From Heptranchias perlo (Eukaryota), in NCBI RefSeq assembly GCF_035084215.1, contig NC_090331.1:72230001-72294000 (forward strand): a stretch of 64,000 bases of DNA, in the 5' to 3' direction. A program made the position numbers and the translations under genes. The first letter of the stretch is position 1, and each line of letters starts with the position of its first letter. Below the pieces are notes generated by a model that searched no databases, was not told the DNA's origin, and worked only from the letters and a program-made list of their open reading frames with translations. This document shows positions 1 through 64,000 of the stretch, one piece after another.

Positions 1-356
1 ACTAAACTCACCACAGGAAGTTAAGTCAAGCCATTTCAGTCTAAGCACCCTTTCAACAACCTGCTAAGTGTTGATTACTGCCAATCAACCTCTCTGGCAT
101 GGAAAATTAATTATTACAAGTATGGAGCCTCAGGTTTTAATTGTTGATGGAAATTTTAAAAATTTTTAAATTTTAACTTTTTCCATTTTAAAAAATTTTC
201 CTTTCTATCTCTTTTTTCTCTCTCTCTTCGTCCAATCTTTCTTTCCCTCTCTTTATTTCTCTTTCTGTACCTGATTTGACATTGAATTCACCCACTCTAA
301 TTTACAATTCCTTCTCAGTCCTTGGAAATGCTCACTCCTTCAATCTGATTGGTTAA

Positions 357-720
357 GGGGGCTTGACAGGGTAGGTGCTGAGAGGTTGTTTCCCATGGCT
401 GGAGAGTTTAGAACTAGATGGTATAGTCTCAGGATAAGGGGTCGGCCATTTAGGACTGAGATGAGGAGAGATTTCTTCACTCAGGGGGTTGTGAACATTT
501 GGAATTCTCTACCCCAGAGGGCTGTGGATGCTGAGTCATTGAGTATTTTCAAGGCTGAGATGGATAGATTTTTGGACACTAAGGGAATGAAGGGATACGG
601 AGACTGGGCGGGAAAGTGAAGTTGAGGTTGAAGATGAGCCATGATCTTATTGAATGGCGGAGCAGGCTCGAGCAGCCGTATGGCCTACTGCTTCTATTTC
701 TTATGTTCTTATATTCTTAC
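357..720 (+). mobile_element. CR1 LINE 3' fragment specific to unit 1
   Basis: FFTQGVVNIWNSLP ORF2 C-terminus and TTCTTAT-type tail; absent from the paralogous sites (~15940, ~32730). Confidence 0.9.
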
Positions 721-841
721 TCAGGTTCCAGATGCCCGGTTTCCTTCGCTGTGACGTTACCAACTTGTACTTTCACCAACTTGCCATGCAAAAAATTTAA
801 AAACCTAATCGTGCAAGGGCTAGTCTAACTAACGTCAGATG

Positions 842-967
842 TGGAGATGCCGGTGATGGACTGGGGTTGACAATTGTAAACAGCTTTACAACACCAAGTT
901 ATAGTCCAACAATTTTATTTTTAATCCCACAAGCTTTCGGGGGCTTTCCCCCTCCTCAGGCGGTGTG
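842..967 (-). mobile_element. Short Penelope-like terminal fragment with 13-bp TSD
   Basis: CTAACGTCAGATG at 829-841 and 968-980; absent in units 2 and 3; homologous to 39040-39206. Confidence 0.75.
927..963 (-). ncRNA. Minimal type I hammerhead ribozyme motif
   Basis: Minus strand CCGC-CUGAGGA-GGGGG AAAG CCCCC-GAAA-GC-UU-GUGG: conserved core, 5-bp stem II, palindromic AAGCUU in place of stem III, 4-bp stem I. Confidence 0.72.
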
Positions 968-1194
968 CTAACGTCAGATGCTGTTGGATGCCCTGCTACA
1001 GAAAAATCTGGGCCATGGAAGAAAATAAAGGTGAAAGGAAAAAAATGGAGATTTTGTTTAAACAACAAAGAAAACATATTGGAAGGAAAGCACAGAGCTG
1101 ATATCATGATCCAAGGTGGTGAAACTGAACTCCATTCCCAGTGGTTAAGAACTGAGACATAAATAAGTGAAGTAACATTATTTTATGACTATTA

Positions 1195-1465
1195 AAGAAA
1201 AAGAAAGGTCTTGCATTCTTATTGTGCTTCATCATATCTGACAAACATCTCAAAGTGCATCATATTTAATTAATTACTTTTGAAGTGCAATCTCCATTAT
1301 TATGTATGCAAACATGGTAAATATTTTACACACAGCAAGGTCCCACAGGCACCAATGAGATGAATGATTAGATAATCTGTTTCTTTGATCATTTGATTGA
1401 GGGAAAAATGTTGTCCATTTGGCGAGTTCCATGTCTTCTTCGAATAGTGCCATGGGATCTCTTAT
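1195..1465 (-). mobile_element. Decayed DeuSINE-like element in the crystallin 3' flank (copies at ~16323-16590 and ~33111-33380)
   Basis: Reverse complement aligns with SINEs at 44320-44650 and 53514-53910 (AGATCCCATGGCACTATTCGAAGAAG, TGTGGGACCTTGCTGTG, TGCAAG tail). Confidence 0.7.
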
Positions 1466-1717
1466 ATCAAATGTTGCTGCATTACTGATTAAACCAGAGT
1501 GTATGTTCTACTTGCATATCAATGAAAGCCCCATTCATAGTTGTATCTTAATGTCAGCATTTGTTTCTAATTAGATAGTGGTTTATTAATTAAGGTTCCT
1601 AATATAACAATTGGCATGACAATCCAGAAAAAGAAAGAAACTAATCAAAATAATCAAGTGAAAGGGATTTTATTTATGTTCACAATTCTATCCGCTTGAC
1701 TAAATCATATATTTAAT

Positions 1718-3363
1718 CTAGAAGTCCCTCATGCGCCTGAAAGATCCGATAGTTGAGTTGGCGGCACCCCAGTCACTGAATCTCCTGTATTCACCGGGTC
1801 TCATGAAGTACTGTCGGCCTCTGTAGTTGGGATGTTCATAGAAGGTCCAGTAACCGTCCATCACATGGCAGGAGTGAATGTCACGGTAGCGGAAACGATC
1901 GTAGACAGATGGACAGTCATCCATGAATTCCATCATCTGTCCTCCAAAGTCAGGCCTCTCGTAAATCCTCATTTTGTAGGTGCCTCCCCTGTACTGTAAT
2001 ATAAAATGTATAACAGTAATGATGTAGTAGCAAATATATGTGTGAGATGTTGTGAAGAATGTTCCAAAGCTGAAGCATATTAGAGCAAGAAACATGAAAT
2101 ATTGTACATAAGTCTATCAGCAAAGGTAGAAGTTAAAAGGATTTGGAAAAGGATTATTGACCATTCACTGAAAATATCCCGTTGGTGTAAAAAAGTCTTA
2201 AGTAACGTTGCTGATTATTTACTAAGACAAATCTCGAGGGCATTTGAATATATTATATATCACAAGTTATTCTAACCTTGTATAGATCATTAGTGAAATT
2301 ACATCTGGATTGTTACTGGCAGTTCTGGGCACCCATCTGCCAAAAGGGCACTGCTGCACTGGAGACTGTGTTGCTGCTCCAACACTCACTGCCTAGGCCG
2401 ACATCTAAAGAATATCTCTTTAAGTGAAATATTGTAGACCTCCTGTACCTTAACTCCATTTACCCGTCTTTATCCCATATATCTTAATATCCTTGCCTTA
2501 AAAAATACCATCAAAATCTATCATTCTCAGTTTTGAATTTTTCTATTAATCTTACCCTCAATACCTTATTGGGGGAGAGAGTTCCAGATTTCTGCTACCC
2601 TTTGCATGAAAAAATGCTTTCTGACATCATCCTGAACGGCCGAGCTCCAATTTTAAGGTTATGCCCCCTTGTTCTGGATTCCCACACCAGAGGAAATAGT
2701 TTCTCGCTATCTACCCTATGAAATCCTTTAATCATCTTAAACACATCAATTGGATTACCCATTAATCTTCTGTACTCAATGAAATACAAGACTTGTCGAT
2801 GCATCATATTATCATAATTTAACTCTTAATAAATTAACGACTCATTAGAAACTTGCCAGTAAAGTGCCAACACATTTTTAGTTCAATTTTTGTAAATCTT
2901 GCCGTGGAGTAATTGTTTGGCACTGTATTTCAATCTTTTTTCTATCATTTGAAATAGTAGAAAGCAGAAAAACATTTAAACTAAAATGTGGATTTGTCAC
3001 TAACTTACGTGTGGGTAGGTGCGACATGACCTGATGTTGTCATCGAATCCCATCCAGCGCTGGTAGTCAGGATATTCTCCCCTGCTCAGAACATACTGGT
3101 ATCCCATGTAATTGGGTCTCTCATACAGCACCCACCAGTCACTCTCAACACGGATGGAGTTACAGCGGCTGAAGTAAGAGGACAGGTCAGCACAGTCAGT
3201 ACTGCACTCATGGTGCCGACCCTGGAAGTTCCTGTCCTCGTAAAAGGTGATCTGTGGTAAAAACAATGACATGAATGAATCGATAATTTCCCAAATTTAA
3301 TGTATTTTATTAAGCATTATGAGCAAATGTGAAAAATATGAGAATTAACCTTACCTTTCCCAT
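1718..3363 (-). CDS. Gamma-crystallin gene 1 (shark gamma-S1-like), 175 aa; exons 3355-3363, 3009-3251, 1718-1993
   Basis: ATG GGA AAG|gtaag exon 1; 243-bp exon 2 ([12 protein letters not shown]...SCRTYPH) and 276-bp exon 3 ([18 protein letters not shown]...SFRRMRDF*); GT-AG phase-0 introns; four Greek-key motifs; AATAAA at 1669-1674 on minus strand. Confidence 0.96.
2440..2830 (-). mobile_element. CR1 3' fragment in intron 2, shared by genes 1-3 (also ~18310-18770, ~34365-34750)
   Basis: [16 protein letters not shown] motif in ORFs 2595-2807, 18452-18748, 34470-34814. Confidence 0.85.
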
Positions 3364-3419
3364 TTTGACCTTCACAGTTAGTCAAACAACCGCCTGGACA
3401 TAGCGCTGTTTCATACAGC

Positions 3420-3510
3420 TCGGTATTTATAAGCTGGACTGAAACTCCACTGTAGGGAATGCTTTTGTTATTCTAATGGTTTTAACAGCGTATATCAGCA
3501 AAAAAGCAAA
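3420..3510 (-). promoter_or_regulatory. Proximal promoter of crystallin gene 1: TATA box, Sox-like site, AT-rich Maf half-site
   Basis: TATAAA at 3426-3431 (minus); CTTTTGTT near 3462; TGCTTTTTTGCTGA at 3495-3508 (minus); same blocks recur upstream of genes 2-4. Confidence 0.7.
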
Positions 3511-4443
3511 TAAAAAAAAAACCTATAGGCACTGCAGACAAAATCCGCTTATTCAGGTTTATAGATGGGGCACTGATTCTTTTCATTCTGCTTTGATGCT
3601 GTTTTAATTATTCAATGAAAAAATTGAAAGGACTACAGTCCAAAGAGCCTTTATGCTGAGTCCGGTAAATGTATTGTGACTTCTTAAGTTTGCTCTTTTA
3701 CTAAGCTCCCAAGAATGAATCATTACTGTGTTCATGACTTCTTTTACCCAAATAATATATATTAAACTACATGTAATATTTATATATTACTATTTTACAA
3801 AGAGGATTCAACTAAAGCACTGAAAGTTTATTTCCCTGTGTGAGGCAGAGGTCTGATTGATTTTATTTGTCCTGGCAATGTAATCACCATTTTAAGAGAA
3901 GCTTTCTACATAATATTGCTAATCTTGTTAGGAAAAGCATTATATAGGCATTTCCTGTGAACAAGGCTTTCTGTTCTCTGTTATTAAGTATCAACAGATT
4001 TTTGGTCACCTTGTGCAGAGAGGCCCCCATGAGTAATGAGCATCCTGTGTCATTCCTATCTCATGTGCAGAAGATGGGTAAAGGGAGTTGGCCAGAGTTT
4101 AGTAAGAATACAGGATGCTTTGGGCAAATATAGTGTCTTTGGTAAATCGGAGACAACTAATCATATGGGAGGCAATGATGTCACATGTTGTGTGTCATCT
4201 GGAATATAAGGGAGTGAAGCACATGAGACAAAGAGGATGATTGACGGGAAGCCCCATAATTGCACACGGACACGTAGAACACTTTGTGTTAATAAATGTA
4301 TACAAGCGGAGAATTAATTTGTATTTGTTGGAAAGTTCTCGGACCGAGGCTGGACACACTCAAGTAATATCAAGGACCTTCGAGAGGGGCAACTCGGAAC
4401 TTTGTATGGTGATAAACGTTACCAGATTGTACTTGAACATCTT

Positions 4444-5528
4444 GGGCCTGATGTTAGCAGGGCTGTGGGTTCTCGGCGGGGGGGGTGCTATCCGGCGCGT
4501 GGGTAACGCGCCCAGTGAAATTAGTCAGCTTCCCGCGCGATCGTAGCATCCAATCCACTAATTGGATTCACTTACCTGCTCCTCCGGGTTCCCCACTGCT
4601 GATCTGCGCGTCGGGCGGGCTGCGCATGCGCAGTAAGGTCTGTCAGCTGGCGGAGCTCTATTTAAAGGGGCAGTCCTCCACTGACAGATGCTGCAACAAA
4701 AGCAAAAATTACAGCATGGAGCAGCCCAGGGGGAAGGCTGCTCCCAGTTTAATGATGCCTCACTCCAGGTATCAATACATGGGGTGAGGAGGAGGGGGAG
4801 GACAGAGATCTTCCTCCCGGCGTGTGGGAGGAAGTGGCCTGCCTCTGCCACCAGGAAGGCCTGGCTCGAGGTGGCAGAGGAGGTCACCAGCGCAACCAAC
4901 ATATCGCCCACCTGCATACAGTGCAGGAGGCGCTCCAATGACCTCAGTAGGTCAGCCAAAGTGAGTACACGTAGTCTTTCCCCTACACTCCGTCTGCCAC
5001 ATCACTGCCCCCACCCCACATCTCCTTCAGCACTGCCAACACTACTCTGTCACATCACCCCTCATACCCATTCAAACCTCATCCTCATCTTACCTGCACC
5101 TACTCACCTCGCCAGTACTCATCCCGCCACTACCACTCAACCCAATCCTCATACAATCTCATGGCTCTATCTCATACTCACCCTCTCGTGCATCTCTTTC
5201 ACGGCCAGCCTCACTCAACCTGCCACTACCTGTGCTGCAGCCACAGGGCATGCATCACATATGTGCAGTAGGCAGCGTAAGGCAAACGTGTCGTGAGCAT
5301 GAAGGGGATGCACAAGGGTGTTTGAGGGTTCGTCATGGTTGTTACTTATATTGAATTTCAGAACAACTCACATTACATATTATATTGGCACCACTACTGC
5401 CATGTCTTCGCGAATCCTGTCTGGTTTGTGCAATAATGCCCGCTCCTGAGGATTTCTATGAGGACCCACAACTGATGCCACCCATTGTGTCACTGCAGAG
5501 TGGGTGTAGGTGTATTTGCAGGGCTCTT
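4444..5528 (+). mobile_element. Truncated non-autonomous PIF/Harbinger element (copy A)
   Basis: Starts GGGCCTGATGTTAG after CTT; Myb/SANT-like exon (AWLEVAEEV...QCRRRSNDL, donor gtgagt 4961); cut by a CR1 tail; empty site at ~21260. Confidence 0.85.
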
Positions 5529-5697
5529 AGAGTTATAGAGTCATAGAGTTATACAGCACGGATAGAGGCCCTTCGGCCCATCGTGTCCGCGCCGGCCATC
5601 AAGCCCTGTCTAATCTAATCCCATATTCCAGCATTTGGTCCGTAGCCTTGTATGCTATGGCATTTCAAGTGCTCATCCAAATGCTTCTTGAATGTTG
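5529..5697 (-). mobile_element. CR1 3' UTR/tail fragment
   Basis: Minus strand GATGGGCCGAAGGGCCTCTATCCGTGCTGTATAACTCTATGACTCTAT, a CR1-type terminal hairpin plus 8-bp repeat tail. Confidence 0.8.
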
Positions 5698-5979
5698 TTT
5701 CTACTCTTGTATTTTAACATCTTTGCAACTTATTATAACTTCTTTAAAAAGCTATTATACTTTGGAACAAAACAACTTGGATTTGGAAGTGTGCCGGAGG
5801 ACTGGAGGGTTCCCAGTGTAACACCTCTGTTGAAAAGGAGATAAAGGGGCAAACCGAATAATTATAGACTAGTCGGCAAAACATAGTCAATGGTGGGTAA
5901 AGTTCCAGGAGCCATAATACAGGATAAAATTAATACTCGCTGAGAAAACCATGGATTGAACATTGAACACAGGCACCAT

Positions 5980-8030
5980 GGGCTCGATATTACCAGGCCT
6001 GCGGGTTTCCGGCGGGTTGGGTTTCGGGAGCGTGGTCAACACGCTCGGTGAAATTAGTGGGTTGCCCGCGCGATCGTAGCAGGCAACCCACTAATAGGAA
6101 TCAATTACCTGCTCCTCCGGGGTCCGCGCTGCTGGTCTGCGCGTCGGGCAGGCTGCGCATGCGCAGTACGATCTGTCAGCTGGAGGCGCTCTATTTAAAG
6201 GGGCAGTCCTCCACTGACAGATGCTGCAACCAATGGAACAAATTACAGCATGGAGCAGCCCAGGGGGAAGGCTGCTCCCAGTTTAATGATGCCTCACCCC
6301 AGGTATCATCAGATGGGGTGAGGAGGAGGGCGAAGACAGAGATCTTGCACCCGGCGGGCGGGAGGAAGCGGCCAGCCTCTGCCACCAAGAAGGCCTGGCT
6401 CGAGGTGGCAGAGGGGGCCACCTGCGCAACCAACATATCGCCCACCTGCATACAGTGCAGGAGGCGCTGCAATGACCTCAGTAGGTCAGCCACAGTGAGA
6501 ACACGAAGTCTTTCCCCTACACTCCATCTGCCACAACACTGCCCCAACCCCACATCTCCTTCGGCACCACCAACACTACTCTGTCACATCACCCCTCATA
6601 CCCACTCAAACCCCATCCTCATCTTACCTGCACCTACTCACCTCGCCAGTACTCATCCTGCCACTAACACGCGACCCAATCCTCATACAATCTCATGGCT
6701 CTATTCCATACTCACCCTCTCGTGCATCTCCCTCACGGCCAGCCTCACTCAACCTGCCACCACCTGTGCTGCAGCCACAGGGCATGCATCACATATGTGC
6801 AGTAGGTAGCGTAAGGCAAATGTTACGTGAGCATGAAGGGGGTGCACAAGGGTGTCTGAGGGTTTGCCATGGGTGTTACCTATATTGAATTTCAGAGCAA
6901 CAAACATCACACATTATATTGGCACCACCACTGCCATGTCTCCGCGAATCCTGTCTGTTGTGTCCAATAATGCCCGCTCCTGGGTATCACTATGAGGACC
7001 CACCACTGATGCCACCCATTGTGTTACTGCAGAGTAGGTGCAGGTGTATTTGCAGGGCTCTTCTGAGCAGACGACTGAGAGACATCCGAGGTGTAGCCGG
7101 CTGCACCCTGGAAGGATGCGGAGGAGAAGTTGTGGAGGGCAGTGGTGACTTTGACAGCGACAGGTAAGCAGTTGGTGCTGGGGCCAGCCAGGAGCCGCTC
7201 GGCATGAAAGAGCCTGCAGATCTCCACGACTACATGTCGAGCAAATCTGCGCCTCCGTGTGCACTGCTGCTCGGAGAGGTCCGGGGAGCTGCGCCTCGGT
7301 CTGTGGACCCTGTGGCGAGGGTAGTGCCCTCTGCGATGCGTCTCTCTCTGCGGTAGCCCTCCCTCCTGCTGTGCAGGTGGGCGTGCAACAACACCGTGTT
7401 GGGGGGCTCCACGTCTCTGCGGCGGACGGCGTGGACTGCGAGGCTGCTGGGGCTGGTCATGCTGTTCGTCCTCCGAGGGTGTCCACGCACCACCCATCTG
7501 GCAGGTGTTGGTCTGAGGGGTTGTGCAGGGTAGGCGGGTGGTTCCTCGGACTGGGGCTGCAGTTTCGTGTCGGTCTGTCCTCTGGCTTGGCGGGGGGTGG
7601 TGGAGGGCAGGGGTTGCCCTATGTGACGCGGTGGCCTCCTGCGTGGGTGAGGGCTCTCCCCCGTGGGGTGCACCTTGGCACCTGCCACAGGCTGCTGGCT
7701 GCAACACGCCTGGTTGGAGAGAGACTGTTTCCCCCAGTGTGTGAAACAGTCTGCGATGCAGGTGAAATCCCACACTTCCTCTTTTGACAGCTGATTCAGC
7801 TCATTAACTGACCTCAACAAGCAAGGTAAGTACTCTCAAGTGGAACCCCGCTGGCTTTAATTGCCTGCGGGATTCCCACCAGCGGGGGCCACGCACGCAG
7901 CCCCGCACGTCATCGGGGAACCCGGAAGTGGTCGGGATCGTGGCGCGATCCGGTCACGTGACCTCATATCGGGATTTTCGGGGCCCCCCCGCTGGAAACC
8001 CGCAGGAAACCTGACCCTAAAATCGAGCCC
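5980..8030 (+). mobile_element. Non-autonomous PIF/Harbinger element with both ends (copy B, 2051 bp)
   Basis: TIRs GGGCTCGATATT / AAAATCGAGCCC; 3-bp TSD CAT (5977-5979, 8031-8033); single CAT at the empty site ~22129; Myb-like exon on +, HARBI1-like N-terminus (LPVAVKVTTAL..FSSASFQ) on -. Confidence 0.92.
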
Positions 8031-8145
8031 CATGAATTTGTAAAAGGTAAGGCATGCTTGATAAATATAATAGTTCTTTGAGGAAATACCAGAGTGTATC
8101 AATAAGGTAAATGCAGTAGGTGTTGAGTCGGTAGATTGTCAAAAG

Positions 8146-10612
8146 TTTTTTTTATTTGTTCACGGGATGTGGGCGTCACTGGCGAGGCCGGCATTTATTG
8201 CCCATCCCTAATTGCCCTTGAGAAGGTGGTGGTGAGCCGCCTTCTTGAACCGCTGCAGTCCGTGTGGTGACGGTTCTCCCACAGTGCTGTTAGGAAGGGA
8301 GTTCCAGGATTTTGACCCAGCGACGATGAAGGAACGGCGATATATTTCCAAGTCGGGATGGTGTGTGACTTGGAGGGGAATGTGCAGGTGGTGTTTTTCC
8401 CATGTGCCTGCTGCTCTTGTCCTTCTAGGTGGTAGAGGTCGTGGGTTTGGGAGGTTCTGTCGAAGAAGCCTTGGTGAGTTGCTGCAGTGCATCCTGTGGA
8501 TGGTACACACTGCAGCCACAGTGCGCCGGTGGTGAAGGGAGTGAATGTTTAGGGTGGTGGATGGGGTACCAATCAAGCGGGCTGCTTTGTCCTGGATGGT
8601 GTTGAGCTTCTTGAGTGTTGTTGGAGCTGCACTCATCCAGGCAAGTGGAGAGTATTCAATCACACTCCTGACTTGTGCCTTGTAGATGGTGGAAAGGCTT
8701 TGGGGAGACAGGAGGTGAGTCACTCGCCGCAGAATACCCAGCCTCTGACCTGCTCTTGTAGCCACAGTATTTATGTGGCTGGTCCTGTTAAGTTTCTGGT
8801 CAATGGTGACCCCCAGGATATTGATGGTGGGGGATTCGGCGATGGTAATGCAGTTGAATGTCAAGGGGAGGTGGTTAGACTCTCTCTTGTTGGAGATGGT
8901 CATTGCCTGGCACTTGTCTGGTGCAAATGTTACTTGCCACTTATCAGCCCAAGCCTGGATGTTGTCCAGGTCTTGCTGCATGTGGGCACGGACCGCTTCA
9001 TTATTTGAGGGGTTGCGAATGGAACTGAACACTGTGCAATCATCAGCGAACATCCCCATTCCTGACCTTATAATGGAGGAAAGGTCATTGATGTAGCAGC
9101 TGAAGATGGTTGGGCCCAGGACACTGTCCTGAGGAACTCCTGCAGCAATGTCCTGGGGCTGAGATGTTTGGCCTCCAACAACCACTACCATCTTCCTTTT
9201 TGCTCAGTACGACTCCAGCCACTGGAGAGTTTTCCCCCTGATTCCCATTGACTTCAATTTTACTAGGGCTCCTTGGTGCCACACTCAGTCAAATGCTGCC
9301 TTGATGCCAAGGGCAGTCACTCTCACCTCACCTCTGGAATTCAGCTCTTTTGTCCATGTTTGGACCAAGGCTGTAATGAGGTCTGGAGCCGAGTGGTCCT
9401 GGCGGAACCCAAACTGAGCATCGGTGAGCAGGTTATTGGTGAGTAAGTGCCGCTTGATAGCATTATCGATGACACCTTCCATCACTTTGCTGATGATTGA
9501 GAGTAGACTGATGGGGCGGTATTTGGCCGGATTGGATTTGTCCTGCTTTTTGTGGACAGCACATACCTCTGCAACTTTCAACATTCTTGGGTCGATGCCA
9601 GTGTTGTAGCTGTACTGGAGCAGTTTGGCTAGAAGCGCGGCTAGTTCTGGAGCACAAGTCTTCAGCACTACAGCCGGGATGTTGTCGGGGCCCATAGCCT
9701 TTGCTGTATCCAGTGCACTCAGCCGTTTCTTGGTATCACGTGGAATGAATCAAATTGGCTGAAGACTGGCTTCTGTGATGGTGGGGATATCGGGAGGAGG
9801 CTGAGATGAATCATTTGCTCAGCACTTCTAGCTGAAGATGGTTGCAAATGCTTCAGCCTTGTCTTTTGCACTCACGTGCTGGACTCTGCCATCATTGAGG
9901 ATGGGGATGTTTGCAGAGCCTCCTCCTCCTGTTAGTTGTTTAATTGTCCACCACCATTCACGACTGGATGTGACAGGACTGCAGAGCTTTGATCTGATCC
10001 GTTGGTTGTGGAATCGCTTAGTTCTGTCGATCGCATGTTGCTTCCGCTGTTTAGCATGCATGTAGTCCTGAGTTGTAGCTTCACCAGGTTGGCACCTCAT
10101 TTTTACGTACGCCTGTGCTGCTCCTGGCATGCTCTTCTACACTCCTCATTGAACCAGGGTTGATCCCCTGGCTTGTTGGTAATGGTAGAGTGAGGAATAT
10201 GCCGGGCCATGAGGTTACAGATTGTGCTGGAATACAATTCTGCTGATGGTCCACAGCGCCTCACGGATGCCCAGTTTTGAGTTGCTAGATCTGTTCTGAA
10301 TCTATCCTATTTAGCACGGTGGTAGTGGCACACAATACTTTGGTGGTGTCCTCAGTGTGAAGACGGGACTTTGTCTCCACAAGGACTGTGCGGTGGTCAC
10401 TCCTACCAATACTGTCATGGACAGATGCACCTGCAACAGGTAGATTGGTGAGGACAAGGTCAAGTAGGTTTATCCCTCCTGTTGGTTCGCTCACCATCTG
10501 CCGCAAGCCCAGTCTGGCAGCTATGCCCTTCAGGACTCGGCCAGCTTGGTCAGTGGTGGAGCTACCGAGCCACTGTTGGTGATGGACGTTGAAGTCCCCC
10601 ACCCAGAGTACA
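8146..10612 (-). mobile_element. 5'-truncated LINE ORF2 (APE endonuclease remnant + RT), CR1-group but distinct from the other CR1s here
   Basis: GDFNVHH, YRPISLLS, GVPQDSVLGP, FADD motifs in ORFs 8208-10641; poly(A)-type 3' end at ~8146-8156; empty site at ~22245. Confidence 0.9.
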
Positions 10613-11539
10613 TACAGATTACATGCAACAACGTACCACATAGGAAGCTTGCTGAGGAAATGAAGGCAAACAGTGTTAAAGAGAATGTGGCAACATGAGC
10701 GGGAAATTGGTTAAACAACGGAAAACAGAGAGCAGTGGTTCATGGATAGACTGGAGGAGTGTAAACAGTGGTGTCCCCCAGGGTCAGTGTTGTGACCGTT
10801 GCTCTTTATATATGTATATACACGCACATTTTGGACTTGGGAATTGGGGCACAATATCAAAATTTGCAGACAATACAAAAATAAGGATCATGATAAATAG
10901 TGAGGAGGACTGTATACAACTTCAGAATGATGTAGACAAGTTAGTAGATTGGGCAGATTGATGTCAGGTAAAATTTAATGCAAAGAAATGTGAGTTTGAC
11001 ACGTTTTGGAGCATGTACGCTAAATGATAAAACGTTAAAAGGAGTCGAGGAGCAGAGAGACTCAGGGGCTCAGATGTACAAATTATTAAAAGTGGAAGGA
11101 AAAGTTTTTTAAAGCTGTTAAAAATAAAAACATATGGAAACTTAGTTTATAATAAGGAGCTTAGAGTACAAATCAAAGAGGTAGCACTAAGTGTATACAA
11201 GTCATTGATTAGAGTACAGTTAGATTATTGCATCCAGTTTTGGGCAGCTTGCTTTAAGAAGCATTTCAAGGCTATGGAGAAGTTGCAAAGCTTCACTAAG
11301 ATGAGTAGAGCCTAGAGGAAATGACGCTCATTTCATTAGAAAAAAGATATTTAGGAGGACCTCTGATTGTGCTGCTCAAAATGATGAGGAGTTTTGGTGA
11401 GGTAAATCAGTGAAAACTGTTTCCAGTGGTCAGCAAATTTCCAGAGGTCAGCAAACTGTTTCCAGTGGTCAGCAAGTTGTTCACAAGAGGGCATAAATTT
11501 AAGATAATTCCAACAGAATGAAAGGGAAGATTACGATAT

Positions 11540-11980
11540 CCTCGCTCGGACGCATGATTTGGAAAACAAAAAAATAGGGAGTGTGTTTAGATGGCTGGGG
11601 GAAGATGGGAGGAAGCCAACAAAAACTCTGGTGGGTAAAACAAAGAAATATATCCAGGAGAAAATAGGAACTTGTGTTTTATTAGTTCAAATCTGTCAGA
11701 CTTTGTGTGAGGTGGAGACTAAAATGAAGAAACTAGTAAAGGAGAAGCAAATTAAAGTGGATGATTGGAAAGCAGGAATCTTGTTATTTCAATTACAAGA
11801 GTTCGGGAGGTTGAGAGAGGAAGTTGAAATTCTGAAGGGTAGGTTGATAGATGAGGAAGAAAAGAAGAACAAAAGGAAAGATGGAGGGACCGGAGGGAGG
11901 ACACGGACTGTGAGTTGAAGTTTGAATATGTCCAGAATGAGATTAAGTAGCAAATATCAGAAATTGAAAATTGATTTAAG
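11540..11980 (+). mobile_element. Possible gag-like relic of an LTR retroelement (paralog at ~23040-23470)
   Basis: Charged coiled-coil ORF 11559-11918; in unit 2 it lies upstream of an integrase relic. Confidence 0.4.
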
Positions 11981-14693
11981 TGGAAGACTATAGAACGTTC
12001 AGAGGAGAAGTGAAAAAGGAAATAAGAGGGGCAAAGAGAGAGTATGAGAATAGACTGGCGGCCAACATAAAAGGGAGTCCAAAAATCTTCTACTGTAAGA
12101 TTTTCAAAATTCACAGATCCCCCAAAACTCGCAGAAAAACTCTAAAGAAAAGGACTTTGGACTCTTTTCTAACCATTTCAGGGTGACTCACACACGCGCC
12201 GCACCAGGAAGCATCAACCAGGGAAAAGTACTTTTCGAGGAATCCACGTCCTTTAAGGGACTCGCTTCCTCGTAGGGGCGACTGTAAGAATTCTGGGAAT
12301 TCACCTTTTCCCTGAGTATGGAAAAACTTTGGCCATTGACTGAAATCCTAAGATGGAAGGATAGGTGAGAGGCCACCAGACGAATCCACAAAACACATGG
12401 AATGTGGGAGAATTACTGCTTCAGACATGTCTCTGTTTTAAAGCAAAACCTGCAGCAGGTGGTCAACACTCACTGCCATTGAAAGAGGCAACTGCTCCAG
12501 ACATGGTGGGGCCATGTCTTTGTTTTAAAGCAAAACCCATCAACACCTAGGATGTTGGATACAAAAGGAAGCCTTATGGGACAAGCTCTAAAATCGGAAT
12601 TAACAATGCCCCATCGGGAGAAGCAATTACAACATGATGAGGGACCATCAAAAAGCCATCAAAGATTCTTAAGGACTTTGTAAGAACTGTTTAAACAGAC
12701 ATGAAGTGTTTTTTTTTGAAGTGACGAAGACCATTGTAAGAGAGGGATACACAAGTGGAAACTCGAAACCTCTCTCTCGCTCTCTCTCTCTCTCTGATTC
12801 TTGCTGGTGCTTGTGTGCTGCTTGTCTTGTTCTGCCTGTCTCTGGAAGGAAGAGCAACTTCCAGCGAACAACAAGGAAAGCAGTTCGACAGGGAAGGTCA
12901 GCAGCTCTAGAAGCAGGCCGACACACAAGAAGAAACCAGAGGAACAGCCCCAGTGACCATCAGACACCTCGTGGCAACAAGGGCCTTACGAAACAACCAA
13001 CCGAATATTGCCACCAACCAATCGGGTAATATTGGGCCACCGCGACCAAAGAAAACCAACTCGGGAGAAAACCGAAGATCCGCAAAGTTTCCACTCGACA
13101 ATCTTTTTCTGACTTACCTCTGGGTGAATTACTGTCAAGGGTTCGTTTGGTGAGCATTATCTCTGGCCCTTTAGAGTCCAACTTAGCTAGTGAAGTGGGA
13201 TTAGGAGGGGTGAGGTATCTTTCTACTGTAATTTCCCTCGACTGTACTGAAGTGTTCCCCTTTTTATTAGAGTGTTAAGATTGTTGTGTTGTATTTCCTC
13301 TCTTGAATAAAGGTCAAAGTTTCTTGCACCAAAACCAGTTGTCTGCTGCACTTTGTCACAACCCCCAAATAAGTCCAAGGTCTAGAACCCAGGGAGTGGG
13401 AGCGATTCGGACCGCTCAGAAGTCAGAGGTGAAGCTGACACACACCACCACCCCCTACACTACAGACATGTAACCAGTAAACGGGTAGTAAGAGGACGAG
13501 TGGTGCCAATTAGGGACCATAAATGAGATCTACTCATGGAGGCAGAAGGGATGGCTGAGGTACTAAATGAGTACTTTGCATCAGTCTTTACCAAGGAAGC
13601 AGATGCTGCCAGAGACTCAGTAAAGGAAGATATAGTTGAGATACTGGATGAGCTAAAAATTGATAAAGAGGAGGTACTTGAAGTGCCAGCTGTACTTAAA
13701 ACAGATAAGTCACCTGGTCCAGATGGGATGCATCCTAGGTTGCTGAGGGAAGTATGGGTGGAAATTGCGGAAGTACTGGCCATAATCTTCCAAACATCCG
13801 TAGATAGGGGGGTGGTGCCAGAGGACTGGAGAATTTCAAATGTTACACCCTTGTTCAAAAAGGATGTAAAGATAAACTCAGCAACTATAGGCCCGTCAGT
13901 TTAATCTCAGTGGTGGGGATACTTCTAGAAATCATAGTCCGGGACAGAATTAACAATCACTTGGATGAGTGTGGATTGATTAGAGAAAGCCAACATGGAT
14001 TTGTTAAAAATAAATTGTGTTTAACTAACCTGATAGAGTTTTTTGATGAAGGCAATGCAGTTGATGTGGCGTATATGGACATTCAAAAGACGTTTGATAA
14101 AGTGCTGCATGGTAGGTTTATCATCAAGATTGCGGCCCATGGAATAAAGGGGGCAGTAGTAACAAGGATACAGAGTAATGGTGAATGGTTGTTTTTTGGG
14201 CTGGAGTGAGGTGTACAGTGGTGTTCTCCAGGGGTCCGTGCTGGGATCACTGCTTTTCTTGATATATATTAATGACTTGGACTTGGGTGTACAGGGCACA
14301 ATTTCAAAATTTACAGATGACACAAAATCATGAAGGGTCTAGACAGAGTAGATAGAGAGAAACTGTTCCCATTGGTGGAAGGATCAAGAACCAGAGGAAT
14401 AGATTTAAGGCGATTGGCAAACAAACCAAAGGTGACAGGAGGAAAAAACTTTTTTACACAGCGAGTGGTTAGGATCTGGCATGCACTGCCCGAGGGAGTG
14501 ATGGAGGCAGATTCAATCATGGCCTTCAAAAGGGAACTGGATAAGTACTTGAAAGGAAATAAATTGCAGGGCTATGGGGAAAGAACAGTGGGTGGGACTA
14601 GCTGGATTGCTCTTGCCTAAAGCCGGCCCGGACTCGATGGGCCAAATGGCCTCCTTCTGTCCTTTAACCTTTCTATGATTCTATGATTTTATG
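11981..14693 (+). mobile_element. CR1 ORF2 fragment with internal deletion, interrupted by a solo LTR
   Basis: LNEYFASVFT, KSPGPDGMHPR, SQHGF motifs; DDTK joined directly to the C-terminal region at ~14328; TTCTATGA tail. Confidence 0.9.
12094..13459 (+). mobile_element. Solo LTR, 1366 bp
   Basis: TGTA...TACA termini; 4-bp TSD CTAC (12090-12093, 13460-13463); AATAAA 13306-13311; excision restores the host CR1 sequence. Confidence 0.85.
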
Positions 14694-16853
14694 GTATTAA
14701 TGTACAATCCAGTGAAAGTCAGGACCATGTAGTTGAGAATAGTTAATTAATAGCTTCGTCTCGGAGATATTTGTGTGCTTGCCTATACTGAACAATGAGA
14801 AAACTGCATTTAATAGCCTGGCCACCACCCGAGACATTGAGAGACCCTTCAGGGGGAGCTAGGCAAAGTTCTCCAGGCACCCCACCGATCTTTTGATAAG
14901 ATAACATGAATGCCCAAAAGTGGCTTGTTTCTTCTGATATCATGTGTGGCATGATCTTGGGGTATTGGTGTGTGTGCAAATGTGATCTGTTGTGTGTGAG
15001 GCAACTAGCAGGCGGAAATGCATGATGAAGATTCATTGAAGAACAGGTCTCAGACATGCTCAGTTATTTGACAACGGCACGACATGAAATGTTTAATGTG
15101 GCTCAGGAGAGTGAGAAACCTCCATAGAGAAATCGACTCAGTAATGGAACAATCAGGATAGAGTAAACACTGGTACCTGTCAGAGGGATTGAAATTAAAG
15201 GAAAGAGGGCCATAGAAATATGGATTTCCAAAATTCTGGGTTGAGTTCCTTTGAGTTAACAATGAAATTGGGACAACTGAGGGCTAGAGAGAAATAATAC
15301 TTAGCAAAAATATCCACAAGATGGATATTGGTTATCGGAGAGCTGGAGAATCTTTTACGTCCACGATTTCTTAATAATATGGCATACTGTTGTTTTTTGC
15401 ACATTGAATTATGATTTTCTTTCTCTGAATCATGAAGTGTAATATTAACCAAATGAAACCTAGACTAGACGAGCAAATGGCTGCTCTGCCGTTAGCTTCA
15501 GGAAAACGGCATCTCAATGTCTGCCTCACCAATGAAATTTATTGAATGGCGTGAAGTTGCCGTATTTGCGTGGTAGATACAAACTAAACTCACCACAGAA
15601 AGTTAAGTCAAGCCATTTCAGTCAAAGTAACCTTCTAATGACCTGCTAAGTGTTGATTACTGCCAATCAACCTCTCTGACAGTGAAAATTAACTATTACA
15701 AGAATGGAGTCTCATTCCTTCAGGTTTTAATTGTTGTTGGATATTTTAAAAATGTAAAATTTAAAATTTTAACCTTTTTTTTACTTTTCCTTACTTTCTT
15801 TTTTTCTCTCTTAGTCCAATTTTTTTTCCCTCCTTATTTCTCTTTCTGTACCTGATTTCAAATTGAATTCACCCACTCTAATTTACATTTCCTTCTCAGT
15901 CCTTGTTAATTTCTCACACCGTCAATCTGATTGGTTAACAAGATACACAGTTACTTGTCCTGTTCACGCAGGTCCCAGATGCCCGGTTTCCCTCGCTGTG
16001 ACGTTATCAGCTCGCACTTTCAGCAATTAGCCATGCAAAAAATTTAAATCCCAAACGGGCAAGGGCTAGTCTAATTAACATCAGATGCCATTTGATGCCC
16101 TGCTACAGCAAAATACAGGGCCATGGAAGAAAAGAAAAGGTGAAAGGGAAAAAATGCTGATTTTCTTTGAACAACAAAATAAACATATTGAAAGGAATGC
16201 ACAGAGCTGATATCATGATGGATGGATTATCCAAGGTGGTGAAACTGAACTACATTCCTAGTGTTAAGAACTGGGATATAAATAAATGAAGTAACATTAT
16301 TTGGCGGAGGTTTATGACTATTAAAGAAAAAGAAAGGTCTTGCATTCTTATTGTGCTTCATCATATCTGACAGACATCTCAAAGTGCATCATATTTAATT
16401 AATTACTTTTGAAGTGCAATCTCCATTATTATGTATGCAAACACGGTAAATATTTTACACACAGCAAGGTCCCACAGGCACCAATGAGATGAATGATTAG
16501 CTAATCTGTTTCTTTGATAATTTGATTGAGGGAAAAATGTTGTCCATTTGGCGAGTTCCATGTCTTCTTCGAATAGTGCCATGGGATCTCTTATATCAAA
16601 TGTTGCTGCATTACTGATTAAACCAGAGTGTATGTTCCACTTGCATATAAATTAAAGCCCCGTTCATAGTTGTATCTTAATGTCAGCATTTGTTTCTAAC
16701 TAGATAGTGGTTTATTAAGTAAGATTCCTGATATAACGATTGGCATGACAATCCAGATAAAGAAAGGAACACATCAAAATAATCGAGTAAAAGGGATTTT
16801 ATTTATGTTCACAAATCTATCCGCTTGACTAAATCATATATTTCAGCAATGAT

Positions 16854-19459
16854 CTAGAAGTCCCTCATGCGCCTGAAAGATCCGATAGCTGAGCTGGTGG
16901 CGCCCCAGTCACTGAATCTCCTGTATTCACCGGGTCTCATGAAGTACTGGCGGCCTCTGTAGTTGGGTTGTTCATAGAAGGTCCAGTAACCATCCATCAC
17001 ATTGCAGGAGTGAATGTCACGGTAGCGGAAACGATCGTAGACAGATGGACAGTCATCCATGAATTCCATCATCTGTCCTCCAAAGTCAGGCCTCTCGTAA
17101 ATCCTCATTTTGTAGCTGCCTCCCCTGTACTGTAATATAAAATGTGTAACATTAATGATGTAGTAGCAAATATATGTGATATATATTGAAGAGTGTTCCA
17201 AGATTGTAGCAAATTAGGACAAGAAAAATGAAATATTGTACATAAGTCTATCAGCGAAGGTAGAAGTTAAAAAAGATTTGGGAAAAGATTATTGACCATT
17301 CACTGAAAATATCCAGTTGGTGTGAAGTCGTCAGTAATGATGCTGATCATTTACTAAGACAAATCTCGAGGCATTTGAATATATTGTAAGTCACAACATG
17401 TTATTCTAACCTTGTGTAGGTCATTAGTGAAATTACATCTGGATTGTTACTGGCAGTTCTGGGCACCCATCTACCAAAAGGGCACTGATACACTCGAGAG
17501 ATTTCAGGGAAGAGTGACAAGGATTTCATCATGGCACTTATGTTTCTCAGTCATGAAGAAAGACTGACAAAACTGAACTTGTTTTCAGTGGTCAAAAGGA
17601 GATAGGAGACAAAATATGATCCTTTGAAGTGCTGGGAGGAGTGGAAAGTGTAGATGTTAGCAGGCTACTTCCTTTAGACTGTGAATATCTTATGTTGAGA
17701 AAAGAATTTCCCCCTCAAAAAATAAGTAGATGTGTCACAAAGACGGCCAAGGAAATCAGTTAATTTATTGTTATTCGACTCATTCGAAAAATGTAAATAT
17801 ATGGTTAAGGCCAAAATTTAAGTTTAAGAGACTAAATCAGCTGTTGGAAGTGTCATGCCACAGAAAGAAACCATTCAAAGTTACTTAATGTAGTTTGTAC
17901 GGTTCAATCAATATTCTGGAGCTTCATCAGATTATCTCGGGGATCAGGGGAAACTGCTGAACCTTTCACTTGGAGAGTAATTAGATTTGGTCAAGTCTCC
18001 AGCAGGATAAAGTGTCTGTGTGTTAGTAGAGGATCAAACCTAATTATGATGGTCCACATGACTGACTTTGATGCTGTTCCAACTCTCACTGTCTAGGCCA
18101 ATACCTAAGCAATAGCCCTTTAAGCAAAATATTTTAGGCCTGTTTGTGTTTAGGCACAATTCACCTGAAGTACTGCCTTTACCAACGTTAGCAGAATCCT
18201 TACTTGAAGCCTTGGTCAAATCTGAACCCAGGTAGTAGAGAAGTACACATGAACACGATGAATAATTCTGCAGCATTTATACATTAATTTTTTTGTGTAT
18301 CTATTGCACATGAACTTAGGGACAAGAGTAGGCCATTCAGCCCCTCGAGCCTATTTCGCTGTTCAATTAGATCAAGGCTGATCTGTACCTTAACTCCATT
18401 TACCCGTCTTTATCCCTTATCCTTGAATATCCTTGCCTAAAAAAAAATCGATCAAAATCTATCAATCTCAGATTTTAATTTTTTTGTTGACCTGCTCTCA
18501 ACAGCTTTTTGGGGGAGAGAGTTCCAGATTTCTATTACCCTTTGCGTGAAGAAGTGCTGCCTGACATCACCCTTGAATGGTTTAGCTGTAATTTTAAGGT
18601 TATGCCCCCTTGTTTTGGAATCCCCCACCAGAGGAAATAGTTTCTCTCTATCTACCCTATGAAATCCTTTAATCGTCAAAAACACCTTAATTAGATTACC
18701 CATTAATCTTCTATATTCAAGGGAATACAAGACTTGTCTATGCAACATATCCTCATAATTTAACTCTCAGTAAATTAACAACTAATTAGAAAGATGCCAG
18801 TAAATTACAAACACATTTTTAGTTCTATTTTTCTAAATCTTGCCATGGGTTTATCATTTGGCACTGTATTTCAATCTTTTTCCTAACATTTGAAATAGTA
18901 GAAAGCAGTAAAATGTTTAAACTAAAATGTGGATTTGTCAATAATGACAGAAAAAGGGAGTGACAATAATAATCTTTAAATGAATATAAAAGACTATTAC
19001 ATAATTAATGTGGGGGCTGAGAATAAATTACATAAAATGACAGAAAACTATTGATGAGCCATCCTATCAACAAATGATTTGAAACTGGTAATTAGCCTTA
19101 TTTTCAACTTACGTGTGGGTAGGTGCGACATGACCTGATGCTGTCATCGAATCCCATCCAGCGCTGGTAGTCAGGATATTCTCCCCTGCTCAGAACATAC
19201 TGATATCCCATGTAATTGGGTTTCTCATACACCACCCACCAGTCACTCTCAACACGGATGGAGTTGCAGCGACTGAAGTAAGAGGACAGGTCAGCACAGT
19301 CAGTACTGCACTCGTGGTGCCGACCCTGGAAGTTCCTGTCCTCGTAAAAGATGATCTGTGGTGAAAAAAATGACATGAATCATTCGATAATTTCCTAAAT
19401 TTAATGTATTTTGTCAAACATTATTTGAAAAATATGAGAATTAACCTTACCTTTCCCAT
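16854..19459 (-). CDS. Gamma-crystallin gene 2, 175 aa; exons 19451-19459, 19113-19355, 16854-17129
   Basis: Same 9/243/276 exon structure, open frame, canonical splice sites; AATAAA 16798-16803. Confidence 0.96.
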
Positions 19460-19514
19460 TTTGACCTTCACAGTTAGTCAAACAACCGCCTGGACATAGC
19501 GCTGTTTCATACAG

Positions 19515-19610
19515 CTCGGTATTTATAAGCTGGACTGAAACTCCACTGTAGGGAATGCTTTTGTTATTCTAATGGTTTTAACAGTGTATATCAGCAAAAA
19601 AGCAAATAAA
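19515..19610 (-). promoter_or_regulatory. Proximal promoter of crystallin gene 2
   Basis: TATAAA 19522-19527 (minus); near-identical to the gene 1 promoter. Confidence 0.7.
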
Positions 19611-20255
19611 AAAAAAACCTATAGGCACTGCAGACAAAATCCCCTTATTCAGGTTTATAGATGGGGCACTGATTCTTTTCATTCTGCTTTGATGCTGTTT
19701 TAATTGTTCTATGAAAAAATTGAAAGGACTACAGTCCAAAGAGCTTCTATGCTGAGTCCGGTAAAGGTATTGTGACTTTGTAACATTTGCTCTTTTACTA
19801 TGCTTCCAGGAATGAATCATTACTGTGTTCATGATTTCTTTTACCCAAACTTACATTGCCCAATACGTATTAATCTACATGTAACATTTATAAATCACTA
19901 TTTTGCTAAGAGGGTTCAACTAAAGCACTGAAAGTTTATTTCCCTGTGTGAGGCGGAGGTCTGATTGATTTTATTTGTCCTGGCAATGTAATCACCATTT
20001 TAAGAGAAGCTTTCGACATAATATTGCTAATCTTGTTAGGAAAAGCGTTATATAGGCATTTCCTGTGAACAAGGCTTTCTGTTCTCTGTTATTAAGCATC
20101 AACAGATTTTTGGTCACCTTGTGTAGAGAAGCCCCCTTAAGTAATGAGCATCCTGTGTCTTTCCTATCTCATGTGCAGAAGATGGGTAAAGGGAGTTGGC
20201 CAGAGTTTAGTAAGAATACAGGATGCTTTGGGCAAATATAGTGTCTTTGGTAAAT

Positions 20256-20949
20256 AAGAACATAAGAAATAGGAGCAGGAGTAGTCCAATCGGCCCCTCG
20301 AGCCTGCTCCGCCATTCAATAAGATCATGGCTGATCTGATCCTAACATCAAATCTAAATTCATGTCCAATTTCCTGCCCGCTCCCCGTAACCGCTAATTC
20401 CCTTTACTTCTCGGAAACTGTCTATTTCTGTTTTAAATTTATTTAATGACGTAGCTTCCACAGCTTCCTGGGGCAGCAAATTCCACAGACCTACTACCCT
20501 CTGAGTGAAGAAGTTTCTCCTCATCTCAGTTTTGAAAGAGCAGCCCCTTATTCTAAGATTATGTCCCCTAGTTCTAGTTTCACCCATCCTTGGGAACATC
20601 CTTACCGCATCCACCCGATCAAGCCCCTTCACAATCTTATATGTTTCAATAAGATCGCCTCTCATTCTTCTGAACTCCAGTGAGTAGAGTCCCAATCTAC
20701 TCAACCTCTCCTCATATGTCCGCCCCCTCATCCCCGGGATTAACCGAGTGAACCTTCTTTGTACTGCCTCGAGAGCAAGTATGTCTTTTCTTAAGTATGG
20801 ACACCAAAACTGTATGCAGTATTCCAGGTGCGGTCTCACCAATACCTTATATAACTGTAGCAATACCTCCCTGTTTTTATATTCTATCCCCCTAGCAATA
20901 AAAGCCAACATTCCATTGGCCTTCTTGATCACCTGCTGCACCTGCATAC
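20256..20949 (-). mobile_element. Young CR1 3' fragment ~0.8 kb upstream of gene 2
   Basis: Open ORF 20360-20971; TSD TAAAT (20251-20255, 20950-20954); empty site GGTAAATCGG at 4141; near-identical to 63399-63933. Confidence 0.92.
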
Positions 20950-22618
20950 TAAATCGGAGACAACTAATCATATGGGAGGCAATGATGTCACATGTTGTGT
21001 GTCATCTGGAATGTGAGGGAGTGAAGCAGATGGCAGCTCCATGAGACAGAGAGGATGATTGACGGGAGGCCCCATGTTTGCACACGGACATGTCGAACAC
21101 TTTGTGTCAATAAATGTATATAAGCTGAGAATTAACTCGTATTTGTTAGAAAGTTCTCGGACTGAGGCTGGACACACTCAAGTAATAACAAGGACCTTCC
21201 AGAGGTGCTCCTCGGAACTTTGTATGGTGATAACTTTATCAGATTGTATTCGAACATCTTATTAGTATGTTTATTTGTACTCTTGTATTTTAACATCTTA
21301 GCAACTTATTATAACTTTTTTAAAAAGCTATTACACTTTGGAACAAAACAACTCAGAACCTTTTTGATTAAAGACTGAACCAGTGAAATAGCTCATTCAC
21401 AACCATTATTTTACTCCAGCTTTGTGATTGCACTATATATACTTCAGCAGGCAGGTGGGAGGGAACAGATTGAGTGACACCTTGACATTACTGTTGGAGA
21501 GTAAATAGAATGGAAAGTCTAGCAACATTCATGAGTATCTCTGGAAGTAGAGTGAAAAAAATCCTCCACAAACTTTTGTTAGTGAGGTTATGGTTTCAAC
21601 CATATCAATTTAAACGACTTTATTTTGTTGCATTTTATTACCGTACTCACACCGACAACCTCAATCTGAATGGACTGACTTCGTGCACACTGCATCAATG
21701 TAGAATGGATTCCATGGGTTGCAGTATATACGTGTAGCCCTTCCTAAGCAGTGGGCATGAGTCAACTAGATGGAATTAAAGGATCTGAAAGTACCTTACA
21801 ATATTAAATTTGGAAGGGAGATTTTTGAAACTGTCTTAATGAATGTTCCTGCATGCGGTTAACTGAGTTAATAGGGGAAGATTTCTCAGCATGCAGCGTG
21901 TGACACAGTTCCAAGTTCATTCTTAATAAGTTCGATATGGAAGGAGGACTGGAGGACTGATGCGTTCTCAGTGGAAAACCTCTGTTGAAAAGGGGATAAA
22001 GGCGTACACCGAATAACTATAGACGAGTCAGCTGAACATAGTCGATGGTGGGTAAAGTTCTAGAAGCCATAATACAGGTTAAAATTAATACTCGCTTAGA
22101 AAACCATGGATTAATTGAAGACAGGCAGCATCAATTTGTAAAAGGTAAGGCATGCCTCATAAATGTAATAATTCTTTGAGGAAATACTAGGGTGTATCGA
22201 TAAGGTAAACGCAATAGGTATTGAGTTAGTGGATTTTGAAAAGTTGTTTAACAACACGCCACATAGGATGCTTGCTGATAAAATGAAGACAAACAGTATT
22301 AAAGAGAACATGAGAGGGAATTTGGAGAAATGGCAGAAAGCAGAGAGCAGTGGTTCATGGATGGACTGGAGGAGTGTAAACAGTGGTGTCCCCCAGGGTC
22401 AGTGTTGTGACCGTTGCTCTTTATATATGTATATACACGCACATTTTGGACTTCGGAATTGGGGCACAATATCAACATTTGCAGACAATATAAAAATAAG
22501 GAGCATGGTAAATAGTGAGGAGAACTGTATACAACTTCAGAATGATATAGACAAGTTAGTAGATTGGGCAGATGGATGCCAGATAAAATTTAATGCAAAG
22601 AAATGTGAATTGTTATAT

Positions 22619-22772
22619 AAGAACATCAGAACATAAGAAATAAGAGCAGGAGTAGGCCACACGGCCCCTCGAGCCTGCTCCGCCTTTCAATAAGATCATG
22701 GCTGAGCTTTTACCTCAACTCCACTTTCCTGCTCTATCCCCACGTCCCTTGATTCCCTTAGAGTCCAAAATA
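22619..22772 (-). mobile_element. CR1 3' UTR fragment
   Basis: AGAACATA repeat tail and GGAGTAGGCC..CCCCTCGAGCCTGCT; absent at paralogous ~36685. Confidence 0.8.
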
Positions 22773-23734
22773 AAACTTACATTTTGGAACAAAGAGTAAG
22801 GAGAGGGCATATACGCTAAATGATAAAACGTTAAAAGACGCAGAGAAGCAGGGAGACTTAGGGGCTCAGATATACAAATTATTAAAAGTGGAAGGACAAG
22901 TCTTTTAAAGCTGTTAAAAATAGCATAAAGCTGTTCAAAATGATGAGGAGTTTTGATTCCAGTGGTCAGCAAGTTGTTAACAAGAGAGCATAAATTTAAG
23001 ATCATTACAACAGAACGAAGGGGAAGGTGAGTATATCCTTGCTCGGACTCATGATTTTGAAAACAAAAAAATAGGGAGTGTGTTTAGATAGCTGGGAGGA
23101 AAACCAGCAAAAACTCTGGTGTGTAAAACAACAAAATATATCCAGGAGAAATAAGAACTTGTGTTTTATTAGTTAAAATATGTCAGACTTTGTGTGAGGT
23201 CGAGACTAAGATAAAGAAACTAGTAAAGGAGAAGAAAATTAAAGTGGACGATCGGAAAGCAGGAATCTTGTTGTTTCAATTACAAGAGTTCGGGAGGTTG
23301 AGAGAGGAAGTTGAAACTCTGAAGGGCTGGTTGAAAGATGAGGAAGAAAAGAAGAACAAAAGGAAAGATGGAGGGACCGGAGGGGAGGACACGGACTGTG
23401 AGTTGAAATTTGAATATGTCCAGAATGAGATTAAGTAGCAAATATCAGAAATTGAAAATTGATTTAAGTGAAAAAGATCAATTTATATATGATGGAACAA
23501 ATGAGGAGAAAGGGAGAGAGTTTCACGCTGCAGAATGTGTTTTTTTGTTTTCAGCGTACTGTCTCTTTAAAAGCCTGTGTGAGTCTTTATTTTCCCTGTT
23601 GCTGGACACCTCTTAAATAAATACTAAATGCTTTAAAATGAGATGAACGAACTGAAATGCTGTCTTCCTGACAAGAATTTTTAAAATTAATAGTGATGTT
23701 ACTAATGATTTCTGCTTGTTTTTACAGATTTTAC

Positions 23735-24283
23735 TACCCAGAATGTACACTTCTGGTCACCACATTACAGGAAGGATGTGATTGCACTAGAGAGGGTACA
23801 GAGGAGATTTACAAGGATGTTGCCAGGACTGGAGAATTTTAGCTATGAAAAAAGATTGGATAGGCTGGGGTTATATTCTTTGGAACAGAGGAGCTATGGG
23901 GAGATTAAATTGAGGTGTATAAAATTATGAGGGGCCTGGATAGAGTGGATAGGAAGGACCTATTTCCTTAGCAGAGAGATCAAAAACCAGGAGGCATAGA
24001 TTTAAAGTAATTGGTAGAAGGATTAGAGGGGAGTTGAGGAGAATTTTTTTCACCCAGAGGGTGGTGGGGGTCTGGAATTCATGGCCTGAAAGGGTGGTGG
24101 AGGCAGAAAACCTCATCGCATTTAAACAGTACTTGGATATGCACTTGAAGTCCCGCAACTTTCTAGGCTATGGACCAAGAGCTGGAAAGTGGGATTCGGC
24201 TGGAAAGCTCTTTTTTCAGCAGGCACACACACAATGGGTCGAATGGCCTCCACCTGTGCCGTAAATTTCTACCATTCTATGAT
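23735..24283 (+). mobile_element. CR1 3' fragment
   Basis: FFTQRVVGVWNSWPE ORF and TTCTATGATT tail. Confidence 0.85.
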
Positions 24284-25099
24284 TTTAATGCAATTGTATT
24301 AGGAACTTTGTGCAAGCCATCACTTTTTTAACAGCACAAAGACTTTTTTTGAGAAAAAAAGATAAAATGCAGCTTTAAAGAATTATAAGTTAAATTTGGA
24401 GGATAGTGTCTGGTTATAAATCGATTTGAACTTCTTCAAAGCACGTTGTTTTAATTGGACTACAGCTAAAAACCACTTTTTTTATACAGTTTCAATTGAA
24501 GATGCCTGGTCTTGTTTTAAATCAAATCGAACGTTTACAAAGCATTGTGTTTTATAGTCTGCTTTTGTGATTGACTCCTCTCCCACCCTCTAAAGTTTTG
24601 ACAAGTAAGAAGTGATTAACCCTTCTTTCTGAATTGCTGAAGTTAATTATTTGGACTGCACTAGTTTTTTTAAGAAGTTGGTCTGACATCTTTTGAGGTT
24701 CCAGCATTTCAATCTGATGAGTCACAGCTTTCTGAGTAGAAAGAGCAGTCACTGTACAAGCAGTTTCATTGTCCCTTAATAAAAACAATGATTTTTGTAG
24801 TTCCGACAGCTCCGCACTGCAATCAGCTCATTCGGATATTCCATGATATTATTATAGAATGGCAAGGCAGATCAGCTAGCCAGAAAGTTCAAGATTGCCC
24901 TCGAAGTGTGGGAACCACCCGAAATCTTGCAGGGCCAGATAAATGAAGGGCAAAGTGAAATGCCCCCTTTCTTCAGGGGTGCAGAACGGGGATATTTGGA
25001 TTAAATCAGTCAAGGCAAACATCAAAGGTGGGGGCTCATGGCTCAAAGATGGCTTTAAAAGAAGGGACAATTTTACAGTACAGAATGTAACAAATGTGT

Positions 25100-25990
25100 T
25101 TCCCTTGTATGGATCAGACTGTGAATGCCATCATTAATGACTGCCTCACATGTGCCCAGTAGGACCCAGGCCCAGAATTAAAATGCCTCCTAGCCATATC
25201 CCAGCATCCGATGGCCCTTGAAGAAATTTACCGATTGATTACATTGGCCCGTTTCAGAGGACACAGAAGGGTGACCAGTAAGTCTTTGTCATAATTGACT
25301 GCTTTTCTAAATGGGTTGAGGCTATCCCTGTGAGACAAGCCACTGCTACCCAAACTGTACTTATTGAGCACGTTTTCACTCGCTGGGGATTGCCAGTGAA
25401 GGAGACACTAAGGCTCCTAGGAATTAGGCAAAGGTTTCATATTCCATATAATCCTCAGGCAGCTGGTACGGTTGAGCGTATGAATTGGACCCTTAAGCAG
25501 CGAGGCAGTGGGAGAGGCTGGTAAGACTCGGGATGTTCTATTGTCACTCATATTGATGGCAATTCGGGATAACCCCTCCCGGGCGATGGGACATACTCCA
25601 TTCGATGTCATGACTGGACGGTGTCGCGGTTGCCAGAGCTTTGACTAGGCAGCACCTTCTCTGGACCTCAACACAAGAGTGTGTCCCTGGACACATATAT
25701 AGAACAGTTACACCCTAATTTGCGACATGTGTATCTAAGTTCTGCCCAATCAATTGGCCACAATAATAAGTGCCATCACAAGTTTGTCCCTTATGTTCAG
25801 GGTCTTGAAGTGGGTGACAAGGTGATGGTAAAACTGAATAATGTCACAGGAAAGTGGGAAAACGAGATTTGAAGCACCCTTCTCGATAATAGACAAATTG
25901 AGTAGTTAGTTATGTGGACAAGATTCAAGCTGATAAAAGGGATAGATGTGTAAATATTAACCAGATGAAGAAGTGGCAGGGACAGGATAC
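25100..25990 (+). mobile_element. Decayed retroviral/Gypsy-type integrase
   Basis: IDYIGPF, IDCFSKWVEA, FTRWGLP and FHIPYNPQAAGTVERMN motifs with stops and frameshifts. Confidence 0.82.
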
Positions 25991-26333
25991 CGGAAGGTTA
26001 CATTCCATCATTCCTATAATCCTTTAATGGCTTACGGATGATGACGATGAGCAAGTTGAGGAGGATGAAATCACCTCCATCGACTCCAGAAGGACATTCC
26101 TAGGCTCTGAGTCCCGTGAGCTTTTAAATTTAACATAGGACGATGAGGGGCAGGTCGAACATTCTGGACCCTCCTCACCTGAGGGAATAGATGAAAACAA
26201 TTAGAAACACAAAGGAACAGACTTGGAGCTGGAAATTCCAAATTCAGCCGTCCTAAGCATATCTGTGTGGGATAGATGGGGTTAAATTAAGACAGGCTGC
26301 AAGCTCCAAAATGGAGAGACGGAAAAACATTAG

Positions 26334-27808
26334 GGGCTCGATATTAGGAGGGAGGCGGGTTGGCAGCGGGGGGTCGTCTAGGCGGGTGGGTAATGCGCCC
26401 AGTGAATTCGGGGTGCTCTGCACATGATCGCAGCCTAATTGAAGGAACTTGCCTTAGCTTCCGGGTTTCGCGCTGGAAAGCTGCCCAGCGGGTGGACTGC
26501 GCACCCGCATCATAGGCTGTCATCTGGAGGAGTCCTATTTAAAGGGGCAGTCCTCCACTGACTGATGCTGCAGAAAATAGGCAAAATTACAGCATGGAGC
26601 AGCCCTGGGAGAAGGCTGATTCCAGGTTTAATGGTGCCTCACTCCAGGTCCTACTGGATAGGGTGAGGAGGAGGGAGAGGACAGAGATCTTCTCCCCGAT
26701 GGATGGGAGGACGTGGCCTGCCTCTGCCATCACGAAGGCCTGGCTCGAGGTGGTAGAGGAGGTCACCAGCATCACCAACATATCATGCACTTGCATACAG
26801 TGCAGGAGGCGCTTCAATGACCTAAGTAGGTCAGCCGAAGTGAGTACACTTACTCATTCCCCTACACTCTGTCTGCCACATCACTGCCCCCACCCCACAT
26901 CTCCTTCTGCACTGCCAACACTACTCTATCACATCACTCCTCACACCCACTCAAGGCTCATCCTCATCTTACCTGCACTTACTCAACTCGCCAGTACTCA
27001 TCCCGCCACTACCACTCAACCCAATCCTCATACAATCTCATGGCTCTATCGCATACTCACCCTCTCATGCATCTCTTTCACGGTCAGCCTCACTTAACCT
27101 GCCACTACCTGTGCTGCAGCCACAGGGCATGCATCATATGTGTAGTAGGAAGCGTAAGGCAAACGTGTCATGAGCATGAAGGGGTTGCACAAGGATGTTT
27201 GAGGGTTTGTCATGGTTTTTACCTATATTTGATTTCTGACCAACTCACATAACATATTATATTGGCACCACTACTGCCACGTCTTTGTGAATCTTGTCTG
27301 GTTTGTGCAATAATGCCCTTTCCTGAGGATCACCATGAAGACCCACAACTGATGCCACCCATTGTGCCACTGCAGAGTGGGTGTAGGTGTATTTGCAGGG
27401 CTCTTTTGTGCAGAAGACTGAGAGACACTGGCAATGTCCCCGGTGGCACCCTGGAAGGATGCAGAGGAAAAGTTGTTGAGGGCAGTGGTGACTTTGACAG
27501 TGACAGGTAAGAAGATGGTGCTCGGGCCAGCCGGGAGCAACTCGGCATCAAGGAGGCTGCAGATGTCCACGACTACATGTCGAATGACTCTGAACCTCCG
27601 TGTGCACTGCTGCTCAGAGAGGTCCAAGAAGCTGAGCCTCGGTCTGTAGACCCTGTGGCGAGGGTAGTGCCCTCTGCGACGCATCTCTCTCTGCGGTTTC
27701 CCTCCCTCCTGCTGTGCCGGTGGATGTGTCACAGCACTGTGTTGTGGAGCTCCACGTGTCAGAGGTGGACGGCATGGCCGGCGAGGCTGGTGATGCTGTT
27801 CGTCCTCC
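26334..27808 (+). mobile_element. Non-autonomous Harbinger (copy C), truncated by a CR1 fragment
   Basis: GGGCTCGATATTAG terminus; open Myb-like exon 26594 onward; HARBI1-like N-terminus ORF 27271-27810 on -. Confidence 0.87.
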
Positions 27809-28255
27809 AAGAAAAGATTTACTCGAATGGTTCCAGGGATGAGAGACTTCAGTTACATGGATAGACTGGAGAAGCTGGTGTTGCTCTCCTTAGAGCAGAG
27901 AAGGTTAAGAGAAGATTTAATAGAAGTGTTCAAAATCATGAAGGGCAGCAGGATTGAGAACCAGAGGACACAGAATTAAGGTGATTGGCAAAAGAATGAA
28001 AGGTGACATGAGGGAAAACTTTTTTATGCAGTGAGTAGTTATGATCTGGAATGCGCTGCCTGAAAGGGTGGTGGAAGCAGATTCAATCATGGCTTTCAAA
28101 AAGGAATTGGATAAATGCTTGAAGGGAAAAAATTCAAACGGCTACAGGGAAAGAGCAGGGGGTATGGGATTAACTGGATTGCTCTTACAAAGAGCTGGCA
28201 CGGGCTCAATGGGCCGAATGGTCTCCTTCTGCGGTGTAACCATTCTACGATTCTA
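27809..28255 (+). mobile_element. CR1 3' fragment
   Basis: IWNALPERVVEADS ORF; ATTCTACGATTCT tail. Confidence 0.85.
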
Positions 28256-28530
28256 ATTTAAGTGGATATTTCCCCATGGTGACAGAAGGAAATCATGAAT
28301 TGAAAAATTAACACCTTGGGCTCTCAAGAAGAACCAAAATGGATTATCTGTTTTTCTTTGCTTTTAAAACAGGGGACCATGCTTTTTGGGACCACCTGAG
28401 TGCTGATGGTGCAGGATTACCAATAGTAGTTCTCTGACATAAAAGTGACTTCACAAAGTTACGGAGCAAGCTTTGCTGGAAATGTGTTGGTGCAGGAAGC
28501 GATCCAGTGGTGTTAAGAATTAAACACCTT

Positions 28531-30582
28531 GGGCTCGATTTTACCGTCGGGTTTCCTGTGGGTTTCCAGCGGGCGGGCCCCGAAAATCCCGATATCCAGT
28601 CACGTGACGGGATCCCGCCACGATCCCGCCCACTTCTGGGTTACCCGATGACGTGCGGGGGTGCGTGCGTGGCCCCCGCTGGTGGGAATCCCGCAGGCAA
28701 TTAAAGCCAGCGGGATGCCACTTGAGGTTATTTATTTCGCTTGTTCAGGTCATTAACTGACCTGATTAAGGGACTGTGTGTGATTTTGGGGAAACATGGG
28801 ACTGTTTCACACACTGGGGGAAACAGTCCTAGTTGAACTGGACGTGTTGCAGCCGTCAGCCTGTGGCAGCTGCAAAGGTCCATTTGACAGGTGGGGGGGG
28901 GGGAGACCCTCACCCATTGCAGGAGGCCGCTCTGTCACTTGGGACAAAGTTTGGCCTCCACCACCCCCCTCCGGACGGTCAAAGTCACCAACCTGCACAC
29001 TCACCCCAGGGTCCGGAGACATGTGCCTACCTTGCGAACCCCCTCAGATGTACATATTGCGGATGGGGGCCGCCGTAGCTGCAGTCATGTCCCCCTCGGA
29101 GGGCGAACAGCATCACCAGCCTCGCCATCCAAGCCGTCCACCTCTGACACGTGGAGCTCCACAACAGAGTGTTGTGACACGCCCACCTGTACAGCAGGAG
29201 GGAGGGCTACCACAGAGAGAGACGTGTCGCAGAGGGCACTACCCTCGCCACAGGGTCCACAGACCGAGGCGCAGCTCCCCGGACCTCTCCGAGCAGCAGT
29301 GCACACGGAGGCGCAGATTCACTCGACATGTAGTCGTGGAGATCTGCAGGCTCTTTCATGCCGAGCTGCTCCTGGCTGGCCCCAGCACCATCTGCTTACC
29401 TGTCGCAGCCAAAGTCACCACTGCCCTCCACAACTTCTCCTCCGCATCCTTCCAGGGTGCAGCCGGGTACACCGCCGATGTCTCTCAGTCATCTGCGCGG
29501 AAGAGCCCTGCAAATACACCTGCACCTACTCTGCAGTAACACAATGGGTGGCATCAGTGGTGGGTCCTCATAGCGATACCCAGGAGCGGGCATTATTGGA
29601 CACAACAGACAGGATTCGCGGAGACATGGCAGTGGTGGTGCCAATATAATGTGTGATGTTTGTTGCTCTGAAATTCAATATAGGTAACACCCATGGCAAA
29701 CCCTCAGACACCCTTGTGCATCCCCTTCATGCTCACGACACGTTTGCCGTACGCTGCCTACTGCACATATGTGATGCATGCCCTGTGGCTGCAGCACAGG
29801 TGGTGGCAGGTTGAGTGAGGCTGGCCGTGAGGGAGATGCACGAGAGGGTGAGTATGGGATGGAGCAATGAGATTATATGAGGATTGGGTTGAGTGTTAGT
29901 GGCGGGTGAGTACTGGCGAGGTGAGTAGGTGCAGGTAAGATGAGGATGGGGTTTGAGTGGGTATGAGGGGTGATGTGACAGAGTATTGTTGGCGGTGCCG
30001 AAGGAGATGTGGGGTGGGGGCAGTGTTGTGGCAGAAGGAGTGCACGGGAAAGACTACGTGTTCTCACTGTGGCTGACCTACTGAGGTCATTGGAGCGCCT
30101 CCTGCACTGTATGCAGGTGGGCGATATGTTGGTGGTGCAGGTGACCCCCTCTGCCACCTCGAGCCAGGCCTTCTTGGTGGCAGAGGCAGGCCGCTTCCTC
30201 CCGCCCGCCGGGTGGAAGATCTCTGTCCTCCCCCTCCTCCTCACCCCATCTGATGATACCTGGTGTGAGGCATCATTAAACTGGGAGCAGCCTTCCCCCT
30301 GGGCTGCTCCATGCTGTAATTTGTTCCATTGGTTGCAGCATCTGTCAGTGGAGGACTGCCCCTTTAACTAGAGAGCCTCCAGCTGACAGATCGTACTGCG
30401 CATGCGCAGCCCGCCCGACGCGCAGACCAGCAGCGCGGACCCCGGAGGTTCAGGTAAGTGATTCCAATTAGTGGATTGCCTGCTACGATCGCGCGGGCAA
30501 CCCACTAATTTCACCAGGCGCGGAGGCCACGCACCCGAAACCCAACCCGCCGGAAACCCGCAGGCCTGCTAAAATCAGGCCC
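28531..30582 (-). mobile_element. Non-autonomous Harbinger with both ends (copy D, 2052 bp), inverted relative to copy B
   Basis: TIRs GGGCTCGATTTT / AAAATCAGGCCC; TSD CTT (28528-28530, 30583-30585); ORFs mirror those of 5980-8030. Confidence 0.92.
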
Positions 30583-33500
30583 CTTATCTGCAGATATCAC
30601 AGCCTGGTGATAATTTGAACGACAAATTGCCTTTAAAAGGCTCAGCTTTAACCCAGTAAAGTTATTTGATATCTTCTTAGACAGAGGGCTGTGGGGGGTG
30701 GGGGGATATGGGAGTTACATCCAAAAGTAATTACAAGCACTTCTGTCTCTACTCTAAAACAACCAAGCCTATGCATAATTTGTTGGTGAAATTGAAATTG
30801 ATAAGATAAATTGAAATGAGTTGCTATTCAAGCAATCAAGAAGGGAAAATTTCGCTGAAGTTTAAGAGGATAATCAAATTATATTTTTAATAAAAGGAGT
30901 CCAGTCTAAGTGGTTCCTGCACAAGGCTGTGTATCAAGGAAGAAATTTTGGGGGGAATAAAATTGAACATTGACAAGTCCTGTCAGTCCAGCAATACTGC
31001 TCTCTGGAAATGAGATAATTTTGAAATGATGAAATGGACTCCAGTACAATGTAATGAGATATTTTGAGAAATAAAAAGCAGTCCAAGAAGAGTTTAAGTA
31101 AAATGAACAAAAAAAATGTATTGAGATACTGGACCAAACTGTAAACATTGTATTGGACAGTAAAGTTCCTCCAGGGCTCAAGAATGAGATGAAATGGTAA
31201 TATAATGGGATGCGTAAAATTGGATGAGAGGAAGTGATTGAGCATATAAGATAGAAACAGGGAAATTACACCATCAAATGGGAATTTTTAAAAGGTCATT
31301 GCCCTGGGTGACTCTAGGTGAATTTCAGGAACCGAACCAAAGGGGTTAGGGAAAGATGCCTGATTGCATCCATGAGTAACATAAATCATCTGGACATGAA
31401 TCACCAAAGGACATCAATCTGTTATCAGTGTATAATCTAGTGAAAGTCAGGAACGTGTAGTTGAGAATAGTTAATTAATAGCTTTCTCTTGGAAATGTTT
31501 GTACCCTTGCCTATACTGAATAATGAGTAAATTGCATTTGATAGCCTGGCCACTGTCCGAGACATCAGTACCCTACAGGAGGAGAAAGACAAAGACCTCC
31601 AGACACCCCACCGATCTTTTGATAAGACAATGTGAAAGCCCAAGAATGACTTGTATCTGGTGTCATGTCCGGCATGATCTTGGGATACTGGTGTGTGCAA
31701 ATGTGATATGTTGTGTGTAAGGCAACTAGCAGGCGGAAATGTAAGATGAAGATTCACTGAAGAACAGGTCTCAGACGTGCTCAGTTACTTGACAACAGCA
31801 CAACATGAAATGTTTAATGTGGCTCAGGTGAGTGAGAATCCTTTTAAGCAAGGCACTGCCACATGCTCCATAGATAAACCGACTAATTAATGAAACAATC
31901 AGGATAGAGTAAACACTGGTACCTGTCAGACGGATTGAAATTAAAGGAAAGAGGGCCATAGAAATTTGGATTTCCATATTTCAGGGTTGGGTTCCTTTGA
32001 GTTAACAATGAAATTGGGACAACTGTGGGCTAGAAAGAAATAATACTTAGCAAAAATATCCACAAGATGGATATTGGTTATCGGAGAGCTGGAGAATCTT
32101 TTACATTCATGATTTCTTAATAATATGGCACACTGTTGTTTTCTGTGCATTAGAACATAAGAACATAAGAATTATGATTTGCTTTATCTGTATCATGAAG
32201 TGTAATATTAACCAAATAAAACTTAGACTAGAAGAGCAAATGGCTCGAGATAGGTATGTTGTGCTGCTCTGCCATAGGCTTCGTTAAAACGGCATCTCAC
32301 TGTCTGCTTCACCATTGAAATTTATTGAATGGCATGAAGTTGCACTATTTGCGTGGTCGATACAAACTAAACTCACCTCAGAAAGTTCATTCAAGTCATT
32401 TCAGTCTAAGTAACCTTTCAACAACCTGATAAGCGTTAATTACTGCCAATCAACCTCTCTGGCACGGGAAATTAACTGTTACAAGTACAAAGTCTCATTC
32501 CTTCAGGTTTTAATTGTTGTTAAATATTTTAAAAATGTAAAATTTTAAATTTTTGCATTTTTTTTTTACTTTCCTTCCTGTCTCTTTTTTCATTCTCCAT
32601 GAAACCAATCTTTCTTTCCCTCTCTTTAATTTTCTTTCTATACCTGATTTGACGTTGAATTCACCCACTCTAATTTATAGTTCCTTCTCAGTCCTTGTTA
32701 ATTTCTCACTCCTTCAATCTGATTGGTGATCAAGATACACAGTTACTTGCCCTGTTCACTCAGGTCCCAGATGCCCGGTTTCCTTCACTGCGACGTTATC
32801 AGCTCACACTTTCAGCAACCATCCATGCAAAAAATTAAAAAACTTAAACACGCAAGGGCTAGTCTAATTAACGTTGGACGCCGCTTGATGTCCTGCTACA
32901 GCAAAATCTGGGCCATGGAAGAAAATAAAGGTGACTGGAAAGAAATGGAGATTTTGTTTAAATGACAAAAAAGACATATTATTGCAGGAAGGTATGCACA
33001 GAGCTGATATCATGATGGATGGATGATCCAAGGTGAAAAAACTGAACCACTTTCCGAGTAGCTAAGAACTAGGACATAAATAAGTGAAGTAACATTATTT
33101 TATGACTATTAAAGAAAAAGAAAGGCCTTGCATTCTTATAGTGCTTCATCATATCTGACAGACATCTCAAAGTGCATCATATTTAATTAATTACTTTTGA
33201 AGTGCAATCTCCATTATTATGTATGCAAACATGGTAAATATTTTACACACAGCAAGGTCCCACAGGCACCAATGAGATGAATGATTAGATAATCTGTTTC
33301 TTTGATCATTTGATTGAGGGAGAAATGTTGTCCATTTGGCGAGTTCCATGTCTTCTTCGAATAGTGCCATGGGATCTCTTATATCAAATGTTGCTGCATT
33401 ACTGATTAAACCAGAGTGTATGTTCCACTTGCATATCAATGAAAGCCCCATTCATAGTTGTATCTTAATGTCAGCATTTGTTTCTAATTAGATAGTGGTT

Positions 33501-33641
33501 TATTAAGTAAGGTTCCTAATATAACAATTTGCATGACAATCCCGAAAAAGAAAGAAACTAACCAAAATAATCAAGTGAAAGGGATTTTATTTATGTTCAT
33601 GAATCTATCCACTTGACTAAATCATATATTTCAGCAACAAT

Positions 33642-35422
33642 CTAGAAGTCCCTCATGCGCCTGAAAGATCCGATAGTTGAGTTGGTGGCACCCCAGTCAC
33701 TGAATCTCCTGTATTCACCGGGTCTCATGAAGTACTGGCGGCCTCTGTAGTTGGGATGTTCATAGAAGGTCCAGTAACCGTCCATCACATTGCAGGAGTG
33801 AATGTCACGGTAGCGGAAACGATCGTAGACAGATGGACAGTCATCCATGAATTCCATCATCTGTCCTCCAAAGTCAGGCCTCTCGTAAATCCTCATTTTG
33901 TAGGTGCCTCCCCTGTACTGTAATATAAAATGTGTAACATTAATGATGTAGTAACAAATATATGTGTGATATGCATTGAAGAGTGTTCCAAGACTGCAGC
34001 ATATTAGAACAAGAAACATGAATTATTGTACATAAGTCTATCAGCAAAGGTAGAAGTTAAAAAGGATTTGGAAAAGGATTATTGACCATTCACTGAAAGT
34101 ATCCAGTTGGTGTAAAGTCTTAAGTAACGTTGCTGATTATTTACTAAGACAAATCTCGAGGGCATTTGAATATATTGTAAATCACAAGTTATTCTAACCT
34201 GTATAGATCATTAGTGAAATTACATCTGGATTGTTACTGGCAGTTCTGGGCACCCATCTGCCAAAAGGGCACTGCTGCACTGGAGATGCACTGACTTTGA
34301 TGCTGTTCCAACACTCACTGTCTAGGCCGACACCTAAATATCCCTTTAAGCGAAATATTGTAGACCTGCCTATACCTTAACTCCATTTGTTCACCTTTAT
34401 TCCATATCCCTGAATAACCTTGCCTAAAAAAAATCTATAAAAATCTAGCAACCTCAGTTGTGAATATGTCTATTGACCTACCCACAACACCTTAATGGGG
34501 AGAGAGTTCCAGATTTCTACGACCCTTTGTGTGAAGGAGTGCTTGCTCACATCATCCCTGAATGGCCTAAATCTAATTTTAAGGTTATGTCCCCTTGTTC
34601 TGAACTCCCCCACCAGAGGTAATAGTTTCTCTCTATCTACTCTATGAAATCCTTTATTCATCTTAAACATCTCAATTAGATCACCCCTTAATCTTCTGTA
34701 CCCAAGGGAATACAAAGCTGGTCTATGCAACCTGTCCTCATAATTTAACACTTTTATACAGAACATTTTTAGTTCAATTTTTCTAAATCCTGCCGTGGGG
34801 TAACCGTTTGGCACTATATTTCAATCTTTTTTCTAACGTTTGAAATAATTCAAAGCAAAATAACATTTAAACTAAAGTGTGGATTTGTCACTAATGACAG
34901 AAAAAGGAAGTAAGAATAATAATATTTAAATGAATCTAAAAGACTATTAAATAATTAATGAGGGGACCAGGAATAAATTACATAAAATGATAGAAAATTA
35001 TTGACGGGCCATAAAAAATATAAATCCTATGAGCAAATGATTTGAAACAGGTAATTAGCCTGTATTATAACTTACATATGGGTAGGTGCGACATGACCTG
35101 ATGCTGTCATTGAATCCCATCCAGCGCTGGTAGTCAGGATATTCTCCCCTGCTCAGAACATACTGATATCCCATGTAATTGGGTTTCTCATACACCACCC
35201 ACCAGTCACTCTCAACACGGATGGAGTTGCAGCGGCTGAAGTAAGAGGACAGGTCAGCACAGTCAGTACTGCACTCGTGGTGCCGACCCTGGAAGTTCCT
35301 GTCCTCGTAAAAGATGATCTGTGGTGAAAAAAATGACATGAATCATTCGATAATTTCCTAAATTTAATGTATTTCGTCAAACATTATTTGAAAAATATGA
35401 GAATTAACCTTACCTTTCCCAT
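33642..35422 (-). CDS. Gamma-crystallin gene 3, 175 aa; exons 35414-35422, 35076-35318, 33642-33917
   Basis: Same exon structure, open frame, canonical splice sites; AATAAA 33586-33591. Confidence 0.96.
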
Positions 35423-35477
35423 TTTGACCTTCACAGTTAGTCAAACAACCGCCTGGACATAGCGCTGTTTCATACAG

Positions 35478-35572
35478 CTCGGTATTTATAAGCTGGACTG
35501 AAACGCTACTGTAGGGAATGCTTTTGTTATTCTAATGATTTTAACAGTGTATATCAGCAAAAAAGCAAATAA
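35478..35572 (-). promoter_or_regulatory. Proximal promoter of crystallin gene 3
   Basis: TATAAA 35485-35490 (minus); near-identical to genes 1 and 2. Confidence 0.7.
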
Positions 35573-38500
35573 AAAAAACCTATAGGCACTGCAGGCAAAA
35601 TCCCCTTATTCAGGTTTATAGATGGGGCACTGATTCTCTTCATTCTGCTTTGATGCTGTTTTAATTGTTCTATGAAAAAATTGAAAGGACTACAGTCCAA
35701 AGCTTCTATGCTGAGTCCGGTAAAGGTATTGTGACTTTTTAAAATTTGCTCTTTTACTATGCTCCCAACAATGAATAATTACTGTGTTTATGACTCCTTT
35801 TACCCAAACTTACATTGCCCAATACATGTAATATTTATATATATATCACTATTTTGCTAAGAGGGTTCAACTAAGAACTGGAAGTTTATTTCCCTGTGTG
35901 AGGTGGAGGTCTGATTGATTTTATTTGTCCTGGCAATGTAATCACTATTATTTTACTCCAGCTTTGTGGTTGGAATTTGTATACCTCAGTGGGCAGGTGG
36001 GAGGAAACAGATTGAGTGACACCTTGACATTACATTGGCATTGAAAGTTTGAGGGTAAAAAGAATGGAAAGTCTAGCAACATTCATGAGTATCTCTGGAA
36101 AAAAAGTTTTAAAAAATCCTCCACAAACTTTTGTTTTTAATGTTATGGTTTCAATCATATCAATTTAAATGACTCCATTTTGTTACTTTTTATTACTATC
36201 GGCCAGCATGGATTTGTAAAAGGTAAGGCATGTCTAATAAATGTAATAGTTCTTTGAGGAAATAACAGAGTGTATTGAAAAGGTAAATGCAGTGGGTATT
36301 GAGTAAATTGCTTTACAAAAGTTTTTTAATAGGGTGCTCGCTGATAAATGAAGGCAAACAGTATTAAAGAGAAGGTGGTAACATAAGTGGGAAGTTGGTT
36401 AAATGATAGAAAACAGAGAGCAGTGGTTCATGGATAGACTGGAGGAGTGTAAACAGTGGTGTCCCCCAGGGTCAGTGTTGTGACCGTTGCTCTTTATATA
36501 TGTATATACACACACATTTTGGACTTGGGAATTGGGGCACAATATCAAAATTTGCAGACAATACAAAAATAAGGAGCATGGTAAATAGTGAGGAGCACTG
36601 TATACAGCTTCAGGGCGATGTAGACAAGTTAGTAGATTGGGCCGATGGATGTCAGATAAAATTTAATGCAAAGAAATGTGAGTTCATACATTTTGGAACA
36701 AAAAGCAAGGAGAGGGCATATATACTAAATGATAAAACGTTAAAAGGTGTAGAGGAGCAGAGAGACTTAGGGGCTCAGATGTACAAATTATTTAAAGTGG
36801 AAGGACAAGTTTTTTAAAGCTGTTAAAAATAAAAGCATGTAGGATCTTAGATTTTATACAGGAGCATAGAGTACCAAAGCTAGGAGGTAGTCCTAAGTGT
36901 ATACAAGTCATTGATTAGGCTACAATTAGATTATTGCATCCAGTTTTGGGCAGCTTGCTTTAAGAAGCATATCAAGGTCCTGGAGAAGTTGGAAAGATTC
37001 ACTAATATTATACTAGTGATGAGTAGAGCCTAGAGGAACTGACGCTCATTTCATTAGAAAAAAAGATATTTAGGAGGACCTCTGATTGTGCTGCTCAAAA
37101 TGATGAGGAGTTTTGATGAGGTAAATCAGTGAAAACTGTTTCCGGTGGTCAGCAAATTGTTAACAAGAGGGCATAAATTTGTGATCATTACAACAGAATG
37201 AAGGGGAAGGCTAGGAGAATTTATTTTTATACAGAGGGACATAATGGAGGCGATTTTCATGTCCCTACAGCTCCCATTTGCACTGAAAAATGAGGCATTA
37301 GTGTGACCAAAATCATATGGGAAACAGAAGTGCTGATTCACTCCTAGCTGTAGGACTTATGCTATTTTCAGGTGGATCTCAATCCTGGCAGCCAGAGGCC
37401 CTGCCAGATCCTGACAGGAGACAGACAAATAAAAGCAAATTGGAATCAGATGTCATAGTTATGACCCCCAATGCCATTTTTGTCTTTGTCCACATTGCTA
37501 CTGTGGGTTCATGCTCCTGCCCACCAAACACAGGTCCTAGAAGTCAGGAGGTAACCATTTTAAGTGGACTTTAAAGGGATCCTTAGCTGTTGTCAAGGAA
37601 TGCCTGAAGCAGTTTTGATAATCATTTTTATTGCGATCAGTTCTGGACTTGAGCCTAAAAAGCTTCCAATAGTCGATCACCTTTCTGCTCTAGATGCTGC
37701 CAAAATTTTCCCTGCCACTATATACTGCTGCTCCCTTTCACTCGACGCTTCCACTCCTCCCCTTTTATAAAGTGCTGCTGCAGGCCCATCAAAATTGGCC
37801 ACCCTAGCTAGATTTCCTGCCCACCAATCAGTCAGCTGCCTGTAGGGAGTGCATTTTGAGCTGTCAGCTCTCCGGATTGATTTAAATGATGCCTAATGGT
37901 GAAAATGACTCTGGCCCCACGCTAACTCCATTGGGTGGGTGAAGCACGCACCACACCCACCCGATTTACAATATATATAAAAATTGATCCCTATATACGA
38001 GCTAGTAAATGTCTGTCAGCTATTCAATTGTCAGGTTATCACAGTTGGGCCCAAATTTGTCAGACAACTGCAAATTGGGTTTCCAGGGGGGAAAGTTTTC
38101 ATTTATAAAGTTAAAATCTTTAACCTGTACTGTGTAAACTCTCTTCTAGTTGCCCTTAGCTTGGTTTCAGGTATATGTGCACTTGTACTTTAGAGATTTC
38201 AGGCCTGCTTCAAGCCTACCCTGCTGCTTACCTCACTCTATCTGTCCTAATGCCCTGGCTCCAGTTGTCATTATTGCCTGCCTGGATGGCCTAACACAAG
38301 CCAAAACCATTATACTACTTCTCCTCTAGCATTGTTGATGCTTGTAGGCTGCAAACAGTCCCGATTGTTCACAAGTCAAGGAATGGCCTATCTCTCTACA
38401 GTGACCTCAGGTGAGAAAAATGCTGGATAGGTGGTGTGTAATTGCTTTAAACCCCCTCTTCCTTCGCAGCTGAAGACTGGCGAACAGTTATTCTGATATT

Positions 38501-39039
38501 CAAAAAAGAAGGGAGGCTTAACTCCAGGAATTATAGACTTGCTAGTCCAACCTGGGTAGTAGGGAAAAGATTTAAGAGCATTTTATAGAAGGTTATCATT
38601 CAATATTCATCCAAAGAGCATAGTGACTATAAGAACTATTCAGTATGGTTTTAGAAGCAACAAGTCGCATCTTACAGAGCAAATGCAATTCTTTGAGGAT
38701 GTAATTGAATTGATAGATGAGGGCATTCCAGTGGATAAAATCTACTTGAACTTCCACAAGGCATTTCATCATTTCTCAAAAAGGACGTTAAGGCTCATAG
38801 AATGAATGGCTATTGAGCTAGCTGGATTGAAAATTAGCTTGGCAATAGGAAACAGGTGATAATAAATGGACAAGACAATGAGTTGTTGTACATCGGAAGG
38901 TTAAAGATCATTAAGTAGTATTCGGTTTTAACCAGTTGGTGAAGAACTGTCCATTAACAAAGGTTGATAGGGAAAAGGATTTGGATATGATTCTTGACCA
39001 TTCACTGAATTCAATTTAAAGCTGTTACCAACTAGGCTA

Positions 39040-39206
39040 TACCAACTGACTATATATGCTGTGCCCATATGCATCTCTTCACTTCACCTGATGAAGGAGC
39101 AAAGCTCCGAAAGCTTGTGATTTCAAATAAAGCAGTTGGACTATAACCTGGTGTTGTGCGCCTCCTTCCATTTGTCCACCCCAGTCCATCACCGGCATCT
39201 CCACAT
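39040..39206 (+). mobile_element. Short Penelope-like terminal fragment with 8-bp TSD
   Basis: CTAGGCTA at 39032-39039 and 39207-39214; shares GTTGGACTATAAC.TGGTGTTGT and CCCCAGTCCATCACCGGCATCTCCA with 842-967. Confidence 0.75.
39084..39120 (+). ncRNA. Minimal type I hammerhead ribozyme motif
   Basis: UCAC-CUGAUGA-A-GGAGC AAA GCUCC-GAAA-GC-UU-GUGA. Confidence 0.7.
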
Positions 39207-39994
39207 CTAGGCTAACTATGTACTGGGATGCATCTCAAGGGCATTTCAGTATAAGTTGAAGCAATTTTTAAAAACTATTTATAGATCACTGGTGAGGCCA
39301 CAATTAGATAACTATATGCAATATTGGGCCTCCTACCTTCAAAAGAAGCCAATGGAGATTAATATTAGGTGGGGTATAAAACCAGCACTCCACCCGATCC
39401 CGTGGGTTTCCCGCCCGGCGAATTAGGTTAAAATTACTCCCAAAGAGTTTTAAATTATGAAGAGGCTCAGAGAACAAAACCTTTTTTTAACTGGAGAAAA
39501 GAAGATTAAGCAGCCACACAATCCAGGTTTTATTAGGCAAAAATAATGTAGATTGAAGCAGTGTCCTTCACTTGAATTGTGAATGCAAAGCAGAAAGGAA
39601 ATGAGTATCAAATTAACAAACCACATACAAGCCTTAAAATTAGAAGGAATCTTTATTTTCCACCAGAGTAGCTGATATGTGAAGTAGGCTTCCAGTGAAA
39701 TAATCCATTATGTGTTGAATAATACCCTCAATAAAGAATTGAACGAGTATCAACTTCAAAATAGATTTGAGAATTATGTGTCTATGTAGAGATGGAAGCT
39801 ATTGAATACTTTGTTGTACATGAATTGCGGGTACTGGTTCTGAATATTTAGTGTTAATGCATAAGGAGTAACTGAGCACAGTTCATGTTCAATTATCACC
39901 AAAAGACCTAAATGAGTCCAAATAAAAACCCTTGGGTTTTCTCTTGATTGCTTTTGGAAGTCAATGAGAAATTTTAGTGTAAATTGCTTCCTAT

Positions 39995-41655
39995 AGGAAA
40001 TGAATAGGTTTGGTTCAGTCCATTGCAATGGAAGTTAAAGGTCGTTGTTTCGGCGCTACACGGCCTCTCGAAGTGCCAAGATGGCGTCTTGGATGCGCAT
40101 GCACGTTTCCAGCGTGATGTGCATCGGACGCCATCTTAGTATAGGAGTTAGCTCAGGTGCAGGTAACGAACGCCGGAAGCATGTAAAGTAGGGAGAAAAT
40201 GGCTTCAATCAGTGTGTAAAGCTGATTTAAAGTGATAGGCACCATTTTGGGACTTAACGCTCAACTCAGCGCATAGTCTTAACCCCGACCATCTAAACGT
40301 GTCTTAGAGTGCCTGGGGGACCCCCCACCGGCGCTATTTAAAGGGACCATGCAGGATTTAAAGGTTAGTGGCTGGATTATTGCTTCTGGCTGCCCAGACA
40401 TTTGTAACTGTTTTTGGAGGTCTCCTATACTTGAATACTAGGACTAGGGGGCAGAGCCAGGACGTGCAGGAGTGAAGTTAGGAAGTGCTTCTACATGCAA
40501 AGGGTGGGAGAAGTTTGGGAAGCTCTTCTGCAAACAGCAGTTGATGCTAGCTCAATTATGAATTCTAAATCTGAGATTGATAGATTTTTGTGAACCAATG
40601 GTACTCAGGGATATGGGGCTAAGGCAGATATATGGAGTTAGGTCACAGGTCCGCCATGATCTCAATGAATGGCGGAACAGGCTCGAGGGGCTGAATGCCA
40701 CTGCCGCTTGATGCTTCCTGATATGCGCAACCTTCTCCTGCAAGAAAGCAGGACGTGTGTCTGGGTGATGTGCCTGTCATGTATGAATAGCTGCCAGTGT
40801 GTGTGGCCTGTGAGTTGTGGGTCGGCGGCTTGCAACAGTGGTAATGTGTGAGGGTGAGAGGAAGCATCTGATTGGAAGAGTTGAGTAGTGATGGAAAGAG
40901 TTTGTCGGTAGATGGGTGATGGGAGGTGTAGTGCGTGGAGCAGTGGATGAGGCTATTGGTACAGTTGGTAGGAGATGTCACTTGAAAGTTGACTTCACTC
41001 ACCTTGGCCTCTCATGTCAAAGCATTGAACTTCTTCCTGTACTGCATCCATCCTGGCATTGACTTCATCCCCTACAGCCTCCCATTGCCTTTTGGGTGTA
41101 TGTCTGGAGGGCCTCCTGCTCCCCCCACCCACCCCCCACGGATATAGGATGCCCCTCCTTCTGTCCACCTCTTGCACCAAGGCCTCTGGTACATCAGCAG
41201 AGAATCTTGGTGCACGGAATCTCAGATCGGCAGTTTGGTGAGGTCTGGCATGCAGATTGGAGGATGCGGGATTTAGTGGTGCGCAACCTTTATTCAATGT
41301 TTTAACATAACTCATCAGTATGTAAACATAGGGATGGAACCTGCATCTGTGCTTTACACGTGCGATGTCTGATCTCCGTTCAGACTCCGTGCAGACAGCA
41401 GGCTGTTATATTCAGCAAATAACAGGTACCAGCTACCTTTAAGAGATTTCTAACAGACAGCCTGCCTTTAAGAGATTGGTGTGGAAAGTGCGAATTGCAT
41501 GGAATCCTTGTTCACGCTGATTTCCAACACAGATTGCAGGTGAGTCCTCAGGCTTGACGAAAATCTCATCCTGCCTGTGCCGGAGCCATTGGGCACGTGA
41601 TAATATCGGATCGTGCTACTTCCGCCCAAAAACAGGCCCTATCCAATTTTTCCCC
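39995..41655 (-). mobile_element. Older Harbinger-related element with a Myb/SANT-like exon; contains a CR1 3' fragment (~40555-40700)
   Basis: ORF 40995-41315 RAPRFSADVPEALVQEVDRRRGILYP...QWEAVGDEVN followed by a gtgagt donor; boundaries approximate. Confidence 0.65.
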
Positions 41656-41958
41656 TTACGTGTTTCCGTCATGTAAAACCATGGTACTTGGCATAAAACA
41701 TGGTGGGTAACCATTTGTCTGAATGAATAGTCACTGGTTTAAATAAAGAAAACTAACATCTGTTGCCATGTATTTTCTTATTTTCAATGTTATGGTCAAG
41801 ATTTATTTCTCCATAAATATTGTAGTCTCAAGGTCATAAAATGCCTGAAGTAAAAGAGGCACCAAAACACAATCCAAAAAAATCAGTTATGATGATAGCA
41901 TATTTTATTATGTGTGGGAATATTTCAGCATGAAAAAAATCCAGTTTTCAACAAGGAA

Positions 41959-44900
41959 TTAGAAGTCCCTCATACGCCTGAAAGATCCGATAGTTGAGCT
42001 GTAGCCACCCCAGTCACTGAATCTCCTGTATTCACCGGGTCTCATGAAGTACTGTCGGCCTCTGTAGTTGGGATGTTCATAGAAGGTCCAGTAACCGTCC
42101 ATCACATTGCAGGAGTGAATGTCACGGTAGCGGAAACGATCGTAGACAGATGGACAGTCATCCATGAATTCCATCATCTGTCCTCCAAAGTCAGGCCTCT
42201 TGTAAATCCTCATTCTGTAGGAGTCTCTGCTGGACTGTAATATAAATAAAGGAAGCATTTGGGATGTAGGTATAAATATATATACAACATATAATTAAAT
42301 TATTGGAAAGCGGCTGTGTTAAGCTTGTAATATTATCAGGGCACCCTTTGGCAATTTTGATGAAAATTCTCCACCCAGAACATTAACCTGTCTTGCTGTT
42401 TCTAGATATTGACAGACCTATTGTGTATTTCAGACATTTTCTGTTTTTATTTCAGATTTCGAACATTTGCAATTTTATCTTTTTATCAATATTATCAAGC
42501 ATTCAAAAGAAGTTATTACTGATAAAAATAATGGGGCGAACGATTTTGGGTTCGAGTCCCACACCGGACAGCCCTGGTGAGTGAAGATGAGAATTCCAGG
42601 GCATAATTTTAACATGGCAGCAAGAACTCAGCAGGGGGATAAATAGTCGTGTGGGATACCCAGAAAAATTTTGCATGCGTTGGCTCGAACGATTGAGACT
42701 CAATTGAAGGCCCTTAATGTGACTTCCGGGTTTCATGTCTCCAAGCTGTGCAGCGGGCATACTGCGCACCCGAATGACACGCTAGGAACTGGAGTATTTA
42801 AAGGGTCATTGCAACCATGGATTGTGAGGGAGAAAGGAGGAATTTGCAGATACGGAACATCAAAGGACAAATGCTGCACCCCGGTTTAACGGCTCCTCAC
42901 TGGAGTTGCTACTGGCCGATGTGAGGAGCAGGAGGGAGATACTGTACCCAGCTGATCGGAGGAAGTGTCCTGCCTCTGCCACCAAGAAGGCCTGGCACGA
43001 GATGGCAGAGGAACTGAGCAGCAGGAGCACGATGGCAAGGTCGTGGGTGCAGTGCAGGAAGGGCTTTAATGACCTAACCAGGTCAGGAAAAGTGAGTACA
43101 GTTACTGATTCACCCACATCCTGTGGTGTACAGTAGAACCCCCTCACTGTCTTGCCAAGCCTACTCCTCCACATCACCTCCTCACACCCACTTAAGTCTC
43201 ATCATCAACTTGCCTTCACTTTCTGTTCACTTCCTCACCTCCCCGTTTATGAACCCACCACTCCCACTCACCCCAATCCTGATGCAATCTGATGAATCTG
43301 TCTGATACTCACCCTCTGATGCATCTCTTTCATTGGTAGCCTCACCCAAAGCAATGCATTCATCGGGTGATCACGTCACCCTTACTCACTCATAAGTCTG
43401 TTCTTTCTCCCCTTGTAGGAGAAGCAAGTGCAAAATGCATGGGAGAGGAGTAGGATTGGAGGGGGGCCACCACAAAAAGTGCCCCTGACAGAGGCAGAGG
43501 AGGAGGCGATGGACATCAGCCTCACAGTTGAATACCTGGCCGTCGGAGATGGTGAGACTGGCAACCTGAAAACAGCTGGTGACAGAACTTTAACATCCTT
43601 CACACACATCATGAATTGATGTTACCAATGATTGACCTGTTGCACACCTCAGTATGTTCATTGCAAACTAACTTCTGTGATGATTTTTTAATATTGCTTT
43701 ATGTTCTCTTCCAGGGCCTTCATGGATTGATGAGGATGCACGCGCCATTGAAGAGGGCTATTCCTCAGAGGAGTTCCATTCCTCTGAGAGTGCACCATCA
43801 CATCATATCCAGCCATGCACAGGTGCAGATACTGGCACTTCGGTGGGTCCTGTTAGGCAGATAATTGGGTTGTCACCTGGTGATTTACCACTTGCAAGTG
43901 AGCACAAGCAGACACTGGTGGCAGGGACAGCTGTGGAGAGTCACTGTCGGGGGGGGGCACTGTCCTCTCCATGCTCTGCTCAGCTGGATGCAGATGCTGA
44001 ACACCAGGGGCCATTGTTGAGATTGAAAATGATACAGGTACAGCTGCATCTTTGCGAGGTACTGGAAAATGTGCCATGCACACTCTCCACAATAGCGGAG
44101 AGGATGGAGGAGTCCACCTCCAGCATTAGTGGAATGGTGGCACAGTTAAGTGTGGGAATGTCTGCTATGGAGAGAATGGCAGCCTCCATTAAGCTTCAAG
44201 CACGGCTCACAAATGAGTCCATTCAAGCCATGACAACGGCCGTGCGGACTCAGGATGCCAACTTTTCTGCCCCCCTTAACAGGCAGACAGATATTTTAAC
44301 TGTGGCCTTAGAACACATCTTTCGGATGAGACGTTAAACCGAGGCCCCGTCTGCCCTCTTAGGTGGATGTGAAAAATCCCATGGCGCTATTTTGAAGAAG
44401 AGCAGGGATGTTCTCCCAGTGTCCTGGCCAATATTTATCCCTCAACCAACATCACTAAAACAGATTATCTGGTCAGTATCACATTGCTGTTTGTGGGACC
44501 TTGCGGTGCGCAAATTGGCTGCCGTGGTTCCTACATTACCACTGTGACTACACTTCAAAAGTAATTCATTGGCTGGAAAGCACTTTGGGACATCCTGAGG
44601 TCATGAAAGATGCTATATAAATGCAAGTCGTTCTTTCTTTCTTTCTTCTTTCAGGTGTGCTCCAAGCTGTTGTCCAGCAGAGTGGTGGGAGTGATGTGGC
44701 CCTGGCCCAGGAGAAGGATGATGGCAAAAGGAGACATGGAAGTGGGGACTCCGCTCAAAGCACTCCCGCGTCTCAATGTTGCCGACAGAAGCAGATGCTT
44801 CCTGAGCGCATTCGAGCTCCTCCGCCTGTAACCCTCTCTGCTGAGTGACATTGTGCAGGATGTAGCACACAACTATTATTCTGCACATCCTCACTGGTGA

Positions 44901-47900
44901 GTACTGAAGGGCTCCCCCAGGTAGATTCAGGCACCGGGAGCACATCTTGGCTTGTTCAAAGACAGACCTAGTGGTGATGTGACTGTCATTGTACTGCTGC
45001 TGTGCCTCATTGGTGGGGTTTCTCAGAGGTGTCATAAGCCACCTCTGCAGGGGGTGTCCCTTGTCTCCAAGGAGTCAGCCCATAAGTCTGTCCTGTGCGT
45101 GGAAGAGGGCCGGGATGTTGGACCTGCGCAAAATGAAGGAATCATGGCACCTGCCAGGGAATCTGTCACACACCTGCAGAAATTTCTTCCGGTGGTCGCA
45201 AAACAGTTGTGCATTGATGGAGTGATATACCTTTAGGTTGATGAACAGTCCTGGGTCATGTGCAGGTCCTCTGATTGCTACTTGCAATCAATTGCGCCCT
45301 GTGCCCATGGGAAACCAGCGAGAGAGTTGAAACCCACTGCCCTCTCAGCCTGGCTGATGTCGTCGCAGGGGAAGTTGAGGAAGTTGGATGTCCTGGCAAA
45401 CAAGCCATCTGTGACCTGTCGTATACACTTAGGTGCAAACGACTGAGAGATCCTGACGATGTCACCGGTGGTGGCCTGGTGGCGAAGAAATTGAGGGCCG
45501 GGGTTACTTTGAGTGCGAGGGCAATGCATGGCTACCAGGCCCATCGGAGCAGCTGTGCTTGAAGGAGCACGCAGATGTCTGCGACCACCTGGTGACTCAA
45601 TCTGAGTCGACATAGGCACTGCTTCTCAGAAAGGTCCAGGAAGCTCAGCCTCCGCCTGTAGACCCTCTCAAGTGGGTAGTGCCTTCTGTGACCTCAGTCC
45701 CTCTACTGACCCCCTCTCTGCCCTTCTGCAGGTCCTTGTGGCGCATCTTTATCTTGTGGTCCTGCAACTCCCAGAACTGCACGCCGTGCCTGCCATGGTT
45801 GATAATGTGCCTCCTCCTCAGGTGTACTGTTGAATAAATCCATTGGGCCCCTCCCCCATCCTCATGTTGTCAGTTTGAGGCGGTCCAAAATGTAGGCAAG
45901 TTTATCTGAACACGAGAATTCTCAGTGTGAACAAAGGAATCTCAGTCTAAACATAAAGAACTCCCAGCCAAAGGTTTGTCTGAGAGAATTGATTGCCCTG
46001 CTGCAAAAACTCACTTTTTCTTCACGTGTGTCAATCATTGGTTTAAAGGACCGAATGAAGGCCGGCTGCAACTCGCCTCCGTTTCCATGGCGTGTTTCAG
46101 AGTCCACAGGAGACATGTTCAGGAGAAGTAAAAATGGTTTGTGTAACTCAAGACACAAAAAGTTAATAGGATTAAGTACTTTAAAGACCTAAATTGGCCT
46201 TTTAAATATCGACCCACTGGCTTTAAGTGTTGGTGGGATTTCCAGATGTCAGAAGCGCGCGCACATCCATACGCATCTGGATCAAACCCGGAAGTGGGCG
46301 CGTTGGAGCCGGTATGCGGTCCCGCTCCGAAAACTGAGTATTTTTACTGCCCACCCACCCCCAACCCTCCCCGTTCTTGGGGGTTAAAATTAACCCCAAG
46401 TCTCTGTATACTGAGATGGCAACCAGTGGGGTACTTATATCTGATGGGAGTGGAGTGGCAACCCCCTATAGCACCTGGCCAGTCCCCCCGGTCAGGCTAG
46501 TGACCGGGCCACTTGACAAGACGCCTTCATTACAGAAACAGCCCAGAGCAAGTGATGTAAAAGCAGTGGAAGGCATGGGATATGTCATGCCACTAGGCAT
46601 GGAAGAGAAGAAGAAGAAGACTGCTGTCATAATTTGGTTTTGTAGCTGCACTTCCAACTTTGAAACCCGACTCTCCATTATGAATTAATTTCCATTTTCA
46701 CTTGTATTTGAACCTAGGTTTCCCCAAGAGAGTTAGATTAACCAGTCTTGGATGCATCATCTGGGAGAGGAATGGAAGAAAGTTTGGGGACTCTTACCAT
46801 GCTGTGCTTCCTGGTGAGTCACTCAAGTAGTAGCATCAGCTGTGTTCAAAAATACGTCTGTGGGCTGTACTAATTCAAGTCAGATTTCTCTCATCTTTCT
46901 AGTACTGGATGTGTTATGAGTACATGGAACTCTTTTATTCTTTCTTTTTCTAAGACATAATTCACGAAATTTCCTCGACGGTTGTCCCAATTGGCCATCG
47001 TAACTTCAGTGGAAGTTTGGCAGAAATCTTCTGTGTATTTGGCATATACACCGATCTTCCGCCAAAGTTGCGGCAATCAATCGGGACTAACTATGTTGGC
47101 CTTTATTGCAAGGGGGTTGGAGTACAAGAGTAAGGAAGCCTTGCTGCAGTTATATAGGGCTCTGGTGAGACCACACCTGGAGAACTGTGTACAGTTTTGG
47201 TCTCCTTACTTCAGGAAGGATATACTTGCCTTAGAGGGGGTGCAACAAAGGTTCACTAGATTGATTCCTGGGATGAGAGGGTTGTCCTATGAGAACAGAT
47301 TGAGTAAAATGGGCCTATACTTTCAGGAGTTTAGAAGAATGAGGGGTGATCTCATTGAAACGTATAAAATTCTTCGATGGCTTGACAGGGTAGATGCTGG
47401 GAGGCTGTTTCCTCCATCTGGAGAGTCCAGAACTAGAGGTCATAGTCTCAAGATAAAGGGGTCGGCCATTTAGGACCGAGATGAGAAAAATTTTCTTCAC
47501 TCAGAGGGTTGTGAACCTTTGGAATTCTCTACCCCAGGGGGCTGTGGATGCTCAGTCATTTAATATATTCAAGACTGAGATCGATGGATATTTGGACACT
47601 AAAGGAATCAAGAGATATGGGGATAGTGTGGGAAAGTGGAGTTGAGGTAGAAGATCAGTCATGATCTTATTGAATGGCGGAACAGGCTCCAGGGGCCATA
47701 TGGCCTACTCCTGCTCCTATTTTTTATGTTCTTATGTTCAATTGGGACAATCTCTGAGGAAATCCCAGAATATTACTGTGTAGGCCAACAATTACAGGTT
47801 GCAAAGTAGATTACAATTTAAAATTTGGATTAATGATTTAAGGAAATCCATTATAGGAAAGAGGGAATTACAAACTATTGGAATATTCATCTACTAAATA

Positions 47901-48326
47901 AATGATAGATAGAGTAACAAGCCAATACAAATATAAATTAGTGGATGAGATGATTTATGCCTATAACGGACCATATGTTTGTAACTTACGTATGGGTATG
48001 TACGACATGACCTGATGTTGTCATTGAATCCCATCCAGCGCTGGTAATCAGGATATTCTCCCCTGCTCAGAACATACTGATATCCCATGTAATTGGGTTT
48101 CTCATACAGCACCCACCAGTCACTCTCAACACGGATGGAGTTGCAGCGGCTGAAGTAAGAGGACAGGTCAGCATAGTCAGTACTGCACTCGTGGTGCCGA
48201 CCCTGAAAGTTCCTGTCCTCGTAAAAGATGATCTAAGGGAAAGAAGATTTTAATGGAATTTTCGTATTTTCCAATTAATTCTTAACAAAATATGAAAAAT
48301 ATGGGCGTTAACCTTACCTTTCCCAT
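41959..48326 (-). CDS. Gamma-crystallin gene 4, 175 aa; exons 48318-48326, 47990-48232, 41959-42234; 5.75 kb intron 2
   Basis: ATG GGA AAG|gtaag; exon 2 translated by hand without stops ([25 protein letters not shown]...SCRTYPY); exon 3 [18 protein letters not shown]...RRMRDF*; AATAAA 41904-41909. Confidence 0.92.
42870..44318 (+). pseudogene. Harbinger Myb/SANT-like DNA-binding protein gene, spliced and decayed
   Basis: [13 protein letters not shown]...KAWHEMAE...QCRKGFNDL; donor 43092, acceptor 43418; next exon EKQVQN...IGGGPP; later coiled-coil exon cut by a SINE. Confidence 0.78.
44320..44650 (+). mobile_element. DeuSINE-like element (5' truncated)
   Basis: TTTCGGATGAGACGTTAAACCGAGG...ATCCCATGGC...GTGTCCTGGCCAA resembles the Deu central domain; ends GCTATATAAATGCAAGT(TTTC)n. 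Confidence 0.8.
44780..45700 (-). pseudogene. Harbinger transposase (HARBI1/DDE_Tnp_4-like), frameshifted
   Basis: [52 protein letters not shown] motifs across three frames. Confidence 0.9.
47090..47738 (+). mobile_element. CR1 3' fragment nested in a small inverted-repeat element (~46960-47768)
   Basis: [18 protein letters not shown]; flanking inverted match TTTCCTCGACGGTTGTCCCAATT / AATTGGGACAATCTCTGAGGAAA. Confidence 0.82.
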
Positions 48327-48379
48327 TTTGAGCTCACAGTTGGATAAGCAAGTTCCTGAACATACTGCTTCAGACGGCT

Positions 48380-48470
48380 CAGTATTTATAATTTGACTGA
48401 GAGATTATTGCAGAGAATAACTTTGTTATTCCAATGAATCGCAAGCATACATCAGCAAAAAGCAAAAACA
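48380..48470 (-). promoter_or_regulatory. Proximal promoter of crystallin gene 4 (diverged)
   Basis: TATAAA 48385-48390 (minus); CTTTGTT 48421-48427; TCAGCAAAAAGCA 48452-48464. Confidence 0.65.
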
Positions 48471-50947
48471 AGAATTAAAATGTGTCACAGACATTGCAGG
48501 AAAACACTCATTCAGCATCATAGATTGCTATTGGTTATTTTCATTTTGCTTTCATGTCATTTTGATTGTCCTGTAGGCAAAACGAAACAAAGGATGAGAG
48601 GCCGTAGCTATTCTAAGAGTAGAATACACACAAAACATTAAACTGTGAGCTCTGTTGAGTGTTCTGAAAGTACGCAAATGTTATTGTTTATTAGTTATTA
48701 TGCATCCAAATATAAACTAGGTGAATATTTGTCAATTTGCCTAAGCTTTATATTTACACAGCTATTTTTATTCTCCAGCGCAGCGTAATCAGCAGACTAT
48801 TGCATAGTGCTTCTTATGTGTAAGCATCAAAACAAATTGCAGAGAACTCAAATAAAATATTAAAATTTCCTTCTTGTACCCATGCTGGAGAATTGATTGC
48901 TTTTATTTGATTCAGGCAACATCAATACTATTTACAACCAAGTGAGCTTACCCCAGTAGCCTGACTGTGTTGTATATATTTCCACAACCAAATGCTAAGA
49001 ACTCTTCGGAAAATGCGAGCACCTCACATTGAGGTTGAGAATAAAGTGTGACAAGTTTCCCAAAGATGAATCCTAATAGGCTTTTTAAAGGTGAAAGGGA
49101 CTTCACAACATTTTAATGGTGGGATCGAACTTTTATGCCTCAGGGACAAGAGAGCTGCAGTGAATCATTTTCAATTATACATTTATTTGGAGAAGTCCAT
49201 CTATACTGTTAATGCCAAGGGGTCAGTTCCTTGCATGCTGTAGAATGGGTTACGGGCTACAAAATAAGACTTTTGCTCACATGGCATTGGAACCTGCCTG
49301 ATCATATTGAATCTGGAAGAGTTTTAAAGCGCTGAATTTGGGAAGGAGACTCTTGGAGCTTCCAATACTTTGCTGCCATTAAAATAATTTTAATGAGTCT
49401 CTGTCTGACAGAATTGACTCTCTTTTATGTTATAGACATAATGGAGAAAATATGCATCTGAATCTACAAACTACTTTTAATGTTATATATCTCCTTGAGT
49501 TAAGAATCTAGAAACTGGAACAGAATAGCACTTGACATAGGTGCAAAATGTCACTGATTCTGGATTTGATTGGATTAGTGTATGACTTGTATTAGAAGGA
49601 ACTCAATCAAAGGAAAACTGAAGTGGAGAGAATGGAAAGCTAATATCATAACTAATTTAGATGGTGATACTGGAACAATCGTTTGGGCTCCTTCAACGAG
49701 ATGATAAATCAACGTCACGTCCTAACAGTCTACAGTTCCTTTCGATCAGGTATTTGACCAAACAGATCAGGGATCACTAGAGGGTTGGATTAACCAATGG
49801 ATCTGGAATTGGGAATATTCCCAGAACAACAGGGAAATTAATCCTATTGTACACCAAAGACACAAGATTTATTTATTTAAAGGTAAATGGGAAAAGTACT
49901 TGGAAATAAAATCAGACTCCATCTCAAGGCAGTAAATGAGCAGGGTACTTGACACTCCTGAAGTTATTATGCCTGACTTGCATGGCAATTGTCAGATTAT
50001 ATAAGAGTAGAAGTGCAGATAAGAAGGAGAAATTCAACAAAGATTAGAAATACAGATAAGGAGTCCTAGAAATTTGGGTAAAGGAACAGATCTTTTAAAT
50101 ATATTTTTGAGTTGCATGAAACTACAGGAATTCTGGACTAAAGACTGCCATGTTGTCATGGGAATAGTTGCCATGACTGTCCTTATGATCTTTCAGTGTT
50201 TTAGGTGACTTTGGCAAAGCAAGAGCAGACAATAACAGAAGTAAAGTATGATCAACTAGCCTAGTTGTATGAAAGATGACAGTACCAAACTGGCTCCTTA
50301 GCCAATGTATGGCCATTCTGGGATGGTTGAACATCATGCTGTACATGGCCAAATTAGAGACAAACTAAATAGCATTGCCAGGGAGGAGGTCCAGATTCTC
50401 TCCAATCTGGACAGCACCTGAGTAGCATCTAAAAGGTTGTGTAGAAAATGAGACCTCTGTCTTAGTATAATGGATATCCAAAAGTTTCCGATTGGCAGGA
50501 GCAGGATGACATCAGATGGATCATTGTGCAAGACCAGAGGAAACTTATCACAGTGGACGTTTGTAAGAATGGTTCTGGTAATCATATATGATGGCAATGT
50601 AACCATTATTCAATATACTGAACTATGTACATTGATTGTATTATCTACTGACTGTGCTTTCAAGCACTTTTTCAAAATAGCAATTATTACAAACAGAAAA
50701 TATAGAAAGGGCTTTATTCAATATTTTAGCGAACAATTTAGCGAACATTTTATATCTGTTATCAGCCCTGATATACAGCTGAAATTATTGCAGTTTAAAG
50801 GATTCCTTTTTAGTTAACTGAGAGATATTTAAGTGGAACAAAGAGTGCATAGCAGAGGCTGAGTCTCAAATCAATCCATATGCAATCCTGTATGTAAATT
50901 AAGCTGGTGGAGACAGAATTTACTGCCAAATTTCACAGAGAAATTGA

Positions 50948-51630
50948 GGCCGATATTAACCCTCGCACCCCCCTCTCAACATGACGGGTGGGAGAGGGTA
51001 AGGGTGGGATTAAAAATTAAAAATCGTGAAACGCGACCTCAATCCACCGCATATGCACCTGCCGCCATTTTTATGAGCGGCTGGACACTTCATTATAATA
51101 TTTAAATCAGGTAGTAGGGAGGCTGATTTCAATTTAATGGTTGCTGGCCGAGTTTCCCAGGGGTTTGGAAACCCAGCAGCTAAATGGAGATGGGAACAAC
51201 TGGTTGCAGAGGGTAAAACTGCTCCTCCTGGCCCCTCGAGCAAACCTTCAGCCAATCGCGGCCTCTCCTCGCTGCCGCCATCGTCGCCCCCTCCCCATCC
51301 AAACCCGCCATCTTGAGCATTCTGCCCAGAGATCTGCCGCCACCGCTCCCTTCTGCCCAGCAATCTTTCCCTCCCTCTCGATTGCCTCTCCGACACCGCC
51401 ACCCACTACCAACTTCTGCCCCGCGATCTTGTCCATCCCCAACAGTCCCCGGCTGTGGCCTTCTACCACTGGCCTTCCTGCCTGGCCAGCTGCGGGAAAC
51501 AGAATTAAAAAATTAAGATGAGGTCCTGCCACTAAATTCGGCAGGACTTCCATGCTCCTGGGATTTCCGGGTCTCCCCCCTGCAAACACGCTGCCCCACT
51601 CCCTCCCTGCCTCCCCGTAAATATCGCGGC
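50948..51630. mobile_element. GC-rich MITE-like element with Harbinger-style ends
   Basis: GGCCGATATTAAC ... GTAAATATCGCGGC imperfect inverted ends; GC-rich island in AT-rich DNA; no credible ORF. Confidence 0.5.
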
Positions 51631-52529
51631 TGTCATCTTCCCCGAGTATCCCCAGCAGGCAAATTTGTGGCAGCAGTGAGTTCTTCGATTGAAAAATGAA
51701 GAAACCTGTGTATTACAGTTTGGACTTTTTGTCAACACTCTTCTCATGCTCCCAGACAGCCCATAATTATCAGAAGTAAGCTGAATCTCCGAACTGAACT
51801 GAAATGTGTGCCTTTCTTTTCTGCTGACGACTGTAGTTCAGCTTTAACCATTGACCCCAAATCATTGCTTACTGGAGAATACGTGGGATGCCACCACATT
51901 ACACCATCGCATCAAAAGGCAGAAAAATAACACACCATTTAACCAACCTGTACAGACTACTTGGGCAGATTTATTCACAGCTAAAGCAATGTATTGATGG
52001 GGATTTGGGTAAAAGGTAAAGTTTTATTATGAAGTGAAGGGTACATCATCTAGTCAACAAAGACTTGCACGGTTTGAAAAAACATTCCAATCATCTTCAA
52101 ATGAGATGATAATTTTCCACTCTGCTGTTTAGTTCATACCATAAATGGAACAATCCCAATCTTCTGTAGTTGCAGAACCATCAACCCTCCAGATGTGCCA
52201 GTGCTTAATTTACATTAGTTAGAATTATTTTGTGAACTTGACTGCACAAACTTTGATATGTCTCGTAATGTGTACCCAATCCTCAATATCTTAAGCTCCT
52301 TGGGACATTTTCCTACATTAAAGGCAAGTTATTGTTATTGTTGTTATCTTGTGAGATGAAATGGTCTCAATAAATATTGGCTCCAGTTCGGAAATGAATG
52401 ATGGTGAAACAGGGAATCAGACTATTTGTCACAAAAACTTGGAAAGGATTTTGTTTCCACACAATCAGTTATTCTGTGTAAAGATAGTCATTATGTCAGC
52501 TACCTATGGTAATTTATGCTTTAATAGGT

Positions 52530-52900
52530 TCTGCCAATGGCTCAGCAGGTTCAGGCAGTGAGTAGCTGAACCAAGTACAGAATAGGAAGGTCCAAGACTT
52601 TACACTGGTCTGCGTTGAGTTAGTTGATCTCAGCCAGGGTGGTGATAGAATTCTCCAATTGGCTTCAGCGCTCTGGGTTGGGGATGGAAAAATATAGGCT
52701 GCTCCTGATTGCTGTCCAGGAACACCTGCTCGAAGTAATTTTGAGTGGACATTGGTTAGGGAAAGGATCAAGCTCCGCTGTGATGTCCCCCACGATAGAA
52801 AACCTTGCTGACACTCACTGGCAACACATATATGAAAGGTGAACACTTCGTCACAGCAATGCACTGTACCCTCAGCCTATGGAACCACATGCCAGCATGG
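52530..52900 (+). mobile_element. Possible degenerate tRNA-derived SINE
   Basis: A-box-like TGGCTCAGCAGG followed by a degenerate B-box region; family not identified. Confidence 0.35.
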
Positions 52901-53177
52901 AAACAACTATTTAAGGAGAGCAGGAGGAAGGGTGGGAGAAAGGAGAAAGAAAGGCATAATTGAGTATTCGGCATAGAAATGAGCACTTCAAAAAAAAGAG
53001 AAAATAAAACTAATTTAAATTGGAAGACATCAAACGGCCAAGTAAAATCATTGTTTTATACATTTTTCATGGAAATCCAGTTATAAATGAGATAATTAAT
53101 AAGAAATACCGGTGAAGGGCATTTTACCTTTATTCAGAAATGTTTCAACAAGACAAACAGAAGGTTGATACAACAAT

Positions 53178-53297
53178 TTAGAATCCCTCATGCGCCTGAA
53201 AGATCCGATAGTTGAGCTGGTGGCGCCCCAGTCACTGAATCTCCTGTATTCACCGGGTCTCATGAAGTACTGTCGGCCTCTGTAGTTGGGTTGTTCA
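53178..53297 (-). pseudogene. Orphan 3' portion of a gamma-crystallin exon 3
   Basis: Reads [37 protein letters not shown], then a 1-bp deletion before the stop; upstream part of exon and acceptor absent; AATAAA 53129-53134. Confidence 0.9.
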
Positions 53298-53513
53298 AGA
53301 ATTGACCACCTGTGATTCCTCTATGGGCCAAGCAGTCCTCATTCATAGTGACGCACATTTTCAATCTCTCTTCCTTGAAGTCACTACATTAAATTGTCAA
53401 TGTTATTGATTGAGTTTACAGGGCCGAATTCCTTCAGATTGAACTCCCGGAAATCCAGCAGAAAGGTTGAGATAAATTTCGGTTGCTGGATAGGCCAAGT
53501 TGGGATCTTAGTG

Positions 53514-53910
53514 TTAGCCATGGCTCAGTTGTCGCACTCTCGTCTCTGAGTTAGAAGGTTGTGGGTTTAAGTCCCAGTCCAGAGCTTGAGCACAAAATCT
53601 AGGCTGATACTTCAATGCAGTACTGAGGGAACACTGCAATCTACTGTCGGAGACACTATTTTGAAGAAGAGCTGGGGAGTTCTCCCCGGTGTCCTGTCCA
53701 ATATTTATCCCTCGACCAAAATCACGAAAAACAGATGATCTTGTTATTGATCGCATTTCTGTTAGTGAGAGCTTGTTGTGCGCAAATTGTCGGCTGCATT
53801 TCTTCCATTACAGCAGTGACTGCACTTCTAAAGTGCTTAATTGGCTGTAAAGCGCATTGGCACATTCTGAGGTTGTGAAAGGTGCTATATAAATACAAGT
53901 TCTTTCTTTT
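53514..53910 (+). mobile_element. DeuSINE-like element with tRNA-like head
   Basis: TGGCTCAGTTG A-box, GGTTTAAGTCC B-box-like; body and tail match 44320-44650. Confidence 0.8.
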
Positions 53911-55780
53911 AGTTGGGAATTCCTACTCAGCCTTGTAAGTGGTCGAGTGTCTTCCTTTCCCCCTTCCGTGGCCACTTGCGTGGAGAGGGCGGGGTTGCGG
54001 GGGGTGACTCTGTATATTGGGAGTTCCCTCTTCTCCATATCATAAAGGAACTGGTGTAACACTGGAGGCCATTAGGCCCAGTGAGATCTGGTATATCACC
54101 CTCATGAATGGTGGAAATAGACCTCACCGGAAGAGGTGCAGGTTGGGGAAATGACACCTCCTGGACCTGTACAAATGAGGTGATCTCCAAATGGTCATGC
54201 AAACTCTACTAAGGTCGGCACTGGATGGCACCGGTGGGCACAATCCTGGCGTTACTGGCAGGATCACGGCCCATGCATTTTCTGCATGGCTAATTACTCA
54301 CTTTAATGATATTCATATAGCTGCAGTAAAATATTCTGCATGTGACCACCTGATCATCGTTTTGGACAATTTCAGTGAGAATTAAAACATAAGCGAATAA
54401 AACAAGATGACAGTGTAAAGTGGATATTTTATTATGTTGGCTAATGATTCAACAACATAAAGTCATGTTTTACAATGTCAGACTAGAAGAACCTCATACG
54501 CCTGAAAGATCTGACAGTTCCGCAAGAGCTACCCCAGTCACTGAATCTCCTGTATTCACCGGGTCTCAGGAAGTACTGATGGCCTCTGTAGTTGGGATGT
54601 TCATAGAAGTTCCAGTAACCGTCCATCACATGGCAGGAGTGAATGTCACGGTAGCGGAAACGATCGTAGACAGATGGACTGTCATCCATGAATTCCATCA
54701 TCTGTCCTCCAAAGTCAGGCCTCTCGTAAATCTTCATTCTGTACGACCTTCCTCTGTACTGTAATATAAATACGATCATATTCCTGATGAAACTGCAAAT
54801 ATACATTTGGTGTGTGTAGAAAAAGAGATACCTGGTAAGGAGGGAATATGACGGGGCCCAGATGATGTCATCAACAATGAGGGCAAAGCTGAGATAATTT
54901 ATTAACATCGATTGAACAAGTTGATTATGTTTGAGCCTCGTTAACAGCAAGCAGCTCCTATGTAATTTTATACAGTGAAGCAGTGAACTCTCTGTAAGAG
55001 TACACGTGGCCTGATATTAGTGGTTGCACCCAGACAGGAGGTTTCTCAATAGCTGTAAAAATCTAAATTTACTTATTGATCGTATTGTGAGGAGATTTTT
55101 CTCTGTGTGTGGGAGCAGGTTTCTCTTTCTTTTAATCTATTAAACAATTACAGTAAAACTAATGGAGCAAGTACAAATATGCCTGTCAGCAAGTTGTACT
55201 CAGTCATGTCTTAGTCTAGCTGGAGATAAATTTATTACTTTCTACACAGTCAATGCATCAATTTAGCTTTCAGTTCTGAATATTTGATTAATAACAAACA
55301 CATGTATCCAATTATATTTCCAAATATTTATGAGCTTTGCAACAGGCTATACGTCACATGACACAACAGTGACGATACTTCAAAAGTGCTTAATTGGCTG
55401 TAAAGTGCATTGGCACATCCTGAGGTTGTAAAAGGCGCTATATAAATACAAGTTCTTTCTTTTAGTTGAGAATTCCTGTTCAGCCTTGTAAGTGGTCGAG
55501 TGACTTTCTTCCCTCCATCCATGGCCACTTGTGTGGAATGGACGGGGACTCTGCATGTTGGGAGTTCCCTCTTCTCCAGACTATAAAAGAACTGGTGTAA
55601 CACTGGAGGCTGTTAGGCCCAGTGAGATCTGGTATATCACCTTCAAGAAAGGTGGAAATAGATCTCACCGTAAGAGGTGCAGGTTGGGGAAACGGCACGT
55701 CCTGGACCCGTACAAATGAGGTGATCTCCTATCGGCCACTCAAACTCAACCAAGATCAGCACTGGATGGCAACAGTGGGC
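53810..55780 (+). repeat. ~420-bp direct repeat (53810-54240 and 55365-55780): SINE tail plus shared flank
   Basis: Both copies continue past the SINE tail into the same sequence (AATTCCT..TCAGCCTTGTAAGTGGTCGAGTG...GCACTGGATGGCA..GTGGGCAC). Confidence 0.88.
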
Positions 55781-58700
55781 ACGTGAATAGGATAGTGAAT
55801 AAAGCAGATAAGCTAAGGGCACAGATAGACGCATGGAAGTACGATATCTTAGCTATTACAGAAACATGCCTTAAACAGGGGCAGAAATGGCAGCTCAACG
55901 TTCCTGGTTACAGGGTTTTCAGATGAGATAGAGAGGGAGATATAAAAGGAGATGGGGGTGGCAATATTGGTTAAAGAAACAATTACGGCTGTGAGGAGGG
56001 GTGATATGTTAGAAGGATCATCAAATGAGGCCATATGATTTGAGCTAAAGAACAAAAAAGGGGCAGTCATACTGCTGGGAGTGTATTATAGACCCCCAAA
56101 CAGCCAGAGGGAGATAGAAGAGCAAATATGTAGGCAAATTTCTGAGAAGTGCAAAAACAATAGGGCAGTAATAGTAGGGGATTTCAACTAGCCTATTATT
56201 AACTGGGATACAATCAGTGTAAAAGGTATAGAGAGCGCAGAATTCTTAAATTACATTCAGGAGAACTTTTTTAGCCAGTACGTAGCAAGCCCAACAAGAG
56301 GGGGCAGTTCTGGATTTAGTTTCAGGGAATGAAGCTGGGCAGGTGGAAGGAGCATCAGTAGGAGAGCATTTTGGTGGTAGTGATCATAATTCAGTTAGAT
56401 TTAGCATAGTTATGGAAAAGGAAACAGATGGAACAAGTGTAAAAGTTCTAAATTGGGGGAAGGCCAATTTTACTAAGCTGTGAAGTGATTTAGCAAAAGT
56501 GGACTGGAAACAGCTACTTGAAGGTAAATCAGTGTCAGAGCAGTGGGAGGCATTCAGGGGGGAGATTCAAGGGGTTCAGAGTAATCATGTTCCCACAAAG
56601 AAAAAGGGTGGGACTGCCAAATCTAGAGCCCCCTGGATGACAAGGACCATACAGGGTAAGATAAGGCAGAAAAGGGAAGCTTATGTCAGGCACCAAGAGC
56701 TCAATACTGCAGAAAGTCTGGAGGAGTATAGAAAGTGCAGGGGTGAAATTCAAAAGGAAATTAGGAAAGCAAAGAGAAGGCATGAAAAAATACAGGCAAG
56801 TAAAATTAAGGAAAACCCAAAAATGTTTTATAAATACATAAAGAGCAAGAGAATACTAAGGAAAGAATAGGGCCCATTAGAGACCAAAAGGGTAACCATG
56901 TGTGGAGGCGGAAGATGTGGGTATGGTTCTTAATGAATACTTTGCATCAGTCTTCACAAAAGAGGAGGACGATTCAGAGATTGTAGTTAAGGAGGAGGAA
57001 TGTGAAATATTGGACAGGATAAATACAGTGAGAGAGGAAGTATTAAGGCATTTAGCATCTTTGAAAGTAGTTAAATTGCCAGACCTGGATGAAATGTATC
57101 CCAGGTAGCTAAGAGAAGCAAGGGAGGAAATAGCAGAGGTTCTGACCATCATTTTCCAATCCTCCCTGGCTACGGGCATGGTGTCGAAGGATTGGAGGAC
57201 TGCTAACATTGTACCGTTGTTGAAAAAGGAAGAAAGAGATAGACCGAGTAATTATAGGCCAGTCAGTCTAACCTCGGTGGTGGGCAAATCATTGGAATCG
57301 ATTCTGAGGGACAGCATAAATCGTCATTTAGTAAGGCACGGGTTAATCAAGGACAGTCAGCATGGATTTGTTCAGGGGAGGTTGTGTCTGATTAACTTGA
57401 TTGAATTTTTTGAGCAGTTAACAAGGAGGGTCTATGCGGGTAATGTGTTTGATTTAGTTTACATGGATTTTAGCAAGGCTTTTGACAGGTCCCACATGAC
57501 AGACTGGTCAAAAAAGTAAAAGCCCATGGGATTCAAGGGAAAGTGGCTAGATGGATCCAAAATTGGCTCAGTGTCAGGAAACAAAGGGTAATGGTCGAAG
57601 GGCGTTTTTGCGACTGGAAGGCTGTTTTCAGTGGGGTTCTGCAAGGCTCAGCACTAGGTCCCTTGCTTTTTGTGGTATATATTAATGATTTAGACTTGAA
57701 TGTGGGGTGTTTGATCAAGAAGTTTGTAGATGATACAAAAATTGCTGTGTGGTTGATAGTGAGGAGGAAAGCTGTAGACTGCAGGAAGATATCAATGGAC
57801 TGGTCAGGTGGGCAGAAAAGTGGCAAATGGAATTCAGTCTAGAAAAGTGTGAGGTAATGCATTTGGGGAGGGCAAACAAGGCAAGGGAGTACACAATAAA
57901 TGGGAGGATACTGAGAGGTGTAGAGGAACAGAGGGAATTTGGAGTGCATGTCCCCAAATCCCTGAAGCTGGCAGGACAGGGAGATAAAGTGGTTAAAAAG
58001 GATACGGGATATTTTCCTTTATTAGCCGAGGCACAGAATATAAGAGCAGGGAGGTTATGCTAGAACTGTATAAAACATTGGTTAGGCCACAGCTTGAGTA
58101 CTGCGTACAGTTCTGGTCACCACATTACAGGAAAGATGTGATTGCACTAGAGAGGCTACAGAGGAGATTTACGTGGCTGTTGCCAGGGCTGGAGAATTTT
58201 AGTTATGAGGAAAGATTGGATAGGCTGGGGTTGTTTTCTTTGGAACAAAGGAGGCTAAGGGAAGATTTATTTGAGGTATATAAAATTATGACAGGAGTAG
58301 ATAGAGTGAATAGGGAGGACCTATTTCTCTTATCAGAGGTGTCAGTGACCAGGGGATATATATTTAAAGTAATTAGTAGAAGGATTAGATGGGAGCTGAG
58401 GAGAAATTTTTTCACCCAGAGGGTGGTGGGGGTCTGGAACTCACTGTCTGAAAGGATGGTAGAGGCAGAAATCCTCAACTCATTTAAAAAGTATTTGGAT
58501 GTGCACTTGAAGTGCTGTAACCTACAGGGCTACAGACCAAGTGCTGGAAAGTGGGATTAGACTGGATAGCTCTTTATCGGCCGGCACGGACACAATGGGT
58601 CGAATGGTCTCCTTCTGTGCCATAACATTCCAAGATTCGATGATTCTATGATTCTAGAATAACCTTCCTTTCCAGTTCGCACAAGTATAGACTTAATAAT

Positions 58701-59334
58701 CAAGCCGTATAACTTCACCGCAGGTACAAAATTACAAGGGCTGGTACTAACTTTTGATAGTAGCAGAAAACAGGTGGCAGTGGATTGGAAAATCAGGCAG
58801 GATATATGACGGGCAGCCAATCCGCTTCCAGTCGTTATCCCCCACTGCCGAAAGTTCAAATCAGCCCCATGTAAACAGATAATGTGTCTTCACAGCCGAC
58901 ACAGACAAACTAAAATGCCCAGCACAGTTGTCATTTCTAGATGTCACTCTGGGTAGAACAAACAAACTAACAGAAGTAACTTACATATGGGGAGGTGCGA
59001 CATGATCTGATGTTGTCATTGAATCCCATCCAGCGCTGGTAGTCAGGATATTCTCCCCTGCTCAGAACATACTGGTATCCCATGTAATTGGGTCTCTCAT
59101 ACACCACCCACCAGTCACTCTCAACACGGATGGAGTTACAGCGGCTGAAGTAAGAGGACAGGTCATCACAGTCAGTACTGCACTCGTAGTGCCGACCCTG
59201 GAAGTTCCTGTCTTCATAAAAGATGATCTGTGGAAAGACATAAGCTTGGAATTAATAATTTCACAAACTAGGAGATAATTAATGAAGAATTCTAATACAA
59301 TGTATAAAATCTGAGTTCTCCTTGCCTTTCCCAA
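54483..59334 (-). pseudogene. Gamma-crystallin gene 5, probable pseudogene (no ATG or promoter); exons 59326-59334, 58985-59227, 54483-54758
   Basis: Exons 2 and 3 full length and open; exon 1 reads TTG GGA AAG|gcaag; upstream sequence is repeat-derived with no crystallin TATA block and an in-frame TAA. Confidence 0.8.
55785..58655 (+). mobile_element. Near full-length decayed CR1 ORF2 (endonuclease + RT) in intron 2 of gene 5
   Basis: ILAITET, GVYYRPP, GDFN, NYRPVSLTS, SQHGF, FVDDTK, QFWSPHY motifs with stops/frameshifts; ATTCTATG tail. Confidence 0.93.
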
Positions 59335-59800
59335 TCTCAGTCGGACAACACGGTGTGAACTGCTGAGAGTTTGGTTCGTGTGGGAGTTTAAGGGTTAATC
59401 TCTTTAAAATCAAGTGCATATTGCTTTCAACTGTTTAAGTTCAATTGCTATCAACTGTTTAAGTTCAATTTTAAAATTTAAATTTTTAAGTTTCTGTCAG
59501 GCATCAGCAGAGTAAGTTAATTGGTTAGCTAGATTAAACTGGTACCTGAAGGTGGGGCAGGCCTGACTCATCTGAGTCACAAACTGTAGAAATACAGGGG
59601 CCTGTCAGTGCGACAGCACGGTGTGCGGACAACACAATGTAAATGCTGAGAGTCTGGTAAGTGTGGGAGTTGGGGGAAGGAGGTGCTGCTTTGCCTTGCT
59701 TTTCCTAACTTTTTCCCCAGAGCGGCAGTGGACCTGAGCGTAGAAGACTGAGATTGGGGAATAAAAGCAGCAGCAGACCTGCAACAAGAGACAACTACTC

Positions 59801-62419
59801 GAGCGGCGGAACGAAAGGTGATCCCCGAGGCGGGGAGCGGGGGTACTAAAGGTGAGCCCCGAGGGGGCGAGCGGGGGTACTAAAGGTGAGCCGCGAGGGG
59901 GGGAGCGGGGGTACCAAAGGTGATCCCCGAGGCGGGGAGCGGGGGTACTAAAGGTGAGCCCCGAGGTGGGGAGCGGGGGTACTAAAGGTGATCCCCGAGG
60001 CGGGGAGCGGGGGTACTAAAGGTGAGCCCCGAGGGGGGGAGCGGTGGTACTAAAGGTGAGCCCTGAGGGGGCGAGCGGGGGTACTAAAGGTGAGCCCCGA
60101 GGGGGGGAGCGGCGGTACTAAAGGTGATCCCCGAGGCGGGGAGCGGGGGTACTAAAGGTGATCCCCAAGGCGGGGAGCGGGGGTACTAAAGGTGATCCCC
60201 GAGGCGGGGAGCGGGGGTACTAAAGGTGAGCCCCGAGGTGGGGAGCGGGGGAACTAAAGGTGAGCCCCGAGGTGGGGAGCGGGGGTACTAAAGGTGAGCC
60301 CCAAGGGGGCGAGCAGCGGTACTAAAGGTGATCCCCGAGGGGGCGAGCGGGGGTACTAAAGGTGAGCCCCGAGGCGGGGAGCGGGGGTACTAAAGGTGAT
60401 CCCCGAGGGGGCGAGCGGGGGTACTAAAGGTGAGCCCCGAGGCGGGGAGAGGCGGTACTAAAGGTGAGCCCCGAGGGGGCGAGCGGGGGTACTAAAGGTG
60501 AGCCCCGAGGGGGGGAGCGGGGGTACTAAAGGTGAGCCCCGAGGCGGGGAGCAGGGGTACTAAAGGTGATCCCCGAGGCGGGGAGCGGCGGTACTAAAGG
60601 TGAGGCTCGGGGGGGTACGAAAGGTGAGCCCCGAGGCGGGGAGCGGCGGTACTAAAGGTGAGCCGCGAGGGGGCGAGCGGGGGTACTAAAGGTGAGCCCC
60701 GAGGGGGGGAGCGGGGGTACTAAAGGTGAGCCCCGAGGCGGGGAGCGGGGGTACTAAAGGTGATCCCCGAGGCGGGGAGCGGCGGTACTAAAGGTGAGGC
60801 GAGGGGGGGCGAGGGGGGGTACGAAAGGTGAGCCCCGAGGGGGGGAGCGGGGGTACTAAAGGTGAGCCCCGAGGGGGGAGCGGGGGTACGAAAGGTGAGC
60901 CCCGAGGGGGGGTACGAAAGGTGATCCCCGAGGGGGGGAGCGGGGGTACGAAAGGTGAGCCCCGAGGGGGGAGCGGGGGTACGAAAGGTGAGCCCCGAGG
61001 GGGGGTACGAAAGGTGAGCCCCGAGGGGGGGTACGAAAGGTGATCCCCGAGGGGGGGAGCGGGGGTACGAAAGGTGAGCCCCGAGGGGGGGTACGAAAGG
61101 TGAGCCCCGAGGGGGGGAGCGGGGGTACTAAAGGTGAGCCCCGAGGGGGGAGCGGGGGTACGAAAGGTGAGCCCCGAGGGGGCGAGGGGGGGTACGAAAG
61201 GTGAGCCCCGAGGGGGCGAGGGGGGGTACTAAAGGTGAGCCCCGAGGCGGGAGGCGGGGGTACGAAAGGTGAGCCCCGAGGGGGCGAGGGGGGGTACGAA
61301 AGGTGAGCCCCGAGGGGGCGAGCGGGGTACTAAAGGTGAGCCCCGAGACGGGGAGCGGGGTACTAAAGGTGAGCCCCGAGGGGGCGAGGGGCCGTACTGA
61401 AGGTGAGCCCCGAGGGGGCGAGGGGCCGTACTGAAGGTGAGCCCCGAGGGGGGGAGCGGGGGTACTGAAGGTGAGCCCCGAGGCGGGGAGCGGGGGTACT
61501 AAAGGTGAGCCCCGAGGCGGGGAGCGGGGGTACTAAAGGTGAGCCCCGAGGCGGGGAGCGGGGGTACTAAAGGTGAGCCCCGAGGGGGGGAGAGGGGGTA
61601 CTAAAGGTGAGCCCCGAGGCGGGGAGTGGGGGTACTAAAGGTGAGCCCCGAGGGGGCGAGGGGCCGTACTAAAGTTGAGCCCCGAGAGGGCGAGGGACCG
61701 TACTAAAGGTGAGCCCCGAGGGGGCGAGGGACCGTACTAAAGGTGAGCCCCGAGGGGGCGAGGGACCGTACTAAAGGTGAGCCCCGAGGGGGCGAGGGAC
61801 CGTACTAAAGGTGAGCCCCGAGGGGGCGAGGGACCGTACTAAAGGTGAGCCCCGAGGGGGCGAGGGACCGCACTAAAGTTGAGCCCCGAGAGGGCGAGGG
61901 ACCGTACTAAAGGTGAGCCCCGAGGGGGCGAGTGTCTATACTAAAGTTGAACCCCGAGGGGGCGACGGACCGTACTAAAGGTGAGCCCCGAGGGGGCGAG
62001 GGACCGTACTAAAGGTGAGCCCCGAGGGGGCGAGGGACCGTACTAAAGGTGAGCCCCGAGGGGGCGAGGGACCGTACTAAAGGTGAGCCCCGAGGGGGCG
62101 AGGGGCCGTACTAAAGGTGAGCCCCGAGGGACCGTACTAAAGGTGAGCCCCGAGGGACCGTACTAAAGGTGAGCCCCGAGGGGGCGAGGGACCGTACTAA
62201 AGGTGAGCCCCGAGGGGGCGAGGGACCGTACTAAAGGTGAGCCCCGAGGGGGCGAGGGACCGTACTAAAGGTGAGCCCCGAGGGGGCGAGGGACCGTACT
62301 AAAGGTGAGCCCCGAGGGGGCGAGGGACCGTACTAAAGGTGAGCCCCGAGGGGGCGAGGGACCGTACTAAAGGTGAGCCACGAGGGGGCGAGGGACCGTA
62401 CTAAAGGTGAACCCCGAGG
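59801..62419 (+). repeat. G-rich minisatellite, 34-bp main unit, roughly 75-80 copies
   Basis: Unit TAAAGGTGAGCCCCGAGGCGGGGAGCGGGGGTAC (starts at 59847 and 59881 give 34 bp); 3' variant ends GGCGAGGGACCGTAC; some shortened units. Confidence 0.96.
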
Positions 62420-62677
62420 TTGTTTACAAATCCAGGTTCCGGGAGAGGGAAGCAAAAAGTATTTGTCGTGTGATATCATCAAAAAGCAGGTAAGTGATTG
62501 GTTGGTGAGTATTTTCTTTCTCAATTTTTCTCAACTTATATTTTGTGGTTACTACGGTCTCTTTGTGTAGCGGGGACGACTGTTAAGCAGGGGCCCTTGA
62601 GTATGTCACTTAATTCCAATGTGATTGGTGGGATCCATTTAATTTTAATTTAATTTAAATCAATTAAAGGGTAAGTC

Positions 62678-63398
62678 ATGGCAGGACAGCTCGGCCCCGT
62701 GGCATGCTCCTCCTGCTCTATGTGGGAAATCAGGGACACTTTGTCCCTGACGACCATGTGTGCGGGAAGTGTATCCAGCTGCAGCTACTGACAGACCGCA
62801 TTGCGGCACTGGAGCTGCGGATGGAGACATACTGGTGCATTCGCGATGCTGAGAACCATGTGGATAGCACGTTTAGTGAGTTGGTCACACCGCAGGTAAA
62901 GGGTGTACAGGCAGGAAGTGAATGGGTGACCACCAGGCAGAGTAAGAGTTAGAGGTGCAGGCAGGTAGTGCAGGGGTCCCCTGTGGCCATCCCCCTCTCA
63001 AACAGATATACCACTTTGGATACTGTTGGGGGGGATGACTTATCAGGGGAAGGCAGCAGCAGCAAACTTCCTGGCACCATGGGTGGCTCTGCTGCACAGG
63101 CTGGGAGGAAAAAGAGTGGAAGAGCTATAGTGATAGGGGACTCGATTGTAAGGGGAATAGACAGGCGTTTCTGCGGCCGCAACCGAGACTCCAGGATGGT
63201 GTGTTGCCTCCCTGGTGCAAGGGTCAAGGACGTCTCGGAGTGGCTACAGAACATTTTGGAGGGGGAGGGCGAACAGCCAGCTGTCGTGGTGCACATAGGC
63301 ACCAACGATATAGGTAAAAAAGGGGATGAGGTCCTAAAAGCAGAATATAGGGAGTTAGGAGGTAAATTAAAAAATAGGACCTCAAAGGTAGTAATCTC
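62678..63398 (+). pseudogene. CR1 ORF1 (zinc finger/leucine zipper + SGNH esterase), disrupted and 3'-truncated
   Basis: Frameshifted segments 62678-62952 and 62968-63398. Confidence 0.85.
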
Positions 63399-63940
63399 CA
63401 TACTTAAGAAAAGACATACTTGCTCTCGAGGCAGTACAAAGAAGGTTCACTCGGTTAATCCCGGGGATGAAGGGGTGGACATATGAGGAGAGGTTGAGTA
63501 GATTGGGACTCTACTCATTGGAGTTCAGAAGAATGAGAGGCGATCTTATTGAAACATATAAGATTGTGAAGGGGCTTGATCGGGTGGATGCGGTAAGGAT
63601 GTTCCCAAGGATGGGTGAAACTAGAACGAGGGGGCATAATCTTAGAATAAGGGGCTGCTCTTTCAAAACTGAGATGAGGAGAAACTTCTTCACTCAGAGG
63701 GTGGTAGGTCTGTGGAATTTGCTGCCCCAGGAAGCTGTGGAAGCTACATCATTAAATAAATTTAAAACAGAAATAGACAGTTTCCTAGAAGGAAAGGGAT
63801 TTAGGGGTTATGGGGAGCGGGCAGGAAATTGGACACGAATTTAGATTTGATGTTAGGATCAGATCAGCCATGATCTTATTGAATGGCGGAGCAAGCTCGA
63901 GGGGCCGATTGGCCTACTCCTGCTCCTATTTCTAAGAAAA

Positions 63941-64000
63941 TATCCCATGTACTTGGGTCTCTCATACACCACCCACCAGTCACTCTCAACACGGATGGAG
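63941..64000 (-). pseudogene. Gamma-crystallin gene 6, exon 2 broken at a CR1 3' end; continues beyond the window
   Basis: Reads [19 protein letters not shown] then runs into the CR1 tail at ~63940. Confidence 0.85.

Follow-up and report, generated by a model that had tools for sequence, protein, structure and literature searches.

The DNA examined here, referred to as the window, is a 64,000-nt stretch of the Heptranchias perlo genome (NCBI RefSeq assembly GCF_035084215.1, contig NC_090331.1, positions 72,230,001 to 72,294,000 of the forward strand). At least five crystallin units stand in tandem here, and their last exons are 85–98% identical (1718-3363, 16857-19358, 33645-35321, 41962-48229, 53183-53308, 54513-59230 and about 63931-64000, together with positions 8841-9113 of a further locus, L100); the exon at 53183-53308 appears partial. 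A G+C-rich tandem array with strong G/A skew and a period of roughly 34/68 bp occupies 59800-62420. The feature of interest lies downstream of the intact, three-exon beta/gamma-crystallin gene 1 (Table 1). An earlier reading of the letters alone, hereafter the sequence-only reading, had described it as a 126-bp insert that is bounded by a perfect 13-bp duplication and missing from both paralogous crystallin units. Both points were borne out: the longest direct repeat around the insert is the 13-bp target-site duplication (TSD), without a mismatch, and in both paralogs, 85–87% identical to the insert flanks, the flanks align joined (15966-16087 with 16076-16429 in paralog 1; 32758-32874 with 32869-33217 in paralog 2). 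The right junction is spanned by contigs without any difference in three runs of a single sample that is probably the source of the assembly. No clean empty-allele joint occurred among the five contig joints listed, which come from one individual and from contigs that drop variants, and runs of two other organisms yielded short pieces only at the insert region. Element homology extends to 838, where family ends pile up in the contigs, so that the left TSD copy overlaps the element by its final 4 bp. Compared with 17 tailed sister arms of its subfamily (subfamily A), the insert shows 124–127 identities over 130 sites, i.e., 3–6 sites differ, and those arms differ from one another by 2.5 on average. 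The same reading had called the insertion recent; judged by sister identity, the perfect TSD, and the empty paralogs, the insertion is young and postdates the crystallin gene duplication. The target site is itself an older, MITE-like, high-copy repeat of ~150 bp with short inverted termini, shared by all three crystallin units (at about 724-1013 once the insert is removed; starting near 15970 and 32760 in the paralogs); summed contig depth over it reaches ~10,000–20,000 vs ~16 in unique flank.

Table 1. Position and strand of the features at and around the insert, in window coordinates
Feature	Position	Strand	Remark
Left TSD copy	829..841	.	exact 13 bp
4-nt microhomology with element 3′ end	838-841		within left TSD copy
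130-nt leader copy, 3′ part of pseudo-LTR, Penelope-like element subfamily A	838..967	-	
AC-rich "tail", about 35 nt	838..872	-	between the family's two 3′ end-points
Minimal type I hammerhead	927..963	-	sequence, fold, family alignment, covariation
Stem I	963-960/930-927	-	
Hammerhead core	959-953 and GAAA 938-935	-	
Stem II	952-948/943-939	-	as first read, within 952-939
Palindrome AAGCUU	936-931	-	replaces helix III
Predicted cut	between 931 and 930	-	from motif position
Right TSD copy	968..980	.	exact 13 bp; junction bridged by contigs
ATTAAA	1270-1265	-	between gene 1 and insert
AATAAA signals of gene 1	1674-1669 and 1587-1582	-	
Beta/gamma-crystallin gene 1, intact, three exons	3363-3355, 3251-3009, 1993-1718	-	likely bystander

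The minus strand of the insert carries the minimal hammerhead letter for letter as first read, with core, stems I and II, and palindrome all in place; the catalytic boxes CUGANGA, GAAA, and UH are present without a helix III. In the family register, 952 lies unpaired between A9 and G10.1, with stem II at 4 bp; this extra base is a G in the window copy and is able to extend stem II. A covariation alignment of 27 rows was drawn from 59 distinct variants in the loci, with frequent variants favoured. Its core is invariant save for N7 in rows that were picked by core pattern, and column 14 is unpaired and G15 pairs with C27 in 27/27 rows, the G and C being partly fixed by the search patterns. Both sides change in 5 of the 11 pairs (three in stem I, two in stem II) among rows that represent subfamilies sharing descent, stem I pair 3 varying as C-G, U-G, and U-A; stem covariation across genomic copies, whose absence the sequence-only reading had listed among its refuting conditions, is thus found. 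Paired cells amount to 90.9% of this alignment vs 31–48% for slid partners, and percent paired and covariation score exceed all 500 shuffles; two type-counting measures, the pair count included, were not above the shuffles (96/500 and 324/500). The subfamily's 33-nt hammerhead pattern has 1,859 exact matches in the 3.25-Gb genome and none in the control. It is this copy number, together with the covariation, that provides the real support for the motif. The number of core matches in the window (7 vs 5.1 expected) and the ordinary fold stability (z -0.2 to -1.0) are within chance and neither is counted as support; a covariance-model search, also proposed earlier, returned no hammerhead family among the five Rfam matches at E≤10 in positions 1-3000. 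In folding, stem I has a predicted pair probability of 0.97–0.98 in isolation vs 0.0 in the read-through context 1060-842. The AAGCUU self-duplex is computed at -4.3 kcal/mol, and palindromic 15.2/16.2 pairs would permit a dimeric helix III; the cofold minimum of a hammerhead pair differed from the catalytic dimer. From copy number and covariation, the hammerhead is a real, conserved structure of the element, with cleavage itself a prediction.

A relaxed family pattern matches the genome 83,193 times (control 9), or about once per 39 kb. Seven regions, chosen as head-to-head pairs 2–4 kb apart, were fetched, and in all seven the subfamily A hammerhead is joined to pieces of a Penelope-like element (PLE) ORF. 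Translated, these pieces show RT motifs and a CX4CxxC linker, as well as a GIY-YIG-type domain that has two internal Cys between its VVY and YIG boxes. Pfam places RVT_1 above its cut-off (E=9e-11) and GIY-YIG below it (E=0.0014–0.0047), and a PDB search with the ORF gave one weak RT match (E=0.42). A parent element with a Penelope RT and GIY-YIG ORF, which had been suggested as something to look for, therefore exists, and the assignment of the motif to the Penelope-type minimal hammerheads is supported by family matches, covariation, and parent alike. No uninterrupted full-length single copy was seen among the regions inspected. When combined, the pieces fit the plan of a single ORF in which RT is followed by a C-terminal GIY-YIG domain with CCHH; the CX2-5CxxC zinc finger of the linker appears as CX4CxxC between RT and EN; and pseudo-LTRs (pLTRs) stand in partial tandem or inverted, with a one-sided 30–40 bp tail and a TSD. 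Under the criteria in the available text of Craig et al. (bioRxiv 10.1101/2021.04.23.441226), these translated pieces make the element an EN+ PLE of the Neptune/Nematis type, the clade name following from the linker motif only. In tandem copies of sister subfamilies (L015, L022), the ORF ATG lies at +121/+122 from core position C3, which corresponds to window 837. The leader copy begins 8 nt upstream of C3 and stops one base short of the ATG position; with the ATG at 837 and the homology ending at 838, the insert comprises the leader of the element as far as the start codon. The insert can thus be identified by sequence as the 5′ leader of a PLE of the Neptune/Nematis type. It is solo rather than one of the tandem units, each with a hammerhead, that define non-LTR retrozymes, and sister short copies occur solo or head-to-head.

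Several related features lie nearby. A second solo leader at 39083-39208 (+) belongs to an older subfamily, is 81% identical and tailed, has GGAGC/GCUCC as stem II, starts ~5 nt before the core, and shows no obvious TSD by eye. At 2–8 kb to the left of the window, downstream of crystallin gene 1, the hammerheads of locus L098 (G000:C7:72226330 -, 72228176 +, 72222692 -) comprise a head-to-head PLE pair with an ORF end and another hammerhead. The window leader carries ATTAAA and AATAAA right after the predicted cut (914-925, minus strand), from which the pLTR may double as the element's 3′ end signal.

A pattern located 3′ of the hammerhead has 4,906 matches, and the ends of the family's insertions were surveyed in the first 100 of them, all on one contig; owing to the position of the pattern, this sample is blind to 5′ ends. 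The 100 arms represent 68 insertions. Counted from the first base of stem I, their 3′ ends fall at +85..+101 (52 arms) and +123..+130 (48 arms), two groups about 35 nt apart. Every one of 32 head-to-head pairs combines a tailed with an untailed arm, TSDs of 12–14 bp accompany 22 of the 31 scored inverted pairs, and 22 of 31 tail junctions overlap by 1–7 nt, a figure without chance control. The two end groups and the tailed/untailed pairing agree with the known tail signature and with the internal RT starts described for an anole element (PMC11167929, available portions). Two of the 68 insertions, both head-to-head (L133/L134 and L191), have the hammerhead palindrome as their exact centre, adjacent to the cut site, which leaves a start at the cut ambiguous for them; they look as if two cDNA ends had annealed there or one had snapped back. 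In some head-to-head pairs (L080, L012, L027), the arms best match different subfamily parents, which hints at two templates per insertion.

The 5′ ends were mapped relative to C3 with 39 references. Among the 100 arms, 22 begin at +1..+45, 44 at -1..-19, six at -24..-38, and one at -39..-164; the remaining 27 are counted as long, four of them with a 5′ end in a poly-T tract at -170..-172. When the 68 insertions are tallied instead of arms, 34 stops lie in 0..-19, where a constant stop rate would give 5.9 (Poisson P=2e-15, for a bin picked after the data were seen). Hammerhead cleavage was considered as the source of the 5′ ends and rejected. None of the 100 arms of the one-contig sample starts at the cut site (+27..+29). 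Genome-wide, subfamily A starts number 9 at the cut site, 15 at the control position +31, 63 at -13, and 21 at -15, each start being counted only with two non-parental bases before it; 23 of the 63 starts at -13 follow AA and may instead be fold-back junctions with a start at -12. These counts show no excess at the cut site in subfamily A and leave cleavage there at most a rare source of ends. With its start at -8, the window copy falls within the pile-up and also crosses the cut site; as its sequence is present on both sides of that site, its template was uncleaved.

A TATA-like box is conserved 36–47 nt upstream of the core, in degenerate form in subfamily A (TTAAAATG). The start follows this box, which lies 27–31 nt upstream of it, and the upstream edge of the pile-up shifts with TATA spacing: it is at -15..-18 for TATA at -42..-47 (12/33), at -13 for TATA at -40/-41 (13/40), and at -7..-10 for TATA at -36..-39 (13/40). 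Over all loci, 89 of 113 short arms start 27–41 nt after the TATA T; since presence of the core was a condition of their selection, these arms are informative at the upstream edge only. In subfamily A, starts are most frequent at -13, on the A of an initiator-like TCATTT. The start is read here against the initiator consensus and the usual TATA spacing of 25–31 nt. Taken together, the 5′-end pile-up, the TATA tracking, and the absence of ends at the cut site suggest that the short copies are likely run-off cDNAs reaching the 5′ end of an uncleaved RNA. From these DNA ends, we infer an RNA start just ahead of the hammerhead. In the available text of earlier studies, the promoter of Drosophila Penelope is reported as internal and TATA-less (PMC2377424), and a putative TATA plus Inr in the pLTR of rotifer Pen2a has already been suggested (PMC3846280).

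The most serious alternative retains the same element and internal start and attributes the 5′ ends to a structural or sequence-dependent RT stop, or to snap-back, on long read-through RNA. A hairpin closed by AAATG/CATTT sits at the pile-up in several subfamilies and moves with it; since this complementary pair, which flanks the start region, also shifts with the TATA box, TATA tracking alone is compatible with a structural stop. The fuzziness of the edge (21 starts at -15 vs 63 at -13, and the six arms at -24..-38, which lie between TATA and the proposed start) points the same way, as does the interpretation of palindromes at inverted junctions as self-priming in the accessible part of PMC3846280. 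However, the pile-up hairpin is weak: at -2.7 to -4.7 kcal/mol, it is less stable than stem II and than the hairpins at -45..-90 (-9 to -12 in 4/5 parents), which stop 0/21 insertions. Moreover, the subfamily A mode is at the upstream edge (-13) and not at the 3′ foot of the stem, and solo copies (L065, L084, L088, L089) likewise terminate at -10..-13. A stop of this kind is therefore regarded as unlikely.

The preferred reading, which we hold with good though incomplete confidence, is that the insert is a solo hammerhead leader of an endonuclease-encoding PLE, made by an RT that started at the ORF ATG and ran off an uncut RNA, and that it is inert at its present location. The same sequence forms the pseudo-LTR of elements whose ORF holds an RT, a linker zinc finger, and a GIY-YIG-type domain. 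In these elements, the TATA-like box would start the RNA about 5–18 nt before the core, at about -13 in subfamily A, which would give a 5′ UTR composed of the hammerhead, about 90 nt, and the tail. Next, by analogy with the in vitro behaviour of the anole element (PMC11167929, available portions), the endonuclease would cut the target with a ~13 nt stagger and RT would prime at one of two internal sites, either at the ATG, where the tail ends, or some 35 nt before it; the window copy may have used its 4 nt of microhomology for priming. On the uncleaved template of this copy, RT would have ended some 5 nt before reaching the RNA start. Repair would then produce the TSD, with a solo copy arising if one DNA end is primed and the common head-to-head pair if both are; long copies may derive from read-through tandem RNAs. 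The two ends of the copy would thus reflect where the element itself begins copying and, probably, where its RNA starts, and the RNA that was copied was uncleaved. The hammerhead itself would be under selection in active parents and probably cleaves only as a dimer or with an element protein, and the window copy, which is without a TATA box and without a partner nearby, is likely to be inert at its site.

It is improbable that the 126-nt unit instead propagates itself as a non-autonomous element of SINE or retrozyme type, with the hammerhead processing its short RNA and mobilisation occurring in trans. Many copies are of nearly equal short size, and animal retrozymes come from PLE pseudo-LTRs according to the part available of a recent preprint (bioRxiv 10.64898/2026.07.22.740005), but the 5′ ends of the copies differ base by base and do not match the cut site, their variants are shared with ORF-bearing copies, the short copies are without a TATA box, and no short-unit tandem arrays occurred among the loci inspected. 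A role on read-through RNA of crystallin gene 1, through co-transcriptional cleavage aiding termination or decay, is least probable of all: the core is intact, the insert shares the strand of the gene and follows its first AATAAA by about 700 nt, and more same-strand hammerheads follow about 4.6 and 8.3 kb further on, but the insert is young, missing in both paralogs, and one of about 83,000 family motifs, stem I is predicted to be unformed in the read-through context, an antisense family arm 2.8 kb further on could pair with the insert RNA, single minimal hammerheads did not cleave in vitro (PMC4209133, as far as available), and the anole hammerhead required protein (PMC11167929, likewise). 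The strand and the distance of ~700 nt to a poly(A) signal, as given in the sequence-only reading, are correct for the first signal, but a second AATAAA also precedes the insert. With the copy lacking a TATA box and lying behind two poly(A) signals, its hint at a crystallin role is unsupported, and at one family motif per 39 kb, nearness to a crystallin gene is expected by chance. No RNA set was listed with coverage of 700-2000, and two contig sets guessed to be RNA leave much of 1040-1690 uncovered; these observations are neutral as to expression. What remains of that reading is the Penelope hammerhead, its parent, the covariation, and the youth of the copy, and not its meaning for the crystallin gene; the insert is likely unrelated to the neighbouring lens-protein gene.

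Published work already covers minimal hammerheads in PLE pseudo-LTRs as well as solo copies, tails, and inverted pairs. A 5′-end pile-up, or its reading as strong stop or transcription start, was not found for PLEs in the main texts of the open-access literature, nor was a report of a Penelope/Neptune retrotransposon from a shark genome, for which supplements may hold cartilaginous-fish alignments. We lean towards the view that the tens of thousands of short inserts are fossil "strong-stop" cDNAs that map in vivo a TATA/initiator RNA start just before the ribozyme and two RT starts, the tail reaching to the ATG, and that RNA which gets copied has hardly ever been cut by the ribozyme. If this is true, PLEs make an LTR-like short first-strand product and the hammerhead acts at another stage of the cycle. 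The window locus is ordinary and the value lies in the family: young, very abundant, and residing in a vertebrate, it supplies thousands of insertion ends, which predict an RNA start at about -13 and two RT starts and argue against hammerhead cleavage forming the template 5′ end. The family is useful in this respect since the replication cycle of PLEs and the role of the hammerhead are posed as open questions in the available text of PMC4209133 and PMC11167929.

The comparisons that follow refer to the available portions of the cited reports. The hammerhead shares with the minimal motifs of metazoan PLEs (Cervera and De la Pena 2014, PMC4209133) the catalytic boxes without helix III, the palindromic 15.2/16.2, the unpaired base before G10.1, the G10.1-C11.1 pair, a short helix I, and the location in the pLTR, as well as an occurrence as thousands of solos, opposite-strand pairs, and many covarying subfamilies. 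Pseudo-LTR motifs of this type showed no cleavage singly and low cleavage as dimers, and their solos were called probably truncated PLEs, the ends being unmapped in that text. Helix II, with 4–5 bp here, differs from the 7–8 bp of Schistosoma minimal hammerheads, and the 83,193 pattern matches exceed the 4,000–9,000 given there for coelacanth and Xenopus, which come from a different search.

PAc, a Poseidon element of Anolis carolinensis (Frangieh et al. 2024, PMC11167929), resembles the present family in that two internal RT starts delimit the tail, both DNA strands are cut and extended, and uncleaved RNA is the main template; for PAc, the available text has no RNA-seq ends at the cut site. 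Despite these similarities, several differences exist. The ORF of PAc begins inside the hammerhead whereas the hammerhead lies about 120 nt upstream of the ATG here, and RT starts 111–118 nt into the ORF in PAc while the tail ends at the ATG in this family. As described there, PAc primes without homology, in contrast to the 1–7 nt overlaps at 22/31 tail junctions reported above without chance control, and Poseidon is without the linker zinc finger that this family has. Agreement is also found with the Neptune/Nematis EN+ PLEs of Craig et al., which have a C-terminal GIY-YIG with an internal Cys pair and a CX2-5CxxC linker. EN+ PLE insertion units, as described by Craig et al. and by Arkhipova et al. 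(2013, PMC3846280), likewise feature head-to-head pLTRs and a one-sided tail; such a unit consists of an inverted 5′-truncated copy, a 30–40 bp tail, and a TSD. Rotifer solo pLTRs without TSDs were ascribed to recombination or deletion (PMC3846280), whereas the copy in the window is a solo arm with a TSD of its own.
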